The translations under genes were made by a program, and so were the position numbers. This document shows, piece after piece, positions 1 to 64,000 of a stretch of 64,000 nucleotides of DNA (the first letter of the stretch is position 1; every line of letters starts with the position of its first letter). The notes beneath the pieces are model-generated. The model did no database searches and was not told where the DNA came from. It was given only the letters and a program-made list of their open reading frames with translations. Origin of the DNA: Dehalococcoidia bacterium. Lineage in GTDB: Bacteria > Chloroflexota > Dehalococcoidia > Lucifugimonadales > JAGWBF01. The stretch covers positions 398,109 through 462,108 of the forward strand of contig CBDDDW010000028.1 of assembly GCA_965226805.1 (NCBI GenBank), in the 5' to 3' direction.

Positions 1-321
1 CAGAGGACCCGCCAGGGTGGGGGTGAGATAGTCAGCTTGCTGAAGGCCGGCAGCGCCTACTACGCCCCTTCCGCCGCCATCGCCCAGATGGCCGAGGCAA
101 TATTACTGGACAAAAAGCGGATCCTGCCCTGCTCTGTCTATCTGGACGGCGAATATGGGATCAGGGGCTTGTATATCGGGGTTCCGGTCAAGCTGGGGGC
201 CAACGGGATTGAGGAGATCATCGAGATCAAGCTTACGGAAGGGGAGCGGGCTGCTCTCGATAAATCCGCTGCCAGCGTCCGCGAGTTGGTGGAGGTCCTG
301 CACAAGTCCGCCGCATCCTAG
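1..321 (+). CDS. mdh: malate dehydrogenase (LDH-like MDH family), C-terminal part; the 5' end lies upstream of the window
   Basis: Frame 1 is open from base 1 (..[64 protein letters not shown]). This is the typical C-terminal domain of LDH-type MDH. Stop TAG at 319-321. Confidence 0.85.
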
Positions 322-944
322 AGCAGAGTCCCTTCGCTCCGGCCTGGATTCTCCAGCCCCTGGTTGGCCCGAGCATAGGCCAGCTTGAAGATCTCGTATG
401 GTTGAGCGCCCGTGAATAGCTGGTTGCCTATGAGGAAGGCCGGTATTCCTCGAATGCCCAGATTGATGGCCTCCTGGTACTGGGTGGTCACAGCTTCCGT
501 GTAATAACCGGACGAGAGGCGATCCGACAACTCAGGCCAGTCCAAACCGCACTTTCCGGCAAGCTCCTCGTTCACTGCTAGATCGCCAAGGTCCTTACCA
601 TCTTCCCAGTATGCCTTATAGGCGGCAAGGTGAAAGGCGTCGAACTGGCCCTGCTGCTGGGCGTATTCAGTGGCCTCCAGGACGTACTTGGTATACGGCG
701 TGAAGGTTGAGCGGCGCATAACCAGCCCCGCCTCCTGGGCAGAGGTCCTCAACGGCTCGTTTAGCTGACCGTCCGACTCGCCCGGCTTAGGCGTTCGAGG
801 TGAGCCCTCTTTTGGAATGTCGGGCCGTAGAAAAAACGCCTTGCCCTCCACTGTGATGTCGTAGTCTTTCCTTAATCTGTCGATCCTGTCCAGGCCGATA
901 TAGCACCACGGTCAAATATAATCGTACCAGATGGTCGCATTCAT
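318..944 (-). CDS. DsbA/FrnE-like thiol:disulfide oxidoreductase with an in-frame TGA (912-914) at the first Cys of the CPWC motif; candidate selenoprotein, alternatively a point-mutated pseudogene
   Basis: The ORF-track product (318..851) matches a DsbA-family C-terminal region (..[24 protein letters not shown]..) but has no redox motif. The same frame continues upstream as ATG(944) [32 protein letters not shown] lies 3 nt upstream of ATG 944. Confidence 0.6.
880..898 (-). promoter_or_regulatory. candidate bacterial SECIS-like hairpin downstream of the in-frame TGA
   Basis: The mRNA reads UCGGCCU-GGACA-GGAUCGA. That is a 7-position stem with one C/A mismatch and two G-U pairs, and the loop starts GG. 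It begins 14 nt after the UGA. Folded by eye only. Confidence 0.3.
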
Positions 945-1025
945 TTCTCACCTGATTTATGCCGGTTTACGATTCCCAGTTTGGATACGCTCCTGCGAGA
1001 TACTATTGATTAATTAGGGTATGAT

Positions 1026-2660
1026 CTATCCACCTGTTCCTGAAGGCCGAATTCGTTGGATCGCCTGAACCTCGACGGTCCCCGGGTATGTCCCCGGGTC
1101 GCCTTCCACGGTGAAGAGGCCGTTGGGGTCTATGGTACCCACGGCGGGTCCTTCTTCTGGATTATTGATCTTCCACCGGAAAGTGACGTCCGGCACCAGT
1201 ACTCCGCTCTTATCCCGTGCAACAGCCCGGAACTGGACTTTGTTTCCTCGGGCCACGGTAGCAGCCTCGGGCGTGATCTGCACGTTGTTGAGAACATCTC
1301 GTATGACCAGGGTAGCGCTGACCTCCGTTGTGAGAGGGCCGCCCTCGGTATCCAGTGTAACCCTTGCGCGGATAGCTCCTTCGTAAACCCCAGGGAAATC
1401 ATGGGCAGTGACGTTTACAAACTGTGACACCTCACCGACTTCCGGGGGGCTCAACGACCAATCAACATTGGCGCCTGACAGGAACCGCACGTCGCCACCC
1501 AGAGTCACTATCGAGACACGGGTTGACTCTCCCGGCGACAGCACTATGCGCTCCGGGAAGATAGCGACTTTAAAGGCTTCCGCTGACTCCTGCGTAGTCG
1601 GCAAGGAAACGTCTATGATGGCGACTGTGGCGATGGCGGTCACGGTCTCATCGGCGCCCTGAATGCTTATCGTGACTCGTACGACGTCGGGGTATATGCC
1701 GGCCTCGTTACTTGCCTGGAACCGGCCGTTATTGGTGATTACCCCGGCCCTGTCATCCAGAACCTCCCAACGATGCTCAGTCGCTGTGATCTGATTACCC
1801 TTCTTGTCCAGAAGCAATGCGCTAAACCTGATGTCGTCACCGGGCGTGAGGCTTACGACTCTGGGGAGTACCGATGCAGATACTCTGTTGGCCGCGTCTG
1901 CCGGATCTGTCACTAGAACGTCCATGGTGGCGCTGATTGGTTCATCCCGTCCATCTTCTTCAGGGATCAGCGTGACACGGATCGCTTTGGGGAATGTACC
2001 TATGTTTGAGGACGCCACTAACCGGTTGTCCCGGGAGATGGACCCTGCCAGAGGCTCTATCATCTCCCATTTAAATTTCACGTCAGGGATGGCGAGCCCG
2101 TTAGCATCCAACGCCATGGCCGTAAGCCGGAAGGTCCCTTCCGGTTCAACCTCGGCCGCTTCCGGAAAGAGGACTATGCGCGCGGGTACTAGCTCACGGA
2201 TGAACTCATCCACGGTAACACTCGCGGCCGCCTGGACCAACCCTGCTGCCATACCCGCCGGCGCCCGGGCTGTGACAACGAGTGAGTCACCGAAGGTGCC
2301 TTTGGTAAAACCAGCGCGGAAAACTCCCCTCGGTGTAATAGTCCCAACTTCGGGATCGATCGCCTGCCACTGAATTACGGCTCCTTCGATTTCCCTTCCC
2401 AGCTGGTCGAAAGCTAATCCGGAGAGCGTGATTGTCTCCCCCGGTGAAATGGTGATGTGGGCCGGGACGGGTCGGACCTGTGTCAGCCGTGGCGTGCCCC
2501 TATCCACGATTGTGATGTCCGCCGTGGCAGAAGCGGTCAGCACCTCTTCAGATTCATCGAAGGCGCGCTCGATCTGTGGTGTGGAGCGGCAGCCGGACCA
2601 TGCTATGCTAAAAAGGCCCAGCAGGACGAGAAACAGGTATCTTGATATCACTTTATGCAT
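1026..2660 (-). CDS. secreted lipoprotein built of tandem bacterial Ig-like (Big_2-type) domains
   Basis: Signal peptide with a lipobox (..SIAWSGC). The recurring domain signature appears at least four times: WQAIDPEVGTITPRGVFRAG, WEMIEPLAGSISRDNRLVAS, WEVLDDRAGVITNNGRFQAS, WKINNPEEGPAVGTIDPNGLFTV. Confidence 0.7.
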   Translation of the reverse strand: MHKVISRYLFLVLLGLFSIAWSGCRSTPQIERAFDESEEVLTASATADITIVDRGTPRLTQVRPVPAHITISPGETITLSGLAFDQLGREIEGAVIQWQAIDPEVGTITPRGVFRAGFTKGTFGDSLVVTARAPAGMAAGLVQAAASVTVDEFIRELVPARIVLFPEAAEVEPEGTFRLTAMALDANGLAIPDVKFKWEMIEPLAGSISRDNRLVASSNIGTFPKAIRVTLIPEEDGRDEPISATMDVLVTDPADAANRVSASVLPRVVSLTPGDDIRFSALLLDKKGNQITATEHRWEVLDDRAGVITNNGRFQASNEAGIYPDVVRVTISIQGADETVTAIATVAIIDVSLPTTQESAEAFKVAIFPERIVLSPGESTRVSIVTLGGDVRFLSGANVDWSLSPPEVGEVSQFVNVTAHDFPGVYEGAIRARVTLDTEGGPLTTEVSATLVIRDVLNNVQITPEAATVARGNKVQFRAVARDKSGVLVPDVTFRWKINNPEEGPAVGTIDPNGLFTVEGDPGTYPGTVEVQAIQRIRPSGTGG

Positions 2661-2848
2661 CGGTCGCCGTTGGAGGCGAAGGGGCTTTCACTAGGACTAC
2701 ATCGACTAAATTGGAACATCCGTTACATTCAGTCTATTCCTAAAGGAATTTAATGACAAGACCGCGACCCGGGGTAATTGAAGCGGATCCTCTACGATAC
2801 GGCGCCTCAGGGGCACGCCCAGCCCCTCCTCAGGCGTACGGCTCTAGG

Positions 2849-4591
2849 CTACCGGAGTACACGGAAGACAGCCACGTCGCCCCACTGTTCCTGCATCGCG
2901 TACCACTCTGTGTGGGCTTGAAACCCGTCCCAAAACAAATGTGAGTTCTCTAGCGGGTAATCGGGCACGCGCTTGACAAGGACGTACGTGGCGCCCAGGT
3001 CTACCAATAAGCTGTGTGATGTTTCTATATCCACGTTTGCGGTCCATCCCATGATCCGGAGCTGCCGAACCTGATTCACATTGGGAGCTCCCTCATCGTG
3101 CCACCCGTCCACCAAGAGGTGGCCCGTGGTGTACGGGACGAGGAACGTGTGCCAATTCCAGAGACCCACTGCGTAAACGCGGCCTTGTGTCTCGTCATCT
3201 GGTGGTGGCTCCCGGGCCAGCCAGCTCATAGCTTGCGCGACTGACTCATCTACCTGGTACGGGCTCATGTGGTCTCTTGCTTTCAAAGCGTCGATAATCG
3301 GAAATATCAGGATAACCATGGTGACCACGATCATCACACCCCACCGCGCGCGGTCGGCTCGATGTGACCAGGAGCGAGAGCCGAAGGCCAACGATGGCCA
3401 AATGTCTCTTAAAAAGCCAAACGTGCGTTCCACAAGGGCGGCGCCGAGCAATGTCATGAAAGGCACCATGAACAGATGGAAACGGGCGACATCGAGGGCG
3501 CTAAACGGGTAGACGCGGATAAGTGGGTTCAAATCGGAGCCCATACTGAACCACGCCAACACCAGCAGCGTGATGGCAACTCCGGCGAGGCGCTTACGCT
3601 CTATCAGCGTGTACACCGTCCCCCCAGTCGCGAGCACCAGTATTGTGATGCCCAGGTAAGATGGGTATACGAATCCACCGATAAGCGAGGAGTCGACGAT
3701 GTTGGAGCTGTATGCGTTCAAGGTCGGGAGCCAGAGACCGGGAATCTCTCGTCGGAAAGCTACATCGAGGATGTGGATGGTGAAGGGAATCCCCCAGGGG
3801 GCGACGATCAGCGCCGTAACCGCCGTGAATAACGCTGAATGAGTGAGTACCTGTCTCCTGGAATATACGGCTGAGAGTGCGTGGTAGAGGAACCACCCAG
3901 CTATTCCCAGACCCAGCGAAATCCCGGTCATGTGGTGGGTCAGGATGCTGGCCGCCATGCATGCTCCTCCCCATGCGGATAGCCCACGGTTGCCTGTTCT
4001 AAGGGATCGTTCAAGCAGCATGAATCCCACAAGCCCGATGGGAAGGGCCAACATGGAAGTAAACCAGCCCCACAGAAAGATCGAGCTTAGAACCGGGTAG
4101 GCTAGAGTGGTCAGGACTCCGGCCAGGGCGGCGGTCCACCGACGCAGGCCCAGCTCAACCGCGAGCCAGTAGGTCGCCGTAGCCAGTCCCCCGTACGCCA
4201 TGACCAGCAGGGCGACGGAGACCCCTATTAGGTCGATCCGTGTCACGAAGCTGATGACTCCAACTAGGCCGTAACCCAGGGGAGGATATGCCTGAAGGTA
4301 CGGGAAGCCACCGTACCAATAGGGGTCCTGGAGCGGGTTCGCCAGGTCGCCAGAGAGGGCAAGCTTGGTGACCCAGCTCAGGTGCAGGAAGGTTGCAGTA
4401 TCCACCCCGGATGGATAGTCTTGGCCAAAGGTTGGCCATATGATAATGATGCCCAGAACGCAAAACGCGAAGAATATCCCGAGTTGCGGGTAAGCCTTTA
4501 CCAGGCTCTGAGTCAACAAGAGTCTGCCGATCGGGTGGTGGGATGTCCGGTGCAGCACCGCGCTGCTTCTGGCGGCGAGCTTGTCCAGCAT
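2849..4591 (-). CDS. polytopic membrane protein with a C-terminal soluble domain (GT-C-fold / PTPS-related membrane glycosyltransferase-like)
   Basis: Many hydrophobic segments. The motif DPYWYGGFPYLQAYPPLGY resembles PTPS-related/GT-C membrane proteins. I moved the start to MLDKLAARSS (4591), because the track start at 4711 overlaps the upstream gene by 112 nt. Confidence 0.5.
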   Translation of the reverse strand: MLDKLAARSSAVLHRTSHHPIGRLLLTQSLVKAYPQLGIFFAFCVLGIIIIWPTFGQDYPSGVDTATFLHLSWVTKLALSGDLANPLQDPYWYGGFPYLQAYPPLGYGLVGVISFVTRIDLIGVSVALLVMAYGGLATATYWLAVELGLRRWTAALAGVLTTLAYPVLSSIFLWGWFTSMLALPIGLVGFMLLERSLRTGNRGLSAWGGACMAASILTHHMTGISLGLGIAGWFLYHALSAVYSRRQVLTHSALFTAVTALIVAPWGIPFTIHILDVAFRREIPGLWLPTLNAYSSNIVDSSLIGGFVYPSYLGITILVLATGGTVYTLIERKRLAGVAITLLVLAWFSMGSDLNPLIRVYPFSALDVARFHLFMVPFMTLLGAALVERTFGFLRDIWPSLAFGSRSWSHRADRARWGVMIVVTMVILIFPIIDALKARDHMSPYQVDESVAQAMSWLAREPPPDDETQGRVYAVGLWNWHTFLVPYTTGHLLVDGWHDEGAPNVNQVRQLRIMGWTANVDIETSHSLLVDLGATYVLVKRVPDYPLENSHLFWDGFQAHTEWYAMQEQWGDVAVFRVLR

Positions 4592-4599
4592 GCGGATGT

Positions 4600-5253
4600 T
4601 TAGCCGGATACTATTCGGGGCTCGGATAAGATAGCGAAGCGACCAAGGCTCAGTACGCGGGCTTCCAGGATGCCTCGGCTTTGATGGTAACTGGTGACCA
4701 AGGGCAGCCATCCGTGGTCAGCGGTGTAGCGCGCGATCACCAGCCTGGATGGGTCTCCATAGGGTGTGCGAATAGGTAGCTCCAACACCCACGGTCGTTG
4801 CAAGTTCAGAGTGATGCGCTTGGCCCTGTGGTCGAATGCCTGCAGGTCGAACGCCTTAAGCATCTCCTGGTGTCTGGCCGACGAGGGAGCTTTGTCGAGG
4901 GGCAACGGCTCATAGACGACTTGTACCGTGCTATCTATAGAGCCGGCGTCGATGACAAGGAGTAATCCGTCCTTAGACTGTACCTCTGACTTGGGTACCG
5001 GAGGAAACCTTGGCACCGGCATTGCGAGCGGCGAAATCAGCCACGAGATCGCGAATTCCACCCTCGGTATGTCTACCTGCTTGACGTTGGCCGGATCGAT
5101 TACGTTCGGAAGCTTGGCTTCAGGGCCGGGTGGCGGCGTAGGCCAGGGAACGTCCGCAAAGATTCCCCCGTCGTGGGCCAGCAGTATTAATGTGATTGAG
5201 ACGACGATACCGGCAACTGCGAGGCCGGCCCTTCGTGTCCAACTATGAGTCAT
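4600..5253 (-). CDS. hypothetical membrane-anchored protein
   Basis: Long ORF with one N-terminal TM helix (LAVAGIVVSITLILLA). It sits 8 nt upstream of the next same-strand gene. I recognise no family. Confidence 0.5.
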   Translation of the reverse strand: MTHSWTRRAGLAVAGIVVSITLILLAHDGGIFADVPWPTPPPGPEAKLPNVIDPANVKQVDIPRVEFAISWLISPLAMPVPRFPPVPKSEVQSKDGLLLVIDAGSIDSTVQVVYEPLPLDKAPSSARHQEMLKAFDLQAFDHRAKRITLNLQRPWVLELPIRTPYGDPSRLVIARYTADHGWLPLVTSYHQSRGILEARVLSLGRFAILSEPRIVSG

Positions 5254-5415
5254 AACTAATATTCACGGAAATATGGTCGGGTATCTACCCAAAACAGTAG
5301 GCTGGTGTGGTGCCACCAATTTGGACAGTATATAAGGGTGCCTAAAGATTGGTCAACGTTCAAAAACTAGGCCACCTTGGACAACTCAGCTAGGCCCGGG
5401 ACCGCTGTGCGCGCT

Positions 5416-7266
5416 TCACTCTACTGTGACGGATTTGGCGAGATTGCGGGGTTGGTCCACGTCGCAGCCACGGCGTAGGCCTATGTAATAGGCCAGGAGC
5501 TGCAACGGGACAACCGCCAAGAAAGGAGTAAGAACTTCAGAGCATTTGGGTATGTGCAATACCTCATCGACTTGCGGAGCAAGCTCCGTATTCCCGTCCG
5601 TAGCAACCGCGATAATAATTCCGTCCCTTGTCTTGGCTTCCTTGAGATTGCTCGAGATCTTGCTGTAAAGAGGGCCGTCGGGCGCAAGAACCACCACAGG
5701 CATGTTAATGTCAATCAGGGCTATGGGTCCGTGCTTCATCTCACCGGCCGGATATCCCTCGGCATGTATGTAGCTGATCTCCTTGAGCTTGAGGGCCCCT
5801 TCTAGAGCTAGCGGATGCATGATCCCCCTGCCCAAGTATAGGAAGTTTTCGTATCGGTAGAACTTCCGAGCTATCTGTTGATAAGGCAGATGGTCGTCTA
5901 GAACTGTACCGAGAAGATGGGGCAAACGGGCCAACTCCTCGGTCAGCTTACGCGAAAGAACGCCGTCTATATTTCCGCGAACGCGTCCAAGGTATATTGA
6001 AGTCAAGAAGAGGACGGCCAGGGAGGCTATGAAAGTCTTGGTGCTGGCTACCCCTATTTCAGGCCCCGATCGCATGTACAACGTCTCCTCAGCCAGCCGA
6101 GTGGCTTGACTGCCCTCCACGTTGCAAACGGTAATCAGCCGCCCTCCCCTCTCCCTAGCGGCGGCCATCGCCGCTAGGGTATCCGCCGTCTCTCCGGATT
6201 GACCTACGGAGATGACAAGGGTCTTGTCGTCCAGGTGAAAGTTTCTGTACCTGAACTCAGACGAGCTGTCTACCTCGGTAGGTAAACCAGTAAGCTCCTC
6301 GATGAAATGCTTGCCCACCATGGCGGCATGCAAACTGGTGCCGCATCCTATAAGGATCACCCTGTGAAGTTCCCGGATCTGGCTCTCTGAGATTGGGAAC
6401 CCTTCCAGGGTCACCGTATTCTGGTCAAAGTTCACCCTCCCGCCTAAAGCGTTGGCCGCTACGCGGGGTTGCTCCATTATCTCCTTGAGCATAAAGTGCT
6501 TGTACCCTGACTTGTCTACCCAGCCGGTGTCCCCGGAGACGGGCTGCGTGCCTTTGTCCATTGTCTCGCCTTCAGGACTCAGATACTCGACCCCGTGTTC
6601 AGTGACAATGGCGGTCTCGCCATCATCTAGAAAGCTGACCCGATCCGCGAAGTGGGTCAGCGCGGGGAGGTCGCTGCTGACCATCGCCTCACCCGATCGA
6701 TGGGCTACGACTACGCCTCCGCCGGCGTTTCCTATACGTCCGGCAAGGAGCATACGTTCGGAGGTTCCTACCTGGGCAGCCACGATAGCCTGGGAGCCCT
6801 GGAGCTGGGTCCTCATTCTGATGAAGGCTTCCACAAAGCTACATCCGTCCTTTAACGCTTCCTCTAGTAAATGGGGAATGACCTCTGTGTCTGTCTCCGA
6901 TGTGAAGGTATGTCCTTTAGAGAGGAGGTCTTGCTTGAGTTGAAGGTAATTCTCTACGATGCCGTTGTGCACCACCGCCAGCTGATGGCGGCAGTCCGTA
7001 TGAGGATGAGCATTGGCATCGGTCGGCTTTCCGTGGGTTGCCCATCGAGTGTGGCCTAGACCCAGCGTCCCCTTCGGAATTCCGCCTTTCCCCGGAGTGG
7101 AGAGGGCCTTGACCTTACCCGCTGACTTGTGGACCTGAAGCTGGCCTGAGGAGTCCAGGATGGCTATACCGGCACTGTCGTAGCCGCGGTACTCCAGGTG
7201 CTGAAGCCCTGTGAGAACCACCGGCCAGGCCTCACGGTGGCCCACATAGCCGACGATGCCGCACAT
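5416..7266 (-). CDS. glmS: glutamine--fructose-6-phosphate aminotransferase (isomerizing)
   Basis: MCGIVGYVG N-terminal nucleophile, two SIS domains, and the C-terminal ..DQPRNLAKSVTVE signature. Confidence 0.95.
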   Translation of the reverse strand: MCGIVGYVGHREAWPVVLTGLQHLEYRGYDSAGIAILDSSGQLQVHKSAGKVKALSTPGKGGIPKGTLGLGHTRWATHGKPTDANAHPHTDCRHQLAVVHNGIVENYLQLKQDLLSKGHTFTSETDTEVIPHLLEEALKDGCSFVEAFIRMRTQLQGSQAIVAAQVGTSERMLLAGRIGNAGGGVVVAHRSGEAMVSSDLPALTHFADRVSFLDDGETAIVTEHGVEYLSPEGETMDKGTQPVSGDTGWVDKSGYKHFMLKEIMEQPRVAANALGGRVNFDQNTVTLEGFPISESQIRELHRVILIGCGTSLHAAMVGKHFIEELTGLPTEVDSSSEFRYRNFHLDDKTLVISVGQSGETADTLAAMAAARERGGRLITVCNVEGSQATRLAEETLYMRSGPEIGVASTKTFIASLAVLFLTSIYLGRVRGNIDGVLSRKLTEELARLPHLLGTVLDDHLPYQQIARKFYRYENFLYLGRGIMHPLALEGALKLKEISYIHAEGYPAGEMKHGPIALIDINMPVVVLAPDGPLYSKISSNLKEAKTRDGIIIAVATDGNTELAPQVDEVLHIPKCSEVLTPFLAVVPLQLLAYYIGLRRGCDVDQPRNLAKSVTVE

Positions 7267-7668
7267 GTTGGCGTCCTATCCAGGTATGGAGGTGCTCGCC
7301 TTCATAGGACCCTTCATCGGGCCGCCTATGGCAGAACTGGCGAGAAGCTTGTGGTTTAGGGAGAGAAGGAGAAGGGCCATTCGTTCGTTCCAGGGCAACA
7401 CAAGGCTAGTGTATTGTCTGATATGTTCTAAGTCAAGGCTGCTGGAGCGTGAAACAATCCGTCTCGGGCTCTGCCACGTATAAATTTGATGCCAGGAGGC
7501 ATCGCAAGCAATTTGTCGAGGCCGGCAGTGCGGATGGGTGGACTGGTGGGTATGAGAGACTTACCTTTGGGCGCCGGACTCGAAAACCACTCCTTATGGG
7601 GCGGCCGGCTTGGACAATTCATTCCGAAATCCGTTAATATAATACAAAGGGGAGGAGCCTCTTGAATC

Positions 7669-9144
7669 GTGGACATTAAAGCTATACGCCTCACTGGTAT
7701 ATCCTTGGCGGTTGCCGTGATGGGGTTACTGTGGGTTTTGGCTCCGGTTGCGCTGGCGGATGGGGAGGGCATTCAGGTAATCTCAGAGAGCGCTGAGAGC
7801 AATTTCCCCGACGACATCACCTTCAGCATAGCGGCAACCAGCCCCGATCCCATAACGGAGGTCCGCGTGTTCTTTAGGCCTGTAGGCGGCGAACGAAGCG
7901 GCTACGGGTACCTGGACTTTGAACCCGGAACGGTGGTGGAGGGGGAACACGTGATGGCCACCGGCTCCGGGAGCGGCCATAAACCCCCCGGTACAGTAGT
8001 GCGTTACTTCTTTGAGATTGTGGATGCGGCGGAAAGGGAGTTTCGCACTGAGGAAAAGGAGTTTCTGTACTTGGACGAGTCCCTTGAGTGGAAGGAGATT
8101 TCAGAAGGGATATTGACCGTTTACTACTACGGCGACTTCGTCGAAAAGCGCGCGAGAACCGTTCTGGATGCCGCAAGGCTGACCATGGAGAATATGGGCC
8201 GGCTGCTTGGTATAATACCCACGGAGCCCATAAAGATCGTCTCTTACAGCAACTACAGAGACATGTCCAGAGGACTCCCTTTTCGTTCGCAGGCGGTGAG
8301 GGAAGGCTTGCAGACCCAGGGTCAGGCCTGGCCCTCGGAAAGGGTCCTGATGGTCCTCAGTTCAGAGACAACGGTCACGGGTATCGCCTCCCACGAATTC
8401 ACCCACATACTGGTAGCCGAAGGAGCCGGGCGTGGACATTCCTTGGTTCCAGCATGGCTCAACGAAGGCCTCGCCGAGTACGGCAACATTGACCAAACTC
8501 CGGCCTACGACAGGGCTCTCGCCTACGCCATCTTCACCAGACGAGTCAAGCCTTTATGGTACCAACAATCCCTCGGCGGTGAACCGGACGACATAGTCAT
8601 CGGCTACGGTCAGGGCAAATCCGTGGTTGAATTTTTGATAAACGCTTACGGCCCGGGAAAGATGGCTGAGCTGATGCGGGCCTTCCATACAGCCACATCC
8701 GTCGACGGGGCGCTAGAGGTGGTATACGGCTTCGATCAGTACGGCCTGGATACCCTTTGGCGACGCTCGCTGGGCCTGGGTCCTCTACCGTCTCCACAAG
8801 AGCTGGAAAGACAACTGACTCCCACTCCAGGTCCAGCTCTGGCTGATGAGGAAGAAGAGCCGACGCCTGTGCCCACTCCGCTCGTGGAGGAGACTCCCGC
8901 TGGACCAGCCGCGGATGCGACCCCTGAGAGTCCTCCTGCGATAGACGAAGAGCGCAGGACGTCCCGTAGCTGTGGGGCGTCGCCCCATGGGAACAGCGAT
9001 CTGCCGCTGGACGTAGCGATGTTGGCGTTGTTGGGAGGGCCTCTGTTCGTCCTGCGCCCCAGGTGGGGTGTCGGCGGGTACCGCCTCCTGCTGTCGCTGG
9101 TTCTAATGCGCCGGTTGCATGGCCGGCGTAAAGGCCCGCGATAG
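7669..9144 (+). CDS. secreted/anchored zinc metallopeptidase, peptidase MA (Peptidase_MA_2-like) family
   Basis: Signal peptide, HEFTH (HExxH) followed by WLNEGLAEY (a gluzincin third ligand), a Pro/Glu-rich linker and a C-terminal hydrophobic anchor followed by basic residues. Confidence 0.7.
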   Translation: MDIKAIRLTGISLAVAVMGLLWVLAPVALADGEGIQVISESAESNFPDDITFSIAATSPDPITEVRVFFRPVGGERSGYGYLDFEPGTVVEGEHVMATGSGSGHKPPGTVVRYFFEIVDAAEREFRTEEKEFLYLDESLEWKEISEGILTVYYYGDFVEKRARTVLDAARLTMENMGRLLGIIPTEPIKIVSYSNYRDMSRGLPFRSQAVREGLQTQGQAWPSERVLMVLSSETTVTGIASHEFTHILVAEGAGRGHSLVPAWLNEGLAEYGNIDQTPAYDRALAYAIFTRRVKPLWYQQSLGGEPDDIVIGYGQGKSVVEFLINAYGPGKMAELMRAFHTATSVDGALEVVYGFDQYGLDTLWRRSLGLGPLPSPQELERQLTPTPGPALADEEEEPTPVPTPLVEETPAGPAADATPESPPAIDEERRTSRSCGASPHGNSDLPLDVAMLALLGGPLFVLRPRWGVGGYRLLLSLVLMRRLHGRRKGPR

Positions 9145-9149
9145 GCTAC

Positions 9150-10133
9150 CTACCGGGTCCGTGGGTTGAAGGCGTCGTTCATGGCGTCCCCCAACAGATT
9201 GAAGCAGAAGACTAGCACCGTCACCGTGCCCACCGGGAACAAGAGCAGGTGCGGGTCGGTGCGCAGCACACCAATACTGCCGTTGTTGAAGATCATTCGT
9301 CCGAGGTCGGGTGTAGGCGGCTGTATGCCGATACCGAGCCAGCTCAGGATGATAGCAGCGAAGAAGATGCTTCCCATACTCATGGAAACCACCACAATCA
9401 CTGGGCTGATGACATTAGGCAGAATGTGGTATAGCAGGATACGCGCTGTGGACGCCCCGGCGGCCTGGGCCGATTCGACATACTGGCTTTGTTTTATATA
9501 GAATACCTGGCCTCGTACCAGCCTGGCCATACCAACCCATGAGAAGGCGGCCAGGGCCCCGAACACGACTACGTAATCAACTATCCCCAGCCTTATGATC
9601 CAGTCGATTCCCGTAGCCTCTTGAAAGCTTCTGACCCACTCCACCATCCTGGGCCTGATAGTGGCCGCGATCAGGATGACCAGCAATATGTCGGGGAAGG
9701 CCAGGAATACCTCGCCTATCCTCATTATTATCGAGTCCACCATCTTCCCAAAGTAGCCAGAGATCAGCCCCATCGTGATTCCTAGGAACAGGCTGCCGGT
9801 GACCACCGCAGCGACGGTGATTACGACGGCAGTTCTGAGCCCATAGATCACCCTGGAGAACATATCCCTCCCGGCCCGATCGGTGCCGAAAGGGTGGCTG
9901 AGGGAAGGGGGTTGTTTGACGTTGTTGAGGTTCACTTCATTGTAGCGGTAAGGCGCGACCCAGGCTGCTAGGACACCCACAACGTAGAAGGTGACGATGA
10001 TCAGCAGGCAGGCCATACCCACCTTCTTTCGCATTAGGCGGCGCAGGGACTGCGCCCAAAGGCTTCTGCCCTCCGCTTGGACCGTGAATATCGTTTTTTC
10101 GCTCTCGACAGCCATAGCTTTGCCTGCGCGCAA
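9150..10133 (-). CDS. peptide/nickel-type ABC transporter permease (DppC/OppC-like)
   Basis: Polytopic protein carrying the FGTDRAGRDMFSRVIYG motif typical of OppC/DppC. Confidence 0.85.
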   Translation of the reverse strand: MRAGKAMAVESEKTIFTVQAEGRSLWAQSLRRLMRKKVGMACLLIIVTFYVVGVLAAWVAPYRYNEVNLNNVKQPPSLSHPFGTDRAGRDMFSRVIYGLRTAVVITVAAVVTGSLFLGITMGLISGYFGKMVDSIIMRIGEVFLAFPDILLVILIAATIRPRMVEWVRSFQEATGIDWIIRLGIVDYVVVFGALAAFSWVGMARLVRGQVFYIKQSQYVESAQAAGASTARILLYHILPNVISPVIVVVSMSMGSIFFAAIILSWLGIGIQPPTPDLGRMIFNNGSIGVLRTDPHLLLFPVGTVTVLVFCFNLLGDAMNDAFNPRTR

Positions 10134-10195
10134 CGGACCGGGGATACGGGCCCCGTTGCCGGCCCTACCTGGTTACAGTTATCAGTGACATGGTG

Positions 10196-10372
10196 CTGAA
10201 AACCATTTCGACTATCCCACTGACCCCCTTCCCTTCGGCAGGCTCAGGACGGGCCTGGCCAGGAAGAGGGAAGAATTGACATCTGAGGGACATCCCTTCG
10301 GCTAGCTCAGGGCAGGCTCTCAGACCTCCGGCAAAGGGGCTTCGCCCCTCCGCACTCCCTTCTTCTTCCGCA
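10196..10372 (+). repeat. intergenic repeat element, copy A (about 177 bp), lying between the two permease genes
   Basis: It aligns by eye to the reverse complement of 40091-40228. Shared blocks are ctgaaaa..cccttcccttc(g/a)gcaggctcaggac(g/t)ggcctggcc..gaagaatt(g/t)acatctgagggaca..ccggcaaaggggcttcgccc..gcactccc..cttccgca. It contains the GGGGC-ttc-GCCCC hairpin. Confidence 0.7.
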
Positions 10373-10377
10373 ACATG

Positions 10378-11304
10378 CTAATAGCGTATTCTGGGGTCGA
10401 TGAACCTGTAGCCGATGTCCACCACGAGATTGGCGAGAACAAAGCCGGTTGCGATGACGAGCACCAGTGCCATGATGACGGGATAGTCGCGCGCGAAGAT
10501 GGACTCGATGGCCAGTAGTCCCATCCCTGGAATCCCGAAGTAAAACTCAATTATGAAGGAGCCTGATACCAGGGTGGCCATGGAGAGACCTACCAGTGTG
10601 AATATGGGTATGAGCGCGTTGCGCAGGATGTGCCGATAACGCACGACGTATTCCTCGAGCCCCTTTGCTCTGGCGGTACGCACATAGTCCTGTCCGATGA
10701 CTTCCAACGTGGTGGCACGGGTGAGCCTGGTCAGTGCCGCTATGCCGGGCACTCCCAATACGACAGCCGGCAGGATGATTTGAGTGTCGAAGAAGCCACC
10801 CCAGCCGTGGGTGGGCAGAAGATCCAGCCAAAGGGCGAAGATGATGAGAAGCCCGGGAGCGGTTAGGAACACCGGCACGGACATGAGAAGCAGTGTGATG
10901 CTGACAGTCAGCGTATCCACCCAGGTGCCTTGCTTGAGGGCCGTAAAAAACCCGACGGGAATCCCTAGCCCCAGGGAGATGATCATGGCCGCGATTCCCA
11001 GCTGGGCAGAGACCCACATGCGCCTGGGCAGCAGCTCCGATACGTCTCTGCCCCGGTATTTGTAGCTTTCGCCCAGGTCTCCCCGGAAGACATCTTTGAT
11101 ATAGATTCCGTACTGGACGAGGAGTGGCTTGTCCAGGCCCTGTTGTTGCCGGATTCGCTCTACCGCCTCGGGATTATTGTGCTGACCCATGAGTATCTGC
11201 ACCGGGTCTCCTGGGCCGAAGCGGGTGAGGGTGAAGGTTATGAACGTAACAGCCAGGAGAAGAATAGGGGCCCAGATGAGTCTTCTAACTACATAAACCC
11301 ACAT
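10378..11304 (-). CDS. peptide/nickel-type ABC transporter permease (DppB/OppB-like)
   Basis: N-terminus MWVYVVRRLIWAPILLLAVTFITF and the motif YVRTARAKGL..YVVRYRHILRNALIP, both typical of OppB/DppB. Confidence 0.85.
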   Translation of the reverse strand: MWVYVVRRLIWAPILLLAVTFITFTLTRFGPGDPVQILMGQHNNPEAVERIRQQQGLDKPLLVQYGIYIKDVFRGDLGESYKYRGRDVSELLPRRMWVSAQLGIAAMIISLGLGIPVGFFTALKQGTWVDTLTVSITLLLMSVPVFLTAPGLLIIFALWLDLLPTHGWGGFFDTQIILPAVVLGVPGIAALTRLTRATTLEVIGQDYVRTARAKGLEEYVVRYRHILRNALIPIFTLVGLSMATLVSGSFIIEFYFGIPGMGLLAIESIFARDYPVIMALVLVIATGFVLANLVVDIGYRFIDPRIRY

Positions 11305-11382
11305 GGTAACCCTGTTCTATTGCATGCGTGATAGATAGCCGGGCTTCTTCAGTTCGAGCTTTGGCATTCCCGGGTGAAGAGC

Positions 11383-13074
11383 CTAATTCTCCGTCATGTA
11401 GACGAAACGTAGCTTTGGGATAATCAGCTGCGTAAGAAAGTAGTCGTTTACGTAGGGCTTGATCAAGACGTATTGCTCGCCGGCGTACCAAAGGGGAATC
11501 CAGGGTGCGTCTTCGATGATCATCTGCTCGATCTCGTGATACAGAGCGAACCTGACGGCTTCATCTTGTTCAACTCTGGCTTCCTCGAGCAGGCGGTTTA
11601 CCTCGGGATTGTTGTAACCAGTGTGGTTGTTGCTGCTCTCACTGTGGAAAAGTATGTCAAGGAAATTCTCGGGATCGGGATAGTCGGCGATCCAACCGAT
11701 GTCGAACATCTGGAAACGGCGCTTGACGAGGTCCTGAAGGTAGGTGCCGAACTCGGTCTGAAGTATCTCGACCTTGATCCCCAGGTTCTGGTCCCACATC
11801 TCCAGGATAATCTCCATGTCCAAGGTTAACTGGGTGCCGAAGCTACCGGCAGTCGTTAAGATTATGGGTGGCAGGTTCTCTAGATCGTCCCCATATTTGG
11901 ATTCGCTCATTAGCAGGCGGGCCCTCTCCGGGTCGTAATCATAGCCCCTCAGGTTCGGGTTGTAGCCGGGAAAGGCCGGAGGCAGAATTCCCTTTGCCGG
12001 AACTACCAGGCCGGCCATAACGTCGCGAGATATGGCTTCCTTGTCGATGGCGTAGTTAAGGGCCTGTCTGACCTTTGGGTCGTCAAGGGGCGGGTCATTG
12101 ACGTTCATGCCGATATAGCTGGTGCTGAAGGATGGCGGGGCCCGCTGCAGCTCGGTATTGAGTGGGTTATTGGGGTCGAGTATGAGGTCCAGGTCTGCCA
12201 GGCCCACCCCAGTTAGATGAATTTCGTCGTTCTCGTACATCAGCATTGCGGTACCACCGCTGAGGATGAACCGGACGCTCTCCAGGAAAGGCGGCCCCAG
12301 GTGGAAAAGCTCGTTCCTAGTCAGTATGAGGCGTTCGCCGGGCACGTACTCCGAGAGCTTGAAGGGACCCGTACCGTTGGGCGTGCGGAACCAGCGGCGG
12401 CCGCTTTCGACGTTCGCTTTGTCGAGGACAAAGGCGGTGGGATAAGTCAGCTTTGCCAGAAAGTAAGACTTGGACGCGTCGATAGTGATCGCCAGGGTGT
12501 GGTCGTCTATTACCCTAACCCCGGCGAGTTCGCTGGCGTCACCCTTGAGCCTTTCCTTGGCTCCCACGATGTCTCCGAGATACTGGTCGACCACCGGCGC
12601 GGCAGTCTGCGGATCTGTAGCCCTCTCAAGGGACCATTTGAAGTCCTGGGCTGTCACGGGCTTACCGTCGTGGAATTTGGCGTTTTCTCGCAGGTGGAAA
12701 GTGTATGTTAAGCCGTCGTTGCTCACATCCCAACTCTCGGCAATGTCTCCGACTATGTTCAGGTCCGGGGCTATGGTCACGAGCCCGCCGAACACCTCGA
12801 CTATAAATGTGGCGGATGTCGCGTCGGTGGTGAGGTGAGGATCCAGAGTCGGCGGGTCACCGAATACCCTGACCAGCGCTCCGCCATCTATTCGAGAGCC
12901 GGGCTCTTTTGGCTCGGAGTTCTGAGCCGTGGTATCGGGAGCAACCGTGGCGTCTGATGGAGTGGCCGTCGCTGGGTCCGCTTTGGTTTCCTCGGTTGTG
13001 GTCGCCGACCTACCCCCGCATGCGGCCATCAAGAGTAGTAATGCCATGGTAGCGGTGACGATCTTCCAACTCAC
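11383..13074 (-). CDS. ABC transporter substrate-binding lipoprotein, family 5 (peptide/nickel)
   Basis: Lipobox LLLMAACGG, a low-complexity linker, then an SBP_bac_5-like body (..GTGPFKLSEYVPGERLILTRNE..). Confidence 0.85.
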   Translation of the reverse strand: MSWKIVTATMALLLLMAACGGRSATTTEETKADPATATPSDATVAPDTTAQNSEPKEPGSRIDGGALVRVFGDPPTLDPHLTTDATSATFIVEVFGGLVTIAPDLNIVGDIAESWDVSNDGLTYTFHLRENAKFHDGKPVTAQDFKWSLERATDPQTAAPVVDQYLGDIVGAKERLKGDASELAGVRVIDDHTLAITIDASKSYFLAKLTYPTAFVLDKANVESGRRWFRTPNGTGPFKLSEYVPGERLILTRNELFHLGPPFLESVRFILSGGTAMLMYENDEIHLTGVGLADLDLILDPNNPLNTELQRAPPSFSTSYIGMNVNDPPLDDPKVRQALNYAIDKEAISRDVMAGLVVPAKGILPPAFPGYNPNLRGYDYDPERARLLMSESKYGDDLENLPPIILTTAGSFGTQLTLDMEIILEMWDQNLGIKVEILQTEFGTYLQDLVKRRFQMFDIGWIADYPDPENFLDILFHSESSNNHTGYNNPEVNRLLEEARVEQDEAVRFALYHEIEQMIIEDAPWIPLWYAGEQYVLIKPYVNDYFLTQLIIPKLRFVYMTEN

Positions 13075-13272
13075 TGTGTCTCCACCTTATCTATCTATTT
13101 AGCTCTGCATAAGGTCATGCTCTGGGTCACCCTCTCAAGGGACCCCGGCCCAAAAGCTGCGTTTACAGCCGACATACGTATATTCTAGACACTCCGCACC
13201 GTGCTTGCAATGCTGATGGGCTGTGCGGAAGTGCGTTTTCTGGTGTTGCCCGTCGGTGCGTATAGTTGTTGC

Positions 13273-13302
13273 TTGACACTCCCGGCGATATGACCCTATG
13301 CT
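13273..13302 (+). promoter_or_regulatory. sigma70-like promoter candidate upstream of the S41 peptidase
   Basis: TTGACA (13273-13278), an 18-nt spacer, then TATGCT (13297-13302). Confidence 0.4.
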
Positions 13303-13313
13303 AATTATAGGAT

Positions 13314-14735
13314 GTGGCTCGCCGAATGGCCGTAACAGCAATAGAAAAAGCGTATTCGCTAATCGGGACCAAGCTGTACTCGTTAAGGACCTTCACCGTT
13401 GTAACCCTCTTGGTCTCCCTTTCCCTCGTCGCCTGCCGGGCCGAAAGCCGAACTGCCAGGGATACGAGAGTCGCTGACGCTGACCCCGCAGATGCCGGCC
13501 TCATATGGGAAGCATGGGACTTTGTTGCCAGTTCCTACGTCGGCGGGATTGAGCTGGATTCAGTGGAGACGACCGGCAGCATCATCGCAGGCTTGCTGGC
13601 TGCGGCCGAGGAGCCCGCGTACCCCTTCCTGACCGAGCTGGACGGCGTTAAAACTCGAGTACCGAGCCATGTTCCTAAAGAGCTTACCGATGCCTGGAAG
13701 GCGTGGTCGCTGATCAGGCAAAAGTGGCCCGAAATAGAGACCGATGCGCTTACGGATGCGGGGGTGGATGGACTCTTGAGGTCCCTGGGGGACGATACCG
13801 CAAGGCACCTGACCGCGGAAGCCTACGAGCGGGCCCAGGAAGGCCTGAGGGGCACCTACCAAGGGATAGGCGCCTTCATTGGGGTCCAGGCCGGTAACAT
13901 GGTAGTGTCTCCCATGCGGGATAGCCCCGCCCAGAAGGCTGGGGTCGAAGAGGGTGATGTCTTGCTGGCGGTGAACGGTGTGTCGGTGGTGGGTAAGACT
14001 TTCCAGGAAGCTGTGGAGCCCGTGCGCGGTCTGGCTGGCACGAAAGTTGTCCTGCTCATAGGGAGAGAGGGCGAGGAAGAGCCGTTGGAGATCACCGTGA
14101 TAAGGGGAGACATAGATATGGTCTCCGTGGACCGCTTGTTGCTGCCAGGCGCCATCGGCAATATCTACATCGCGAATTTCCAGGACAACACTCCAGACGA
14201 GTTGTTGAACGTTGTGGAGGAGCTTCAGCAGGTGGATATGCTGGCCTTGATTCTCGACCTGAGAAGCAACTCTGGAGGGTCCATCGAGGCGGCCCAGAAG
14301 ATAGCTAGCCAGTTTCTGTCCGACGGCCTGTTCATGTACGAGATCGACAAGGACGGTAGCCGGAGGGATTGGTTGATTGAGGCAGGCGGTGTAGCTACGT
14401 CCGGTCTTCCCATGGTGGTATTGGTCAATGAGTTCACCGGCGCCGCCGCGGAGGCGCTGGCTGGAGCTTTGCAGGACGCCGAACGCGCCGAGATTATGGG
14501 TGCCAGGACCGCTGGCAGAGGCTCGGCGCACGAGTTTAAGCTACTGAGCGATGGGTCTGCGATCTATCTGCCCGTATCCTATTGGTACACCCCTTCGAGC
14601 AGACGAATCCAGGGGTCCGGTATCGAGCCAGATATCAGCGTTGAACTGACTGAAGAAGACAGAGTCCAAGGAGTGGACTCCCAGCTAGGGGAAGCTTACC
14701 GGCACTTGAACGAGCAGTTGCCTCACTTCAGGTAA
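13314..14735 (+). CDS. S41 family C-terminal processing peptidase (PDZ domain-containing)
   Basis: PDZ segment (SPAQKAGVEEGDVLLAVNGVSV) and the S41 catalytic region (LDLRSNSGGS..). The N-terminus is lipoprotein-like (LSLVAC). Confidence 0.85.
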   Translation: MARRMAVTAIEKAYSLIGTKLYSLRTFTVVTLLVSLSLVACRAESRTARDTRVADADPADAGLIWEAWDFVASSYVGGIELDSVETTGSIIAGLLAAAEEPAYPFLTELDGVKTRVPSHVPKELTDAWKAWSLIRQKWPEIETDALTDAGVDGLLRSLGDDTARHLTAEAYERAQEGLRGTYQGIGAFIGVQAGNMVVSPMRDSPAQKAGVEEGDVLLAVNGVSVVGKTFQEAVEPVRGLAGTKVVLLIGREGEEEPLEITVIRGDIDMVSVDRLLLPGAIGNIYIANFQDNTPDELLNVVEELQQVDMLALILDLRSNSGGSIEAAQKIASQFLSDGLFMYEIDKDGSRRDWLIEAGGVATSGLPMVVLVNEFTGAAAEALAGALQDAERAEIMGARTAGRGSAHEFKLLSDGSAIYLPVSYWYTPSSRRIQGSGIEPDISVELTEEDRVQGVDSQLGEAYRHLNEQLPHFR

Positions 14736-14746
14736 GCTGGGGGTAG

Positions 14747-14998
14747 TCAGCCGCGGATCTCTTCCGTCTCAGGCTCCTGCTCCTCCGCCTCGCGACAACT
14801 CAGGCAGACATAGCTATCGCCTTCCTCGGCGGCGACCTCCAACGCTACGTTGCGCCTTCTCCCGCAGATAGAGCAGGTTACTGATTGCAGAGCGTCATTA
14901 TCTCCGTTGGCCTGTTGGCCCTGCCCGCGGAATCCCCTATAACCTGGGTCCAGGCCCTTCATCGAGAGAAAATGGTCTCGATCTTTGCGCCTGCTCAA
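14747..14998 (-). CDS. small zinc-ribbon protein (hypothetical)
   Basis: An 83-aa ORF with CSIC..(18 aa)..CLSC and an acidic tail. It lies downstream of rplL on the same strand. Confidence 0.4.
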   Translation of the reverse strand: MSRRKDRDHFLSMKGLDPGYRGFRGQGQQANGDNDALQSVTCSICGRRRNVALEVAAEEGDSYVCLSCREAEEQEPETEEIRG

Positions 14999-15123
14999 GC
15001 TCCACCTCCGTCCACCCGGGCTGTTTACTGGCAGACACGCCCTTTGGGGACGATTTACGCCGTCCTGATACCTATTGCGACGGGTCTCGTGACTCGCAGC
15101 CTACGCCCGGCGAAGTTAGATGG

Positions 15124-15522
15124 CTATTCTATTTTTACTGTGGCCCCGGCGCCCTCTAGCGTAGCCTTTATCTTTTCGGCTTCTTCCTTGGCTACTGCCT
15201 CCTTGACCCGGGCGGGCGCGCCCTCTACAAGCTCTTTGGCTTCTCTCAGGCCCAGCGTGGTTACTTCCCTGACTGCCTTGATGACATTGATTTTATTGGC
15301 CCCGATGTCCTGGAGCAATACGGTAAATTCAAACTGTTCCTCTTCCGCCGGTGGGCCGGCGGCCCCGTCGCCAGCGGCCGCTGCCGCTGCCGGCGCCGCG
15401 GCTGCCACTGCTATCGGAGCCGCAGCGGAGATCCCAAACTCCGACTCCATGGCTTTCACCATATCCGCCAGGTCCATCACTGTCATCTGCTTTATGGCTT
15501 CTAGAATTTCGTCCTTATCCAT
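15124..15522 (-). CDS. rplL: 50S ribosomal protein L7/L12
   Basis: [30 protein letters not shown].., an Ala-rich hinge, and C-terminal ..[37 protein letters not shown]. Confidence 0.95.
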
Positions 15523-15544
15523 GTATCCTCCTTTTGCTCGAAAC

Positions 15545-16114
15545 TTAGCCGGACTGTTCTTGTGACTTTAGCTGCTCCGCTCTCTGCTGGAGCAGAATGG
15601 CCAACGAGGCTAGTGGACCATTTAATATGGTCTGAAGGCCGCGCAGCGGCGCTTGGAGCTGGCCAAGAAGCGCGACTATGGGTGACTGGGCCTGGCCCAG
15701 AAGCCGTGCTACCAGCTCATTTTTGGGAGGAAGATTGCACAACACGGTGATTTCAGCGGGGGTCATAGTGCGCTGCTCTAGCACTGCTCCTCTGATGGCC
15801 AAGACGGAGCGGTTTATCCGGATGTACTCTTCCACGGCCTTGGCGACGGCGATGGGATCATCGTAGCCGAAGGCGAGGGCGGTCGGTCCTTGCACGATAT
15901 CCTTGATCTGCGGCCTGTCTGCCGAGTCGGCGCTCAAGTACGCAATCGTGTTCTTAACGACCATGTATTCGATGTTCTTGTCACGCATCTGCCGCCGTAG
16001 ATCGGTCATTGCGTTGACATCAAGGCCGGTGTAATCGGTAGCGAGGGCGATGGTGCACCGGGAGAACTTCTCCCTTAGCTCCTCAACCATCTCCCTTTTC
16101 CTCTGAGTTGGCAT
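15545..16114 (-). CDS. rplJ: 50S ribosomal protein L10
   Basis: [20 protein letters not shown].. I chose the start at 16114 because aaaGGGGGGAGca precedes that ATG. The track start at 16162 runs through a leader hairpin. Confidence 0.9.
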
Positions 16115-16439
16115 TGCTCCCCCCTTTAACGAAATTCCCTGCGCCGCAGGCGCAGGGAACACTCATGGCTTCCTATTCAACCTCCCGGTAACCCTCAGGG
16201 CTCTGCGGAACCCCCGCGTATATGCGAATTGCTGGGGCTCCCTGAGCAGTGGGCCAGCCGGGATGGCTCCCTTGTCGCCTCGGCGGGCGTTCTATTTAAC
16301 CTCTAAGACCGAGGACCCGCTGTCTTTGGCATTCTTGTGTTTAAGCTACCTCGCTACATCCCTCCCTGAAACCTTGTCTTGTGCCACTGTTACCGATCCA
16401 GGCCTGAGGTCCAGTCCGGAATCGCCTCTGAAAGCGTTG
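16115..16439 (-). promoter_or_regulatory. rplJ-rplL leader region (candidate L10-leader-type autoregulatory RNA)
   Basis: A 325-nt ORF-poor gap between rplA and rplJ. It contains a perfect 11-bp GC-rich hairpin, TTCCCTGCGCC-tgc-GGCGCAGGGAA (16135-16159), followed by TTT, 20 nt upstream of the rplJ start. Confidence 0.4.
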
Positions 16440-17156
16440 CTATACATCAGGCTGCATTGCCATGAGGCTCTGGAGATTCAGCCTCAAGCTTGGGCTCATG
16501 CTGGCGCTGAGATAGGCGGACCTGACAAAGGAGCCCTTAATCGCGGCCGGCCTGGACTTTACAACGGAGTCTATCAGCGAAGCTATATTGCCGAGCAGTT
16601 TCTCCGATGTGAAGCTCACTTTGCCCACTGGGCAGTGGATGATCGCCGTGCGGTCCATGCGGAATTCCAGGCGTCCCATTTTCGCTTCTTCTATGATTCG
16701 AGGCAGGTCCAGGGGTTGTACCATCGTGCCGGTTCTGGGGTTGGGCATCAACCCTCGCCTGCCCAATATCCGACCCAGACGGCCTATCTTGCTCATCACG
16801 TCAGGAATCGCGAGGCCCACGTCGAACTCGGTCCAGCCGCCTTCGATCTGCTTTATGAGATCGTCTTCGCCCACGTAGTCCGCTCCGGCCTGGCGCGCCG
16901 CCTCAGCTGCTTCCCCGTTCGCGAAGACCAGGACGCGAGTCTCTTTGCCCAGGCCATAGGGCAGCACAGTAACGCCTCTCACCATCTGGTCGGCATGGCG
17001 AGTGTCCGCTCCTGTCCTCAGGTGAAGCTCGACGCTCTCATCGAATTTGGCGGAAGAGATTTGCTTGAGAAGGACCACGGCTTCCTCGGGGGCGTAATCC
17101 TTATCCGTGTCCACCATTGCTTCCATCTCCCGAAACCGCCTGCTTTGTTTGACCAT
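16440..17156 (-). CDS. rplA: 50S ribosomal protein L1
   Basis: Typical L1 sequence (..VELHLRTGADTRHADQMVRGVTVLPYGLGK..). Confidence 0.95.
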   Translation of the reverse strand: MVKQSRRFREMEAMVDTDKDYAPEEAVVLLKQISSAKFDESVELHLRTGADTRHADQMVRGVTVLPYGLGKETRVLVFANGEAAEAARQAGADYVGEDDLIKQIEGGWTEFDVGLAIPDVMSKIGRLGRILGRRGLMPNPRTGTMVQPLDLPRIIEEAKMGRLEFRMDRTAIIHCPVGKVSFTSEKLLGNIASLIDSVVKSRPAAIKGSFVRSAYLSASMSPSLRLNLQSLMAMQPDV

Positions 17157-17158
17157 GC

Positions 17159-17587
17159 CTATTCCTCTACGATTTCTATGCCCATGCTTCGGGCTGTACC
17201 TTCTATTATCGACATCGCCTTGTCAAGGGAAGGTGCGTTGAGGTCCTTCCCCTTCAACTCCGCGATCTCCCGTATGGAAGTTCTCTTGACCTGGGCCACG
17301 AAACTGCGCCCAGCTTCCGAATGCCCTTTCTCTATGCCGGCGGCCTTACGTAGCAGCTCGGACGCCGGCGGTGTCTTGTTTATGAAAGTGAAGGACCTGT
17401 CCTCGAACACGGTGATTTGAGCTGGTATTATGGTGCCCACCTGAGCTGCCGTACGCTCGTTGTACTCTTTGACAAAGGCCATTATGTTGACACCGTGCTG
17501 CCCGAGGGCCGGGCCAACGGGTGGCGCGGGTGTAGCCTTGCCCGCTTGCAACTGTAGTTTGATGATGGCCCGTACCTTTTTAGCCAA
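17159..17587 (-). CDS. rplK: 50S ribosomal protein L11
   Basis: [43 protein letters not shown].. Confidence 0.95.
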
Positions 17588-17595
17588 GACCGCTC

Positions 17596-18159
17596 CTAAA
17601 TTCTTTCTACCTGGAGGAAGTCCAGCTCCACCGGTGTTTCTCTGCCGAAGAAGGAGACCATGACTCGAATCTTGCCCTTGCCGGCGTCTATCTCGCTCAC
17701 AGTGCCCATGAAGTCAGAGAAAGGCCCGGCGGATATCCTGACCGTCTGCCCCCTCTGGAATCCTATGGTCACCTTGGGCGGACCCGAATCGATCTGCTTC
17801 AGTATGGCGTCGACCTCTTTGTCCTCCAGTGGCACCGGCTTGGGCCTCTTTCCCCGCTCATCCTCCGATGATACGAAACCGGTGACGCCGGGAGTGTTGC
17901 GCACTACTGACCAGCTTACGTCGTCCAGGCTCATATGGACCAGAATATACCCTGGGAAGACCTTTTTGCGCTCTGGCCTGCGCTTCCCGTCCTTGAGGAC
18001 GATTTCTTCCTCAGTGGGCACTACTACCTGGAATATCTTGTCCTGCATGTCCAGGCTCTGTATGCGCAGCGTCAAATTTTTTTCAACCCGCTCTTCCTGG
18101 CCAGAGTAGGTGTGGATTATGTACCACCGGGCTTGGTCCGTGCGGGTCTTAGCAGGCAT
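17596..18159 (-). CDS. nusG: transcription termination/antitermination factor NusG
   Basis: ..[18 protein letters not shown].. (NGN domain) plus a C-terminal KOW domain. Canonical position between secE and rplK. Confidence 0.95.
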
Positions 18160-18208
18160 GTCCCTCTCCCTAATTTAAGACGCTGGAAAGTCTGCTCCCT
18201 GCGTGGGA

Positions 18209-18454
18209 TTAGCGAATAATGTATCTTCCGAAAGTCTGGCCAAGTAGGAAGTCCAGACCAGCGAAAATGAATCCTGCCACGGCAGACAGCAGAATGACTA
18301 TGTAGGTCAGACGCACGGTTTCTTCCCTGGAAGGCCAGACCGCCTTCCTTAGCTCGGCGAGGGTGTCCTGAAAAAATTGTATAGGGCTGCCGCGCCGAAT
18401 GGTGGCGGGGGAAACTATCCTGGGACCAGCCCGCTTGGCGGAAGGTCTCGCCAC
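18209..18454 (-). CDS. secE: preprotein translocase subunit SecE
   Basis: Small protein with ..FFQDTLAELRKAVWPSREETVRLTYIVILLSAVAGFIFAGLD.. Canonical position upstream of nusG. The start is uncertain (GTG at 18454). Confidence 0.8.
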   Translation of the reverse strand: MARPSAKRAGPRIVSPATIRRGSPIQFFQDTLAELRKAVWPSREETVRLTYIVILLSAVAGFIFAGLDFLLGQTFGRYIIR

Positions 18455-18455
18455 T

Positions 18456-18626
18456 CTAACGTACCTCTCGGTGGCTCGTATGGCCCCGGCAACGAGGGCA
18501 GAACTTGCGCAGCTCCAGACGCTGAGTGTCGTTCCGCCGGTTCTTGTCGGTGGTGTAGTTTCTCTCCCGACAGTCGGTGCATGCCATCGTAATAATTATA
18601 CGCGCCCCAGCGCCTTTCTTGGCCAT
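18456..18626 (-). CDS. rpmG: 50S ribosomal protein L33 (zinc-ribbon C+ form); too short to appear in the ORF track
   Basis: Hand translation gives [56 protein letters not shown], 56 aa with CxxC..CxxC. It lies 3 nt downstream of the tuf stop. Confidence 0.9.
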
Positions 18627-18629
18627 GAC

Positions 18630-19832
18630 CTAGTCCTGTACTTTCGTGACCACCCCAGCGCCAACAGTCCGGCCCCCCTCCCGTATGGCGAACCGGAGAC
18701 CCTCTTCCAGCGCGATGGGATAGATGAGATTTATCTTCATGTTGATGTTATCGCCGGGCATCACCATCTCCACTCCCTCGGGGAGTTGGATCTCACCTGT
18801 GATATCCGACGTCCTGATGTAGAACTGGGGCTTGTAGCCGTTGAAGAAGGGAGTGTGGCGGCCGCCTTCGTCTCTACTGAGGACATACACCTCGGCGTCA
18901 GCGTTGGCGTGAGGTTGAATCGTCCCTGGTCGCGCAAGCACTTGACCCCGCTCCACCTCCTCTCGCTCAACACCCCTGAGAAGCACTCCCACCGCATCAC
19001 CGGCCTCGGTGGAATCCAGGGTCTTGTGAAACATCTCCAGCCCGGTGGCCACCGTCTTCTTCACTTCCCCGAAACCGACGATCTCCACGTCATCTCCCGA
19101 GTTCAGCAAGCCGCGCTCGACCCGGCCGGTCACTACAGTGCCCCTGCCCTTTATGCCGAAAACGTCCTCGATGGGCATGAGGAAGGGGCGGTCTGTGATG
19201 CGCGTGGGGAGGGGAATGTACTCGTCTACTGCGTCCATCAGCTCCAGGATTTTGCCGCACCACTCGCACTCTCGCTTGCCACAGCCACACTCAAGGGCTT
19301 TCAAGGCGCTGACGTGAATTATGGGGGTGTCGTCACCCGGAAATTCGTATAGATTGAGAAGGTCCCTGACCTCGAGCTCCACCAGCTCCAGCAGTTCGGG
19401 ATCCTCCATGGCGTCCACCTTGTTAAGGGCCACCAATATTCGAGGGACCTCCACCTGACGTCCCAAGAGTATGTGCTCCCGGGTCTGGGGCATGGGTCCG
19501 TCCGGTGCACTCACCACCAGGATGGCGCCATCCATCTGGGCTGCTCCGGTGATCATGTTCTTTATGTAGTCTGCGTGGCCGGGACAGTCCACGTGGGCGT
19601 AGTGGCGTTTCTCCGTCTCGTACTCGATGTGGGCTATGGCGATCGTCAGCCCTCGCGCCTTCTCCTCGGGAGCGTTGTCTATCGACTCAAAAGCGCGGAA
19701 GGACGTGCTTGTCCCATGCGCATTAAGGACACGGGTTATGGCTGAGGTAAGCGTGGTCTTACCGTGGTCGACGTGACCTATAGTTCCAACGTTTACGTGC
19801 GGCTTGCTCCGATCGAATTTCTGTTTCGCCAT
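18630..19832 (-). CDS. tuf: translation elongation factor Tu
   Basis: [15 protein letters not shown] and NKVD GTPase motifs across a full-length 400 aa. It carries an unusual [11 protein letters not shown] insertion (see findings). Confidence 0.97.
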
Positions 19833-19871
19833 TTAGCTTCCTCCGTTAGTGATGCGCATCCGCGTTTCCTA

Positions 19872-19946
19872 TGGAGCCCACAGGCGGGATTGAACCGCCG
19901 ACCCCGTTCTTACCAAGAACGTGCTCTACCGCTGAGCTATGTGGGC
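19872..19946 (-). tRNA. tRNA-Thr (anticodon GGU), CCA encoded
   Basis: Hand-folded cloverleaf: acceptor GCCCACA/TGTGGGC, anticodon arm CGTTC-TTGGTAA-GAACG, T-loop TTCAATC. Confidence 0.9.
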
Positions 19947-19967
19947 CCGTAGATTTCTAATTCGATA

Positions 19968-20055
19968 TGGTGGAGGGGGTAGGATTCGAACCTACGAAGC
20001 CCTTCCGAGCGCCAGATTTACAGTCTGGTGGTTTAAACCACTCACCCACCCCTCC
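19968..20055 (-). tRNA. tRNA-Tyr (anticodon GUA), type II with a long variable arm, CCA encoded
   Basis: Acceptor GGAGGGG/CCCCTCC, anticodon arm CCAGA-CTGTAAA-TCTGG, long variable arm, T-loop TTCGAAT. Confidence 0.9.
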
Positions 20056-20146
20056 GGGCCCGTTTCAGTGTAACACACTCCGTAGCTGGAGCCAATATCC
20101 GACCCATTCGGATATCGCAGAAAATGGCTTCCTGACGGGCCCAGAT

Positions 20147-20219
20147 AGCCCCAGAGGGGACTCGAACCCACCAACCTACCGATTACAAATCGGTTGCGCT
20201 ACCATTGCGCCACTGGGGC
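20147..20219 (-). tRNA. tRNA-Thr (anticodon UGU), no encoded CCA
   Basis: Acceptor GCCCCAG/CTGGGGC, anticodon arm ACCGA-TTTGTAA-TCGGT, T-loop TTCGAGT. By hand the T-stem has one U-C mismatch and the variable region looks 6 nt long. Confidence 0.8.
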
Positions 20220-20300
20220 GTCTTACGTCGCCTGTTTCTACTCTATACCACAACGTGGCCCCGTCGCAAAGGGGCCACGCTCTCTACCACTCGATCAGTA

Positions 20301-20329
20301 AGTATATGAAGAGCATGTAAAAAAGTCAA
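20301..20329 (-). promoter_or_regulatory. sigma70-like promoter candidate for the tRNA(Thr-Tyr-Thr)-tuf transcription unit
   Basis: The minus strand reads TTGACT, a 17-nt spacer, then TATACT. Confidence 0.5.
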
Positions 20330-20417
20330 TACAAATGAGCGTGAGATGCCGTGAGCGTAGGCCCCCTAAACGCCTTCTTCAGACATATTGAATCCCGGTT
20401 CGTTGCTACAAAGTTGC

Positions 20418-20447
20418 TTGACATGCTTGCATAGGACGTGTTAAGTT
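20418..20447 (+). promoter_or_regulatory. sigma70-like promoter candidate for the ilvB T-box leader
   Basis: TTGACA (20418-20423), then a 17-nt spacer to TTAAGT or an 18-nt spacer to TAAGTT. Confidence 0.45.
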
Positions 20448-20458
20448 AAGTTGTTAAA

Positions 20459-20742
20459 GGCTGCGATGGAGACGAGTAGGCGGGCTTAGGCGCCTAGCGA
20501 GTCTGGAATGGTGTGAGCAGACACGCCGAACCCGGTGAAGATCCCTCCGGAGCTGTCAGCCGAACCCCTGGATGTGGCGAACCTCAGACGGGGCAGTAGG
20601 TTGGGCCGGGCTCATCGCCCGTTACCAACGATGGGGCATGTTAGTGCCCTGCTTGAGAGGCCTCTCGATATGTGAGGGGAATTAGGGTGGTACCGCGGGA
20701 ACGTTATAATCCCGTCCCTAAATGGGGACGGGATTATTTTTT
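20459..20742 (+). promoter_or_regulatory. T-box riboswitch leader upstream of ilvB (specifier not confidently assignable by eye)
   Basis: Stem I carries a GA/K-turn (GCGATGGAGA), an AGTA box, an AG bulge (TAGCGAG) and a distal loop (GAATGGTGTGAG). The canonical T-box sequence AATTAGGGTGGTACCGCG is at 20680-20697, followed by a terminator. Confidence 0.8.
20708..20742 (+). terminator. intrinsic terminator of the ilvB T-box leader
   Basis: AATCCCGTCCC-taaat-GGGGACGGGATT followed by ATTTTTT. Confidence 0.75.
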
Positions 20743-20811
20743 GCCCCGCGGCGCACCTGGGTTTCCGGAATAGGGTCTCCCGCAGGGAAATAAGTTAGGT
20801 TTCTGGAGGCC

Positions 20812-22512
20812 GTGATGAAACTCAACGGTGCAGACATTATCTGTGAGGCCCTTCTACGTGAAGGCGTGGACGTGGTCTTTGGCCACCCTGGGGGCGCCAT
20901 ATTGCCTCTCTATAACGCGCTTCATAAATACTCTCAAATACGCCACGTCCTGGTTCGTCACGAACAGTGTGCTGCTCATGGAGCCGATGGTTACGCTCGG
21001 GCCACCGGTAAGGTAGGGGTCTGTATAGCCACGTCAGGCCCTGGGGCGACTAACCTTATTACAGGGATCATGGGGGCCAAGGCCGACTCGGTGCCAATGG
21101 TAGCGATCACCGGACAGGTCAGTCGCTCTGCCATGGGTACGGAGGCTTTCCAGGAAGCCGATACCTGCGCCATGACGGCTCCCTGTACCAAGAAAAACTA
21201 CCTGGTCATGTCAGCCGACGACCTGGCGCCCACGATATACGAGGCATTCCGGCTGGCCCAGGATGGCCGTCCCGGTCCTACGCTGGTAGATGTCCCAAGG
21301 GACGTGCAGCAGGAGATAGCAGAGTTCAATTATTTGGAGGTTCCCCAGGCGACTCAGCCAAGACTCCTTGCGGAGACCGCGGCTGACTTGCCCAAGGCAG
21401 CTGGACTAATCAACCGAGCAGAAAGGCCCCTTATCATCGCAGGTCACGGAGTCCTGGCGTCCCATGCCTCGGATGATCTCAGGACGCTGTCGGAGAAGAC
21501 GGGGATACCTGTCATCAATACCCTCTTGGGGCTCAGCTCCTTTCCTAGGAATCATCCTCTCAGCCTTGGTATGCTCGGCATGCACGGTATGTACTGGGCC
21601 AACATAGCGGTGCAAAACTCGGACTTGATTATCGGGCTGGGTATGCGTTTCGATGACCGCATCACTGGACGGCCTGGAAGCTTCGCCCCCAACGCTGAGA
21701 TCGTTCACGTGGACATCGAGGCCTCTCAGATCGGTCGCAATATCCCAACGGGGGTTGGACTTGTGGGCGATCTGAAACCGGTCCTTAAGGCGCTGTTGCC
21801 GCTGGTTCACCACGTGGAGAGGCCCGGATGGTTGGAGCAGATAGACGTGCTGAGGAGGGAGCACCCGTCCCTAGAGATACCCCAGGGAACGGGCCTGCTC
21901 GCACAACATGTCCTTGAGGACTTGAACCGGCTGATCCAGGAAGGGGATGAGGTAATCGCGGTAACCGGCGTGGGCCAGCACCAGATGTGGGCCGCCCAGT
22001 ACCTTTTCTTTGATAGGGCCAACTCATTCATATCCTCTGGGGGTCTTGGGGCCATGGGGTATGAGATTCCAGCGGCCATGGGAGCGCAGATCGGCCGTCC
22101 GGAAGCTACCGTGTGGAGCATCGCGGGGGACGGGGGTTTTCAGATGACCCTTCAGGACCTGGCCACCATAGTCGAAGAGAAGCTACCGGTTAAGATCGCC
22201 CTGTTCAATAACGGGAACTTGGGTATGGTGCGGCAATGGCAGGAGCTTTTCTACGAGAAGCACTACAAGGCAATACCGATTCCGGGTCCGGATTACGTGA
22301 AATTGGCCGATGCCTATGGTTTCCCGGCCTTAAGGGTCACCACGAAAGAGGGGGTTATGCCAGCCCTGCGGGCTGCACAACAGCACCAGGGCCCATTTCT
22401 CATAGACTTCGTCCTCGACCCCCAAGAGAACGTCTATCCAATGGTGCCTACTGGAGCCTCGCTGGGCGAAACCGTGGAGGACCCTAGGATAAGGGTCGGC
22501 CCGAGGAGCTAA
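20812..22512 (+). CDS. ilvB: acetolactate synthase (acetohydroxyacid synthase) large subunit, biosynthetic type
   Basis: A ThDP enzyme: ..GADIICEALLREGVDVVFGHPGGAILPLYNAL..HEQCAAHGADGYARATGKVGVC..GLGAMGYEIPAAMGAQ..GDGGFQMT.. Confidence 0.9.
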   Translation: MMKLNGADIICEALLREGVDVVFGHPGGAILPLYNALHKYSQIRHVLVRHEQCAAHGADGYARATGKVGVCIATSGPGATNLITGIMGAKADSVPMVAITGQVSRSAMGTEAFQEADTCAMTAPCTKKNYLVMSADDLAPTIYEAFRLAQDGRPGPTLVDVPRDVQQEIAEFNYLEVPQATQPRLLAETAADLPKAAGLINRAERPLIIAGHGVLASHASDDLRTLSEKTGIPVINTLLGLSSFPRNHPLSLGMLGMHGMYWANIAVQNSDLIIGLGMRFDDRITGRPGSFAPNAEIVHVDIEASQIGRNIPTGVGLVGDLKPVLKALLPLVHHVERPGWLEQIDVLRREHPSLEIPQGTGLLAQHVLEDLNRLIQEGDEVIAVTGVGQHQMWAAQYLFFDRANSFISSGGLGAMGYEIPAAMGAQIGRPEATVWSIAGDGGFQMTLQDLATIVEEKLPVKIALFNNGNLGMVRQWQELFYEKHYKAIPIPGPDYVKLADAYGFPALRVTTKEGVMPALRAAQQHQGPFLIDFVLDPQENVYPMVPTGASLGETVEDPRIRVGPRS

Positions 22513-23104
22513 CCCCCAGATACTGACCCGGTAGATATGTCTACCGCGTCCTTGAGATAGGGAGGACACGGCCCCCCGCTAGACGACCCGAAGACCGTCT
22601 AGTGGGATCGCGGCATACCGCCGCGCCGAGTGCTATGACCCCTCCAACTTGCGAGACGACCTACTCCGTTGCACTGACCAGAGGCCCCTCGAATACCCCT
22701 CATTATTATTAACATAGTAAAAATTTGAGTCAAAACAACTCAACATAACATCTCTGCCAAGAACGTATGAGATGCTTTTGATGAGGCAGCCATCCTGCGC
22801 AAGTTGCCCCCTAATTGTCCCCTATTCCACACCTCCCGGCGATTCCATCGTACGCCAGGTTGAAAGCTGTTTAAACAAAAATTGAACAAAAGTTAAGATA
22901 AAGTCATCGAATTTTGCCTTGACAACCTACTCCCTTTTGCCCATTCTTGGGGGGTAATGGTGCGTTCACGTTCTGTTCACATAAAGAGGCGGCGAGCAGA
23001 GGGCGACGGAGAGAAGGGCGTGAGCACTGCCGGCCTAAGAGCGGTTTAATCTTTTTCAATACCGTTCCTCGATTTCGAATGGTAACTGTATCAGGAGGTG
23101 ATGC

Positions 23105-23935
23105 GTGCGGATGTCATCGGTGAGAATACTGAGCGACGGAATCATCAAATTCGATGGCGGAACAATGTTTGGGCAGATACCCAAAGTTCAATGGGAGAAC
23201 CAAGTACCCAACGACAGGCGTAACCGGATCACCCTGGGGCTTAACTGCCTGTTAATTCAAATATGTGGCAAAACTGTGCTGGTCGACGCCGGAGTCGGCT
23301 CAAAAGAGATCAATGGGGAGAAGGAGACCTTCGGTCTGGTTCCCAGCCGGCTCATCAAAGGGCTCAGGAACCTGGGGATTTCACCGAAGGAAATCGATGC
23401 GGTGATCCTTACCCATCTGCATTTCGACCATAGCGGCGGTTGCACCAGGCTCGATCGAATGGGAGATATCGTACCCACATTCCCGAAGGCAAAATATTAC
23501 GTCCAGAAGGAGTGTTGGGAAGACGCCCGTACCCCCAACGAAAGGTGCCAAGAGATACATATGGAAGAGGATTTCTATCCCATTGCGGACTCTGGACAGC
23601 TGGAGCTTCTGGACGGGGACGCGGAGATATTTCCGGGCTTGGCTGTTAGAGTCACCGACGGCCACGCGAAGGGCCATCAGGTGGTCATGATAAACCACGG
23701 CGGGGAGCGAATCGGCTACCTGGGAGACCTGGTGCCGACGCGCCACCACCTGGACCTGGCGACTATTTCAGCATTCGACCAGTTTCCTCATCAGACTCTG
23801 GAGATGAAGAGGGATTTCCTTTCGCAGGCGGAGAAGGAGGGCTGGCTGCTCATCTTCTCCCACGCCAATGATCAAAAAGCGGGCTACCTTGAGCGGAGGA
23901 ACGGAAGCAGCTACCTTCGGCCCGTGGAGATTTAA
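23105..23935 (+). CDS. MBL-fold metallo-hydrolase
   Basis: HxHxDH motif (LTHLHFDHSGG) with later His/Asp ligands (TDGHAKGH, LGD). Confidence 0.8.
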   Translation: MRMSSVRILSDGIIKFDGGTMFGQIPKVQWENQVPNDRRNRITLGLNCLLIQICGKTVLVDAGVGSKEINGEKETFGLVPSRLIKGLRNLGISPKEIDAVILTHLHFDHSGGCTRLDRMGDIVPTFPKAKYYVQKECWEDARTPNERCQEIHMEEDFYPIADSGQLELLDGDAEIFPGLAVRVTDGHAKGHQVVMINHGGERIGYLGDLVPTRHHLDLATISAFDQFPHQTLEMKRDFLSQAEKEGWLLIFSHANDQKAGYLERRNGSSYLRPVEI

Positions 23936-24045
23936 GGTCCGTCCCGCCCAGCGGCGACACGGGTCCGGTTATTGATGTGGATGGGTGGGCCGGTGCCCCG
24001 ATGGATCTCGGGGTGCCAGCCCACCCATCTCTTGTGCAGTCCAAC

Positions 24046-25368
24046 CTACATCGTTTCGACCAGTAGGGATCCCGCTACGTCTTCGATGAGCCTGGCTTTG
24101 GTTATCCAGTTGAGCAGCGGACGCTCGTCCCAGGTGTGTACCTTGAGATAGTTGTCCGTCAAGCCCAGGTGTATCGGACTTTGGTTCCGAATCTCTACCC
24201 TCTCCCATAGCACTTGCCTTACGCTTCCGATGGCCCTCCTGCGAAATTCGGAGGATTGCTTCCGCTCCAAGCGCAACAAACGCTCCATCCGTTTCCTTTT
24301 AACCGCTCCATCGACAGAGGGTCTCATGTACGCCGCGCTGGTGCCCGGTCTCACCGAGTAAGGGAAGACGTGCATCGAGGCGAACTCCATCTTGCTGACC
24401 ATCCCCAAAGTCTCCTGGAATTGCTGGTCCTCCTCTCCAGGGAAGCCCACTATGACATCGGCGGTGATGGACGCGCCGGGTACTCTGGCGCGAATCTTGT
24501 CAACAACTTCCTCGTATCCTGCTGCGGTGTAGCGGCGGCGCATCCTGTTGAGGATTTCGTCGCTGCCACTCTGCAATGGCATGTGAAAGTGGGGGCATAA
24601 TCGGGGGTCTTCCCATAGCTCAAGCAGCTCGGCCGTAATCTCCTGGGGCTGCAGGGAAGACACCCGCAACCTGGGCAACCCTGACTCCCGGAGCAGGAGC
24701 TCCAAAAGGTCTCGCAGATTCACATCCGCAAGCTCGTATCCGTAGGTACCCAGTTGGGTGCCCGTTAGCACCACCTCTTTGTAACCCTCTTCTGCGAGCT
24801 GCTGCAGCTGAGCAACCAGATGTTCTGGAGGTATGCTCCGCTCCCGTCCCCGCATCTTGGGCACGATGCAATAGGCGCAAACCTGATTGCACCCCTCCTG
24901 AATTTTTACCATTGCCCTGGTGCGTGTCGGAATATTGGCTATTGAGAATAGCGGCGGATCTTCCCCGGTGGCGCATGGGGTCACCGGGTCACCCCGCGCC
25001 GACGTCACCATCTCTACCAGCCGGTGCTTATCCGTATTGCCCGCTACGAGGGTGACGCCTTGAACGCGGGCAAGCTCCTTGGAGGCTCGCTGGGCATAGC
25101 AGCCTGTAGCGACCACCATCGATCCCGGATGTTTTCGGTGAGCGGAGCGTAGCGCCTGGCGGGCCTTGCTGTCCGCGACGTGCGTTACTGTGCAGGTGTT
25201 CACGATGTGAATGTCGGCCGGTTCTGCGGGGTCCACTACCCTGTACCCGGCTTGGGCGAACTGGCGGGCCAAAGTCTCACTGTCGGCCTGGTTCAGCTTG
25301 CAGCCATGCGTCCGTATGGCGACCGTGCCCAACTCATCTGGGGTGGCGGCCATATTTCCGGGCGTCAT
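24046..25368 (-). CDS. mtaB: radical SAM methylthiotransferase, MiaB/MtaB family (MtaB-like)
   Basis: N-terminal UPF0004 region (IRTHGCKLNQADSE), the radical SAM motif CNQVCAYC and a C-terminal TRAM-like region. Confidence 0.8.
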   Translation of the reverse strand: MTPGNMAATPDELGTVAIRTHGCKLNQADSETLARQFAQAGYRVVDPAEPADIHIVNTCTVTHVADSKARQALRSAHRKHPGSMVVATGCYAQRASKELARVQGVTLVAGNTDKHRLVEMVTSARGDPVTPCATGEDPPLFSIANIPTRTRAMVKIQEGCNQVCAYCIVPKMRGRERSIPPEHLVAQLQQLAEEGYKEVVLTGTQLGTYGYELADVNLRDLLELLLRESGLPRLRVSSLQPQEITAELLELWEDPRLCPHFHMPLQSGSDEILNRMRRRYTAAGYEEVVDKIRARVPGASITADVIVGFPGEEDQQFQETLGMVSKMEFASMHVFPYSVRPGTSAAYMRPSVDGAVKRKRMERLLRLERKQSSEFRRRAIGSVRQVLWERVEIRNQSPIHLGLTDNYLKVHTWDERPLLNWITKARLIEDVAGSLLVETM

Positions 25369-25745
25369 GACGAAACGCCGCCTCTCGCCAGATCTAGTAA
25401 TTCCCGGACTCCGGGCGCTATATATTCCATGTGCGAGTGCAGCTGTTCCAGAGTGAAACCGTAGCCAGATGAGTCGACGAACAGGAAGCGCGCCACCGGA
25501 TAAACCGCTGAGAACGCAGGTGGATTTGTCCAGCCTGTGGCGAGAGCCTCAGCGTAATTCCAAACATTGGCTTCTGACCTCAGGTTCAAGCCCCTGCTCG
25601 AGGCCACGGCTTTCAGCGCGTCCATCAAGCTGTGCAAGAGATGACGGCCGCTAACTTCCGGCTGTCCCTGCTGGAGGGCTGTCTCTGCGGCTTGGAGAGA
25701 GATGAGGGCGTCGTTGGTATGTTGCTCTACGGTACTGGCCACCAT
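25365..25745 (-). CDS. hypothetical helical protein, translationally coupled to mtaB (ATGA overlap)
   Basis: A 126-aa ORF whose stop overlaps the mtaB start by 4 nt. I recognise no family. Confidence 0.45.
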   Translation of the reverse strand: MVASTVEQHTNDALISLQAAETALQQGQPEVSGRHLLHSLMDALKAVASSRGLNLRSEANVWNYAEALATGWTNPPAFSAVYPVARFLFVDSSGYGFTLEQLHSHMEYIAPGVRELLDLARGGVSS

Positions 25746-25981
25746 CAGTGAAACTCCTGGATACGTAACTCTCGTATTGCCCCGGCTTTCATACCTCCGC
25801 GGCTAGCCGGCTCAATGCCAGAGGACTCGTGTGAGTTGGCCGTTATATTCTAGCGTTAATCGTCGTCCAGTCCAAGGGCTAGGACCGGTGTCTAGGCATA
25901 GTGGGTGGCGGAGGGCAAGGGGTCCATCGGATCGAGCAGAGATACGCGGTAGCTTCCCGTTACGGGCACCAGCCCGAAGTT

Positions 25982-26920
25982 CTAGAAGGGGAATCTGGAG
26001 GGGGATGCGCCTTTTCGATTTCGGGCTGTCTCGCGCCACAACCGGTATCGGTACTTGGTGATTGCTATCAACAGAGCGGTATGAGATTTCAACCCGTGGT
26101 ACTTAGCCTGGAATTTAGCACCTGCCCGGGCCCGCGAGGACCTAGCGGCGGATAAGGCACGCGAGACCGGGGCGTTCGCGCGCAGGAGTCCTTCGTAGAG
26201 TAAGTAAGAGGCCAGAGCGACGGCCCCACCCCCGGCCGCGTCCAAGATGTAGTGGTTGCCGGTTAGAGTGATGGCGAAGAAAGTCACGGTCGGATACAGA
26301 ATTCCAAAGACCTTTAGAGCCTTGTTGCGGGTCCTGAACATCAGTAGACCAAAAAGGATTGTCCAGCCGAAGTGGAGGCTGGGCATCGCGGCGTAGACAT
26401 TGTAATAAATCGCGACGGCCATTTCCCGGCCGCCATACCAGGAGGCGAGGCCCCCTAGGTGTCGAATTGTGTCCACAGATCCGTATTCGGGTAGGAAGCG
26501 CGGAGGCGCCAGCGGAAACCAAGCGAAGAGAATAAGGGCGAATACAAAGCTCAACAGGAACACGTTCCTGTAGTAGATGTATCTGGGCCGGTCTCTCAAG
26601 TAGGCCGCGACCCCAATGACTATCATGATCGGAGCGAAGGTTATAATGTAGGCCCAGTTTAGGAAGACAACCAGCCCCTTCGCATTCTCTAGAGCCCAAC
26701 GCTGCCATTGGGGCTCGGCGAAGATGCCGGTCGCTAATTCGAAGGCGATTAGCTGCCGGGCATGGTCAAAGGCAATGCTCTCAATATCCGAAATGAGGAA
26801 TCTCCGGACGACCATGTAGGTGAAATAGGCGCCCGCGATAATCAGGACCTCACGGACGTGCCTGAGGGCGCTCAACCGGTTGCCCGTGCCCGGCGTTGGA
26901 CTACCCGCCCTAGTGGCCAT
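25982..26920 (-). CDS. PAP2-superfamily (PAP2_3-like) integral membrane phosphatase/phosphotransferase
   Basis: Polytopic protein with PSLH and GNHYILD (the PSGH and HxxxD motifs of PAP2). The start is uncertain. I chose MATRAG at 26920 rather than the track start at 26998 to limit overlap with the upstream gene. Confidence 0.6.
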   Translation of the reverse strand: MATRAGSPTPGTGNRLSALRHVREVLIIAGAYFTYMVVRRFLISDIESIAFDHARQLIAFELATGIFAEPQWQRWALENAKGLVVFLNWAYIITFAPIMIVIGVAAYLRDRPRYIYYRNVFLLSFVFALILFAWFPLAPPRFLPEYGSVDTIRHLGGLASWYGGREMAVAIYYNVYAAMPSLHFGWTILFGLLMFRTRNKALKVFGILYPTVTFFAITLTGNHYILDAAGGGAVALASYLLYEGLLRANAPVSRALSAARSSRARAGAKFQAKYHGLKSHTALLIAITKYRYRLWRETARNRKGASPSRFPF

Positions 26921-28136
26921 CAGCCCTATCACCGGCCCGAGCTTTCGCGGGGGTATCCATTGGCACAGGCTGCCTCGGTTTGTGGCCGTTCTGGGCAATC
27001 GGGATGACCCGGCCGCGGCTTTTCGCAGCCTTACTCCCCAGGTAGACGCTACACTCCAGACAGCCTACGCTGGTCTTTGGTACGTAGCCCTCTTTGAACA
27101 GGCCGCGGGCTGTCTGATAATGGTCGTTGTTCCAGATCTCGCGAATCGACTGAGTACTTACGTTACCAAAGTCATCGGCTGCGTCGGTCAGATAGCAGCA
27201 CGGAGCGTAGCCCCCGTCCCAGTTCACGACGGCGCTACGCCATAGCCGCCAGCAACGAGTACCATCTTCCTCGTAGGGCTTGTCGAAGGGCTGGTCCCTA
27301 CGAAAACCCTCCGTCGCCACGGGGAGCCACCGCTCAGCGACCTCAGGGTCTTGCTCTCCGTGAGGGAAGTCCACCTTCTTGAAGATCACGCCGTCTACAC
27401 CGAGCTCTTTGGCCATCCGTCGGGCCTCCGGAATCTGGTGCTCGTTCTGGCGCATCACGATGTACTGCCATTCGAGATACGGGGTCTTGGACCGCAACTC
27501 ACGTTTCTTCTCGACTAGGAGCTTGATGTTATCCAGGACGCGGTCCAGGTGGCCTGCCACCCGGTACACCTCGTAGACATCCTGAGTCACTCCATCCAAT
27601 GAGATGATAAGTGTGTCGAGGCCGGACCGGATGAGTGACTCGGCCATTTCAGGCGTTAGAGGCTTGTTGAGGTTCGAGCTGATTATGGTCGCCAGGTTCG
27701 CCTCGTGGGCATAAGCCACGTACTTGTCGATCTCTTTGTTAAGGAAGGGCTCGCCCCAGCTATAAAGGCTCAGCCAAATGCAGTGGTCCTTTATCTGGTC
27801 TATGGTCCTCTGGAAGAGACCGAAGTGCATTACACCCTTCTGTCGATTAACTGTCCCCAGTCCTGTATGACAGAGGGGGCATTTAAGCTGGCAGATGTTG
27901 GTCGTATCTATTTCCCACTCGTATGGGTGGCCCGAGCTCTTGGTACGGCCAAGCCTGAGCTCTAATTCGACCCGCACGAAGTTGAACAGCTTCGTCCATG
28001 TCCCGTGGCGTAGCGCGATTCCCAGCCGCTGGCTGGCCCGTCCACCCGCCAAAGCTCCGATGGCTGAACCGTTTACCTGTAGCGTGCTCTCAAGAAGCCA
28101 CAGGAATCTGGCCACAATCGGCACTAGAATGCTCAC
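26910..28136 (-). CDS. radical SAM protein with a C-terminal SPASM-type auxiliary cluster domain; substrate unknown
   Basis: CQLKCPLC (CX3CX2C) near residue 83. The C-terminal Cys-rich region reads CWRLWRS..NWDGGYAPCCY..VGCLECSVY. Confidence 0.85.
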   Translation of the reverse strand: MSILVPIVARFLWLLESTLQVNGSAIGALAGGRASQRLGIALRHGTWTKLFNFVRVELELRLGRTKSSGHPYEWEIDTTNICQLKCPLCHTGLGTVNRQKGVMHFGLFQRTIDQIKDHCIWLSLYSWGEPFLNKEIDKYVAYAHEANLATIISSNLNKPLTPEMAESLIRSGLDTLIISLDGVTQDVYEVYRVAGHLDRVLDNIKLLVEKKRELRSKTPYLEWQYIVMRQNEHQIPEARRMAKELGVDGVIFKKVDFPHGEQDPEVAERWLPVATEGFRRDQPFDKPYEEDGTRCWRLWRSAVVNWDGGYAPCCYLTDAADDFGNVSTQSIREIWNNDHYQTARGLFKEGYVPKTSVGCLECSVYLGSKAAKSRGRVIPIAQNGHKPRQPVPMDTPAKARAGDRADGH

Positions 28137-28200
28137 TTGGCGAGTACCTCTTCTCGAATGATAACACGGTTGTGCGGGTCTAAATCTTCGAGCGGTTCAC

Positions 28201-28229
28201 AGTTTACTCACAAGACCCTACTATGTCAA
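28201..28229 (-). promoter_or_regulatory. sigma70-like promoter candidate for the radical SAM-PAP2 unit
   Basis: The minus strand reads TTGACA, a 17-nt spacer, then TAAACT, about 65 nt upstream of the radical SAM start. Confidence 0.45.
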
Positions 28230-28330
28230 TTGGGGACGGGCTCTGACTTCTCTGATTTTTGACGTGCCATCGCCAATTTACCTTGTAGCTGCGTACGGCT
28301 ATAATGGACCAAACTCGTCGGGGGTATGTA

Positions 28331-28711
28331 ATGGGGTCCAGCGGACTCAAGTTGACCCACATGAACCACGCTCTTACGGTCGTGAAGGACCTGAAACGGG
28401 GAATGGAATTCTACTGCGATTTTCTTGGCTTAAAGCGGATTCAGAGCCAGGTGGACAATCCCAACATCGTGTGGCTTCAGCTACCCAGTGGGGTGATGCT
28501 GCACCTGCTGGAGACCCAGGATGCTCCAGTCCGCCCACCGAATATCCACAACGCTTTCGAGGTAGAGGACTTCGACGCTGCCAGGAAGGCGGTAGAGGAT
28601 AAGGGTCTGGAGGTCGAAGGGCCCGGTGTACGGCATGACGGACAAAGGTACCTGTATATCCGGGACCCCGATGGCAACCGCGTGGAACTTTGCACAGCTT
28701 CGGGATTCTAG
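28331..28711 (+). CDS. VOC (glyoxalase/bleomycin resistance/dioxygenase) family protein
   Basis: ..LKLTHMNHALTVVKDLKRGMEFYCDFLGL.. and ..YIRDPDGNRVEL. The track start at 28304 lies inside a TATAAT-like box, so I prefer the in-frame ATG at 28331. Confidence 0.75.
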   Translation: MGSSGLKLTHMNHALTVVKDLKRGMEFYCDFLGLKRIQSQVDNPNIVWLQLPSGVMLHLLETQDAPVRPPNIHNAFEVEDFDAARKAVEDKGLEVEGPGVRHDGQRYLYIRDPDGNRVELCTASGF

Positions 28712-30201
28712 CCGGCATTAGCGTCTTCCGCTTCCTTCCGTTCCCTTTGGTCGGGGCGCATCAGAAGAGCCGCTGGGATGGCGATCAGGGCAACGACCGC
28801 CGCGACTCGGAAGAATTTGTTGAATAAGGATAGACCGGCGTCCATAAGGGCGGTGTTGTAGGTATCTAGCCTGGTCTGGAACGCATCGGCCGCCTCTCCT
28901 TCCTGGGGCAGGGGCAGCTCCAGCCCTGCCGTAAGGATCTGGAACTGCTCAACACCCCATGCTGCCAGGGCTGCCAGGCCCAGGGCCATCCCGATCATCC
29001 GGGAAACAATGACCAGAGAGGCGACCGTCGCCCGATAGTCCTCGCCTGCCGAACTCAGAGCTCTGGTCATGATCGGCGCATTGTTAAGGCCGAATCCGAA
29101 CCCCGCGATGACCAGGTGCAGGGTCAACCACGGCTCCGCGATGTCCAGCTCCCAGGTGCTAACGAGGAACAGGCCGAGGGCGCTGAGCCCCAAGCCGGCG
29201 ATTGTGACCGGACGGACGCCGATACCCGCCAGCAATAGTCCGCCTATCACCGCGCCCACTGGGATGGCCGCGGTCATTCTCAAGAGCCACCAGGCCCCGG
29301 TCAGAGGGTCTTTGCCCATTACGGTGTCTGCCATTAGTGGTATTGTGACTATAGCGATGATCAGCGATACTCCCTCCAGAAGTTGTGTCAGGTTGGCGGT
29401 CAGGAATGCCCTGGAGTGGAGGAGAGAGCGGGCCAGCAGAGGTTGTAAGGTCCGCCCTTCGAGGAAGATGAAGGATGCCGCGATTCCTAGCGCGGGCACC
29501 CCTAAGATGAACGGCGCCGGTGAAGACACGCTGAACAGTCCCTCACGAGAGAGGGCCAGCGAAAGCAGGATGAGCGTAATTGTCAGGAGGGCGCCGCCCC
29601 TGTAGTCCACGCGTACTCCTGTCTGGCGCTGGTTGGGCAGCCACATGAGAGCGATAAACAAAACGGCGCTTTGGGGCACGTTGAGCCAGAAGATCCAGCG
29701 CCAGCTGAGCCACTCGATTATCGCTCCGCCGTAGGCCGGCCCCAGCATGGAACCCGCTTCAGCAGCCGCGACCACAAGGCCGATGCCTATGCCACGCTGA
29801 TGCCTGGGAAGAACCGCACTGGCGATGGCCATGCTGATGGGAACCGTAGCGCCGCCGCCTATGGCTTGGACCACCCGCGCTCCGACAATCCACCCGAGGT
29901 TGGTCGAGACTGCCACAAGGGAGGTGCCGATGACGAATACTATCAAGGAGGCTTGATAGACTCGAGCGTACCCGTGCACGTCCGCCAGACGACCCATAAG
30001 AGGCATGACAGAGGTGTAGCCCAGGAGGTAGGCAGTGACTATCCATGCGGCCCGGTCTATCTCGGCCACCGGTATCTTGATATCGAACATGATGTTGGGT
30101 AGGGCAGTCACCACGACCGTCTGATCCAGAGCGGTGGTAAAAACCCCGAAGCACACTAAGCCGAGTATCACGGGGGTGGGCAGGCGTCTTGATGATCTCA
30201 T
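28708..30201 (-). CDS. MFS transporter, DHA2/EmrB-like (about 14 TM segments)
   Basis: ..ALDQTVVVTALPNIM..AWIVTAYLLGYTSVMPLMGRLADVHG.., a typical MFS drug:H+ antiporter signature. Confidence 0.85.
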   Translation of the reverse strand: MRSSRRLPTPVILGLVCFGVFTTALDQTVVVTALPNIMFDIKIPVAEIDRAAWIVTAYLLGYTSVMPLMGRLADVHGYARVYQASLIVFVIGTSLVAVSTNLGWIVGARVVQAIGGGATVPISMAIASAVLPRHQRGIGIGLVVAAAEAGSMLGPAYGGAIIEWLSWRWIFWLNVPQSAVLFIALMWLPNQRQTGVRVDYRGGALLTITLILLSLALSREGLFSVSSPAPFILGVPALGIAASFIFLEGRTLQPLLARSLLHSRAFLTANLTQLLEGVSLIIAIVTIPLMADTVMGKDPLTGAWWLLRMTAAIPVGAVIGGLLLAGIGVRPVTIAGLGLSALGLFLVSTWELDIAEPWLTLHLVIAGFGFGLNNAPIMTRALSSAGEDYRATVASLVIVSRMIGMALGLAALAAWGVEQFQILTAGLELPLPQEGEAADAFQTRLDTYNTALMDAGLSLFNKFFRVAAVVALIAIPAALLMRPDQRERKEAEDANAG

Positions 30202-30293
30202 TCTTCTCTCACTGACTGGGGTCGAGTTGCCGCCAACTGAGAGGGCTGGAGGTTCTCAATGGCGACCCAACCGACAGGAGGAATGGTGAGGGC

Positions 30294-31055
30294 CTAGGGC
30301 AGAGAGATGTCTACGGGCTGATCGAAGTTGTATAGAGTAAGAAGTCTTACCACCTGTGGGTCGTCCCTGGAGAGTACCTGGCCCTCTATTCGTGCCTTTC
30401 GCAGCAGGTTGTGTTCCAGGCCAATCCACAGATCGAGTCCGACCTCGAACCCGGGTTCGGCCGTGGGTATGAGTGAGGACAGGCCTTCCGAGGGTACATT
30501 ACCTCGGACCCGCCACGACTCCACACCATCCACTTCCTCCGTGCCGGTGATCCTGGGGTCCTCCAGTGAATCGATGATATCGCCCAATGTCCGCCCCAGG
30601 TCGGCGAAGTTGAACGGAAGAACGTCCGGCTGCACTGGATTCCACTTTTTCCGGTTGATGAAGTCGGTCATGAAAGTCTGGTCCCCCGAGGACACGACCC
30701 TGATCTCTATGAAACCCTTCAAATCCTCGGAAAACGCCACCGATCCTTCGACTCTGATACTGTACCTGTCCGGCATGTCCACCTGACCTTCCACCAAGTT
30801 GAACACCACCAGGGGAGTGGGAATAAGAACCGTGGAGGAGTCGCCTTCATGGGTCAGGCTGAACTCTGCCGTGTCGAGGGCTATCATTCTCTTGGCCGAT
30901 CTCTCGATGATTTCCCGAGGCGATGCGGTGGGAGTCGGCTGTGGGGTGGAGGTCGCCGCCGGCGCCGAGGCGCATCCCAAAATCCATACGTGCGCCAGCA
31001 CAAGCAGGCCGGAAATTAACGAGAGCCTCCAAGGCGTGACTGGACCAGTCTTCAC
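30294..31055 (-). CDS. LppX/LprAFG-like lipoprotein (LprG-like)
   Basis: Lipobox (WILGCAS), a Thr/Pro linker, and a length and pattern resembling the LppX_LprAFG fold. It lies directly upstream of the MFS gene, as in the actinobacterial lprG-p55 pair. Confidence 0.55.
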   Translation of the reverse strand: MKTGPVTPWRLSLISGLLVLAHVWILGCASAPAATSTPQPTPTASPREIIERSAKRMIALDTAEFSLTHEGDSSTVLIPTPLVVFNLVEGQVDMPDRYSIRVEGSVAFSEDLKGFIEIRVVSSGDQTFMTDFINRKKWNPVQPDVLPFNFADLGRTLGDIIDSLEDPRITGTEEVDGVESWRVRGNVPSEGLSSLIPTAEPGFEVGLDLWIGLEHNLLRKARIEGQVLSRDDPQVVRLLTLYNFDQPVDISLP

Positions 31056-31650
31056 GAGGTGCGCCCCCTCGGCGGTCCTATCTGTTCAGCTTGTCTTAGC
31101 TCACGAATAGGGGGGTGGAACTGGTCTCGGCAGCCGGGTTCACCACTCCCGGGAGGGGCGTTCAGCCGTAGCGCGTAGTTCAGCGGATGATCGACCCTTG
31201 TTCCTATTTCCATGACCAGGAAGCGAAGCGGCTCGTCGCGATCTCCCTAGGTACGGTGCTTTCCTTTATGTCCATGACGTACACCTTAAACGCTTCGGGG
31301 GTCGAGCCATTCTGGCTGAGTCCGGTCCCGCCGAGTATCCCGCTAAAGGTTATTTGGGAGCTGTCCGGAGACCACACTGAGTGGGAGTAGGCATACTGAT
31401 CGAAGAAGAAGAGGAGGGTCAAGAATTCGGGCGAGGGCAAGAAATCTACCAGCTCTATTGGTTCCCCTCCGGCCCTGTCCACGTATTTCCAGGTCAATGG
31501 CCGGCGGGTTTCATCGTAGGCAACGTAAACGATCTTGTCTCCGTCTGGAGACCAGAAAAACGAGACGAATTTCTCGTTCAGCAACGTCCTTTGAGCAGTA
31601 CCATCGCTACTAACCACAGTAAGCTTATCAAAGATGGGAGGGCCCGACCT

Positions 31651-31666
31651 GGGGGGGGGGGGGGGG
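31651..31666. repeat. G16 (C16 on the coding strand) homopolymeric tract
   Basis: Counted directly: t(31650), G x16, c(31667). Confidence 0.95.
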
Positions 31667-32511
31667 CTTCGGCCACTGCTACCTCGTCCCTCGTAGGAGA
31701 CCAATGGAACGCCGACGTTTCCTCGATCTTCAGGATGGGCTTGGCCCCTGGCACCCGAGGCTCGGTTTCAGCCAGGTAAATGGCGTTCCCATCTCCACTG
31801 GCGGCGGCATATACCATCTGGCTCCCGTCTCGGTACAAAGCGGGTGCGTTGAATGACAGGTTTGTTTGTGTGAGTTGTCGTGGCAGCTCGAGGCCTTCAC
31901 CAGACCTTGCGGCGAACAGCAGATCGCCTCTTCGGTGGAGGAGGATTCCGTTGCCGTCGCGAGCCCAGCTGAAGTAAAGTGGGCCCTGGCCGGCCACGAA
32001 CACCGGCGCCCATTCTGATTTGCTAGAGCTGAGGTACAGAGCTAGCTCCCTCGGCGTTGACGCAATGAAGGTCAGATGTTCGCTGTCCGGAGACCAGTAC
32101 AGGTAGTGCGGAGCGCCTTGGGCTATAGGGAAGGTATTCGGGTCGTTTTCGTAGACCCTCGTGGTCCTTCCAGTGGAAACGTCTATTACTTCCACTGAGA
32201 ATAGCGTCTCGGCCTCGCCTAGCAGGGTGCGCGACACAGCCAGTTTAGTGCCGTCTGGTGACCATGTGGGCCAGGAGTAAAACACGCGGTTATCGAGCCC
32301 CTGAGCCAGGATGATCCCTCCAGATGATCCAACCCGAAGGTCGGTGGTCGTGAGCCTCTGTGAATCGGTGCCGTCAGGATTTATGGTGAATACGTTACCG
32401 TCGGAGCCTGTGTAGGCGATTCGGTTCACTGCCATACCCCTTTCCTTCTGGGGAGACTTGGACGTGGCTGTAGGTGTGGACTGGTCGGCGACCGGCTGGG
32501 GAAACTCTGGC

Positions 32512-32650
32512 GTAGCAGTAGGAGTAGGCTGGGCAGCGTCCGACTGGGCAGACTTTGGTGTAGCAGTAGGAGTAGGCTGGGTGGTGTCCGACTGGGCCGA
32601 CTTGGACGTAGCCGTAGGGGCGGACTGGGTGGCGTCTGACGGGGTGCCGC
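32512..32650 (-). repeat. 48-bp tandem repeat (about 2.8 copies) encoding a TPTATPKSAQSD(A/T)(A/T)QP linker
   Basis: Units at 32512-32559 and 32560-32607 differ at a few positions. Degenerate copies lie on both sides. Confidence 0.8.
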
Positions 32651-32812
32651 CGGCCCGATCGGCTGCTCGTTGCCTCTCTCCGCAGGCCGGCATAGCCACC
32701 AGGACACCTGCGATCACCAAGAGCAGCGTCGAGAACCGAATAAACGATCTCTTGAGACTGATCAAGTCCGACCTCGGTGCTTAGATAGTGTGCCGGCCCA
32801 GTCTGTCCGATC

Positions 32813-33604
32813 TCAGACTAGCCGGAGCGCCAGGTTAAGACCGGCCGCCGTGAGGGCCAACCCAGAGATGCGAGAAACCCACACGGTATGTGCCAGCCTT
32901 TCCAGCAGTATCACAACCGCGAGACCCGCCATCCACATCAAATTCATGATGCCAAGAGGGAGCATAACCAGCATCAATGCCCAACAGCATCCGAGACAGT
33001 ACCATCCCTGGTTGATTCCCATGTGGAAAGCCCCCGCGTACCCTTCTTGCCAGTCATGCATCACGAAGCTCATGGGATTGCGGCAGTGCGAAAGGCACCG
33101 ATCTTTCCACGGAGTGAGCTGATATAGGCCTGCCCCTATGACAACTAGCGCGCCGACGAGCGCTGCCCCGGTTTGGACGGACGGAAACTGGCCCGCGAGG
33201 GTTTCTAGTCCTAATTTGCTTAAATAACCGGGCACTCCGGATAGGCTCCATAGCACCACGTATCCCGCTACAAAAACCCAAATGGGAACATACGTATGGC
33301 TCGTGGCGCGGCGGCGGCGAGATACGTTCGAAAATGTAATCGCCATGGGGAGGAAGGCGGGTAACATCATGGCCGCCATCATTATGGCCCACATGGGCAA
33401 GAACAGCGACAGATCGCGCCAAAGGGGACGATCCTGAGTGGCCATGGCCAGCGGGTCAATGCCGGTCATGGTCATGGTCCTGGACCTGAAATAAATATCT
33501 GTCCAGGCGAATGCCGCCAGGCCCAGTAGGCACAGGACCAAGATGAGAGTCCCCCATCTCTGGATTGCGAATCCTGGCGGCGCTGGGGTGTCGATCCGGT
33601 ACAT
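32813..33604 (-). CDS. DUF2182-like putative metal-binding integral membrane protein
   Basis: Polytopic and Met-rich (LFLPMWAIMMAAMMLPAFLPM). The family assignment is from memory of that motif. Confidence 0.5.
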   Translation of the reverse strand: MYRIDTPAPPGFAIQRWGTLILVLCLLGLAAFAWTDIYFRSRTMTMTGIDPLAMATQDRPLWRDLSLFLPMWAIMMAAMMLPAFLPMAITFSNVSRRRRATSHTYVPIWVFVAGYVVLWSLSGVPGYLSKLGLETLAGQFPSVQTGAALVGALVVIGAGLYQLTPWKDRCLSHCRNPMSFVMHDWQEGYAGAFHMGINQGWYCLGCCWALMLVMLPLGIMNLMWMAGLAVVILLERLAHTVWVSRISGLALTAAGLNLALRLV

Positions 33605-33721
33605 CGTCGTCTGGATATTATATCATAAGGGCGGCAGCCGAATGACGCGCCCATTCCGGGCTCCGCGTTCGCCGCCTCACACGGTACCTACGACTCCATC
33701 ACATGGCAGTGGCGGCGCGGT

Positions 33722-34003
33722 CTAGAGCAGCCCGTCGATCTTCCCCGCCAGGCGGAAGTCTCGCCGGGTTAGCCCTCCCGCGCTGTGAGTGGTTATCGAC
33801 ATGGTGACCCGGTCATAGCTGATGGCAATATCCGGGTGGTGGTCGATATCTTCGGCGGCATCGGCTACACGGTTGACGAAGGCCATAGCTTCTTTGAAAG
33901 AAGGGAGGCTGAAGTCCCGCCGGATCCGTCGGCCTTCCTGACGCCAGCCCTCAAGCTGCTTCAACCGGTCGTCTATCTCTTCTTGATCTAGTAACGGTGG
34001 CAT
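33722..34003 (-). CDS. 4a-hydroxytetrahydrobiopterin (pterin-4-alpha-carbinolamine) dehydratase
   Basis: ..FKEAMAFVNRVADAAEDIDHHPDIAISYDRVTMSITTHSAGGLT.. Confidence 0.9.
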   Translation of the reverse strand: MPPLLDQEEIDDRLKQLEGWRQEGRRIRRDFSLPSFKEAMAFVNRVADAAEDIDHHPDIAISYDRVTMSITTHSAGGLTRRDFRLAGKIDGLL

Positions 34004-34075
34004 TCTGGAACTAACACGCTCTGCATACTCGGTAGCTTAATGGGTGTGACACTCTAGCTCAGCCGGGGACACGGA

Positions 34076-34600
34076 CTAGTCCTGTAGAGTTCCCGCGCCA
34101 AGACCCGCTCGTTTATGGGCCTGGGCGTTATGGATATAGTTAGCGGTAGGCGCCTCCAGCCTCTTCCGGCTCTCCGGGCTGAGTGCCTTGACCTTTCCAG
34201 GCACTCCCACAACCAGGGATTGGTCCGGTATATTGGCGTTTGCGAGGACCACGGCTCCGGCCCCTATCAGGCAGTAGCTTCCCACTGCGGCTCCTTCCAG
34301 AACTACCGCATTCACTCCGACGAGGACGTTGTTGCCTATCTTGCCACCGTGTATCACCGCGCCATGGGTTACAGAAACATTGTCGCCGATGTCCAGGAAG
34401 TCGTCGGTGTGGATAACGCAGTTGTCCTGAATGACGGAGTTCTTGCCTATGATAATGGACCCGTAGTCGCCCCGAACGACCGCCCCGGGCCACACACTTG
34501 AGTTCTCCCCGATCTCCACGTCTCCGACTATATAGCAAGCCTCGCTGATAAACGCCGACGGGTGAATCCTGGGCGACTTGCCGTCAAACGTGCGAATCAA
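34076..34600 (-). CDS. gamma-class carbonic anhydrase family / hexapeptide-repeat protein (YrdA/PaaY-like)
   Basis: ..VWPGAVVRGDYGSIIIGKNSVIQDNCVIH.. left-handed beta-helix repeats. TTG start preceded by AGGAGG. Confidence 0.9.
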   Translation of the reverse strand: MIRTFDGKSPRIHPSAFISEACYIVGDVEIGENSSVWPGAVVRGDYGSIIIGKNSVIQDNCVIHTDDFLDIGDNVSVTHGAVIHGGKIGNNVLVGVNAVVLEGAAVGSYCLIGAGAVVLANANIPDQSLVVGVPGKVKALSPESRKRLEAPTANYIHNAQAHKRAGLGAGTLQD

Positions 34601-34686
34601 TGATACCTCCTGTCCGGGAGGCCGCAGTCCCTCCTGCGTAGCCCCAGTCGACTGCTACATTCTACCATTGCCGGCCGGAGCCGTGA

Positions 34687-34919
34687 ATCCTGATAACCGT
34701 GTCGATCATAGTCTATCTCGGCGCGGTCGGCCTGGGTCCGGTCGCACGAGTGGCCGCATTCAGCGCCCTTCAACCTTCCGTGATCTTCTTATTCCCCTAG
34801 CATTGGCGAGCCGATTCCCGCCAAGGTTCGGGCACTGGATTGTGAGAAGTACCATCAAGCCTCAGCTCGCCGGCATTGCGGTGGTTACGACGGGCGTCGT
34901 GTTTGTGACCATTGGTTGA
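34687..34919 (+). pseudogene. remnant (last ~78 codons, with one frameshift near 34795) of a DMT/EamA transporter paralog
   Basis: Two frames together read ..AVGLGPVARVAAFSALQPSVIFLFP* / ..LALASRFPPRFGHWIVRSTIKPQLAGIAVVTTGVVFVTIG*. This parallels ..AAISTGPVSLVAGVSSMQPIFVFLLAFGLATMFPANFGDWITKRTIYTQVAGILAISAAVVIMSTQ of the gene ending at 39244. Confidence 0.55.
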
Positions 34920-35090
34920 CGCGACGCACCCAATCTAACGCCTCTGCCACACGGCTCCCGAGTACAGCGTAGAACACAGTCGCGGGGGTCCTTGCGCCGC
35001 CAGTGCTCATTCGCTCAGCCACTCAATGGGCTGTGTTATTATGGGGCGCGATCAACGGAGATTAAATGAATGGTTCGGCAGTAAGAGTCT

Positions 35091-35300
35091 TTGCCCATTT
35101 GGATCCCACTGTCAATTCTTTCGCCCGCGTTGTCGGCAGCGATCAGTATCTTCGACAAATATTTCGTCGACCGCTATTCCTTATACGTCTACCTCTTTTG
35201 GATCGGTGCATTCGAGGTGCTGATGGGGTCGACGTTCACCGGAATCGCTAACTCGGGAGGTCTAGAGTCTCGGACCCTCTGGGGCGGGATACTCACGGGA
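35091..35300 (+). pseudogene. DMT/EamA-family transporter, N-terminal fragment (interrupted by an IS insertion)
   Basis: MPIWIPLSILSPALSAAISIFDKYFVDR..WGGILTG, then the IS terminus TGTTGGG. The reading frame resumes at 38558 after the duplicated CTCACGGGA. Confidence 0.75.
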
Positions 35301-35309
35301 TGTTGGGTG

Positions 35310-36329
35310 TCAGCGGTTTTGGACAGTTCTGGGTCCGAGAGATTGGGGTGAAGAAGCTCCTGGTTTGAGGGTTTCTCTGACCTCCTGATTGTACCGCCTC
35401 CGCCGGTCAAAAGTCTCTCGCTGTACCTCCTTCCTCTGGGCTAGAATTGTCTCCAGACGGCCTTCCAGCACGTCAGCCGGAGTTACAACCCTGAGCGCCT
35501 GATGATATCTTCGGTAGTTGTAGAACTCGACGAAGTCCCGGATGGCCGCCTCCAGGTCTTCCACCACCTCGTATGGCACCTGGTTAATGTCGTCTTTCAG
35601 GGTTCGGTGATATCTCTCCAGCGTCCCGTTGGTCTGAGGGTGATAGGGTGCTGCCAGGACGTGGCGAATGCCCACCACCCGCATGTACTCGCGGAAGGCC
35701 CGCGATACATAACCTGAGCCATTATCTGAGAGGAGCTTGGTCCGATCCTCCAGAGGTACATCAGTCATACCAGTAGAGTCAACAGCTTCCTGGACCACCT
35801 CTATGAGGGAGTTGGCCGTCATGTCCCGTTGCACCTTCCAGGCCAAGATGAACCGGGAGTAGTCGTCCATCACCGTCACGAGGTAGTAGTAGCCCCATCC
35901 CACTACACGGAAGTAGGAGGCATCGGTGGCCCACAGCTGGTGGGGCCCTGTGGTCTTGTGCTGGTACTCTTTGCTCGCTGCCAACTGGTATTCGATCCGT
36001 TTCACCAGACCCTCCCGTCTCAGAATACGATAGACTGTGGAGGCGGAGACCGATAGGCCTCTGTGGTCGGTGAGCGAAGCCGCCAACTGCCGGCTTCGCC
36101 AGGTCGGCATCCCACGGGCTGCCGCCAGCACTACTGCCTCCTCTTCTGGACGCAGGCGATTCCAGGGCCTCTCAGTTCCTTCCGTACCCTCCCAACTACC
36201 CTGCCGGTGCCTCCACCTCCACCAATAATACGTGCTCCTGGAAATGCCAAGCTCCCTGAGTCGCCTGTTCTTCCCTCTACCATGTCGCTCCACCTCAGCC
36301 ACGACCTTCGATTGTTCCACTACGCTCAT
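35310..36329 (-). CDS. IS3-family transposase OrfB (rve/DDE integrase core)
   Basis: ..LWATDASYFRV..YYYLVTVMDDYSRFILAW..LLSDNGSGYVS..YHPQTNGTLERYHRTLK.. It is in the -1 frame relative to OrfA, and that frame is open upstream through the A7 run. Confidence 0.9.
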   Translation of the reverse strand: MSVVEQSKVVAEVERHGRGKNRRLRELGISRSTYYWWRWRHRQGSWEGTEGTERPWNRLRPEEEAVVLAAARGMPTWRSRQLAASLTDHRGLSVSASTVYRILRREGLVKRIEYQLAASKEYQHKTTGPHQLWATDASYFRVVGWGYYYLVTVMDDYSRFILAWKVQRDMTANSLIEVVQEAVDSTGMTDVPLEDRTKLLSDNGSGYVSRAFREYMRVVGIRHVLAAPYHPQTNGTLERYHRTLKDDINQVPYEVVEDLEAAIRDFVEFYNYRRYHQALRVVTPADVLEGRLETILAQRKEVQRETFDRRRRYNQEVRETLKPGASSPQSLGPRTVQNR

Positions 36330-36730
36330 GCGACGGTGCCGTTGTCGTGTAGGGGCGGCAGAGCTGTTTTTTTGAAGCGGTGCAACTCCAGGGACAACTC
36401 ACCCACCAGCTGCTTCAGTTCTCTGTTCTCCCGCTTGAGCTGCTCTATCTCTTGCCGGGTCGCATCACGCACACTGTCCCGAGTCAACCTCTCCTTCCCA
36501 GCTTCCATGAACCCCTTCGTCCAGGCGTAGTAGGAGTGGGGTTTGATTCCTTCCCGTCGGCACAGGTCATTAACGGTAGTCTCCCGTCTGAACCCCTCCA
36601 AGACGATGCGGATCTTCTCTTCAGGGGTATACTTACGGCGGGTCGCTGCACGGACCTGACGCACGAAGCTTCGTGTCTCCTGGCTTCGCTCCTCAGCTTG
36701 GCTGGCCTGATCCTCTACCTGGGTCATCAA
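36326..36730 (-). CDS. IS3-family transposase OrfA (HTH plus leucine zipper)
   Basis: ..RRKYTPEEKIRIVLEGFRRETTVNDLCRREGIKPHSYYAWTK..IEQLKRENRELKQLVGELSLEL. The A7 slippery run is at 36367-36373. AAGGAG precedes the ATG. Confidence 0.85.
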   Translation of the reverse strand: MMTQVEDQASQAEERSQETRSFVRQVRAATRRKYTPEEKIRIVLEGFRRETTVNDLCRREGIKPHSYYAWTKGFMEAGKERLTRDSVRDATRQEIEQLKRENRELKQLVGELSLELHRFKKTALPPLHDNGTVA

Positions 36731-36742
36731 TGACTCCTTTCA

Positions 36743-38456
36743 CTAAGCCCGAATCCACCGAAGGACGGCCTTGGGGACAGTCCTTGAAGAAGCCATCGGG
36801 TGCTCCTCTGAATCTGGGATAATGGTTTTGGAACAGAAACCAGCCCGGAAACAAGGAGCACCCAATAGATGCTGCCACAGAACAAACCCGACCGTATCCG
36901 CATCCTCTTTGACGACCATCGCCTGGTGGCCAATGCCGGCCTGCTCCTGCCGGCCACCCTAGCCCGGCACCTGGGCCTGCGGGAACTCGTCGACCATCAC
37001 CTTGACCTCGGCGGAGCGCCGGGACGGGCGAACACTGGGGACAAGATGCTGACGCTGGTCGCTTCCGCGCTGGCAGGCGGCGACTGCATCGACGACGCCG
37101 ATGCGCTGCGCGCTGGTGGGACGGTCGGTGTTCTAGGCTGCGTGGTCAAGGCGCCATCCACCCTGGGGACCTTCCTGCGCAGCTTCCGGTGGGGGCATGT
37201 CCGTCAACTCGACCGCGTGAGCCGCCAGTTGTTGGCCCGGGCCTGGGCCGCTGGGGCCGGACCCGGCGACTCGCCCCTGACCATCGACCTGGACTCGACC
37301 ATCTGCGAGACCTATGGACTGGACAAGGAGGGAGCGCGCCACCACGGCTATACCGGCGCCCGCGGCTATCACCCGCTGCTGGCCATTGCCGCCGGCACCG
37401 GCGAGGTGCTGATGTCCCGGCTGCGCGAGGGCCGGGCCAACACCGCCCGTGGCGCCGCCCACTTCCTGCGTGAGACGGTGGGGCGGGTGCGCTACGGCGG
37501 GGCTAGGGGACAACTCACGGTGCGGGCCGACAGCGGCTTCTACGCCCACACTGTCGTTGCCGCCTGCCGGGAAATGGATGTCCGCTTCTCTATCACCATC
37601 CGCCAGCGCGCCAGCCTGCGGGACCTGATCGAGGCGATACCAGAGGAGGACTGGACTCCCATTCCCTACTGGATGGACGGCGCCGCCGATGTCGCCGAGA
37701 CGACTTACACCCCGTTCCAGACCAAGCCGGACGCCGCGCCGGTGCGGCTCATTGTCCGGCGGGTGAAGCCGACGCCCGGTTCCCAGCTCGCCCTCTTCGC
37801 CAGATACAGCTATCACGCCTTCATCACCGACCGCGATGGGGAGACGCTGGAACTGGAGGCCGATCATCGCCGCCACGCCGAGGTCGAGAACGCCATACGC
37901 GACCTCAAGTACGGCGTCGGGCTGAACCACATGCCGTCGGGGCGCTTCGCCGCCAACGGCGCCTGGCTGGCGGTCCAGGTGATGGCGCATAACCTGGCCC
38001 GCTGGACAGCCCGCATCGGCCTGGGTCAGCAGATCGTGACCACCAAGACCCTCAGGCGGCGGGTCTTCGCTCTGGTGGGACGGATCACCCGCTCGGCGCG
38101 CCGCCTCACTTTGCATCTCCCCCGGCGCTGGCCTTGGGAAACCCAGTTCAGTCGCGCCTTGGCCCGGCTGCAAGCCATTCCATTCCCGGCCTGACGGCCA
38201 GCCTGCAACTGACCCAACGTCCCCGCAATCTCGCGCCACCCCGGTCGCGAGAGTCCCCTGCTGCGTATCCTCTCGCCATCCCGCGCATCGCAACTCCCGC
38301 ATAGGGCCTTAGGGGCCCTGTGCGGCGCCTGAAGACCCTCCGCCGGCCTCCCATCTACCCCAAGACCCCAGGCCATCTCCCCTGTAGCTCCCTCACCCAC
38401 CCCCTTCCGCTGTCCTCACGCCGTCCATCCGTGTCCTTCGGTGGATTCGGGCTTAG
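36743..38456 (+). mobile_element. IS1380-family insertion sequence nested inside the IS3 element, 12 nt upstream of IS3 orfA
   Basis: Perfect 24-bp terminal IRs: CTAAGCCCGAATCCACCGAAGGAC (36743-36766) and its reverse complement (38433-38456). I found no clear target duplication. Confidence 0.85.
36869..38194 (+). CDS. IS1380-family DDE transposase
   Basis: 441 aa with ..LTIDLDSTICETYG..GYHPLLA..VRADSGFY..HAEVENAIRDLKYGVGLNHMPSGRFAANGAWLAVQVMAHNLARW.., typical IS1380 signatures. It is visibly more GC-rich than its flanks. Confidence 0.9.
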   Translation: MLPQNKPDRIRILFDDHRLVANAGLLLPATLARHLGLRELVDHHLDLGGAPGRANTGDKMLTLVASALAGGDCIDDADALRAGGTVGVLGCVVKAPSTLGTFLRSFRWGHVRQLDRVSRQLLARAWAAGAGPGDSPLTIDLDSTICETYGLDKEGARHHGYTGARGYHPLLAIAAGTGEVLMSRLREGRANTARGAAHFLRETVGRVRYGGARGQLTVRADSGFYAHTVVAACREMDVRFSITIRQRASLRDLIEAIPEEDWTPIPYWMDGAADVAETTYTPFQTKPDAAPVRLIVRRVKPTPGSQLALFARYSYHAFITDRDGETLELEADHRRHAEVENAIRDLKYGVGLNHMPSGRFAANGAWLAVQVMAHNLARWTARIGLGQQIVTTKTLRRRVFALVGRITRSARRLTLHLPRRWPWETQFSRALARLQAIPFPA

Positions 38457-38548
38457 GGTTAATCTACCCCTCTGAAGGAGCCTCTACCACCCCCAACCTC
38501 TTCGGTTTTCTAGGCCTCAATAGTGTCCAATTGCGCTGACACCCTACA

Positions 38549-39244
38549 CTCACGGGAGTAGTTACTGATGCTTCGCTGATACTCATGCTGCTTGCCCTGC
38601 AGCGCGGCCAGGTGGCGCGAGTCATCCCCATCTGGTACCTGGCTCCTCTTATGGTAGCGCCCATGGCGGCGACCTTTCTGGGGGAGCGTCTGACTCCTTT
38701 GGGCGCGATTGCCATTGTGATGGCCGTTGGTGGAGCCGTGCTGGTCACATGGCAAAAGAGTGAAAAGGGAGGGACCTTCGGGAACCCTGTCGTGTTTCCA
38801 CTGGCGGCGTCCGGGGCCGTCATGCTGGCCGTGTCATTTATCATGAGCAAATATTTCTTGGAAGAGGGTGGCTATTGGCGCTTTGTCGGAGCATTTCGGC
38901 TCGGTGTTGCGCTCCCTATAGTCGCGGTCGGACTATTGCCAGAGGTTAGGAAGAAGGCTTTGGCCGCGGTCCGTGATAGGAAGTTCCTCAGACCTTTTAT
39001 CGGACTTCAGATGCTCGTGTCCTGGACCTTCATTGTGAGATTCGCTGCGATTAGCACAGGACCCGTCTCTTTGGTGGCTGGCGTCAGCTCCATGCAGCCT
39101 ATTTTTGTGTTCTTGCTCGCTTTTGGTCTGGCGACAATGTTTCCCGCCAACTTCGGAGATTGGATTACCAAACGTACGATCTATACTCAGGTGGCAGGTA
39201 TCCTCGCCATCTCTGCCGCGGTGGTCATCATGTCGACGCAATAA
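38549..39244 (+). pseudogene. DMT/EamA-family transporter, C-terminal fragment (continuation of 35091-35300)
   Basis: In frame from the duplicated CTCACGGGA: LTGVVTDASLILMLLALQRGQVARVIPIWYLAPLMVAPMAATFLGERLT.., then a second EamA domain. Confidence 0.75.
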
Positions 39245-39440
39245 GAGGCCGCGATCATGGCTACTCCCAGCGAGTTAGGGGACACTGCGGGTACCGAGGC
39301 GACGCTGGACACCCTGTGCCGGCGGGTCGTCGTGTGTTATATTGTTGCCCCGTGGATATGGGCGGGGACCGCGCCGGCAGACCCTGACTCGGGGGCTGCG
39401 TCAGAGGTCGCCGACATCGACTCGAAGGGGGGAAGACGAC

Positions 39441-40040
39441 GTGACAACGCCATTGTCTATCGACCGAGACCGTACCGCAGTCCTTGTCCTTCACGTCCAG
39501 AACATCGTAGTGAGCGGGGAGACCTCCGGCCTCAAGTCGGGCCAACCCGAGCTCCTAGAGAGAATATCGTCTGTTCTGAACGGAGCGCGTGCGGCAGGGG
39601 TGCTGGTGATCTACCTGGTCGTACAGTTCCGTCCGGGCTACCCGGAAGTATCCGCCTCAAGCGGTCCTACGTTCACCTCCCTCAAGAGGACTAATCGCCT
39701 GTTAGAAGGAACGGAAGAAGCCCAGGTCCATCCAAAGGTGGCGCCACAGGCTGGGGATCTAGTGGTGGTCGGGCGCCGGACGGGCGCTTTCACCAACACT
39801 GAAATGGAAGGCCTGCTTAAGGCGAGAGGCATCACAGATCTGGTTCTCACAGGGATAAACACCAGCGGAACTGTGTTGACCACAGTGAGGTGGGCCGCGG
39901 ACATCGATTACGGACTGGTGGTACTGGAGGATTGCTGTGCCGATTCCGATGAGGAAGTCCACAGGGTCCTCACTCAGAAAGTGTTCCCCAAGCACGCCCA
40001 CGTAGCGACTTCCAAGGACTTCCTCAGCGCGATTAGTTGA
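39441..40040 (+). CDS. isochorismatase-family cysteine hydrolase
   Basis: VTTPLSIDRDRTAVLVLHVQN..DLVLTGINTSGTVLTTVRWAADIDYGLVVLEDCCAD. I chose the GTG start at 39441 because GGGGGGA lies 8 nt upstream. Confidence 0.8.
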   Translation: MTTPLSIDRDRTAVLVLHVQNIVVSGETSGLKSGQPELLERISSVLNGARAAGVLVIYLVVQFRPGYPEVSASSGPTFTSLKRTNRLLEGTEEAQVHPKVAPQAGDLVVVGRRTGAFTNTEMEGLLKARGITDLVLTGINTSGTVLTTVRWAADIDYGLVVLEDCCADSDEEVHRVLTQKVFPKHAHVATSKDFLSAIS

Positions 40041-40090
40041 GCTTGATGCCTCCATTCAGGAGATAGCCGCGATCAGTCAGATTAGCGGGG

Positions 40091-40228
40091 TGCGGAAGAA
40101 AGGGAGTGCAGAGGGCGAAGCCCCTTTGCCGGTCGGCCTTAGGCGGATGAGGGTGTCCCTCAGATGTAAATTCTTCCCCCCTCATGGCCAGGCCAGTCCT
40201 GAGCCTGCTGAAGGGAAGGGTTTTTCAG
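40091..40228 (-). repeat. intergenic repeat element, copy B (about 138 bp, inverted relative to copy A)
   Basis: Its reverse complement aligns block by block with 10196-10372 (see copy A). Confidence 0.7.
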
Positions 40229-40504
40229 TACCCTGCTAGGAGCGCGGACCGCACGTTTGTTGACAAACGTCACAATTTTGGTAAAATAGCCTGAACCTTG
40301 TTGGGCTGATTGCTCCCTCGTCAAGAGGGTGGTCACCTCGAAGCGGCCGGACATCCAGGGATCAAAGTTTCCTAGCAAGGTCTCTCAACTGGTGAGGAAA
40401 CGGGCTGATGTGGTAGTGGCCATACCATTCCCGATGCGACGTGGAAGGGACGCACAGCGCAGCAAGGGGATCACCGGACAGTCCGGCAAGTTGAAAGTGG
40501 GGAA

Positions 40505-41197
40505 ATGCAGGATCCAAAAGAGTCCCGTCATCGCATCCTACTAGCCCATGAGCAAACCCGTAAAGCCGTGGCTAACCTTCTCCACGCTCAGGTGCAGAGC
40601 CGGCTGCTGGTACTCGAATACTGGCTGAAAGATTGCCAGGAACTCATAAAAGACAGCAACCCGGATGTGCTTGCCCGCCTTCAGAACGCTCGAAATATCC
40701 TCGGCGAGATTATCGAGCAAGACCTCCGATACATCATCCGACATCTCTATCCTTCCATTATCCGAATAGGTCTTCCCAGCGCTCTCAATTCCCTGGCCGA
40801 GAGGTTCCACGGGGTATTCGAGGTTGAGATAGATATAGACGAGGCTGTGTCCGAGATTGAAGGGTCCATGCCTTCGGGACTCAGCGTCGACCTCCGATTA
40901 TCCCTGTACAGAGTGGTGGAGGAGGCGCTTACCAACGTCGCGAAACACTCCCAGGCCAGTAGAGTCAAGATAAGTCTGGGGTATTCTTCAGACACTGAGA
41001 TCTATCTGACCATTCAGGACGACGGCTGCGGATTCGATCCATCTGACGCTTCTCCGGGTACCGGCCACCTGTCGATGGAAGACTATGTGGAGGATCTGAA
41101 CGGGAAACTCCAAGTGGAGAGCGCGCCGGGCTCTGGCACCAGAGTAAAGGTGTGGGTCCCGTTACCGCAGGGCGTCCCGCAATTGGCGGAGGCCTAA
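40505..41197 (+). CDS. histidine kinase core only (HisKA_3-type DHp plus HATPase_c); no sensor or TM region and no adjacent response regulator
   Basis: DHp-like ..AVANLLHAQVQSRL.. and an ATPase domain (..VVEEALTNVAKHSQAS..IQDDGCGFD..GTGHLSMEDYVEDLNGKLQVESAPGSGTRV). Confidence 0.7.
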   Translation: MQDPKESRHRILLAHEQTRKAVANLLHAQVQSRLLVLEYWLKDCQELIKDSNPDVLARLQNARNILGEIIEQDLRYIIRHLYPSIIRIGLPSALNSLAERFHGVFEVEIDIDEAVSEIEGSMPSGLSVDLRLSLYRVVEEALTNVAKHSQASRVKISLGYSSDTEIYLTIQDDGCGFDPSDASPGTGHLSMEDYVEDLNGKLQVESAPGSGTRVKVWVPLPQGVPQLAEA

Positions 41198-41405
41198 TCC
41201 GGAGACTGGAGCTGTCTCAGACGGGCGTTCTCCTGTCACGTTCCCCATGTGGGAGTCCAATTTCGACAGCATCACCACCTGCCATTTCGATCCGGGCCCG
41301 GGAGCGCCCGGCCCCGCCTGTCCTAACGGCGATCCCCGTCGGTCCGTGTGGCCCCTTCCAGCTTAAAGGCAGCACAAAGCCTGCCGCTAAGGTTATACTC
41401 TAAGC

Positions 41406-42167
41406 ATGGTCGACTTCCTCCTTGTGCACGATATAGGCCAGGGCTCCTGGTGCTGGGGGAAGGTCTGGGGTCATCTCACTGCGCCAGTTAAGCACCCTCC
41501 AATTCTGCACGCCCGCAACCAAGTCGGGAAGGTAATAGCGATGGACCTCCCTCGCCAGGAAGCAGGCCCTCCGGAAGAGACGCCTGCGCTGACCATTCAC
41601 GACTTCATCTCAGCCGTAACTGATCAGGTCAAGGCTCAGGGTTTGCGGGACCTGATATTGGTAGGGCACGGCTTGTCGGCTCCAATAATCCTTCAGGCCG
41701 CATCACAGCTGGACGAGCCGCCCAAGAGGATAGTGCTCTTCGCCGGCATCATACCCGACGGCGGTAGAAGTGCCATGGACGCGCTTCCACCCCTGAACAG
41801 GCTGGGCCTGAAGATGCTCTTCAGAATGGGCCGCACTTCAAGATACGAATTCAGGCTCCCCAAAGTGATCATCACCAACTACTACTGCAACGGCATGGAC
41901 CCCTTTGAGGTTATACAAATTGTGGGGAGGTACAGGCCGATGCCGTTACAGCTTTTCCGTACCAAAATCGACCTCGGCGACCCCTCAGGTTTCTGTCCAG
42001 TCACATACGTGCCTCTAGGGCGGGACAGACTGCTGCGTCCAGATCTTCAGAAACGAATGGCGGACCGGCTGGGCGGAGTAGAGCTTGAGGAGGGATTGGA
42101 CTCCTGCCATCAGGTGATGATAGAGCGTCCGAGGCAGGTGGCGGACATCCTCTTGAAATACTTATAA
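41406..42167 (+). CDS. alpha/beta hydrolase fold protein (methylesterase-like) with an atypical nucleophile elbow
   Basis: FLLVHDIGQGSWCWGKVW..LILVGHGLSAP.., so GHGLS replaces the usual G-x-S-x-G. Confidence 0.65.
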   Translation: MVDFLLVHDIGQGSWCWGKVWGHLTAPVKHPPILHARNQVGKVIAMDLPRQEAGPPEETPALTIHDFISAVTDQVKAQGLRDLILVGHGLSAPIILQAASQLDEPPKRIVLFAGIIPDGGRSAMDALPPLNRLGLKMLFRMGRTSRYEFRLPKVIITNYYCNGMDPFEVIQIVGRYRPMPLQLFRTKIDLGDPSGFCPVTYVPLGRDRLLRPDLQKRMADRLGGVELEEGLDSCHQVMIERPRQVADILLKYL

Positions 42168-42365
42168 CTCCGGGCACGACGTCTGGATGCGCTCAGTCAC
42201 TTACGCCTCTGTTCCTTGCATTTAGCCAACGGCACTGACCCCTCACTCTACCGCTCTCCCGCCGGGCGATGGAGAGCAGGACGGTCGGGGGTGGTATAAT
42301 TTCCTAGAATACGGGATGTGATCGGCGCCGAGTCAGGGCGTCGGACGTCCGATTAGAGGATCCTC

Positions 42366-42602
42366 ATGGACGACCAGGAATTCCTCAGCAGGATAAAGGA
42401 AAAGATCGAGAGGCTATCCGGCACCGAGATACGCATTAATCTGGATGCCGTGGACCAAGACGCCAGCAGAGTAGACCTGGATGGTCACATACCGGAGGTT
42501 ACTTTGGGCTCCAATGTCCTCCGATACTCGGGCTTCGTCAGGATGTGTATCGAATATGCGGTGGCCTCTATCCGAGAGAGGCGGAAGCTAGGGAACCTCT
42601 GA
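42366..42602 (+). CDS. hypothetical small protein; its 3' end and stop codon are supplied by the IS5 element
   Basis: A 78-aa ORF. The IS5 left end (42592) lies 4 codons before the stop. Confidence 0.3.
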   Translation: MDDQEFLSRIKEKIERLSGTEIRINLDAVDQDASRVDLDGHIPEVTLGSNVLRYSGFVRMCIEYAVASIRERRKLGNL

Positions 42603-43793
42603 ACAACTCGGCGCAAGCGTGGATGGGCAGAGTGGTTCCGTTCTTTGGAGACGTTCAGGCATCTTTGTGACGTTCCAGGTCGTGGTTGAGGCGTTCAGAC
42701 CGTGTCTGTTGTGGCCTCGAAGCGGCTTTTCGGAGCCATCGCGGCTCCCCGGCCGTGATTTGCGCACTGCGCCCCTCTCATGCCGCCAGACGGCGCTCTG
42801 CCGTCATCAAGTTGGCCAGCCCCAGTAGCAATGCCAGCCGTTGCGCGTTCTTAGCCAACCCTCGGTAGCGCACCTTGGCGTAGCCAAAGCGCCGCTTCAC
42901 GTACAGGAACGGATGCTCCACTTTCGCTCTGACCGACGCTTTGCGCTTCTCCGCCAACGCCTCGTAGCTGCCAGGCTCCAGGTGCCGTCGCCGGCCGGGC
43001 CTCATCGCCACTCGCCACTCCACATCCAACTCTCGATTCTCCAACCGCTTGTCCACTCCCTGATACCCCGCATCCCCCCACACTCGTTTCTCTCCACCGT
43101 GCAGCAATCGGTGCGCTTCTGTCACATCATGCACGTTAGCTGGCGTCGTAGTCATGCTGTGTACCACTCCCGTCTCAGCGTCAGCGCCTACGTGTACTTT
43201 CATCCCGAAGCGCCACTCGTTCCCCTTCTTCGTCTGGTGCATCTCAGGGTCTCGCTCACCCGCACGATTCTTCGTCGATGACGGCGCCTCTATGATGCTC
43301 GCGTCCACGATCATCCCCTCCCGAAGCCGCAGTCCCTGGGACTCCAGATGACGGTTGATCTCCTCGAACAGACTCTGCCCCAACTCATGCTCTTCCAGCA
43401 GATGGCGGAAGTTCAGAATCGTCGTCTCGTCCGGCAGCGGGCCCGACAGCTTCAACCCTACGAACCGTCTCACCGACTCGACCTCGTAGAGCATGTCCTC
43501 CATACCAGGATCGCTCAAGTTGTAGAACAACTGCACGCAGTGTATCCGCACCATCGCCGACAACTCATATGGTCGACGGCCTCGGCCCGCCTTGGGATAG
43601 AACGGACGGATGCGCTCTTCCATCTGTTCCCACGGGATCAGAGCATCCATGCGCTCCAGGAATATCTCCCGGCGGGTCTTGCGCTTCTTGCTCTCGTATT
43701 CCAAGTCCGCAAATGTTGGCTGGTCCATCAATTATCTCCCCGAACACAGTGCTATTCTCTATGCTACTATGCCCAGACTTGTTCAGAGTATCC
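42592..43793 (-). mobile_element. IS5-family insertion sequence (1202 bp) with a 4-bp CTAG target duplication
   Basis: Left end GGAACCTCTGAACAACTCGG (42592-) versus the reverse complement of the right end, GGATACTCTGAACAAGTCTGG (-43793). CTAG is present at 42588-42591 and 43794-43797. Confidence 0.85.
42778..43731 (-). CDS. IS5-family DDE transposase
   Basis: ..QPTFADLEYESKKRKTRREIFLERMDALIPW..MVRIHCVQLFYNLSDPGMED..VDASIIEAPSSTKN..GMKVHVGADAETGVVHS..GDAGYQG..RAKVEHPF.. Confidence 0.92.
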   Translation of the reverse strand: MMDQPTFADLEYESKKRKTRREIFLERMDALIPWEQMEERIRPFYPKAGRGRRPYELSAMVRIHCVQLFYNLSDPGMEDMLYEVESVRRFVGLKLSGPLPDETTILNFRHLLEEHELGQSLFEEINRHLESQGLRLREGMIVDASIIEAPSSTKNRAGERDPEMHQTKKGNEWRFGMKVHVGADAETGVVHSMTTTPANVHDVTEAHRLLHGGEKRVWGDAGYQGVDKRLENRELDVEWRVAMRPGRRRHLEPGSYEALAEKRKASVRAKVEHPFLYVKRRFGYAKVRYRGLAKNAQRLALLLGLANLMTAERRLAA

Positions 43794-43838
43794 CTAGCAC
43801 GACGTAGGGGGCCAATCCATAGACCGCCTTGGCGAACA

Positions 43839-44540
43839 TCACCGCGACGGTGGACCACTGACCTGAGTCCGCAAGTCCCCCACCATCGCCACTGAGGGCT
43901 TGAGCGAAGCGAGGATAAGGCTGCTGACCACGACGCTCAGGCCGACGATGAAGAACCCTGCGCCGCCTAGGAGGAGGAGCGACAGTACCTTCGCGCTCAG
44001 GAACTGCCAGCGGCTGACACCTCTGGTCAAGGCCGTCCGTAGCGTGCCCCAGCCGTACTCAACCCCCATCGCGGACGCCGCCAGGATCATGATGAGCAGA
44101 ATTCCGAAGGAGTTGGCAACGCCGAGGCGATTGGAGAGACTGCTCGGAAGGACGAAACCCCCAAGGTAGAAGCCACGGCGCTTGGCGTACTGTTCAGCGG
44201 TCTGTTCGAGATCTTCTTCACAGCTCAGCTCACTCGCCCGTCTCTCCTCTACCGCCTCAAGGGCTCCCTGGCGGAACTCTTCCGGGATGAGTGCTAACTG
44301 GGAATCGACGTTGTCTTCTACTATATCGACGCATGTGATGCGGACCTCTCCGTTAGGTAGGTAGATGCCATAGAAGCCGCCTTCGTTGTCACTCTGCCCA
44401 AGGTCCTGGTACTGGGAGTAGCTGCCCCATACGCCGAGCTGGGTGAGGACGACAACGACGGCCAGGAGTATCCACGGCATCCACCGCTTGCGGACTTTGA
44501 ACAACTCCCAGCGGGTGAGGCGTAGCACCTGGGCTATCAC
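43839..44540 (-). CDS. ABC-2-type transporter permease
   Basis: MIAQVLRLTRWELFKVRKRWMPWILLAVVVVL.. with TM segments. Its start overlaps the stop of the upstream ATPase gene by 4 nt. Confidence 0.65.
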   Translation of the reverse strand: MIAQVLRLTRWELFKVRKRWMPWILLAVVVVLTQLGVWGSYSQYQDLGQSDNEGGFYGIYLPNGEVRITCVDIVEDNVDSQLALIPEEFRQGALEAVEERRASELSCEEDLEQTAEQYAKRRGFYLGGFVLPSSLSNRLGVANSFGILLIMILAASAMGVEYGWGTLRTALTRGVSRWQFLSAKVLSLLLLGGAGFFIVGLSVVVSSLILASLKPSVAMVGDLRTQVSGPPSR

Positions 44541-45435
44541 TCGGCGTCCTTCTTTTCGTCGCCCGTGATGTCCAGGAAGTACTGCTCCAACGACATCTCA
44601 TCGGCCGCCATCTCCGTGACATAGACCTCAGACCGGCCTAGGGCCGTGCTCAGCTCGGACGACCGTTCGCCCGGGGCCTCTACTATCACCGACTCGCCCT
44701 TCATCTTTACTTCCCCGACCCACTCCAGCGCCGAGAGCACCTCGACGGCCTTCGCGTTGTCTGTGGTACGCAAGCGCACCCGCTCACCTGCTCGAGAATG
44801 CACCAGGTCGGCGACCTTGCCCTGGGCGATGAGCTTGCCCTTCGAGAGGATGGCCACGCTGTCGCACACCTGCTCGACCTCGTGCAGCAGGTGGCTCGAC
44901 AGTAGCACCGTGCGCTCTCCCGTACCTCTGCCATGCCCGCAGGGTCCATGCCGTTGGTCGGCTCGTCCAGGAACAGGAGGTCGGGATCACCAAGGAGCGC
45001 GTAGGCCAACCCCAAGCGCTGCTTCATGCCCAGGGAGTAGGTGCGAAACTGGCTCTTCGCGCGGTCAGCGAGCCCCACCTTGTCAAGCAGGTTGTCCAGC
45101 TCCTGGCGATCACCCCTACCGGAGATGCCCTGGAAGTAGGCGAGGTTGTCTCGGCCCGACAGGTACGGATAGAAAGAAGGGGTCTCGACGATGGCGCCGA
45201 CGCGATGGAGTGCATCCTGATGCGGTATACGACCACCGAACAGGCTGAAGCTGCCCGCTGTCGGCTTCACCAGCCCGAGCAGCATTCCCATGGTCGTCGT
45301 CTTGCCCGACCCGTTTGGCCCCAGAAGCCCGAAGACATGGCCTCGCGGCACCTCCAGCGAGAGGTCGTCCACGGCCAGGATGTCTCCGTATCGCTTAGTC
45401 AGCCCATCCGTCTGGACAACTGAATCACTGTTCAT
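44537..45435 (-). pseudogene. ABC transporter ATP-binding protein disrupted by a short out-of-frame internal deletion
   Basis: The first ORF carries Walker A (GPNGSGKTT), the signature motif (LGMKQRL) and Walker B (LLFLDEPTNGMDPAGMAEVRE), then turns to nonsense. The second ORF (frame shifted) resumes at ..ERTVLLSSHLLHEVEQVCDSVAIL.. About 9-10 residues expected between them are missing. I chose the ATG at 45435 because GAAAGGAGG precedes it. Confidence 0.8.
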
Positions 45436-45802
45436 ATCGTTCCTCCTTTCGGGCAGCATGTTTCAGTGCTGACCAGAGCCTCGGCACGATTGCGTCGCAG
45501 AAATCGGACAGGGTTAGAGGAGGGGGAAATCAACTGTCCCCGGAGCCGGATGTTGGCTCACGCCCCTCGACCACTCTAGAGCCATGCTACAGGGTGCCGG
45601 GACCTGTGCGGCCGTCAGGGATACGCCCGAAGGAGAAAGCCGGTAGGGGAACTACGAAGACCGGACCCTGTTTTCCCCAGGAAGAAGCGGCAGACCCAAC
45701 GGCATCATCTCATTCCAGGGTGTCCCTGTCCATCAGATTTTATGTTCCGGAATGGTAAGATGATGGTCTATGGGCGCTTCCTAAAATGACAAAGACGCCT
45801 AG

Positions 45803-46033
45803 GTGAATGAAGTGGCTGTGAACATCACAAGGGTTGAGAGGATGAGGCGGTCTCTCCGCAAGATCGGTTACGTGATCGGCGGATTGGCCTTCGCCTACCT
45901 GCTGTTGGGTACATTTGCGCTCCTGGTACAGCGAGAGACATGGCCCATCGCATTCCTGAAGCTGGTGGCGGGCGGGTCGCTTGTGTGCGCATTCGGGGTA
46001 ATCCTCTCCTATGTGCGGAAGCCGGAGGAGTGA
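45803..46033 (+). CDS. small two-TM hypothetical protein whose stop codon is the first three bases of IS3 copy b
   Basis: A 76-aa ORF (..IGYVIGGLAFAYLLLGTFALLV..LVAGGSLVCAFGVILSYV..). The TGA at 46031-46033 is the IS terminus. Confidence 0.35.
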   Translation: MNEVAVNITRVERMRRSLRKIGYVIGGLAFAYLLLGTFALLVQRETWPIAFLKLVAGGSLVCAFGVILSYVRKPEE

Positions 46034-46109
46034 GGTGGTCCCCAAAATTTGGACAGGTGGCTAAGAGAGAGTCCCGCTCCTAAAATAGGACGGAAAGAAG
46101 GAGCAGGAC

Positions 46110-46394
46110 ATGAAGTAAACACGTAAGAAGCACAGCCCAGTCTTCAAGGGCAAAGTGGCTTTGGCCGCGCTCCAGGGGGAGCACACCATTGCAGAGCTGG
46201 CCAGCCGGTTTGAAGTCCACCCGAGCCAGATCCATGCCTGGAAGAAGGCCTTGACTCAGGGGGCGCCGCACCTCTTTGAAAATGGTGCTGGACGCCAGGA
46301 GAAGGACCAAGAGGTCCTCACTGCCCAGCTCTACCAACAGATTGGGCAGCTCAAGGTGGAACGGGATTTTTTGTCACGGAGCTTCGGGTTGTGA
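46110..46394 (+). pseudogene. IS3-family OrfA with a premature TAA at codon 3
   Basis: AAGGAG then ATG AAG TAA(46116-46118) ACA CGT AAG AAG CAC AGC CCA GTC TTC AAG GGC AAA GTG.., which reads [45 protein letters not shown].. The slippery T TTT TTG is at 46367-46373. Confidence 0.7.
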
Positions 46395-47326
46395 GCCGGT
46401 CCCAACGCCGGGCCATGATTGACCGAGAAGAACCGAAGCTGTCTCTGGTGCGCCAGTGCGCCTTGCTGGGTATCAGCCGCTCCTCGTTGTACTACCTGCC
46501 AACCGAGGCCGGCGCCGAGGACATGGAGTTGATGGCCCTCATAGACCAACAGTACCTGAAGACACCTTTCTACGGCTCCAGAAGGATGACTGCCTGGCGC
46601 AGAAATCACGGACACCAGGTCAACCGCAAGCGGGTCCGCCGGCTGATGCAGCTGATAGGCCTGGAGGCCATCTACCGGCGTCCCAACACCAGCAAGCCAA
46701 ACCCAGGGCATAAGGTCTATCCGTACTTGCTCAGGGGGCTGGAGATCAACCGGGTCAACCAGGTGTGGGCCACCGACATCACCTACATACCCATGGCTCG
46801 GGGTTTCCTCTACTTGATGGCCATCATGGACTGGCACAGCCGCTACGTGCTGGCCTGGCGGCTGTCCAACACCCTGGAGGTAGACTTCTGTGTTGCGGCT
46901 CTGGAAGAGGCCTTGAGCAAGGGTCGGCCACAGATCTTCAACACCGACCAGGGCAGCCAGTTCACCAGCGAGGCCTTCACCAGCATGCTGCTGGCGCAAG
47001 GCGTTCAAGTGAGCATGGACGGCAGGGGCCGGTGCATGGACAACGTCTTCGTGGAACGGCTGTGGCGCAGCATCAAGTACGAGGAGGTGTACCTGAAGGC
47101 ATACCAAAATGGGACTGAGGCCAGAAAAGGGATTGGGGCTTATCTGGCCTTCTACAACCAAGAGCGGCCCCATCAAGCCCTGGGCTATCGGTCACCGGGT
47201 CAGGTGTTCCATGCAGTGAGCCCACAAAGGTGTTTACTGGAACATCCACAAGCCTTACAATCGGATGAAGGTTTACGAGACACCCCAGCGGTAGACTCTC
47301 TTATTTTAGCCTCACCGCTGTCCTGA
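46391..47326 (+). CDS. IS3-family transposase OrfB (rve/DDE)
   Basis: ..[69 protein letters not shown].. It is in the -1 frame relative to OrfA. Confidence 0.9.
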
Positions 47327-47465
47327 TGATGGGGTCCACTTGAGAGTTCTTCATCAAGAGGCTCAGGCCAAAGGGCAAGACCACAAACGCGCAGCTTCTG
47401 GCGTGAGATAGGATGGGAAAAACGGACACCAAAGTCGGATAAGATAGAGCGACGGAGGTGTCAGT

Positions 47466-47783
47466 ATGAAAGGTGTCCCTCAAGGAAGATACACGAGGGA
47501 ATTCCGCCAGGAAGCAGTGAAGCTGGTAACGGAAGAGAGGCTATCATTGCCGGAGGCAGCCCGCCGGTTGTCCCTGGCGCCATCGACGTTAGGGTACTGG
47601 GTGAAGGCACAAAGGGCCGGCAAACTGGGAGATGTCGGCAAGACGTACAGGCCCTTGACTGAAGTAGAGATGGATTTGGCCCGGACTAAGAAGGAACTGG
47701 CGGAAGTGAAGATGGAGCGGGACATACTAAAAAAAGCGGCCGCGTACTTTGCCAAGGAGTCGCTGCCCGGTACGCGGCGATGA
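47466..47783 (+). CDS. IS3-family transposase OrfA
   Basis: ..YTREFRQEAVKLVTEERLSLPEAARRLSLAPSTLGYWVK..EVKMERDILKKAAAYFAKE. The A7 slippery run is at 47729-47735. Confidence 0.9.
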   Translation: MKGVPQGRYTREFRQEAVKLVTEERLSLPEAARRLSLAPSTLGYWVKAQRAGKLGDVGKTYRPLTEVEMDLARTKKELAEVKMERDILKKAAAYFAKESLPGTRR

Positions 47784-48640
47784 ATGAGTTGCGGCTCAAG
47801 TATCCAGTCCGGATGATGCGACGGATTATGAATGTATCGGCCAGCGGCTACTATGCGTGGGTGGACCGGCCGCTGTCCAAGCGGGCACAGGAGGAAGTGC
47901 GGCTGGAGCTGGAGATAATGGCGGCCCACCAGCGGAATAGACAGACCTATGGCCCGGAACGGTTACAGCGCGATCTGGCGGAGCATGGCGTTCGGGTGGG
48001 TGTTTGCCGGATCAAGCGGATCCGGCAAAAGCTCGGCATACGCTGTAAACAGAAGAGGAGATTCAAGACTACCACTAACTCCGCGCACAGACTGCCAGTT
48101 GCGGATAACTTGTTGGGCCAGCAGTTCAAGGTCAGTCAGCCCAACGCCGTGTGGGTGAGTGACATCACCTATATACCGACTGATGAAGGCTGGCTATACC
48201 TGGCGGGCCACAAGGACCTGTTCACCGGAGAGCTCGTGGGCTATGCCATGGGAGAGCGGATGACCAGGAATCTGGTTAGTCAGTCTCTATTCCGGGCGCT
48301 GAGAGCCAAACGCCCCGCGAGGGGACTGATGCATCACTCTGACCGGGGCTCTCAGTATTGCTCCCAGGAGTACAGAAATCTTATGGAGCGCTCTGGCCTG
48401 AGATCATCCATGAGCGGGAAAGGGAACTGTTTTGATAATGCGCCGATGGAGAGCTTCTGGGGAACACTCAAGCAGGAGCTAGTCCATCACCGTCATTATC
48501 GAAGTAGACAGGAAGCAATTCGAGATATTACAGAATATATCGAGATCTTCTATAACAGGCAGCGCCGCCAGGCCAGGCTGGGATTCCTGTCACCTGCGGC
48601 CTTTCAACAAAGATTCTATGCAGGATTACTCGCAGCTTGA
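47780..48640 (+). CDS. IS3-family transposase OrfB (rve/DDE)
   Basis: ..VWVSDITYIPTDEGWLYLAGHKDLFTGELVGY..HHSDRGSQYCS..SGKGNCFDNAPMESFWGTLKQE.. It is in the -1 frame relative to OrfA. Confidence 0.9.
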   Translation: MNELRLKYPVRMMRRIMNVSASGYYAWVDRPLSKRAQEEVRLELEIMAAHQRNRQTYGPERLQRDLAEHGVRVGVCRIKRIRQKLGIRCKQKRRFKTTTNSAHRLPVADNLLGQQFKVSQPNAVWVSDITYIPTDEGWLYLAGHKDLFTGELVGYAMGERMTRNLVSQSLFRALRAKRPARGLMHHSDRGSQYCSQEYRNLMERSGLRSSMSGKGNCFDNAPMESFWGTLKQELVHHRHYRSRQEAIRDITEYIEIFYNRQRRQARLGFLSPAAFQQRFYAGLLAA

Positions 48641-48674
48641 AAGGTTTGGTGTCCACTATTGCCATCCGACCCCA

Positions 48675-49003
48675 AACTACAGATAGCGAAAGTCCTTCGA
48701 TTCCTCCAGGGCAGAGATGGTCAAAACAGGGCGGACTTCTATGGCAGGCTCTCGAACTTCGGCACGCACGCATCCCCGGTGCGATCGGGGCTGAGGATGA
48801 AGATTAGCGAGCCAGACGTTCGAGTATATCTCTCAATCAATCACCGCGAGTTGCCCCAGCGCCTAGCGGACCTCGCTGCCACTGCCAGATATGTCATGGG
48901 CATTCCATTTGAAACCTGGCCTGAATTGATGGCGCGCAATGCTTCTCTGGTTACTCGTCATCTTGAGCTAGAGAGTGAATATACGACAATCTTCATGTCA
49001 TAG
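48675..49003 (+). CDS. hypothetical protein fragment, apparently 5'-truncated by IS3 copy c
   Basis: The track ORF 48659..49003 begins inside the IS terminal repeat. I recognise no family. Confidence 0.25.
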
Positions 49004-49054
49004 CCGACGCGCCGATGACCCGATCCTGATTGCTTAGCGATCCAGGAGCACAAT

Positions 49055-49567
49055 CTGGACCTGACTTATTTCTCGCCGAAAACCGAGAAGCGCGGAAGCG
49101 ACATCGAGGGACGGGGCCTCTTTGCGAAGGAGCCCATTTCCAAGGGGGAGATTGTTGTCGTAAAAGGCGGCTGCGTGATGACCAGGGCACAGAGGGACGA
49201 AGTCGAAGAGAGGCTGGGTCCTGCCGAGATCCAGGTTACGGAGGACCTTTTCATAGGGCCCGCTACCCAAGATGAGCGCGAGGGCGGCATGATGCACCTG
49301 AACCACTCATGCGAGCCCAATTTGGGCGTTCAGGGGCAGGTTGTGTTCGTCGCGCTACGGGATATCGAGAAGAACGAAGAGCTGACCTTCGACTACGCCA
49401 TGACTGACGACGAGCCTTACGAAATGGAGTGCAGGTGCCGGGCGCCGGGCTGCAGGAAGGTTATAACGGGACAGGACTGGATGAGAATTGAGGTACAGGC
49501 CAAGTACGACGGCTACTTCTCGTGGTTCATACAACGAAGGATCAACGCTCAGCGACCATCCCGGTGA
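49055..49567 (+). CDS. SET-domain protein (putative lysine methyltransferase) with a post-SET Cys cluster; the start codon is probably non-ATG
   Basis: ..GRGLFAKEPISKGEIV.., MHLNHSCEPN, ELTFDY, then CRCRAPGC. The frame is open from 49019. The conserved GRGLFA lies upstream of the first ATG (49175). A CTG at 49055 is preceded by AGGAG at a 6-nt spacing. Confidence 0.7.
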   Translation: MDLTYFSPKTEKRGSDIEGRGLFAKEPISKGEIVVVKGGCVMTRAQRDEVEERLGPAEIQVTEDLFIGPATQDEREGGMMHLNHSCEPNLGVQGQVVFVALRDIEKNEELTFDYAMTDDEPYEMECRCRAPGCRKVITGQDWMRIEVQAKYDGYFSWFIQRRINAQRPSR

Positions 49568-49765
49568 GACTCCACTCCCACAAAGAGCGGCGGCGCCCCG
49601 CCCTTGTCGGCACATAGTCCAGGCCGGAGGCTCCCTGGTCCCTCGACAGCAGGTTAATTGGTGCTGTCGACTACAGCGCGTCGCTTATGAAACCGCTACG
49701 TAGCGCAGTCCCGTCAGGACGGAAGCCATTGGGCATGGCAATGCGTCGCTAAAGGAAGTACCGAG

Positions 49766-50569
49766 ATGTTCAAAGAGATCGGAGACATTAACGTCCGTTA
49801 CGAGGTCTCGGGCGAAGGAGACCCCTTGATCCTCATACATGGGGCTCAGATGCGCCTGGAGTGCTGGGAGCAAATGGTCCCGGAGTTATCCAAGGAGTTC
49901 AAGGTATGGAGATACGATGTCAGGGGGCACGGTCAGACGAAGCGGCCGCCCGGAACAGAGCTGTCCCACGACCTGTGGGCCGATGACCTCGCCAGGTTCA
50001 TGGATGCCTTCGGCATCGAGAAAGCCCCCGTGGCAGGATGGTCTATGGGCGGAGCGATAGGGCTAGACTTCGCGGTGCGCCACCCGAGCAGGCTTACCCA
50101 TCTGATACTGATCGGGGCAGGAAGTCCTCTGATGCCCCGTACCGACCGCTCGGGCTTCGATAGGAGACGCGAGATGAAAGAGGCCGGCGCCTCGGGCGAG
50201 GAGATCATGGACGAGACCTTCGAGTTCACTATGAAGGCCTTCAGCCCCGAGTCCTTAAAGGAAAGGCCTGCAGGCGTCCAAAGAGTGAAGGAGCTCCTGG
50301 CAGCCCACTATTCCTTGCCCATCGAAGAGATGTCGATACCCTCCAGGGCCCGGGCCGACATAGGCTCCGAGCTCGGCGATATCCAATGCCCGACTCTTAT
50401 CCTGGTCGGAGACTACGACCCACGCACTCCCGTCGCCGAATCTGAGAGCCTGAGCGCGGCCATCCCTAACTCTTATATGAAGATCATCCCCAACTGCGGC
50501 CACAACTATGCTTTCGAGCAGCCCGAAATCACCACCCAGGCCCTGATGACATTTGTAAAGGCTTTTTAG
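49766..50569 (+). CDS. alpha/beta hydrolase (enol-lactonase / haloperoxidase-like)
   Basis: ..PLILIHGAQM..VAGWSMGGAIGL.. (GxSxG), with Asp and His near the C-terminus (GDYD, CGHN). Confidence 0.8.
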   Translation: MFKEIGDINVRYEVSGEGDPLILIHGAQMRLECWEQMVPELSKEFKVWRYDVRGHGQTKRPPGTELSHDLWADDLARFMDAFGIEKAPVAGWSMGGAIGLDFAVRHPSRLTHLILIGAGSPLMPRTDRSGFDRRREMKEAGASGEEIMDETFEFTMKAFSPESLKERPAGVQRVKELLAAHYSLPIEEMSIPSRARADIGSELGDIQCPTLILVGDYDPRTPVAESESLSAAIPNSYMKIIPNCGHNYAFEQPEITTQALMTFVKAF

Positions 50570-50958
50570 CGGGGGATTTCCCTTAGGGGCTGCTGGAGAA
50601 GCTGGAGTATATTGCCGTCGGGGTCTAGCAAGGTGGCGACCCAACCACCCCAATCCTCTCTCTCCGGCGGGCGAATGAACTCGACTCCCTGGTCGGTCAG
50701 GCGGCGGTGCTCTTCGTGGATGCCGGAGACCCCCAGGCTTATCATTATGCGGTAGGGATCGCCGGCCTGGCCTTTGACCCGGTCATGCAACCCCAGATTG
50801 AGGCGCACGTCACCGAAGACGAAGTTAACGAAGTCGCCGTGGTGCCGGTGCAGCTTCAGCCCCAACGTATCCTTGTAGAAGGTTACCAGTCTCTCCAAGT
50901 CTTCGGTCCATATCGTAACGCCCGCTACACTTTCGATCATTCCATCCGCTCCTAGCAA
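50566..50958 (-). CDS. VOC (glyoxalase/dioxygenase) family protein
   Basis: ..VAGVTIWTEDLERLVTFYKDTLGL.. and ..LLDPDGNILQL. Confidence 0.75.
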   Translation of the reverse strand: MLGADGMIESVAGVTIWTEDLERLVTFYKDTLGLKLHRHHGDFVNFVFGDVRLNLGLHDRVKGQAGDPYRIMISLGVSGIHEEHRRLTDQGVEFIRPPEREDWGGWVATLLDPDGNILQLLQQPLREIPR

Positions 50959-50968
50959 GGTCTAATAA

Positions 50969-50988
50969 GGGCGACGCATGCGTCGCCC
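50969..50988. repeat. perfect 20-bp GC-rich palindrome GGGCGACGCATGCGTCGCCC
   Basis: Self-complementary by inspection. It lies between the trpC stop and the downstream VOC gene start. Confidence 0.85.
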
Positions 50989-51030
50989 CTACCTGTTTTC
51001 TCACGGCGGCCGGTCTCACCGCCAGTGGGG

Positions 51031-51822
51031 TCACGGTCCCGCCAGCTCACGCACCTTAGCGCCGACATCCGACGCGGTCACCAGAGCTTCACCTACCAGG
51101 ACAGCGTGGACTCCCAGCTTGCCGAGCCCGAGGACGTCCTCCCTGGAGGCGATGCCGCTTTCGCCGACGATAACCTTGCCTCTGGGTATGCGCCCAGCCA
51201 GTTGCCGAGTAACCGCCAAGTCGGTGCGGAACGTGCGCAGGTCCCGGTTGTTGATCCCGATGATCTCCACTCCCGCGTCAAGAGCTGCCTTCAGCTCTTC
51301 CTGGGTGTGAACCTCCACCAGACACTGCATCCAGAAGCGGCGGCTGAGTGAGAGGAGTTCAGCCAGCTCCCGTGGTGTGAGGATCGCGACGATAAGCAAT
51401 ATGGCATCCGCACCGTATGCCCTCGACTCATATACCTGATATGGATCGAAGATGAAGTCCTTGCGTAACACAGGAGTGCCGCCTGGCTGGATCGCCTGAT
51501 TCACCGCCGCCAGGTGGCCCAGGGTACCTTCGAAGCGCGGGTCTGTGAGCACCGATACAGCTGCGGCCCCGTTCTCGACGTAGGTGCTGGCCAGCTTGAC
51601 CGGGTCGAAGTCGGGGCACAGAAGACCTCTGGATGGTGACGCCTTCTTGATCTCGCCTATGAGCCTCACCCGGTCCCCTAGAAGGGCGCCCGACAAATTC
51701 AGAGGCCCCGGCTGCTTCCCAATCCCCTCCTCCAGCGCCTCCAGAGGCACCTCCGACTTTTGGCGCGCCAGTTCGCCGCGCTTGGCGGCTACGATGTCAT
51801 CCAGAATGGTGGTCATGCTCAA
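51031..51822 (-). CDS. trpC: indole-3-glycerol phosphate synthase
   Basis: ..ILDDIVAAKRGEL..LIGEIKKASPSRGL..GADAILLIVAIL..CLVEVHTQEEL..IIGINNRDLRTF..ESGI.. Confidence 0.92.
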   Translation of the reverse strand: MSMTTILDDIVAAKRGELARQKSEVPLEALEEGIGKQPGPLNLSGALLGDRVRLIGEIKKASPSRGLLCPDFDPVKLASTYVENGAAAVSVLTDPRFEGTLGHLAAVNQAIQPGGTPVLRKDFIFDPYQVYESRAYGADAILLIVAILTPRELAELLSLSRRFWMQCLVEVHTQEELKAALDAGVEIIGINNRDLRTFRTDLAVTRQLAGRIPRGKVIVGESGIASREDVLGLGKLGVHAVLVGEALVTASDVGAKVRELAGP

Positions 51823-51824
51823 GA

Positions 51825-52847
51825 CTATGCTTGGCCCAGCTCCTGGCTCAACTCCACCAGCCCATCCACCTTTCGCAAGGCCTCGCCACTATTGATAGCA
51901 TCCCGGGCAAGGGCGATGCCTTCTTGCAGGTCCTGGGCCTTTCCGCCCACCATTATCACGGCGGCACTGTTGAGCAGGACCACGTCCCTCACCGGACCGG
52001 CCTCACCCTCGAATATGCGTCGGAGGGTCGCGGCGTTTTCATCGGGGCTGCCTCCCTTGATTTGCTCGGCTGAAACACGCGGCAGGTCCAGCTCCTGGGG
52101 AGCGACGGCGTAGGGCTTGACAGCGGCACTTCCGTGGACCTCCCACACTAGGTTCTTCCCTCCCAGGGTGAACTCGTCCAGGCCGTCCTCGCCATGTACC
52201 ACCAAGGAGTGCTGTGAGCCCAGGATGCGAAGCACCTCGGCCATCTTATCCCCGAGGGTGGCGTCAGCTACTCCAAGCACCTGGCACTGGGCCCCTGCGG
52301 GATTGGTCAGCGGGCCCAGGATGTTGAACACCGTACGGATGCCCATCTCCCTGCGAACCGGGGCTGCGTGGCGCATGGCTGGGTGGAAGGTCTGGGCGAA
52401 CATGAAGCCGATGCCCACTTCTTCGATGCAGCGTTTTACTCCCTCCGGCCCCAGGTCTATCTTGACCCCCAGAGCCTCGAGAACGTCGGCGCTGCCACAG
52501 GAGCCAGAGGCCGCCCGATTCCCATGCTTGGCGACCTTGAGTCCCGACGCGGCGGCCACGAACGCGGCGGCGGTGGACACGTTGAAGCTACCCTTTCCGT
52601 CGCCTCCAGTTCCGGCTGTGTCCACGAGCGTGCCATCCACATGGACCCTCAGGGCTTTCTCCCTCATCACCGAGGCCATCCCTGCAATCTCTTGGGCCGT
52701 CTCTCCCTTCAGGCGCAACGCGGTGAGAAATGCCCCCAACTGGGCAGGGGTCACCTCTCCCTCCATGATCTCACGCATGGCGTCGGACGCCTCGTCCCGG
52801 GTGAGGGAGACGCCGGAAACCAGCGCTTCGATAGCTTCTTTTATCAT
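51825..52847 (-). CDS. trpD: anthranilate phosphoribosyltransferase
   Basis: ..GAFLTALRLKGET..VDTAGTGGDG..FNVSTAAAFVAAASGLKVAKHGNRA.SG.CGSADVLEALG.. Confidence 0.92.
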   Translation of the reverse strand: MIKEAIEALVSGVSLTRDEASDAMREIMEGEVTPAQLGAFLTALRLKGETAQEIAGMASVMREKALRVHVDGTLVDTAGTGGDGKGSFNVSTAAAFVAAASGLKVAKHGNRAASGSCGSADVLEALGVKIDLGPEGVKRCIEEVGIGFMFAQTFHPAMRHAAPVRREMGIRTVFNILGPLTNPAGAQCQVLGVADATLGDKMAEVLRILGSQHSLVVHGEDGLDEFTLGGKNLVWEVHGSAAVKPYAVAPQELDLPRVSAEQIKGGSPDENAATLRRIFEGEAGPVRDVVLLNSAAVIMVGGKAQDLQEGIALARDAINSGEALRKVDGLVELSQELGQA

Positions 52848-52910
52848 GGAATCCTCTCTTAGGGATGGGGACGTGGCCGAAAGCTATCGCGGTGACGCAG
52901 CAGGGTCGGC

Positions 52911-52938
52911 GTAGGGGCGAGGCATGCCTCGCCCCTAC
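52911..52938. repeat. perfect 28-bp GC-rich palindrome GTAGGGGCGAGGCATGCCTCGCCCCTAC
   Basis: Self-complementary by inspection. It lies between the PPOX-like gene and the trpD start and is related to the palindrome at 50969. Confidence 0.9.
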
Positions 52939-52995
52939 GGATTCGTCTACGAAGGAGTGCCATCAACGTATGAGATGCGCATTCTGGGCTCCCGG

Positions 52996-53405
52996 CTAGC
53001 CAGTCCACAGAAACTTGTCAGGAATGACATGGATAACGGCCATCTCTTCGTCTTCCATGGAGTTGGCCCAGTCCGTGCCCTCGTCGGGGCCAAGATGGCG
53101 GATGGACAACCTGCGGCGTAGCTCCTGGGCGGACTGATTATCCTTGGCCACCTCGGCCCGGCCCAGGACAGTGAGGGACTTTATCTGGCGAGAGGTATCC
53201 GTGATCCAGAAAGCCACATTGGGTTTCCGGTCGATGTTGCGCACTTTCACGGCTCCAGCGTAGGTGGCGCAGGTGAAGTTGTTGCCGTCGTATTCATACC
53301 ACACGGGGAAACCTGCGGTCTGCCGCTCGGGTAAACGGTGGCCAGTATAGCCAGGTAGGTGTGTTGCGCAAACTCGAGGACTCGCTTGGATGTCATGGTC
53401 ATCAT
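52996..53405 (-). pseudogene. PPOX-class (pyridoxamine 5'-phosphate oxidase-like / putative F420-dependent) protein with a 1-nt frameshift near codon 34
   Basis: The N-terminal frame from ATG 53405 reads MMTMTSKRVLEFAQHTYLAILATVYPSGRPQVSP, then CGMNT. The track ORF (52996..53304) continues (V)WYEYDGNNF.. in another frame. One extra C in the TCCCCG run (about 53304-53309) would restore ..PQVSPVWYEYDG.. Confidence 0.7.
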
Positions 53406-53508
53406 GTCGCCGCTTCCTGTCACCGTCCCACTATTCTAGCATATGCCTGGAACGATTTCCCGATGCCTACGGTGAGACGAGCGGACCCTCGCACCTGCGC
53501 AAGCTACC

Positions 53509-54099
53509 CTATGCGGCGGTGGTCCGAGCCTGCTCCACCCTGTCCAGGAAGTTCCGCAGCAGGTCCTTACCCACTGTGGTCATGATGGACTCCGGATGGA
53601 ACTGCACCCCTTCTATCGGATAGACCTTGTGACGAAGGCCCATGATTATGCCATTGTCAGTCCACGCGCTCACTTCGAGGCAGTCAGGGAGGCCTTGAGG
53701 ATGGACCGCCAGGGAGTGATAGCGGATGGCCTCGAAGGGTTCTGGGAGGCCCCGAAAGACGCCCCGGCCGTCGTGGTGGATCATTGAGGTCTTGCCGTGC
53801 ATGATCTCCTCTGCCCGCCCCACGGCGCCGTCGTAGGCATAGCCTATGCACTGGTGCCCGAGGCAGACCCCGAGGGTAGGTGTTCTTGGGCCGAATCGGA
53901 GGATGACATCATTGGAGATGCCGGCTTCCCTGGGGGTGCAGGGGCCGGGCGAGATCACGATGCCCTCCGGGGACATAGCTTCTATGTCCTCCAGGGTCAG
54001 CGTGTCGTTCCGGAAAACAGCTACCTCAGCGTCGAGCTCCGACAGGTACTGATACAGGTTGTAGGTGAAGCTGTCGTAGTTATCTATTAGGAGAATCAT
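53509..54099 (-). CDS. trpG: anthranilate synthase component II (glutamine amidotransferase)
   Basis: [33 protein letters not shown].. Confidence 0.9.
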
Positions 54100-54536
54100 G
54101 TCGCCAGTTCCACGAATTCCAGCCAGTTGTTGTCGGGGTCCAGGGCATCGACGACCCTTCCTATTACCTTTCCTTCCCGGGTCGAGGGTTGGGGAGAGCT
54201 ACAAAAGCGCAGCCCCTTCTGAGACATGGTGGCATAGAAGTCATCTATGTTCTCGATGTAAAAGCCCAGGTGGGAGGCGCCCAGGTCGTTGCGGTTGACG
54301 CTCGGCTCGCCGCTGGGAGGAACGATGTACTGCACAAGCTCCAGGCTATGGCCGTTGCCCAGGTTCAGGAAAGCTGTCAGGACATGGGTGTCTTTGAACC
54401 CCAGCCTCTTTTCGACGACTTCGCCCGAGTGCTCTCCTCGGCGCTGCAGCTTGAGCCCCATAACCTCAGTGTAGAACCCGATGGAGCTCTCGACGTCCCG
54501 AACTACGAATCCCGTGTGGAACGTTGACCCAAGCAT
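54096..54536 (-). CDS. VOC (glyoxalase/dioxygenase) family protein embedded between trpE and trpG
   Basis: ..[23 protein letters not shown].. and ..[11 protein letters not shown]. It starts 21 nt after the trpE stop, and its stop overlaps the trpG start by 4 nt. Confidence 0.75.
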
Positions 54537-54557
54537 GTGTCTCCTTTCCCATCCACG

Positions 54558-56009
54558 TTATTCCAGCCCCTCCGCCTTCTCGATGGCCCGCAGCAGGGCA
54601 CCGGCCTTGTCCAAAGTCTCCTGGTACTCGTCCTCAGGCGTACTGTCGGCCACCACTCCACCACCGGCCTGGACGTAGGCCACACCATCCTTGATTACGC
54701 TGGTGCGCAGTGTGATCGCTGTATCGACGTTTCCCGAGAAGCTGAAGTAGCCCACTGCTCCTCCATAGGTTCCGCGTTTTTCCCCCTCGAGCTCGGATAT
54801 AATCTCCATGGCGCGGATTTTAGGAGCGCCGGACAAGGTCCCCGCGGGGAAACAGGCCCTCATCGCGTCGTAAGCGTCAAGCTCCGGCCTAAGCTCTCCC
54901 GACACGTGGGATACCAGGTGCATGACCCGGGAGTAGCGCTCCACCCCCATGAGTTCGGTGACCTCCACTGTGCCCGACCGGCTCACCCTTCCCACGTCGT
55001 TACGGGCCAGGTCCACCAGCATGATGTGCTCGGCCCGCTGCTTCTCGCTGTCTCTCAGCTCCCGCTCCAGAACCGCATCCTCCTCGGGTGTAGCACCCCT
55101 GGGCCGCGTCCCCGCGACGGGATGGGTCACCACCTTGCCGTCCTCCACCCTGACTAGGGTCTCTATAGAGGCGCCCACGATGTGGAAATCGTCCAGGTGG
55201 AGGTAGTACATGTAAGGCGAGGGGTTGATCGACCTCAAAGCTCGGTATATCTGGAAGGGATGCGCGTCGGTCCTTCTCGCCAGACGCTGAGACGGCACCA
55301 CCTGTATTATGTCCCCGGCGTAGATGTACTCTATCGCCCTTTGCACGGCCGCCTCATACTCCCGCTGGGTGAAATTTGAGGTCACGTCGGTCGCCTCCTC
55401 CGTCTCGGCACCGCTATGTACTGCCATGGGAAGTTCCAGAGGTGTGGCAAGCCGCTCCACCAGCCGGTCGATCTTCGCCGCGGCCTCAGCGTACGCCCGA
55501 TCCACGTCCCCGTCCAGGTGGGCGTGGCTGACGACTTTTATCGTGTGCTTGAGGTGGTCGAATACGAGCATCGTGTCGGTGAATGTGAACACGGATTCAG
55601 GCAGCTCCAGAGGGTCGTTCGGTGGCTCGGGCACCCGCGGCTCGAAGTACCGCACTACATCGTAGGACAGATAGCCTACGGCGCCCCCGTGGAATATGGG
55701 CAGGCCCGGTATCGGGATGAGCTGATACTTGTCCATCTCTGCCTTTATAGGCACCAGCGGGTCCACGGCGCCATGCGGCTGGCCGGCTCCGGTCTTGAGT
55801 ACGGTATAGGGTTCGGTGCCGATAAAGCTGTAGCGGGCCAGCCGTTCGCCTCCTTCTACACTCTCCAACAGGAAAGAGTAGGGAGGCCTGGCGACCTTCA
55901 GGTAGGCCGACACGGGGGTCTCCAGATCGGCGTCTATCTCACGGTACACGGGAATCAGGTTCCCCGAACCCGCCAGCTTCTTCACTTCTTCAAGATTGGG
56001 GTAGTACAT
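54558..56009 (-). CDS. trpE: anthranilate synthase component I
   Basis: MYYPNLEEVKKLAGSGNLIPVYREI..LLESVEGGE..GTLSGAPKIRAMEII..GGYGGAVGYFS.. The track start at 56066 would translate the T-box terminator, so I set the start at ATG 56009. Confidence 0.92.
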   Translation of the reverse strand: MYYPNLEEVKKLAGSGNLIPVYREIDADLETPVSAYLKVARPPYSFLLESVEGGERLARYSFIGTEPYTVLKTGAGQPHGAVDPLVPIKAEMDKYQLIPIPGLPIFHGGAVGYLSYDVVRYFEPRVPEPPNDPLELPESVFTFTDTMLVFDHLKHTIKVVSHAHLDGDVDRAYAEAAAKIDRLVERLATPLELPMAVHSGAETEEATDVTSNFTQREYEAAVQRAIEYIYAGDIIQVVPSQRLARRTDAHPFQIYRALRSINPSPYMYYLHLDDFHIVGASIETLVRVEDGKVVTHPVAGTRPRGATPEEDAVLERELRDSEKQRAEHIMLVDLARNDVGRVSRSGTVEVTELMGVERYSRVMHLVSHVSGELRPELDAYDAMRACFPAGTLSGAPKIRAMEIISELEGEKRGTYGGAVGYFSFSGNVDTAITLRTSVIKDGVAYVQAGGGVVADSTPEDEYQETLDKAGALLRAIEKAEGLE

Positions 56010-56013
56010 ATCT

Positions 56014-56047
56014 AAAAACAAAAATCCCCGTCCACAAGGGACGGGGA
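56014..56047 (-). terminator. intrinsic terminator of the trp T-box leader
   Basis: On the minus strand: TCCCCGTCC-cttgt-GGACGGGGA followed by TTTTTGTTTTT. Confidence 0.8.
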
Positions 56048-56319
56048 TAATTTCCCGTGGTGCCACCCTAATTGCCCAAGCATGCGATAATTCCCCAGCC
56101 TGCCTGCCGGGCGTCTCTAACGGCCTAGGAGGCTATTGCGGTGTCCTCCCTTGCCGCGGACCTTTAACGTCTTCCACACGGCTCGGCCTACTCTTCCCTT
56201 CGCTGGAGAATTTCAACCTGCGGCTCTGAGGCCCATTCGGCTCCCGCGCTGGCGCCGGCTTCCACCATGCCCGGCTCGCTGGGACCCGCTTTTGGAGCGT
56301 ACTAGCCCTCTTCGAAGCC
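56014..56319 (-). promoter_or_regulatory. T-box riboswitch leader with a UGG (Trp) specifier, upstream of trpE
   Basis: On the minus strand, Stem I reads GGCTTCGAAGAGGGCTAGTACGCTCC..AGCGAGCCGGGCATGGTGGAAGCCGG..GGGAGC-C-GAA-TGG-G-CCTCAGAGCC. The T-box sequence AATTAGGGTGGCACCACGGG is at 56054-56073, followed by a terminator. Confidence 0.85.
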
Positions 56320-56344
56320 TTTGTCTATATGTCTGTTGAAGTGA

Positions 56345-56374
56345 AGTATAGAACTCGTATCGAACAGGTGTCAA
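56345..56374 (-). promoter_or_regulatory. sigma70-like promoter candidate for the trp T-box leader
   Basis: The minus strand reads TTGACA (56374-56369), an 18-nt spacer, then TATACT (56350-56345). Confidence 0.55.
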
Positions 56375-56390
56375 GCTGGCGACGGCCCCC

Positions 56391-57809
56391 TTATCCCCCC
56401 GCCGGTCCGCCCCAGAGGCCTGGCTCAGTCATCTTCACTGGGTCCAGAAGTTCGTCAAGCTGGTCATCAGCCAGGGAGGTCATTCTGCTGGCAGCTTCCC
56501 TGATGGTGGCGCCGGTGGCGGCCGCTTCCTTAGCGATCTCCGCGGCTTTGTCATACCCGACGGCCGGGGTCAGCGCCGTGCCCAGCATAAGGCCCTTCTC
56601 CACCATCGAGGGCCCCGTTTCCGTGGCCTTGAGCCCCTTGATACACTGCTCGGCCAGGTTATCCGCGGAAGTAGCCAATAGGGAGATGGACTGAAGGAGG
56701 TTATAGGCCGCGACTGGCATCATGGTATTCAGCTCGAAGTATCCGCCCTGGCCAGCCAGAGCGATCGTGGCGTCGTTGCCCACCACCTGGGCCGCCACCT
56801 GAATCACCGACTCGGCGATGACCGGGTTGATTTTGCTTGGCATGATGGAGCTGCCCGGCTGGACCTCCGGCAGGACCAGTTCCCCGATTCCGGCCCTGGG
56901 GCCGCATCCCATCCAGCGGATATCGTTGGCGATCTTGTGGAGGCTGACGGCCAGCGTGCGTAGCGCTCCGCTGGCCTCCACCACACCGTCCAAGGCGTTC
57001 TGGGCCTGGAAATGGTTGTCCGTCTCCCGGAGGTCGACTCCCGTCATCTCCGAAAGGAGATGGCACACCCGGCGCGCGAACTCTGGGTGAGTGTTGACTC
57101 CGGTGCCCACCGCCGTGCCGCCCAGGGCCACCTGGGACAGCTCTTCTTGAGCGTGGCCCAGCCGGCGAATGCCGTTCTCCACCTGGCCGGCGAAGCCCTT
57201 GAACTCCTGACCCAGTCTCACGGGCGTGGCGTCCTGGAGATGCGTGCGTCCGGTCTTGACGATGGGCCAGAACTCGGCACTCTTCTTTTCCAGCGCCTCT
57301 TGCAGCGTTTCAAGGGCAGGAATGAGACTCTCTTTAATGAGCGTCATGGCGGAGAGGTGGATGGCCGTCGGGATTACGTCGTTGGAGGACTGGCCCAAGT
57401 TCACATGATCATTGGGATGCACAAGGCGGGAGCCCCGCTGCCCACCCATGATCTCAATCGCCCGGTTGGCAATCACCTCATTGGCGTTAGTGTTGGTGGA
57501 GGTGCCTGAGCCCGTCTGGAAAACGTCCACTACGAACTGGTCGTCGAACTTGCCTCCGGACACCTCTCCGGCCGCCTCCTCTATGGCTTTGCCGATTCCA
57601 CCCTCCACCAGGCCCAGGCCGTGGTTAACCCTGGCCGCAGCCAGTTTTATCAGAGCCAAGGCTCGGATGAAGCTGGACGGGAAACGCAGGTCGCTGATGG
57701 GGAAATTAAGCTGGGCCCTTCTGGTGGACGCACCATAATAAGCATCGGCAGGCACTTCCATGGGCCCCATGGAGTCCCGCTCTGTCCTTACTTCCGGCGG
57801 TGTGGACAT
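56391..57809 (-). CDS. fumC: class II fumarate hydratase
   Basis: ..FQTGSGTSTNTNANEVIANRA..HPNDHVNLGQSSNDVIPTA..GRTHLQDATPVRLGQE..LGGTAVGTGVNTHPEF..GSSIMPSKINP..LGTALTPAVGYDKAAEIAKEA.. From memory this resembles FumC far more than AspA. I set the start at MSTPPEV (57809). Confidence 0.88.
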   Translation of the reverse strand: MSTPPEVRTERDSMGPMEVPADAYYGASTRRAQLNFPISDLRFPSSFIRALALIKLAAARVNHGLGLVEGGIGKAIEEAAGEVSGGKFDDQFVVDVFQTGSGTSTNTNANEVIANRAIEIMGGQRGSRLVHPNDHVNLGQSSNDVIPTAIHLSAMTLIKESLIPALETLQEALEKKSAEFWPIVKTGRTHLQDATPVRLGQEFKGFAGQVENGIRRLGHAQEELSQVALGGTAVGTGVNTHPEFARRVCHLLSEMTGVDLRETDNHFQAQNALDGVVEASGALRTLAVSLHKIANDIRWMGCGPRAGIGELVLPEVQPGSSIMPSKINPVIAESVIQVAAQVVGNDATIALAGQGGYFELNTMMPVAAYNLLQSISLLATSADNLAEQCIKGLKATETGPSMVEKGLMLGTALTPAVGYDKAAEIAKEAAATGATIREAASRMTSLADDQLDELLDPVKMTEPGLWGGPAGG

Positions 57810-57834
57810 GGCCGCAAACCTCCAAAGAAAGTTA

Positions 57835-58056
57835 TCAGAGTTGCTCCCAATCCTGGCGACTGATACCCGCTTGACGCAAGACCCGGACAAGCAATTCCCT
57901 TCCGATAGTGCCTGAGTGGGGGTTTGGAATGAAAACTCTCCTCGTTCCCATAATCATGAACTGGTGGCGGCGACCGGAGAACGGCCCAGCGAACCCAGCC
58001 CGTCGGAAGGCCGAGACCAGTTCTCGCCTGGTAACCGGGCCAAAGGCGGGCATCAC
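57835..58056 (-). CDS. hicA: HicA-family (YcfA-like) toxin of a type II toxin-antitoxin pair
   Basis: ..VTRRELVSAFRRAGFAGPFSGRRHQFMIMGTRRVFIPNPHSGTIGRELLVRVLRQAGIS.. Its start overlaps the hicB stop (GTGA). Confidence 0.7.
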   Translation of the reverse strand: MMPAFGPVTRRELVSAFRRAGFAGPFSGRRHQFMIMGTRRVFIPNPHSGTIGRELLVRVLRQAGISRQDWEQL

Positions 58057-58295
58057 GCAGGCTCTTTGATCTTGAGCTCAAGCCCATCTATAACCGGGAT
58101 CGGCAGTCCTTTCGAAACGCTTAGTAACAGCCATTCTTCCAGCACTTCTTCCAGAAGGTTTCGACACTCTTCCAATTGAGGAGCGTTCGCGTATACTCCA
58201 TCGAGTCCGGGAATCTCCCCGAAATATGTCCCATCATCGGACAGGATTTCGTACTTCGCCCGCTTCATTGCGGCAGCTATATATTCCCGTATCAC
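58053..58295 (-). CDS. hicB: HicB-like (UPF0150-type) antitoxin
   Basis: ..YFGEIPGLDGVYANAPQLEECRNLLEEVLEEWLLLSVSKGLPIP.. is a typical HicB N-terminal domain. It is coupled to hicA. Confidence 0.65.
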   Translation of the reverse strand: MIREYIAAAMKRAKYEILSDDGTYFGEIPGLDGVYANAPQLEECRNLLEEVLEEWLLLSVSKGLPIPVIDGLELKIKEPA

Positions 58296-58338
58296 AGTAT
58301 CTTCCCCCCTGATCTCAAGCAGTACGTGCCGCCCCAGT

Positions 58339-59646
58339 CTACCATCCGTGCTCCAGCTTGTCGGTGAGGACGTACACTAGGCTTGCAATGGGGACCCGTA
58401 TCTGCTGCATGGAGTCCCGCTCGCGGATGGTCACCGCCTTGTCCTCCAAGGTCTGGAAGTCGATGGTGACGCAGTAGGGGGTGCCTATCTCATCCTGGCG
58501 GCGATAGCGGCGGCCGATGCTCTGGGCGTCGTCGTACTGGCTGGTGAAGCGCTGCCTGACCAGGGCTTGCACCTCCCTGGCCGTTGGCGTGAGCTTGGCA
58601 TTTCGGCTCAGGGGCAGCACGGCCACTTTTATGGGAGCGACGTGGCGGTGGAACCGAAGGACCACGCGGGTCTCGTCCTTGCTCGACGAGGTATCCGGCT
58701 CCTCGTCGTAGGCGTCCACCAGGAAAGCCAGGGCCGCCCGGTCCACACCGCCCGACGGCTCGATGACGTAGGGGTAATATCGCTCGCGAGTTTCCTCATC
58801 GAAGTAGGTCAGGTCTTGACCGCTGGCCTCGCCATGAACCCTGAGGTCGAAGTCTGTGCGGTTGGCGATCCCCTCCAGCTCGGCCCAGCCCCAGGGGAAA
58901 CGGTACTCGATGTCGTAGCAGTCCTTGGCGTAGTGGGCCAGCTCGTCCTCGCCGTGTCTCCGCAGCCGGAGGTTTTCTTTGCGGACGCCGTACCCCGTGT
59001 ACCAGGAGAACCGCTCCTCCACCCAGGCGTCGAGCCACTCCTGGTCGGTACCGAGCTTCACGAAGTACTCTATCTCCATCTGCTCGAACTCTCGAGTGCG
59101 GAAGGTGGAGTTGCCCGGGGTGATCTCATTGCGGAAGGCCTTCCCTATCTGGGCGATGCCGAAGGGCACCTTGCGCCGGGAAGCCACCATCACGTTGGCG
59201 AAGTTGACGAAGATACCCTGGGCCGTCTCCGGGCGCAGGTAGACCTGGCTCGCAGTTTCCTCCACGGGCCCCATGAAGGTCTTGAACATGAGGTTGAAGC
59301 TGCGAGGCTCCGTTAGCTCGCCACTGCACTCGGGGCACGCTGAGGGATCCTGGAGATCATCGCTCCGGAACCGCCGGTGGCAGCTCTTGCACTCAACCAG
59401 CGGGTCCGAGAAGCTCTCCACGTGGCCGCTGGTTACCCATACATCGGGATGCATCAGTATAGCTGCGTCCAGGCCCACCATATCTTCTCGCCTCTGGACC
59501 ACCGAGCGCCACCACACATCCTTTACGTTGCGCTTCAGCTCCGCCCCCAGAGGGCCGTAGTCCCAGGTGGCGTTGAGGCCCCCGTAGATCTCGCTGCTCT
59601 GGAAAATAAACCCCCTCCGCTTGGAGAGGGAGAGGATTTTGTCCAT
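58339..59646 (-). CDS. glyQS: glycine--tRNA ligase (dimeric alpha2 type)
   Basis: [59 protein letters not shown].. The start could instead be the track's 59688. Confidence 0.9.
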
Positions 59647-59827
59647 GTCGACCGTCTCGAGAGTCCGTGTCAATGTGCCTCCTGCCAACGGGATCTTCGA
59701 TACAAGGCTAAAGGTAGGTTAGCAATTCGTATGGCCGATGTAAAGGATTGCCTTCCCCTTTCCGTTGATATAGAATCGCCTCCGCCAGATGCTTGGGCTG
59801 TGGGAAAGAGGTAGAGGGGGAGCCTAG

Positions 59828-61021
59828 GTGATTGAAGGTGCGCTAGAGGGAGTGCGGGTCCTCGACCTGAGTCACGATATTGCGGGCTCCTTCTGCGCCA
59901 GGCTGTTGGGGGACTATGGCGCCGACGTGGTTAAGCTGGAGCCCCATGCGGGCGCCGCTCTGAGGCGCATGGGTCCTTTCTACAAAGACGACCCTCATCC
60001 AGAGAAGAGCCTCCTATTCTTCGTCCTCAACCTGAACAAAATGGGCGCCACCCTGGACATCGGGAGCCCGACCGGGAGAAAGATTTTCAAGGAACTGGTC
60101 CAGGACGCCGACGTCGTCGTGGAGACCTTCAAGCCGGGCTACCTGAGCGGCCTGGGGCTGGATGACGGAGCTCTTGAGGAGATAAATCCTCGCCTGGTGA
60201 TGACGTCCATCACCCCCTTCGGCCAAGAGGGCCCCTACAGCCGGTACGAGGGAGAGGAGATCGTCAGCTACGCCATGGGCGCCGTCATGGGCATCAGCGG
60301 CACCCAGGACCGGGAGCCCCTGAAGCACGGCGGATTCCAGGCCCAATACGAGGCCGGCCTGAACGGCGCGGCCGCGACATCGATCGCCATGTTTCACGCG
60401 GACATGACCGATGAAGGCCAACACCTGGATATATCGACGGTTGAATGCGTCAGCTCAACTATGATCGCCAGCCAGAGCTTGTACGCCTTTACCGGCGGAA
60501 TACAGACCCGCCGAGTACCGGAAGGCGCCATGTTCGGGAACCCCATGCCTTGCAGGGACGGATGGGTGATAGGCCAGACGGGCGGCTCGGCAAGCTGGAC
60601 GGACATGGCGGCCTTTTACCAGCGGCCTGAGCTCCTTCATCCAGATATTGTTGCCGGCGCCCAGCGGGCCGAGTACGGGGAAGAGGTCGACGCCATTCTG
60701 CTTGACGCCATAAAAGACAGAGGCAAGTGGGAGCTGTTCGAGAGCGCGTCCGAAATGCGGCTGATTCTCGGCCTGGTACAGACCCCCGAAGACCTGGCGA
60801 ACTGCCCTCAGCTGAAGGCCAGGGAGTTCTATCGAGAGATAGAGCACCCCGTCATGGGCAGGCTCTCGGTTCCGGCGGTGCTTTTCAACTATAGCCTTAC
60901 CCCATATCAGTTGAGGCGGCCCGCCCCTCTCCTTGGCCAGCACAACGTCGAGGTCTACTGCGACCGCCTGGGCTACACCAGAAAAGAGCTGGTACGCATG
61001 AGTCAGCTGGAGATTATATAA
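59828..61021 (+). CDS. family III CoA-transferase (CaiB/BaiF-like)
   Basis: ..LEGVRVLDLSHDIAGSFCARLLGDYGADVVKLEP.. Confidence 0.85.
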   Translation: MIEGALEGVRVLDLSHDIAGSFCARLLGDYGADVVKLEPHAGAALRRMGPFYKDDPHPEKSLLFFVLNLNKMGATLDIGSPTGRKIFKELVQDADVVVETFKPGYLSGLGLDDGALEEINPRLVMTSITPFGQEGPYSRYEGEEIVSYAMGAVMGISGTQDREPLKHGGFQAQYEAGLNGAAATSIAMFHADMTDEGQHLDISTVECVSSTMIASQSLYAFTGGIQTRRVPEGAMFGNPMPCRDGWVIGQTGGSASWTDMAAFYQRPELLHPDIVAGAQRAEYGEEVDAILLDAIKDRGKWELFESASEMRLILGLVQTPEDLANCPQLKAREFYREIEHPVMGRLSVPAVLFNYSLTPYQLRRPAPLLGQHNVEVYCDRLGYTRKELVRMSQLEII

Positions 61022-61035
61022 CGGACCAGTGGAAT

Positions 61036-61095
61036 GGGGAGTGCAGAGGGGCTCGCCCCTTTGCCGGTAACCCCAAGGACCTGCCGAAGGGATGT
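61036..61095 (-). repeat. truncated copy C of the intergenic repeat family, between the two CoA-transferase genes
   Basis: GGGGAGTGCAGAGGGGCTCGCCCCTTTGCCGG..GCCGAAGGGATGT. Compare copy B (GGGAGTGCAGAGGGCGAAGCCCCTTTGCCGG) and the reverse complement of copy A (GCCGAAGGGATGT). Confidence 0.5.
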
Positions 61096-61101
61096 AATAA
61101 A

Positions 61102-62457
61102 ATGGCAAAGTTGCCACTAGAAGGTATCCGGGTCCTAGACTCCACATATGTCATCGGACTACCCTACGCGGGCGCCCTCCTGGCCGACATGGGGGCCGAG
61201 GTCATCAAGATCGAGGGGCCGGGACGGCCTGACCCCACTCGCACGGGAGGCTTCCATGGCTCCTTCCCCGAAAACGAGGTGAGGGACGACTGGTGGAACC
61301 GGGCGTCGATCTACAACCTGTTGAACAGAGGCAAAAGATCACTAACCCTGGATTTCACAGACTCCAGGGCCCGGGACGTGTTTCGTGAGCTAGTAGGCAT
61401 CAGCGACGTGGTACTGGAAAACTTCACCCAGAGGGTTATGGCGGGTTGGGGGCTCGACTACCCGAGCCTCAAGAAGACCCGGCCCGACATCATAATGTTG
61501 TCCAATACGGGATACGGGCACGGGGATGGACCATATTCCGATTATCCCGCCCAGGGAACCGCCCTGGAGGGGACCCATGGCCTCTGCTGGATAACCGGCT
61601 ACCCGGACGGCCCACCGTCCAGTGCGGGAGCGTCCTACGTGGACTTCGTCGCTACCTGGACGTGTCTCTTCGCCGTTGGCGCCGCCCTCCGATACCGCAA
61701 CCGCACCGGTAGGGGCCAATGGATAGACCTGGCGATGTATCAGGCCGGGACCATGTTCACCTCCGAGTACCTGATGGACTACCAGGTTAACGGGCGCTTG
61801 GGAAAGAGAATCGGCAACCGCCACCCCTACCGCGCTCCCCAGGGGTGCTATAGAGCCGCCGGGGCCGATCAATGGGCAGTCCTTTCGGTGGGCGGCGATG
61901 AGCAGTGGCGGGCCCTGTGCCGGCTCATGGGCAAGCCCGGCCTGGCTCAGGACCCAAGGTTCGACAATCTCCCAGGCCGGTTAACGAACCACGACCAGCT
62001 GGACATCATCATCAATCGGTGGACCGAGAAGCATGACAAATACAGCTTAATGGAGATGCTCCAGTCGGAAGGCATACCCGCCGGCCCAGTGCTCAGCGGG
62101 AAGGACACCCACGCGGACCCCCATCTTCGAGCCAGGGGATTCCTGGAGAAGGTCACGTATCCCCGGGAAAGGGGCATCGGGACCAGGCCGTTAATCGGGC
62201 GGCCCTACGGATTCTCCCGGACCCCTCTCGGGATACAGGGCCCCGCGCCGGCCCTGGGGGAGCACAACCGCGCCGTGCTCGTTGAGCTGCTAGGGATGAC
62301 CGCGGGGGAGTACCAGGCACTGGAACGGGATGGCGTGATGGCTGCAGCGCCCGCCGCCGGCGAGCCGGTGATTCCGAGGCCCATCCCCGAACAGGTAGAG
62401 AAACGCCTCCTGGCCGGCTGGGACCCCGACTACAAGAAGCGGCTGGGGATTTCTTGA
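61102..62457 (+). CDS. family III CoA-transferase (CaiB/BaiF-like), second paralog
   Basis: ..LEGIRVLDSTYVIGLPYAGALLADMGAEVIKIEGP.. Confidence 0.85.
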   Translation: MAKLPLEGIRVLDSTYVIGLPYAGALLADMGAEVIKIEGPGRPDPTRTGGFHGSFPENEVRDDWWNRASIYNLLNRGKRSLTLDFTDSRARDVFRELVGISDVVLENFTQRVMAGWGLDYPSLKKTRPDIIMLSNTGYGHGDGPYSDYPAQGTALEGTHGLCWITGYPDGPPSSAGASYVDFVATWTCLFAVGAALRYRNRTGRGQWIDLAMYQAGTMFTSEYLMDYQVNGRLGKRIGNRHPYRAPQGCYRAAGADQWAVLSVGGDEQWRALCRLMGKPGLAQDPRFDNLPGRLTNHDQLDIIINRWTEKHDKYSLMEMLQSEGIPAGPVLSGKDTHADPHLRARGFLEKVTYPRERGIGTRPLIGRPYGFSRTPLGIQGPAPALGEHNRAVLVELLGMTAGEYQALERDGVMAAAPAAGEPVIPRPIPEQVEKRLLAGWDPDYKKRLGIS

Positions 62458-62641
62458 CACCACCATGGCCCTCAAGTAACCTGAAATCAGCAGCCGTCTG
62501 ACGTGAACGTCCGCCTGGCTTGCCATCGTGGGAATAGATTTCGCTCATCTCATCCTGAGCTCGGCGAAGGGCGAGCGGAGCCAGCGTGACAGCGACCAAG
62601 CCTATCCATCATCTCTAACCTTGCGGCGCATCTTCTGACAC

Positions 62642-62716
62642 GGGCCCGTAGCTCAGCGGCAGAGCAGCCGGCTCATAACCGGCGGGTCCCAGGTTCGATT
62701 CCTGGCGGGCCCACCA
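62642..62716 (+). tRNA. tRNA with a CAU anticodon (elongator Met by default; an Ile2/lysidine type cannot be excluded), CCA encoded
   Basis: A perfect hand-folded cloverleaf: GGGCCCG/CGGGCCC acceptor, GCCGG-CTCATAA-CCGGC anticodon arm, TTCGATT T-loop. It lacks initiator features (no C1-A72 mismatch, no GGG/CCC in the anticodon stem). Confidence 0.9.
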
Positions 62717-64000
62717 TGACGTACCGAATTCATAACTCGCCCGTTCAGGGCGATCTCTGCGGCGTCCGCTCCCCCCATTGGGCTATCGTCCGGCGTGGGT
62801 ATAGAGTAGACGATGGCGGCCCTGCCGGGCTTGACCACGACCTCCTTGACGAAGGAGCCGACGAAGGCTTTGGTTTCGGTCAGCTCGCTGGTCTTGAGGA
62901 ACTCGCTCATCTCGGCGGCGAAGGTGGCGATGGTGTCGGCGCTGTCGAGGAACTGCCGCCTCTCTTTCAGCAGCGCCCTCGCCTCCTCTGCGGCGATCTC
63001 CAGCTTCTCCTTGCGCTCCCGGTGCTCCTTGATGCGGTCCGAGGCGTCGGCCATCTCGGTGTCGGTCGTCTCGATGTGGTTCCAGATGCGGGCCAGCCGC
63101 TTCTTCACGTCCTCAAGCTCCTCCTCGATGGTCTGAAGCCTCTCCCGCTGGTCGCGGGCCACCCCGTCCATCTCCTCGTCCAGCAGCTTCACCAGGTCTC
63201 GGATGTTGGACTCGGTGAGAACGTTCTCCCTGATCTCGTTGACGATGAGCTTCTCGAAGCTCTTGGCGTTGAGCCTGGGGGTCTTGCAGGTTCCCTTGCC
63301 CCGCTTGAGCAGGGAGTGGCAGATGTAGTAGGTGTACTTGCCGCTCTTGGCCTCGGCTGCGGTCATGGCCTTGCCGCAGGTCTCGCACTTGGCGATGCCG
63401 CTGAGCAGGTAGGGGCTGGAGGCGCGGCGGGGGTTCACCTTCTTGGGGGCGCGGGAGCCGAGCAACCTCCTGGCCTTCTGGAAGTCCCGCTTGGAGACGA
63501 TGGCGGGGTGTGCGTCCTCGACGCGCACGGGGGGAGCGCCGTCCTTGGCGTTGGCTCCCCAGACCACGGTGCCGGTGTAGGCTTCGTGGGAGAGCATGGT
63601 GTGGATGGTGGTCTTAAGCCACTTCTTGCCGTTGGTGGTTGGGATGCCCTCGGCGTTGAGGGTCTTGGTCACGTCGAGGATGCTCTTGCCCTGTAGCACC
63701 ATGTCGAAGACCCGTCTGACCACGGCGTCGGCGGGCGGGTTCAGCTCAAGCTTGGGGCGTTTCGCGGCCCCATCCTGGACGTGGACCCGCTTGTAGCCAT
63801 AGGGGGCGTAGGTGGTCATCCAGAACCCTCTCGACGCGGCCTCCCGCATCCCCCGGACAACCTCCTGGGCGAGATTTTCCGAGTAAAATTCGTCCACGCT
63901 CTCGATGATGGCCTCAAGGAGCTTGCCCGTGGGGGTGTCGTCGGCCTGCTCGGTGATGGAGACCACTCGGACGCCTCTGCGTCTCAGCATGGACTTGAAG
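62653..64000 (-). CDS. large serine recombinase (integrase); the N-terminal catalytic domain continues beyond the window end
   Basis: End of the resolvase domain (..GVRVVSITEQADDTPTGKLLEAIIESVDEFYSENL..), a recombinase domain, a zinc ribbon (CETCGKAMT..YYICHS..GKGTC) and a long coiled coil. The last 21 codons are antisense to tRNA-Met. Confidence 0.9.
   Translation of the reverse strand, partial: FKSMLRRRGVRVVSITEQADDTPTGKLLEAIIESVDEFYSENLAQEVVRGMREAASRGFWMTTYAPYGYKRVHVQDGAAKRPKLELNPPADAVVRRVFDMVLQGKSILDVTKTLNAEGIPTTNGKKWLKTTIHTMLSHEAYTGTVVWGANAKDGAPPVRVEDAHPAIVSKRDFQKARRLLGSRAPKKVNPRRASSPYLLSGIAKCETCGKAMTAAEAKSGKYTYYICHSLLKRGKGTCKTPRLNAKSFEKLIVNEIRENVLTESNIRDLVKLLDEEMDGVARDQRERLQTIEEELEDVKKRLARIWNHIETTDTEMADASDRIKEHRERKEKLEIAAEEARALLKERRQFLDSADTIATFAAEMSEFLKTSELTETKAFVGSFVKEVVVKPGRAAIVYSIPTPDDSPMGGADAAEIALNGRVMNSVRHGGPARNRTWDPPVMSRLLCR

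What the first reader, a model, noticed from the sequence alone, without database searches (positions are those of the whole stretch)
318..944. In-frame TGA at the nucleophilic Cys of the CPWC motif in a DsbA/FrnE-like oxidoreductase: a selenoprotein candidate missed by the ORF track
The ORF track starts this gene at an internal GTG (851) and yields a DsbA-like C-terminal body with no redox motif.

Reading the same minus-strand frame further upstream gives ATG(944) AAT GCG ACC ATC TGG TAC GAT TAT ATT TGA(914-912) CCG TGG TGC TAT ATC GGC CTG GAC. That translates as [10 protein letters not shown]-[TGA]-PWCYIGLD. FrnE/DsbA-type proteins begin ..D..CPWC(Y/F)(I/L)G, so the TGA sits exactly where the attacking Cys of CxxC belongs. 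This UxxC arrangement is the classical Sec/Cys-pair signature.

Supporting details:
- ATG 944 has an AGGTGA Shine-Dalgarno 3 nt upstream, whereas GTG 851 has none.
- A hairpin UCGGCCU-GGACA-GGAUCGA (880-898) starts 14 nt after the UGA. Its loop begins GG about 20 nt from the UGA, which fits the loose bacterial SECIS rules.

DsbA-like selenoproteins have been described in selenoproteome surveys, so the class is not new. Even so, standard pipelines would call this gene truncated.

The alternative is a TGT/TGC-to-TGA point mutation (a pseudogene) or a base-call error.
Basis: partly seen in the sequence, partly recalled or inferred. Interest (0 to 1): 0.75.

Follow-up and report, generated by a model that had tools for sequence, protein, structure and literature searches.

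The report
Selenocysteine-containing FrnE/DsbA-like oxidoreductase gene
This is a real but mis-called gene for a cytoplasmic disulfide oxidoreductase whose active-site cysteine is replaced by selenocysteine, encoded by an in-frame UGA; it belongs to a selenoprotein family known since 2005, so it is a correct but unsurprising find.

Summary
On the minus strand, ATG 944 opens a 208-codon frame with TGA at 914-912, giving [19 protein letters not shown], a full-length DSBA domain (PF01323, 4.3e-33).

The TGA is not a mutation or a sequencing error:
- It is identical in two independent read-set assemblies.
- It is TGA in all 36 Dehalococcoidia/Chloroflexota orthologs fetched (32-79% identity).
- It is TGA in 118 of 120 metagenome contigs carrying the motif.
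- Asgard archaeal homologs, one bacterial ortholog (P0118) and Deinococcus FrnE have Cys at this position.

A hairpin 13 nt downstream fits the published bacterial SECIS model. Its arm codons are the most synonymously frozen in the gene, it shows compensatory changes, and the Cys forms lack it. The window's own hairpin is the weakest copy and is not significant on its own (p=0.28).

TGA is a normal stop for 15 of 41 long ORFs in the window. No selA, selB, selD or tRNA-Sec lies in the window, so the machinery could not be tested for this genome. Relatives carry other selenoprotein genes, and the literature lists Dehalococcoidia among the most selenoprotein-rich bacteria.

Verdict: a genuine new member of the known "DsbA-like, UxxC" selenoprotein family, truncated in nearly all public database entries retrieved. 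Interest is low to moderate.

The parts
318..944 (-). Complete coding sequence of the selenoprotein: 208 codons plus the TAG stop. It is an FrnE-like DsbA-family thiol-disulfide oxidoreductase with Sec at residue 11.
   Evidence: Translation. PF01323 at 4.3e-33 covering profile positions 4-190 of 191. FrnE 5CNW at 7e-18. The same 208-codon architecture is found in the closest relatives L181 and L182.
948..953 (-). Shine-Dalgarno-like AGGTGA, 3 nt before the ATG. Its last three bases (950-948) are an in-frame TGA that rules out a longer N-terminus.
   Evidence: Read directly from the sequence. Conserved as GGTGA in L181 and L182.
942..944 (-). ATG start codon, 10 codons upstream of Sec.
   Evidence: It is the only start codon between the upstream stop (950-948) and the Sec codon. 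It is shared by L001, L002, L004, L005, L006, L011, L181 and L182.
912..914 (-). In-frame TGA, read as the selenocysteine codon (residue 11).
   Evidence: TGA in 36 of 36 bacterial orthologs and in 118 of 120 metagenome contigs. TGT or TGC in the Cys forms. Identical in two independent assemblies.
903..914 (-). Redox motif U-P-W-C (residues 11-14), equivalent to the 22-CPWC-25 motif of FrnE.
   Evidence: Alignment to FrnE and SCO1869. In the model of the Cys ortholog, the equivalent Cys caps the N-terminus of helix alpha1.
880..898 (-). Candidate bacterial SECIS hairpin. The 5' arm is UCGGCCU (898-892), the loop is GGAC (891-888) and the 3' arm is AGGAUCGA (887-880) with a bulged A. The loop starts 20 nt after the UGA.
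   Evidence: Centroid fold. Family-level support: 92.6% and 85.7% of cells paired against 58% or less for slid registers. Pair 21-31 is CG 61, GC 12, AU 2. The hairpin-arm codons have the lowest synonymous entropy in the gene. Synonymous-recoding null: family median -10.0 against -4.8 kcal/mol. The window copy alone gives p=0.28.
435..449 (-). G-I-P-A-F segment (residues 166-170) holding the conserved proline of the thioredoxin-fold cis-Pro loop.
   Evidence: The Pro is invariant in 37 of 37 sequences. It aligns to GVPFF of FrnE.
318..851 (-). The truncated 177-aa ORF (GTG start) that gene callers report in place of the full gene.
   Evidence: The same truncated product is on record in two public assemblies. 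Of the top 120 database relatives, 119 cover only 63-88% of the query and start at varying internal codons.

Best explanation
The gene at 944-318 (minus strand) encodes a 208-residue cytoplasmic FrnE-type member of the DsbA family. The N-terminal, nucleophilic residue of its CxxC active site is selenocysteine, giving the motif U11-P-W-C14.

**Translation (inferred from the standard bacterial mechanism).** Ribosomes start at ATG 944. At UGA 914-912, SelB bound to GTP and Sec-tRNA(Sec) is recruited by a SECIS hairpin inside the coding sequence (898-880). The apical loop begins GG, 20 nt after the UGA. Sec is inserted and translation continues to TAG 320-318.

**Protein function (inferred from FrnE).** Sec11 sits at the N-terminal cap of helix alpha1 of a thioredoxin fold with a helical insertion. 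It attacks substrate disulfides, or other oxidised thiols, and forms a mixed selenenylsulfide. Cys14 resolves this intermediate into an intramolecular Se-S bond, which a cellular reductant then re-reduces. The protein lacks the C-terminal CxxxxC tail that regenerates Deinococcus FrnE, so regeneration must use an external partner.

**Shown here:**
- The conserved Sec/Cys column.
- A conserved reading frame on both sides of the UGA.
- RNA-level constraint on the hairpin.
- The FrnE-like fold of the Cys ortholog.
- TGA is otherwise a normal stop codon in this genome.

**Inferred, not shown:** actual Sec insertion, the presence of selABCD in this genome, and the catalytic role and substrates.
For: **Domain and active-site alignment**
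- PF01323 is matched full length once the 31 upstream codons are included.
- The TGA aligns with Cys22 of FrnE CPWC, with TGT in five Asgard loci and with Cys in the bacterial ortholog P0118.

**Conservation of the TGA**
- TGA in 36 of 36 Dehalococcoidia/Chloroflexota genomes at 32-79% identity, with WYDY[IV]-U-PWCY intact.
- 118 TGA against 2 Cys codons among 120 metagenome contigs found with a pattern that allowed TGA, TGC or TGT.
- Synonymous variation upstream of the UGA shows that this stretch is translated.
- Two independent assemblies are 100% identical over the region.
- TGA ends 15 of 41 long ORFs in the window, so the genetic code is standard.

**Hairpin**
- It fits the published bSECIS constraints (PMC13188914).
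- Leu14 CTG 36/36, Gly13 GGC 35/36 and Val17 GTC 31/33 are the three most frozen codon columns in the gene.
- Compensatory pairs are present.
- 71% of 104 sequences beat synonymous recoding at p<=0.05.
- Cys forms lack it: 0 to -5.8 against a median of -10.0 kcal/mol.

**Fold**
- The Cys ortholog models at pLDDT 86. The best PDB matches are FrnE (TM 0.76) and SCO1869.

**Sec use in related organisms**
- Relatives carry other Sec genes: a PrdB-like gene adjacent in L017, L021 and L025, and a Prx-like gene in L141.
- Dehalococcoidia MAGs with 46-49 selenoproteins are documented (PMC13326102).
- The family is a described selenoprotein family (PMC1088965, PMC1794560, PMC13188914).
Against: - No selA, selB, selD or tRNA-Sec was found in the window or in 1.65 Mb of related DNA. 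The one SelB-like hit is BipA. The machinery is therefore unverified for this genome.
- The window's hairpin is the weakest of the 37 copies from the window and genome loci. Its local energy of -5.2 kcal/mol misses the -7.5 criterion, although the 60-nt MFE is -9.9. It is not significant alone.
- RNAalifold finds only 6 pairs with negligible covariation energy on 37 sequences, and no consensus on 104 sequences.
- Much of the stem is invariant, so it is uninformative about structure.
- No other selenoprotein gene was found in the window.
- There is no experimental evidence of selenium incorporation.
Confidence: 0.88

Rival explanations
1. Pseudogene. A TGY-to-TGA nonsense mutation inactivated a Cys-type FrnE gene, and the frame downstream is a decaying relic.
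For: A single-base change from TGC or TGT gives TGA. The window's hairpin is weak. No Sec machinery was seen in the window.
Against: - The same TGA occurs in 36 of 36 species and 118 of 120 metagenome contigs, with intact frames of about 190-208 codons.
- The closest relatives, at 98% and 82% identity, keep the same 208-codon frame, and the differences seen upstream of and next to the UGA are mostly synonymous.
- The hairpin codons are under extra constraint.
Confidence: 0.03
2. Sequencing or assembly error at 912-914; the true codon is TGC or TGT.
For: None beyond prior possibility.
Against: Two independent public assemblies from separate runs (ERR14231558, ERR14231557) are 100% identical over 161 nt including the TGA. 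L181, at 98% identity, also has TGA.
Confidence: 0.005
3. The functional protein is the short form. It starts at an internal codon such as GTG 851 and has no redox motif. The upstream ten codons are a separate leader or are untranslated.
For: Gene callers predict it. Redox-inactive DsbA-like domains exist; Deinococcus has a DSBA-like protein with a single conserved Cys (PMC8945050).
Against: - Internal starts are not conserved. Database entries begin at different positions: MEGKAF, MREEYNV, MGLERVD, MRRSTF.
- There is no SD before GTG 851.
- The short form would lack strand beta1 and helix alpha1 of the fold.
- WYDY[IV]-U-PWCY[IV]GL is the most conserved segment of the family.
Confidence: 0.03
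4. The UGA is decoded, but not (or not only) as Sec. Possibilities are Cys or Trp insertion by near-cognate read-through, or this lineage has lost Sec decoding and tolerates low-level read-through.
For: The machinery is untested for this genome. The window's SECIS is the weakest copy among the window and genome loci.
Against: - A site-specific, hairpin-associated UGA at a Cys column is the defining signature of Sec.
- The bulged-A hairpin variant is retained across the window's sub-clade at 82% aa identity.
- Related genomes carry additional Sec genes.
- TGA is used as an efficient stop elsewhere in the window.
Confidence: 0.05

Closest known systems
DsbA-like selenoprotein family ('DsbA-like protein form 1', UxxC, COG2761/PF01323). 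Sources: Zhang, Fomenko & Gladyshev 2005 (PMC1088965); 2006 genome survey (PMC1794560); 2026 review (PMC13188914).
   Same: Same Pfam/COG domain. Sec lies at the first position of the UxxC redox motif. There are Cys homologs, and a bSECIS-type hairpin sits directly downstream of the UGA.
   Different: - This copy comes from an uncultured Dehalococcoidia lineage, whereas the earlier reports covered Sargasso Sea reads, Anaeromyxobacter, Desulfovibrio and Desulfotomaculum.
- I could not compare it with the published reference sequences (AACY01178397, NIP15863.1), so identity of the subfamily is inferred from domain and motif only.
- In this clade Sec is almost fixed (118:2).
FrnE (DR_0659) of Deinococcus radiodurans, PDB 5CNW/5CO3. 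A cytoplasmic disulfide isomerase/reductase.
   Same: - It is the closest solved structure by sequence (7e-18) and by fold (TM 0.76 to the Cys ortholog).
- The CP(W/F)C motif sits at the same position.
- There is no signal peptide.
- The cis-Pro loop G(V/I)P is conserved.
   Different: - Sec replaces Cys22.
- About 29% sequence identity to the Cys ortholog P0118.
- 208 residues against 260.
- It lacks the C-terminal 239-CxxxxC-244 tail that regenerates the FrnE active site. Some FrnE homologs also lack this tail (PMC8945050).
E. coli fdhF-type bacterial SECIS and the consensus bSECIS model.
   Same: The hairpin lies inside the ORF just after the UGA. The apical loop is small and begins with G (GG or GU). 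UGA-to-loop spacing is 20 nt, within the 16-37 nt range. A bulged nucleotide is tolerated.
   Different: There is no sequence similarity, and the stem is shorter (7-10 bp). The window copy falls below the -7.5 kcal/mol criterion when only the hairpin is folded. SelB binding is untested.
Periplasmic DsbA (E. coli), part of the DsbA/DsbB oxidative folding system.
   Same: Thioredoxin fold with a helical insertion, and a CxxC-type motif at the N-terminus of helix alpha1.
   Different: No signal peptide, since only 10 residues precede the active site. The motif is UPWC, not CPHC. No dsbB is nearby. It is expected to act as a cytoplasmic reductase or isomerase, not as an oxidase.
Asgard archaeal DsbA-like proteins (PMC11227280).
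   Same: They are homologous at 35-38% identity. The five Asgard loci fetched here have Cys (YICPFCY) at the same column. That paper reports two Sec-containing DsbA-like sequences in Lokiarchaeia/Helarchaeales.
   Different: The archaeal Sec forms use 3'-UTR SECIS elements. The ones fetched here are Cys forms and have no coding-region hairpin.

Membership tests
Bacterial selenoprotein gene (UGA recoded as Sec) | The in-frame UGA aligns with Cys in homologs (Sec/Cys pair). | tested here: met
   FrnE Cys22. TGT in Asgard loci L035-38 and L040. P0118 has CPWC. There are 2 Cys forms among 120 metagenome contigs.
Bacterial selenoprotein gene (UGA recoded as Sec) | The reading frame is conserved and under purifying selection on both sides of the UGA. 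| tested here: met
   WYDY[IV]-U-PWCY is found in 36 genomes, with synonymous variation at Tyr, Asp and Ile codons upstream.
Bacterial selenoprotein gene (UGA recoded as Sec) | [quoted passage not shown] | tested here: met
   - Loop 3-7 nt, stem about 6-10 bp, 20 nt spacing.
- Median energy -10.0 kcal/mol.
- G in the first two loop positions in 114 of 117 sequences.
- Frozen synonymous sites in the arms.
- Compensatory pairs.
- Beats the synonymous-recoding null.
- Caveat: RNAalifold gives no consensus on 104 sequences.
Bacterial selenoprotein gene (UGA recoded as Sec) | The same bSECIS criteria applied to the window's own copy. | tested here: inconclusive
   The geometry fits: 7 bp plus a bulge, GGAC loop, 20 nt spacing. 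The hairpin-only energy is -5.2 kcal/mol and the 60-nt MFE is -9.9. It is not better than shuffles (z +0.7) or synonymous recodings (p=0.28).
Bacterial selenoprotein gene (UGA recoded as Sec) | selA, selB, selD and tRNA-Sec are present in the same genome. | not testable with these tools
   Only 64 kb of the genome is available. None is in the window or in the related loci. Indirect support: other Sec genes in relatives, and selenoprotein-rich Dehalococcoidia reported in PMC13326102.
Bacterial selenoprotein gene (UGA recoded as Sec) | UGA is otherwise a stop codon, so the recoding is site-specific and not a reassigned genetic code. | tested here: met
   15 of 41 long ORFs end in TGA. GlmS, for example, ends ...VTVE-TGA.
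DsbA-like selenoprotein form 1 (PF01323, UxxC) | A DSBA domain above the Pfam gathering score, with Sec at the first position of the CxxC motif. | tested here: met
   115.1 bits against a cutoff of 25.6, covering profile positions 4-190 of 191. The motif is U11-P-W-C14.
FrnE subfamily of DsbA (cytoplasmic) | A CP(W/F)C motif near the N-terminus and no signal peptide. | tested here: met
   The motif is UPWC at residues 11-14, with only 10 residues before it. Relatives have a hydrophilic leader of 24 residues or fewer. No formal signal-peptide predictor was run.
FrnE subfamily of DsbA (cytoplasmic) | FrnE-like three-dimensional fold and the cis-Pro loop. | tested here: met
   Tested on the Cys ortholog P0118: pLDDT 86, and the top PDB matches are FrnE entries 5CO3, 5XWH and 5CNW at TM 0.73-0.76. 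The Pro of G-I-P is invariant. The window protein itself could not be submitted for prediction.
FrnE subfamily of DsbA (cytoplasmic) | A C-terminal CxxxxC tail that regenerates the active site. This is present in many FrnE homologs but not all. | tested here: not met
   The only Cys/Sec residues are 11, 14 and 132, and Cys132 is not conserved. Per PMC8945050, S. roseofulvus and D. maricopensis FrnE also lack the tail.
Periplasmic DsbA/DsbB oxidative folding system | A signal peptide, a CPHC-type motif and a DsbB partner. | tested here: not met
   There is no leader. The motif is UPWC. No DsbB-like gene is among the 30 window ORFs scanned.

The most novel reading that the evidence does not exclude
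This Dehalococcoidia/Chloroflexota clade could be an obligately Sec-dependent, tail-less FrnE subfamily (Sec:Cys = 118:2). It would work as a dedicated selenenylsulfide redox carrier for other selenoenzymes. In three genomes it lies immediately upstream, on the same strand, of a PrdB/GrdB-family 'selenoprotein B' gene. That would suggest a thioredoxin-like electron-donor role in a non-clostridial Stickland-type or related reductase system.
Probability: 0.1. Interest if true: 0.5.

Novelty: new member of a known kind. Interest (0 to 1): 0.3.

Why it matters
Practically, this is an annotation problem. Of the top 120 database clusters of this subfamily, 119 are N-terminally truncated and lack their active site. 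No NCBIfam model exists that would let annotation pipelines call the Sec codon; the only hit is a weak 37-bit match to an unrelated (seleno)lipoprotein model.

Biologically, it adds a well-supported case of near-fixed Sec use in a cytoplasmic FrnE-type oxidoreductase across a large, uncultured and environmentally abundant bacterial class. It also provides a clean example of a SECIS hairpin constraining synonymous sites inside a coding region.

It does not change what is known about selenoproteins.

Tried and rejected
**Sec machinery**
- tRNA-Sec search in the window and 36 loci (ARAGORN), then in all 180 loci: none found.
- tblastn with E. coli SelA, SelB and SelD against the window and 1.65 Mb of related DNA: only EF-Tu and one hit that turned out to be TypA/BipA.

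**RNA structure**
- Rfam gathering and permissive scans: no SECIS family match.
- A lower stem pairing nt 5-9 with nt 45-49: 74% paired and no covariation, so rejected.
- RNAalifold on 37 sequences gave only 6 pairs with about zero covariation energy.

**Genomic context**
- Conserved gene neighbourhood or operon partner: conserved only within sub-clades.
- Other selenoprotein candidates in the window: none convincing. The ORFs next to the three most gene-like read-through candidates hit fumarase/aspartase, EamA and PD40 families, but the read-through extensions themselves were not tested.
- Promoter and terminator scan around the gene: nothing.

- BSepDB supplementary tables are not held, so I could not check whether the relatives' MAGs are listed there.
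Full report
**Observation.** The minus strand reads AGGTGA (953-948), GAA, ATG (944-942), then AAT GCG ACC ATC TGG TAC GAT TAT ATT TGA (914-912) CCG TGG TGC TAT ATC GGC CTG GAC. It continues in frame to TAG at 320-318. The conceptual product is [10 protein letters not shown]-[TGA]-PWCYIGLD..., 208 residues long. The mechanical ORF list gives only the 177-aa piece from GTG 851. An in-frame TGA at 950-948 means ATG 944 is the only start for the long form.

**What the protein is.** With Cys substituted for the stop, the product matches Pfam DSBA (PF01323) at 4.3e-33 over profile positions 4-190 of 191. The 31 codons upstream of GTG 851 are therefore part of the domain.
- The closest solved structures are Deinococcus radiodurans FrnE (5CNW, 7e-18) and Streptomyces SCO1869.
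- In the FrnE alignment, IWSDIACPWCYIGKRRFE pairs with [18 protein letters not shown]. The TGA therefore falls on the first Cys of the CPWC motif.
- A natural full-length Cys ortholog (P0118, 48% identical, VWYDYICPWCYVG) models with pLDDT 86 and pTM 0.81. Its layout is strand beta1, then C24-P-W-C27, then helix alpha1, which places the Sec-equivalent residue at the N-terminal cap of the helix. Its best PDB matches are FrnE entries at TM 0.73-0.76.
- Only ten residues precede the active site. Relatives have at most a short hydrophilic leader. The protein is therefore cytoplasmic, like FrnE.
- It has no C-terminal CxxxxC tail. The only Cys/Sec residues are 11, 14 and a non-conserved 132.

**Is the TGA real and conserved?**
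- The identical truncated product is on record in two independent assemblies of separate sequencing runs. The 161 nt around the TGA are 100% identical to the window in both.
- A scan of one genome per species returned 53 loci. All 36 bacterial loci whose match spans the active-site column are Dehalococcoidia or Chloroflexota MAGs at 32-79% identity. Every one has TGA at this codon with WYDY[IV]-TGA-PWCY intact. Five Asgard archaeal homologs have TGT.
- A metagenome scan used a pattern that allowed TGA, TGC or TGT at this codon.
- The window's nearest relatives (98% and 82% identity) have the same SD, ATG, TGA and 208-codon frame, with synonymous differences upstream of and next to the UGA.
- In the protein database, 119 of the 120 best relatives cover only 63-88% of the query. 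They begin at assorted internal Met, Leu or Val codons, which is the footprint of gene callers stopping at a Sec codon.
- TGA terminates 15 of 41 long ORFs in the window. The genetic code is therefore standard and the recoding is site-specific.

**The SECIS candidate.** Count nucleotides from the U of UGA. Nucleotides 17-23 pair with 29-35, and often 16 pairs with 36. The apical loop starts at nt 24-25, which are G-G and invariant in the first set of 37 sequences. In most relatives this is a 9-10 bp stem, for example GUCGGCCUG-GAG-CGGGUCGAC at -13.9 kcal/mol. This fits the published bSECIS constraints (PMC13188914, Fig. [quoted passage not shown]

Evidence that this is more than coding-sequence conservation:
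- Among all conserved degenerate codon columns in the gene, the three with the lowest synonymous entropy are the ones forming the arms. Leu14 is CTG in 36/36 (0.00), Gly13 is GGC in 35/36 (0.09) and Val17 is GTC in 31/33 (0.16). Most other conserved Gly, Leu and Val columns score 0.56-1.0.
- On 104 distinct sequences, 85.7% of cells pair, against 58% or less in slid registers. There are 24 double-change cells against 11.7 ± 2.5 in shuffles (0 of 500 shuffles reach it). Pair 21-31 is CG 61, GC 12 and AU 2.
- L042 has a different peptide at this position (IDSVRVE) yet keeps all seven pairs, with a GGUCA loop.
- Against a synonymous-recoding null, the family median is -10.0 against -4.8 kcal/mol, and 71% of sequences reach p<=0.05.
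- Cys forms have no in-register hairpin: 0 to -5.8 kcal/mol.

Caveats on the hairpin:
- RNAalifold finds only six pairs with negligible covariation energy on 37 sequences. It finds no consensus on 104 sequences, because the family uses two registers, a perfect stem or one with a bulge.
- Much of the stem never varies, so it carries no information about structure.
- A putative lower stem is unsupported.
- The window's own copy has G31 changed to A (Val to Ile), which gives a bulge. At -5.2 kcal/mol it is the weakest of the 37 copies from the window and genome loci. It is not significant alone (z +0.7; p=0.28). The same variant is retained in L181 and L182, so it appears to be tolerated.

**Sec machinery.** No tRNA-Sec, SelA, SelB or SelD is in the window, which carries housekeeping genes, an IS-rich stretch and a recombinase. 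None is in 1.65 Mb of related DNA either, and the single SelB-like hit is TypA/BipA. This criterion cannot be tested from 64 kb.

Indirect support comes from three sources:
- In L017, L021 and L025, the gene immediately downstream of the Sec-DsbA gene is a PrdB/GrdB-family 'selenoprotein B' homolog. It has its own in-frame TGA (TT-U-PRC) and a hairpin with a GGU loop. It scores 187 bits on TIGR04483, and 65.7 bits on TIGR01918 against a cutoff of 65.45.
- L141 carries a Prx-like U-GTC lipoprotein.
- BSepDB lists Dehalococcoidia MAGs with 49 and 46 selenoprotein genes among the ten richest bacteria (PMC13326102).

**Mechanism.**
- Shown: the Sec/Cys column, the conserved frame, the constrained hairpin and the FrnE-like fold.
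- Inferred from established knowledge of bacterial Sec insertion (SelB-GTP-Sec-tRNA(Sec) binding a coding-region SECIS): Sec is inserted at UGA 914-912.
- Inferred from FrnE biochemistry (disulfide isomerase and insulin reductase activity in vitro; mutant sensitive to Cd and diamide; Cys22 forms a disulfide with Cys244 of the C-terminal tail; PMC8945050): Sec11 attacks substrate disulfides, and Cys14 resolves the mixed selenenylsulfide. Because the CxxxxC tail is absent, re-reduction must use an external partner.

**Comparison and novelty.** 'DsbA-like protein, COG2761, UxxC' was described as a selenoprotein family from the Sargasso Sea in 2005 (PMC1088965). It was then found in a few sequenced genomes (PMC1794560) and is listed as 'DsbA-like protein form 1' in a 2026 review (PMC13188914). 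Two Sec forms are also reported in Asgard archaea (PMC11227280).

This gene is therefore a new member of a known kind. What is mildly notable:
- Sec is almost fixed in a large Dehalococcoidia/Chloroflexota clade.
- The active site is missing from nearly all public database entries retrieved for this clade.
- No NCBIfam model covers the subfamily.

**Verdict.** Confidence that this is a genuine selenoprotein gene is 0.88. Interest is 0.3.

Noticed in passing
L017:10668-11588(+), L021:5686-6606(+), L025:10668-11585(+): A PrdB/GrdB-family 'selenoprotein B' homolog lies immediately downstream of the Sec-DsbA-like gene, on the same strand, in three related Dehalococcoidia MAGs. It has its own in-frame TGA (VVIGTT-U-PRCHQS) and a strong hairpin with a GGU loop 18 nt after the UGA. 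This may be an operon of two selenoprotein genes.
   Followed up: partly
L141:5578-6309(+): A lipoprotein-signal AhpC/TSA (Prx-like) gene with an in-frame TGA in an LFYRGFF-U-GTC motif and a downstream hairpin. It sits on a metagenome contig that also carries the Sec-DsbA gene.
   Followed up: partly
window 20454-20722 (+), upstream of ORF 20812-22512: A T-box leader (Rfam RF00230, 97 bits against a gathering score of 93) lies directly upstream of a TPP-dependent enzyme that resembles the acetolactate synthase large subunit. This suggests tRNA-sensing control of a branched-chain amino-acid biosynthesis gene.
   Followed up: no
window 35310-48640: An IS-rich stretch with three rve-type integrase ORFs (35310-36329, 46391-47326, 47780-48640) and two DDE transposases (36869-38194, 42778-43731).
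   Followed up: no
window 62642-63990: A serine recombinase gene (62653-63990, minus strand; Resolvase, Recombinase and Zn-ribbon domains) overlaps tRNA-Met (62642-62716, plus strand) on the opposite strand at the window edge. This may be an integrated element at the tRNA gene that runs off the window.
   Followed up: no
window 318-321: The selenoprotein gene and the convergent malate/lactate dehydrogenase gene (37-321, plus strand; cut by the window start) overlap at their stop codons by a few bases. The called genes overlap by 4 nt in L056 and L182.
   Followed up: no
protein database hits P0001-P0120: Of the 120 closest database clusters of this subfamily, 119 are N-terminally truncated at varying internal start codons and lack the active site. 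NCBIfam has no model for the subfamily. The only hit is 37 bits to NF041057, the Rcas_1661 (seleno)lipoprotein family.
   Followed up: yes
L181:15873-17924 and L182:13021-15078 (close relatives, just beyond the window's left edge): About 3-5 kb downstream of the selenoprotein gene, past mdh and an isocitrate/isopropylmalate dehydrogenase, lies a roughly 685-aa Thioredox_DsbH (PF03190) thioredoxin-domain protein. It is another redox protein in the neighbourhood, and any functional link is unknown.
   Followed up: no

Follow-up and report, generated by a model that had tools for sequence, protein, structure and literature searches.

A coding poly-C tract of variable recorded length splits a PD40 β-propeller lipoprotein gene in a soil Dehalococcoidia bacterium

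A predicted PD40 β-propeller lipoprotein gene in a 64-kb stretch of Dehalococcoidia DNA (the window, as the whole analysed stretch is called here) is split into two open reading frames (ORFs) by a run of 16 C; the tract is real and species-specific, and its recorded length differs between assemblies. At a probability of roughly 0.6, the best explanation is considered to be a genuine slippage-prone coding homopolymer that toggles the frame of this single lipoprotein gene, with the window displaying the out-of-frame state. In the proposed mechanism a soil member of the Dehalococcoidia (Chloroflexota) would carry a membrane-anchored PD40 lipoprotein gene with a coding poly-C tract, recorded at 11–16 nt; as a long G/C homopolymer the tract would be subject to slipped-strand mispairing at replication, and probably to slippage of RNA polymerase too, so its length would drift. 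A tract of 11, 14 or 17 C would give the full propeller of about seven blades, and at other lengths translation would end 10–24 codons past the tract. The length differences are probably at least partly biological, and they would then switch expression on and off within populations; in mechanism the locus would resemble a contingency locus.

The plus strand carries exactly 16 G at the tract (C16 in the minus-strand mRNA); across the whole 64-kb window, which has a GC content of 58.7%, the longest other run of G or C is 6 and the longest run of A or T is 7. Run counts in the window drop approximately 4- to 5-fold with each extra base, and extrapolation from them gives about 1e-5 expected runs of at least 16; because of this steep fall with length, the 16-mer is not attributed to chance. 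In the upstream frame the codons across the tract are GCC CCC CCC CCC CCC CCA and the 24th codon after it is a stop; from the tract onward the C16 product consists of Ala-Pro5 and 23 out-of-frame residues, followed by TGA. The full protein is obtained with C11, C14 and C17, and truncation with C12, C15, C16 and C18; when the gene was rebuilt with altered tract lengths, C17 gave 520 aa and C14 gave 519 aa, while C15, C16 and C18 each gave a truncated protein. The tract is located at codon 366 of 520, approximately 70% into the gene. These results bear out the sequence-only reading of this DNA, which had described the 16-nt tract at its exact position, the two ORFs overlapping at it, the upstream codons, the stop 24 codons on, and the restoration of a protein of about 520 aa by C17 or C14. 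The C16-truncated product is also found in public records as protein P0002 from a 465,880-bp contig, which is identical to the window ORF from Met111; these records annotate the gene as two fragments, P0002 and P0126. The features of the locus are collected in Table 1.

Table 1. Features of the PD40 lipoprotein gene in window coordinates, with the sequences and peptides that mark the tract
Feature	Position	Strand	Remarks
Whole PD40 β-propeller lipoprotein gene	31204..32765	-	one gene, split into two ORFs here
Upstream ORF	31578..32765	-	395 aa
Downstream ORF	31204..31704	-	166 aa; overlaps the 395-aa ORF at the tract
TTG start, putative signal peptide and lipobox-like ...VAMPA-C28	32682..32765	-	as read from sequence
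Thr/Pro/Ser/Gln-rich linker, anchor to propeller	32448..32644	-	48-nt tandem repeat, 4.1 copies (TRF)
Propeller, upstream part: approximately blades 1–4 and first strand of blade 5	31667..32435	-	MAVNRIAY... to ...EVAVAEA
Poly-C tract	31651..31666	-	encodes Ala-Pro(n) in a loop; sets the reading frame
Out-of-frame tail GRALPSLISLLWLVAMVLLKGRC and TGA stop	31578..31650	-	read when the tract is C16
Propeller, downstream part: rest of blade 5, blades 6–7 and closing strands	31204..31650	-	with C11, C14 or C17 only
Flank sequences spanning the tract			GTAGCAGTGGCCGAAG ... AGGTCGGGCCC
Peptides			in-frame junction EAPPPP(P)RSGPPIFDK; out-of-frame tail ALPSLISLLWLVAMVLLK

On sequence comparison the two ORFs are one gene. 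The fused mature region was searched against 5.8 billion proteins, giving 2,015 matches, of which 120 were listed; nearly all of those listed, more than 100, are single proteins of approximately 400–520 aa with a query coverage of 99–100%, and any name given to them in the sources, which are MAGs of Dehalococcoidia or Chloroflexi, is "PD40 domain-containing protein". The upstream and downstream parts are contiguous in the homologues inspected. The earlier proposal of one split gene is therefore upheld by single homologues that cover the fused sequence, and orthologues in the form of two separate genes, an outcome that it had also envisaged, were not what was found. The closest match listed, P0001 (81% identity, 519 aa), belongs to a sister species whose locus, L001, has in common with the window the gene order hexapeptide transferase, pterin-4a dehydratase, PpoB2, PD40 and MFS; at the tract site L001 reads GCCGA-TACCTCTGCC-AGG, compared to GCCGA-AG-C16-AGG in the window. 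Because this syntenic orthologue has no tract, which is present in every same-species assembly, the tract is considered an expansion specific to the window's species. For the propeller, dN/dS against the P0001 orthologue (Nei-Gojobori) is 0.138 upstream of the tract and 0.156 downstream; the similarly low values on both sides indicate that selection has kept both halves as coding sequence. A separate promoter or terminator for the downstream ORF was looked for and not found, and the downstream ORF as a gene of its own is rejected on this ground and because the homologues are single-chain.

Two genuinely separate genes, or a tract produced by poly-G chemistry or by the joining of an assembly, are both exceedingly improbable explanations. 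Poly-G is a known artefact of two-colour sequencing chemistry, which is the point in favor of the latter; however, the same flanks surround the tract in at least six independent assemblies with differing pipelines, and the orthologous gene resumes exactly at those flanks. The chemistry or join artefact is rejected on this recurrence, and two genes are opposed by the homologues, all single chains, and by a structural model that forms one closed propeller.

The fused protein scores 41.1 bits against the Pfam model PF07676 (PD40), for which the cutoff is 20.9, and repeat motifs of the WSPDG/WSPDS type are seen in both ORFs; WSPDG-like motifs number seven, hence about seven blades. A GAGGT sequence is present 5 nt upstream of the TTG start, and the leaders of homologues are likewise hydrophobic and end in Cys (LMAVTAC in P0001, AVLVAC in P0003). 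The hydrophobic leader up to Cys28 together with the repeat linker fits a predicted lipoprotein held off the membrane. The 48-nt unit of the linker has a 78% match between copies and encodes repeats of the TPTATxKSxQSD type; a similar repeat linker is found in the orthologue P0001. An AlphaFold2 model of the in-frame C14 allele (P0122), built from a 64-sequence alignment, shows an all-β fold with a pLDDT of 90.9 and a pTM of 0.90; it places the tract prolines in a loop between the strands 251–257 and 270–275. Among 70 homologues inspected, the tract site corresponds to a hypervariable loop of 6–12 residues between ...SPTRDEVAVAD and ...YDRLTVVSSDG, and no loop run of at least four Pro or Gly was found in the 120 homologues listed. 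In-frame changes of the tract (3, 4 or 5 Pro) should thus be tolerated in this variable loop. By the model, truncation at the tract would cost approximately 2.75 blades as well as the closing strands; with these and the closure of the ring lost, the truncated product is presumably non-functional.

The protein had been termed TolB-like in the sequence-only reading, which is accurate at the level of the fold and no further. TolB and other PD40 propellers have the same PD40/WD40-like β-propeller fold, and the best structural matches of the model in Foldseek are β-propellers, with TolB structures at the top (E 5e-10); however, the TM score to these is approximately 0.40 with an rmsd of 7–8 Å, and prolyl-oligopeptidase and eIF3b propellers equal or beat TolB by TM. 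With the TolB equivalog models TIGR02800 and NF002183 the protein scores 39.3 and 41.5 bits, the respective cutoffs being 343 and 405. The neighbouring genes encode a PpoB2 copper-chaperone-like protein, a pterin-4a dehydratase, an LppX_LprAFG lipoprotein and an MFS transporter; neither tolQRA nor pal is a neighbour at the locus. Membership of the TolB family is rejected by the equivalog scores, the low TM and the lack of tol-pal neighbours; the window protein also differs from TolB in its lipoprotein anchor, its repeat linker and its set of about seven PD40 motifs.

At 90% identity, the truncated product of the window falls in a cluster of seven proteins that are otherwise identical, and the DNA of these was compared where obtainable. 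The window has C16 and is out of frame; L003 (ERZ26167216, contig label 5.32x) and L005 (ERZ25766727, 7x) both have C14 and are in frame; L004 (ERZ25068966, 2x) and L006 (ERZ23495128, a METAG-scaffold of 973 bp) both have C12 and are out of frame; a 517,773-bp contig encoding P0125 has an in-frame C11 as deduced from its protein only. The recorded lengths are therefore C11, C12, C12, C14, C14 and C16, in contigs that, for the comparison set, are noisy at homopolymers, and three of the six are in frame; this proportion is indistinguishable from the random expectation of 1/3, so selection on the frame is not shown by it. Over the 40 bases upstream of the tract, the five assemblies with DNA sequence do not differ, and over the 40 bases downstream four of them agree; the exception is L006, which carries AGGACC where the others have AGGTCG (two substitutions). 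SNPs relative to the window are common to L003, L004 and L005, and others are private to L006, one of them changing Ser to Thr beside the tract; these patterns mark the contigs as distinct strains, and a tract found in distinct strains must have arisen before the species diversified and has been kept since then without collapse. The sequence-only reading had left the choice between phase switching, slippage and assembly error; the tract as such is real and of variable recorded length, its exact length may reflect either true on/off variation or homopolymer miscalling, and pure artefact is no longer tenable for the tract itself. Wider searches added little: the exact flank pattern with a variable gap had no match in JGI metagenome contigs, and a protein-pattern scan of genome contigs matched only a 31%-identical Dehalococcoidia relative. 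Look-ups through the LppX, PpoB2 and glyoxalase neighbours yielded the Logan contigs described below and five more same-species contigs that do not extend to the tract.

Two k-mer contigs that Logan assembled from run ERR14231558 match the window at 100.000% identity, without mismatch or gap, over 3,676 and 6,807 bp, and evidently come from the same strain. The 3,676-bp contig (window 35327..31652) ends in 16 flank bases and C15, and the 6,807-bp contig (window 31664..24858) starts with C14 and 17 flank bases; this assembly thus matches the window for 10.5 kb and breaks at the tract only. Logan assembly uses k=31, which would span a single clean C16; the break therefore implies either several lengths among the reads or loss of signal, and it would also be expected from homopolymer noise in the reads or from PCR stutter. 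Most comparison contigs are labelled 2x–7x, and their names suggest the output of a long-read metagenome assembler. Indels of 1–2 nt occur in these contigs at short homopolymers and elsewhere: besides the tract, L004 shows eight of 1 nt over 15 kb, and L005 disagrees with the window at two of the seven runs of at least six bases in the shared region. Errors of 1–3 nt are therefore plausible at a 14–16-mer. Within the PD40 gene itself, both L004 and L005 are recorded with one more C at 32582, which falls in the 48-nt repeat linker, and L005 is without CT at 32113; each change by itself would break the frame, whatever the state of the tract, and they are either real lesions or low-coverage errors. 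At long homopolymers, MAGs from different samples disagree, and the exact bases there are not to be trusted.

These data bear most directly on the possibility of a technical miscall, in which the species would have a stable in-frame tract, such as C14 or C17 (4–5 prolines), and C16 and C12 would be consensus errors; this is considered a serious rival, although less likely than the preferred reading. HiFi-type assemblers operate on homopolymer-compressed sequence and put the lengths back afterwards (PMC13087279). The indel noise of the low-coverage same-species contigs at short runs would suit a miscall, as would the failure of the ERR14231558 k-mer assembly solely at the tract with 10.5 kb of perfect flanks; no other window gene in the compared region is visibly broken, and purifying selection is equal on both halves of the gene. 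On the other hand, the recorded lengths range over 5 nt, from C11 to C16; two large contigs, of 517,773 and 465,880 bp, give C11 and C16, respectively, and a differently named scaffold assembly gives C12. G/C tracts this long mutate at high rates in Neisseria, Campylobacter and Bordetella (PMC5084427, PMC8437040, PMC1891110), and by analogy one of this length would be expected to vary among strains that are 0.2–0.7% apart in SNPs.

Gene decay is a less probable alternative and is regarded as quite unlikely; here the tract would have expanded recently and without adaptive value, by slippage in the codon run of a proline-rich loop, in a dispensable gene on its way to becoming a pseudogene. Half of the assemblies are out of frame, L004 and L005 have the further frame-breaking indels noted above (+C at 32582 in both and -CT at 32113 in L005), the tract is absent from relatives (the sister species and the 120 homologues listed), and in the sister species the LppX-like neighbour is already gone and the MFS gene is split; all of these are compatible with decay. 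Nevertheless, the extra indels come from noisy contigs (2x and 7x), apart from the tract the gene is intact in both the window and L003, and in-frame alleles are still common; the downstream dN/dS equals that upstream, although this mainly reflects the time before the tract arose.

A very unlikely reading is that of programmed recoding, in which the gene would be expressed from an out-of-frame tract either through RNA-polymerase slippage or through -1 ribosomal frameshifting on C CCC CCC. A homopolymer of 16 nt exceeds in length the RNA:DNA hybrid within the polymerase; runs of nine or more A or T make bacterial polymerases slip and give mRNAs of mixed frame (PMC5009743); and at this locus a -1 shift restores the frame, C CCC CCC being formally slippery. 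The slippage data found, however, cover A/T runs only (PMC6260861, PMC5009743), and the out-of-frame state is not conserved, as three of the six same-species alleles are in frame and no listed homologue has the tract. RNA structure 3' of the tract was not significant (z = -1.65; its fold was equalled or bettered by 14 of 200 shuffles), and a stimulatory structure for ribosomal frameshifting is rejected on this score. If the preferred reading of a slippage-prone, frame-toggling homopolymer is correct, incidental polymerase slippage may, by analogy, make the off state leaky.

Homopolymer switching as such is already well known. In Neisseria, Campylobacter jejuni, Helicobacter pylori and Bordetella pertussis, surface-related genes undergo phase variation through slipped-strand mispairing at poly-G or poly-C tracts (PMC5084427, PMC8437040, PMC1891110). 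The tract described here is similar to the contingency loci of these pathogens in being a long coding G/C homopolymer whose length sets the frame and, as recorded, differs between assemblies, and in that a predicted envelope lipoprotein is affected. The pathogen loci, however, belong to host-adapted organisms and have their tracts near the 5' end of the gene, whereas the window comes from an uncultured free-living soil member of the Dehalococcoidia, has just one such tract in 64 kb, known from assemblies only, and has it approximately 70% into the gene; evolved homopolymer switches in general are described as tending toward the 5' end (PMC2831843). Retention by selection, seen as conservation across related lineages or as a position of minimal cost, is typical of contingency loci rather than strictly defining; here the tract is found neither in the 81%-identical orthologue nor in the 120 listed homologues, and it sits at codon 366 of 520. 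It is doubtful that this is a selected contingency locus, by which free-living, uncultured soil Dehalococcoidia would stochastically switch a surface-exposed lipoprotein through poly-C slippage; a benefit of such switching could be, for example, escape from a phage or predator that uses the lipoprotein as its receptor.

A further comparison is with coding homopolymers that act singly. The tract in glpK of Mycobacterium tuberculosis is 7 C. Frameshift variants at homopolymers are documented for this gene and for ESX-1-associated tracts of the same species (PMC10334774, 10.1101/717272), and in Listeria monocytogenes poly-A frameshift variants are described for inlA, with a 7-A tract (PMC2831843). 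As proposed for the window, a reversible indel in a coding homopolymer inactivates or restores one gene in these species, without a repertoire of tracts; their tracts are short and the variation is experimentally verified, whereas the window tract, at 11–16 nt, is known from assemblies alone. Frameshifted genes of the endosymbionts Buchnera and Blochmannia are rescued when transcription slips at long homopolymers (work cited in PMC5009743). There too a long homopolymer interrupts a conserved gene, and at the window's tract polymerase slippage could likewise give some in-frame mRNA; the endosymbiont tracts, however, are poly-A in AT-rich reduced genomes, compared to poly-C in a genome of 59% GC.

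If the length variation is biological, it would represent natural homopolymer on/off switching of an envelope protein in uncultured soil Chloroflexota, detectable directly from metagenomes, and would suggest that loci of the contingency type occur outside pathogens and commensals. To our knowledge, phase variation by simple sequence repeats (SSRs) is known almost entirely from host-associated bacteria, and among the results listed by a literature search there was no report of it in Chloroflexota; a selected contingency locus would extend SSR phase variation to an environmental phylum.

Several further observations concern the neighbourhood of the gene. The PpoB2 gene (32813-33604, minus strand) contains a GGTCAT hexanucleotide repeat at 33464-33483 (3.3 copies), which encodes a Thr-Met repeat; in L005 it has two extra units, an in-frame gain of 12 nt, so that a second repeat of variable length lies 1.8 kb from the poly-G tract. 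The stretch directly downstream of the PD40 gene, 28708-31055 on the minus strand, encodes an LppX_LprAFG lipoprotein (253 aa) and then an MFS transporter (497 aa), a pair that we take to recall the mycobacterial LprG-Rv1410c operon; at L001 of the sister species the lipoprotein gene is missing and gene calling divides the MFS transporter into pieces of 161 and 242 aa. At 25344 the window has C4 and L003 has C7, an in-frame difference that gives a radical-SAM/UPF0004 protein of 441 aa in L003 compared to 440 in the window; in the intergenic run at 22949-22954, the window has G6 and both L003 and L005 have G5.

Two mobile elements were also noted. An element at 35310-36744, which contains HTH_Tnp_1 and rve integrase genes and is IS3-like by its domains, is shared by the window with L004 and L005; the Logan contig L010 (ERR14231558) starts inside it, at window position 35327. 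An insertion sequence of 1,707 bp at 36745-38451 is present in the window strain and absent from L004 and L005, where 36744 joins 38452; it encodes a 441-aa DDE_Tnp_1_4 transposase (E 4e-59) and is bordered by terminal inverted repeats of approximately 14 bp, AAGCCCGAATCCAC and GTGGATTCGGGCTT.

Follow-up and report, generated by a model that had tools for sequence, protein, structure and literature searches.

Serine integrases are valued genome-engineering tools. Large serine recombinases (LSRs) of the phage type use protein genes, or the spaces between them, as insertion sites and have their attP outside the integrase coding sequence, and the target of SCCmec is orfX/rlmH; to our knowledge, tRNA genes are usually described as sites that serine integrases avoid. 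An attachment site in or beside a gene can alter its product or expression, as in the SSV1-type integrases, the integration-dependent immunity of mycobacteriophages and the tnpX promoter of Tn4451 that is formed on the circle. Among the IMEs in the table rows listed in PMC5704250, those targeting tRNA genes all use tyrosine recombinases, and site-specific serine IMEs are described there as disrupting dispensable genes. The sections of McMurdie et al. (2011, PMC3146451) that deal with DsiB describe a serine integrase of Dehalococcoides acting at ssrA, a tRNA-like 3′ end, whose gene always overlaps attL and has its stop codon outside the island; these authors speculated that a complete DsiB gene exists only in the circular form or where another island lies upstream of it. 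The same sections discuss SCCmec as an island whose insertion at the 3′ end leaves an essential gene undestroyed (PMC3146451).

We analysed 64,000 nucleotides of a Dehalococcoidia bacterium (the window). Its right edge very probably carries an attL, the recombinase-bearing edge of an integrative island that encodes a ribbon-helix-helix (RHH) protein and an LSR and has integrated at the very 3′ end of tRNA-Met. The features are as follows.

62642..62716, plus strand: intact tRNA-Met(CAU) gene, the integration target, forming the B arm and core of attL (ARAGORN, anticodon CAT).
62653..64000, minus strand: part of the LSR gene within the window, residues 107-554 of 554 (ORF and Pfam).
62653..62715, minus strand: surrogate C-terminal tail of 20 codons (GGPARNRTWDPPVMSRLLCR) plus stop, antisense of the tRNA, i.e. 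host DNA outside the element.
62687..62711, plus strand: B half-site, comprising the T-arm and 3′ acceptor strand of the tRNA (T-loop GAAC, on the other strand, at half-site positions 16-19).
62709..62716, no strand assigned: shared core GCCCACCA, comprising the acceptor-stem end, discriminator A and CCA (junction alignment, repeat in the related locus L092, occupancy and symmetry).
62712..62736, plus strand: P′ half-site of attP, 25 bp, with terminal inverted repeat ACGTACCGAATTCATAAC (the same end is found at three places in the genome and in many relatives).

The initial annotation had placed a tRNA(CAU) gene at 62642-62716 on the plus strand, as ARAGORN also does, and an LSR stop at 62653 with the end of the frame antisense to tRNA positions 12-75, which the ORF and the sequence bear out. 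We take the tRNA to be of the non-initiator type, since its anticodon stem, read by eye, lacks three consecutive G-C pairs; the orthologous tRNA at the empty sites of relatives matches it over 73-74 nt with 100% identity. The minus-strand LSR frame leaves the window at its right edge and ends inside the tRNA at 62653 (stop codon included). The full gene (2762-4426 of locus sequence L001) encodes 554 aa ending in ...HGGPARNRTWDPPVMSRLLCR, with about 320 nt lying beyond the window, up to window-equivalent 64317. The reverse complement of tRNA positions 12-75 provides 20 full codons (62656-62715), one base of a His codon and the stop (62653-62655). Overlap of this kind also explains why automatic annotation gives recombinase genes overlapping tRNAs in Dehalococcoidia genomes. 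The overlap with tRNA-Met is not due to chance, since the same layout recurs at three further tRNAs in the genome and in 38 of the 58 usable related loci.

Within the window Pfam finds only the C-terminal end of Resolvase, followed by Recombinase and Zn_ribbon_recom, in agreement with the domains read earlier from the sequence. At full length the Resolvase domain is complete (residues 10-156, profile positions 1-143 of 145, E 4e-33), and Recombinase PF07508 (E 3.5e-22) and then the zinc ribbon PF13408 (E 8e-13) complete the order. The N-terminal domain matches the solved catalytic domains 3guv, 3g13 and 3bvp, the motif Y-A-R-V-S-S-x-R-Q is invariant across 32 LSR homologs, and the nearest solved structure is the SPbeta integrase (E 5e-15). 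A possible coiled-coil region is indicated by a model of the L002 homolog, itself of low confidence, that places long helices at 361-449, and by weak SMC/Rad50 matches at 356-466. That model was made with AlphaFold from the natural L002 ORF with its native tail and a 32-sequence alignment (mean pLDDT 60.7, pTM 0.34); since pLDDT in the tail is below 40, no structural inference is drawn for it. The top NCBIfam model is CcrB (E 2e-38), although the LSR is not a CcrB equivalog since its 132 bits fall far below the cut-off of 900. Two other classes were ruled out: an IS607-type serine transposase (<300 aa, the catalytic domain being preceded by an N-terminal HTH), as the LSR has 554 aa and scores 41.6 bits on the IS607 model, in the catalytic domain only, against a cut-off of 110; and a tyrosine integrase, as Pfam returns serine-recombinase domains only and no Phage_integrase. 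An RHH gene lies upstream of the LSR in 35/42 loci, and the integration module is a two-gene unit of this small RHH protein and the 554-aa LSR.

Four LSR paralogs in the genome end antisense in tRNA-Met, tRNA-Val-GAC, tRNA-Val-TAC and tRNA-Lys-TTT, all with the junction directly after ...GCCCACCA, and in junction alignments from this genome GCCCACCA is the only tRNA sequence common to near-identical element copies at different tRNAs. Occupancy follows the same sequence: four of the seven tRNAs ending in it are occupied, versus none of the 41 others (Fisher p 1.8e-4). The genome carries at least eight copies or fragments of the module, among them N-terminally truncated copies that share one leader and are found at different tRNAs. 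Contigs C12 and C30 were considered as a filled/empty pair and dropped, since their identity is only 76% and the C30 site is not a clean empty site because a far-end remnant is present there.

Integration by this family takes place at tRNA 3′ ends, involves only ~8-9 nt common to target and element, and leaves the tRNA intact. The elements carry terminal inverted repeats of ~20 nt, and the P′ half-site sits within the last codons of the LSR (...VMNSVRHGG). A [G/T]AAC motif occupies half-site positions 22-25 of the element arms in 51/54 loci; in the tRNA arms GAAC is found at position 16 (37/37), about 6 bp nearer the centre. The model in the part of PMC3783163 concerned with the LI integrase has the distal motif shifted toward the centre in attB by 5 bp, versus the 6 bp measured here. 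From the symmetry centre, the crossover dinucleotide is predicted to be the CC at 62711-62712, and the same symmetry suggests that the zinc-ribbon domain may read the GAAC motif. The use of many tRNAs by one clade would be explained by the universal T-loop supplying GAAC.

A survey of the family covered 66 related Dehalococcoidia loci, of which 58 were usable and 54 had a placeable boundary. An antisense tRNA abuts the element boundary exactly in 38/58, representing 12 isoacceptors. The LSR stop lies beyond the boundary in all 54 loci, by 13-832 nt (inside the tRNA in 25), and with 54/54 a stop outside the element is not a chance outcome. ARAGORN finds no tRNA at the boundary of the other 20/58 loci; by eye, three of these have tRNA remnants, and the rest are mostly element-element junctions or convergent second recombinases. 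More distant homologs (43-48% identity) also lie at tRNAs in 7/7 cases. A tmRNA was detected neither in the window nor in the 66 related loci; tmRNA adjoins only paralogs of 25-28% identity to the LSR, while the tRNA-adjacent paralogs of the same genomes are 40-47% identical. An LSR homolog is present in 157/301 sampled genomes of the class, a tally that takes in the unpublished genome G284, and a single relative genome contributes up to five loci.

Ten syntenic relatives had enough sequence at the orthologous tRNA-Met site, which is occupied in three and empty in seven, so that relatives with an empty site, proposed earlier as a check, do exist. Between genomes the element region is 80-94% identical versus 71-74% for the adjacent host gene. 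These results, with the many tRNA targets and a complete 16.8-kb relative (below), support the initial annotation's view of an element integrated in the tRNA gene with its remainder beyond the window. In most relatives a module of ~1.9 kb (L001 2817-4758) is the sole conserved part; the four closest (L002, L004, L010 and L056) share cargo past the module to the contig end. Occupied sites could not be bracketed with the flanks of empty sites from other genera, since DNA-level conservation does not extend to the downstream flanks.

Locus L092 is a tandem array with a complete element of 16.8 kb (element 1), which has inverted-repeat ends and is flanked by a 9-nt direct repeat of the tRNA end, GGCCCACCA. 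A direct repeat of the 3′ part of the tRNA had been predicted; it exists in L092, but as ~8-9 nt of the extreme 3′ end and not as a long segment. Cargo was evaluated by testing 19 ORFs against Pfam: four in the 5 kb available of the present element, 12 in L092 (11 in element 1, one in element 2) and three in L004. The L092 cargo is island-like (Replic_Relax, IS transposases, ParD/PIN). The ORFs tested further encode a group II intron reverse transcriptase as well as a multi-HTH regulator, and none of the 19 matched a phage family for structure or packaging. The cargo inventory that had been proposed thus gave island-like genes in L092, and for the present copy it is limited to the four ORFs in 5 kb, which encode the RHH protein, DUF5655, a fragment of an aldo-keto reductase and one product matching no Pfam family. 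L001 contains no further tRNA.

Rightward extension to the other junction, also proposed, did not reach attR of this copy, as contig C28 stops 3.8 kb beyond the window, in a repeat shared with C30. A search of the assembly for inverted A-type ends (up to 4 mismatches) matched only three recombinase-side ends. No assignable attR came from a scan for internal signatures of far ends, nor from following the element through L004, the relative closest to it, to contigs C30, C20 and C29. The flank of the nearest empty site (G001) maps to the middle of contig C24, with no att-like site upstream.

Element far ends encode, in the LSR reading frame, a conserved peptide of 17-19 aa followed by a stop. They were gathered with a consensus-based pattern (19 B-type and 9 A-type), which replaced a first, looser pattern whose 97 distinct hits were mostly false. 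The stop falls at codon 18-19 in 15/19 B-type ends and at codon 17 in 8/9 A-type ends, and its position is constant though three different stop codons are used. As a descriptive measure only, since the tails were collected by pattern and are mutually related, pN/pS in the LSR frame is 0.58 (B) and 0.43 (A), versus 1.09-1.39 in other frames, and beyond the inverted repeat it is 0.31 (B) and 0.20 (A), the A-type values using 8/9 sequences with one early-stop sequence omitted. The tRNA-encoded tail varies between tRNAs, and the RT residues of native and tRNA-derived tails alike arise from the GAAC motif. Because the far-end peptide is conserved in its frame, the LSR gene appears to span attP. Two earlier proposals, that the attachment site overlaps the recombinase coding sequence and that the C-terminus changes with integration state, are borne out by the LSR stops beyond the boundary and by the far-end peptide.

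These observations suggest the following mechanism. The attP would be a palindrome of ~50 bp contained entirely in the 3′ end of the integrase gene, and the tRNA T-loop GAAC and the element arms would correspond to the attB and attP geometries of serine integrases. Strand exchange at the CC just 5′ of ACCA would relocate the final ~18 codons to the island's opposite end, leaving the integrated LSR gene to read on through the antisense tRNA to a chance stop. The excised circle, with a predicted junction of far end + GGCCCACCA + TGACGTACCGAATTC..., or an upstream tandem element contributing its far end, would complete the gene; the native tail of 17-19 aa would be encoded only in these two arrangements, and an integrated copy would receive the tRNA-antisense tail. 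With the recombination site in the final codons of the LSR, insertion would rewrite the tail of the enzyme. Our more speculative suggestion, which we consider less likely than not, is that the integrase senses its integration state via its C-terminus, the tail swap setting activity, stability or directionality without a separate directionality factor, and that the T-loop serves as a universal docking motif for many tRNA genes.

Other explanations can be weighed against this one. The recombinase could be a fixed, domesticated gene beside tRNA-Met, its read-through a harmless accident in a GC-rich genome with rare stops; the window is indeed GC-rich with abundant long spurious ORFs, the tRNA-encoded tail differs between tRNAs, and no far end was found for this copy. 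Empty orthologous sites contradict this reading, with three occupied and seven empty, as do the 12 or more tRNA targets, the tandem arrays with repeats, the element being more conserved than its flank and the stop outside the element in 54/54 loci, so we regard it as extremely improbable. That the boundary belongs to a temperate prophage with a serine integrase is suggested by the typical association of such integrases with temperate phages and by the SPbeta prophage integrase as nearest solved relative; it is rejected as very improbable because the 19 ORFs tested with Pfam hold no phage structural or packaging family, island-type families being found instead. Unlikely, though less remote, is an IS-like serine transposon, a multi-copy RHH and LSR unit of ~1.9 kb with loose specificity, the DNA beyond it being chromosome or other elements. 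Conservation of the module alone in most relatives, the eight or more copies or fragments here and up to five loci from one relative genome, and the truncated copies with a common leader at different tRNAs would all fit such a unit; however, L002, L004, L010 and L056 share cargo beyond the module, the sole element bracketed at both ends carries cargo and spans 16.8 kb, and insertion occurs only at tRNA ends sharing 8-9 nt with the element.

A narrower alternative concerns the tail. The far-end peptide might have no function in the integrase, its conservation reflecting a constraint on the DNA (a protein-binding site or terminator), with the enzyme ending at ...HGG. The inverted repeat, itself constrained as DNA, covers part of the tail, the RT residues of both kinds of tail derive from GAAC, the tail is not confidently modelled, and McMurdie et al., in their discussion of DsiB, considered a function for the ssrA-encoded part unlikely (PMC3146451). 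A DNA constraint accords poorly with the region more than 30 bp from the centre, i.e. outside the 25-bp half-site, where it is in the LSR frame alone that most changes are synonymous (pN/pS 0.31 and 0.20), and with three different stop codons at one position; we consider it possible but doubtful.

With integration at the tRNA end as the preferred reading, the locus can be set beside the described systems. Like tRNA islands of tyrosine integrases, the integrase adjoins an intact tRNA, the element restores the 3′ end and elements accrete in tandem (PMC5704250, in the portions treating tRNA-targeting elements), but the enzyme belongs to another superfamily and the shared segment is much shorter. 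In the SSV1-type, mycobacteriophage and Tn4451 cases a tyrosine integrase, a repressor and a promoter are concerned, whereas here ~18 C-terminal codons of a serine integrase are exchanged. SCCmec is likened by CcrB as best NCBIfam model, and differs in its two recombinases (CcrA/CcrB) from the single LSR with an RHH partner and a tRNA target. With the phage-type LSRs (Listeria A118/LI, SPbeta SprA, phiC31, Bxb1 and TP901-1) the enzyme shares the Resolvase-Recombinase-Zn ribbon order with a possible coiled coil, and the sites appear to share a pseudo-palindromic attP, 25-bp half-sites and a distal motif shifted inward in attB, as in the LI portion of PMC3783163. The T-loop standing in place of the zinc-ribbon motif of attB provides a testable rule for target choice.

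The LSR group is a tRNA-targeting sister clade to DsiB. Our literature search, in full text, led to the DsiB paper but, among the papers listed, to no natural serine-integrase attP within its own gene, nor to this tRNA-targeting clade; supplementary figures on DsiB (e.g. S6) may bear on this. The two aspects that the initial annotation called unusual, a serine enzyme at a tRNA gene and an attachment site in the coding sequence, both have a precedent in DsiB as described in PMC3146451. According to the same sections, the DsiB islands occur in the same class and likewise have a reverse-strand serine recombinase of ~540 aa at attL, a tRNA-like 3′ end as target and tandem stacking; overlap of the recombinase gene with attL and a stop outside the element are also shared, at this locus and in 54/54 related loci. 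Unlike DsiB, which targets ssrA, the present family uses ordinary tRNAs of at least 12 isoacceptors, and its 8-9 nt at the acceptor/CCA tip differ from the 20-bp repeat and T-loop insertion described for DsiB islands. The six-gene DsiB module is given there as DsiB, the small serine recombinase DsiA, a RecF-like protein, ParB, Mom and a large protein, with an embedded tRNA-Gly-like locus; here the module is RHH and LSR, with no DsiA, RecF, ParB or Mom family in the four ORFs of the available 5 kb. A clade with homologs in about half of the sampled Dehalococcoidia genomes has the conserved tip at the 3′ end of many tRNAs as its target and leaves these tRNAs undamaged, and islands in Dehalococcoidia MAGs can be mapped with its LSR-tRNA overlap as a marker. 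The conserved far-end tail shown here was only speculated on for DsiB in those sections, and a gene that spans attP makes the 2011 speculation testable, native and surrogate tails being readable from sequence.

The end of the window holds a tRNA gene and the last part of a large serine recombinase (LSR) gene, which enters from the right edge; two adjacent paralogous genes lie upstream of the tRNA gene and by sequence look like candidate family III (CaiB/BaiF-type) CoA-transferases.

59828-61021, plus strand: first paralogous gene
61102-62457, plus strand: second paralogous gene
62642-62716, plus strand: tRNA-Met(CAT), called by ARAGORN
right window edge to 62653 (stop included), minus strand: LSR, by ORF reading

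The initial annotation had the LSR reading frame ending antisense within tRNA-Met, as part of an element integrated there. The observation is real and its interpretation right in substance: ARAGORN, the ORF and the sequence agree on the overlap, with the stop at 62653, and the LSR tail of 20 codons (GGPARNRTWDPPVMSRLLCR) plus stop is the reverse complement of tRNA-Met. A domain search of the window part of the ORF confirmed the Resolvase end, the Recombinase domain and the zinc ribbon (of recombinase type) that had been named. The contig (C28 of the source genome G000, window at 398109-462108) ends 3.8 kb past the window, and in this extension (locus L001) the complete LSR is 554 aa long with a full Resolvase domain, its start overlapped by a 77-aa ribbon-helix-helix (RHH) gene. 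The closest solved relative of the LSR is the SPbeta integrase; its best NCBIfam model is CcrB, at a score far under the cut-off.

Orthologous tRNA-Met sites were found by synteny (CoA-transferase-like gene, then tRNA-Met) and tallied in the 10 syntenic relatives with enough downstream sequence, leaving out two more loci that end within ~0.5 kb of the tRNA. The empty sites that the initial annotation had proposed to look for exist: seven are empty (L089, L091, L093-L097) and three occupied (L088, L090, L092). At several empty sites the tRNA-Met gene falls short of a complete CCA; at every occupied site ACCA is present. Between-genome identity is 80-94% in the element region versus 71-74% in the adjacent host gene.

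One relative, L092, has a complete 16.8-kb element right after tRNA-Met, with ends TACTTGACGGTAGACAGAAC and GTTCTGCCTACAGTCAACTC. Past its far end (the edge opposite the recombinase-bearing attL) come CGGCCCACCA and a second element of the window's type, forming a tandem array in which the flanking repeat is 9 nt of the tRNA end. Its cargo encodes Replic_Relax, two IS transposases, ParD/PIN, SIMPL, LRR and cyclophilin proteins and unknowns, and no phage families were found among its ORFs tested. Similarity of the window copy to its four closest relatives (L002, L004, L010 and L056) spans the RHH and LSR module, is interrupted by a 1-kb segment exclusive to the window copy and resumes up to the contig end, so the island extends past the assembly; its far end was sought in the source genome and not found. 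A 1011-bp segment (L001 4759-5769, window-equivalent 64650-65660, just outside the window) is private to the window copy, bounded by TGAAG at both sides, and contains a C-terminal aldo-keto-reductase fragment and a DUF5655 gene; it has no second copy in the genome and no counterpart in 66 related loci. In L004, the closest relative's copy of the window element, the cargo includes a 608-aa group II intron reverse transcriptase/maturase with HNH (1501-3327) and a 407-aa protein with four HTH_3 repeats.

The related-locus search gave 66 loci, all from Dehalococcoidia/Chloroflexota MAGs, 58 of them usable (C-terminus present and at least 95 nt downstream). An antisense tRNA begins exactly at the element boundary in 38 of the 58, representing 12 isoacceptors (Met, Ile, two Ala, two Glu, Lys, two Val, three Arg). 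In the other 20, where no tRNA was called, tRNA remnants are visible by eye in three (L024, L042, L058); the rest are mostly junctions between elements or second recombinases in convergent orientation. All seven distant homologs fetched (43-48% identity) are antisense to tRNAs, the RHH partner accompanies the LSR in 35 of 42 loci, and an LSR homolog at E <= 1e-20 occurs in 157 of 301 sampled genomes of the class (a tally including the unpublished G284). The convergent arrangement recurs in several genomes: in L011, L012, L021, L026, L034 and L048 two recombinase genes with ~52% identity run toward each other and meet at one core, the 8-9 nt common to element and tRNA tip (around 11.6 kb in each), and in L011, L012, L026 and L034 the first ORF continues 355 nt antisense into the second.

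The source genome itself has many LSR paralogs and fragments. Four paralogs end antisense inside tRNAs, Met-CAT (the window locus), Val-GAC (C8), Val-TAC (C12) and Lys-TTT (C20), and all four junctions read ...GCCCACCA| followed by the last LSR codons. The copies at Met and Val-GAC are 95-97% identical, and those 8 nt are the only tRNA sequence in common. Seven of the 48 tRNAs end in GCCCACCA; four of these are occupied versus none of the other 41 (Fisher p 1.8e-4), and a fifth, Val-TAC on C30, is directly followed by a far-end remnant.

A Val-Leu-Arg-Val tRNA cluster is present twice, at C12:7677-8187 and C30:311059-311556, at only 76% identity; C12, 11.5 kb long, may derive from another strain, or from a related organism, that was binned into the MAG, whose contamination estimate is 3.1%. 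Att-like remnants are numerous (C17:16234-16330, C30:311557-311600, C30 around 316900; also L002 around 11690) and include palindromes of two far ends face to face across AGGCCCACCA; several far-end cores have T-arm-like motifs just upstream. LSR copies without the first ~142-148 codons, the entire catalytic domain, also recur (C8:10139-11329 and, outside the window, C28:21737-22921 in the source genome; L012, L046, L050, L060, L048). A shared ~60-nt leader replaces the missing N-terminus in seven of eight examined, M149 is the first in-frame ATG past it, and the copies adjoin different tRNAs (Val-GAC, Val-TAC, Arg-CCG); they may represent either non-autonomous derivatives mobilised in trans or variants that only bind DNA.

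The initial annotation also had the attachment site overlapping the LSR coding sequence, and this is borne out across the family: the LSR stop lies 13-832 nt past the element boundary in all 54 loci with a placeable boundary (inside the tRNA in 25), and 55-61 nt beyond the core at element-element junctions. Far ends were gathered by a pattern made up of core, inverted repeat and downstream motif, which yielded 19 distinct sequences of B-type and 9 of A-type. Those of B-type, in frame GGT GGG CC., read GGPx[WL]TV[DG][RS]T[IV]FE[ML]W[LM]G(x)L*, with the stop at codon 18-19 in 15 of 19, and those of A-type GGPxxTELRTFRWEVxI*, with the stop at codon 17 in eight of nine; all three stop codons are used. 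In the LSR frame pN/pS is 0.58 (B) and 0.43 (A), falling to 0.31 and 0.20 past the inverted repeat, versus 1.09-1.39 in the other two frames, figures that are descriptive, the sequences being mutually related and pattern-chosen. The frame-specific pN/pS and the stop positions point to coding constraint on the far ends in the LSR frame. We infer that the integrase gene would span attP, with its final ~18 codons on the other side. A circular form would encode the full-length integrase, as would a tandem neighbour, and integration would replace the native tail by the tRNA-antisense one, a swap that may regulate the enzyme. A natural ORF with the native tail is found at L092:1471-3102, ending ...GGPELTVGRTIFELWMGL.

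Half-sites were measured from an assumed centre, the dinucleotide immediately 5′ of ACCA, about which the A-type palindrome is symmetrical. At positions 22-25 of the element arm, 51 of 54 loci have [G/T]AAC; all 37 tRNA arms have the T-loop GAAC at positions 16-19. Of the 17 left arms that are not tRNA, 11 show the spacing of the element arm. In the model of Rutherford et al. 2013 (PMC3783163) attP half-sites are 25 bp and the attB zinc-ribbon motif is 5 bp nearer the centre, close to the 6-bp shift here, where the centre is uncertain by one base. From the sequences we infer a probable role of the T loop in site recognition and a probable crossover at CC.

A related system is that of the Dehalococcoides ssrA islands, where McMurdie et al. 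2011 (PMC3146451) describe a 540-aa serine integrase, DsiB, adjoining attL, with a 20-bp repeat, insertion in the T-loop and a six-gene module. There the integrase gene always overlaps attL and has its stop codon outside the island, and the authors speculate that it is complete solely in the circular form or when another island precedes it. Three closed genomes from the class, all small (1.4-1.5 Mb), were examined, and ARAGORN called a tmRNA in loci from two of them. Paralogs 40-47% identical to the LSR are at tRNAs (Val, Ala, Asn) and two of those that are 25-28% identical adjoin tmRNA, which places the LSR in a tRNA-targeting sister clade of DsiB. In this clade the repeat is shorter than for DsiB and lies at the CCA tip, and the LSR is accompanied by an RHH protein. 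In a review of integrative mobilizable elements (IMEs), those targeting tRNA genes carry tyrosine recombinases, among the table rows displayed, and site-specific serine IMEs disrupt dispensable genes (PMC5704250). Full-text literature searches, covering main texts, found no description of this clade. The system is of a kind already known from DsiB at ssrA, and what goes beyond the literature consulted is the family-wide specificity for the tRNA tip, the evidence that the native integrase tail is encoded across attP, and the fit of the T-loop to attB geometry.
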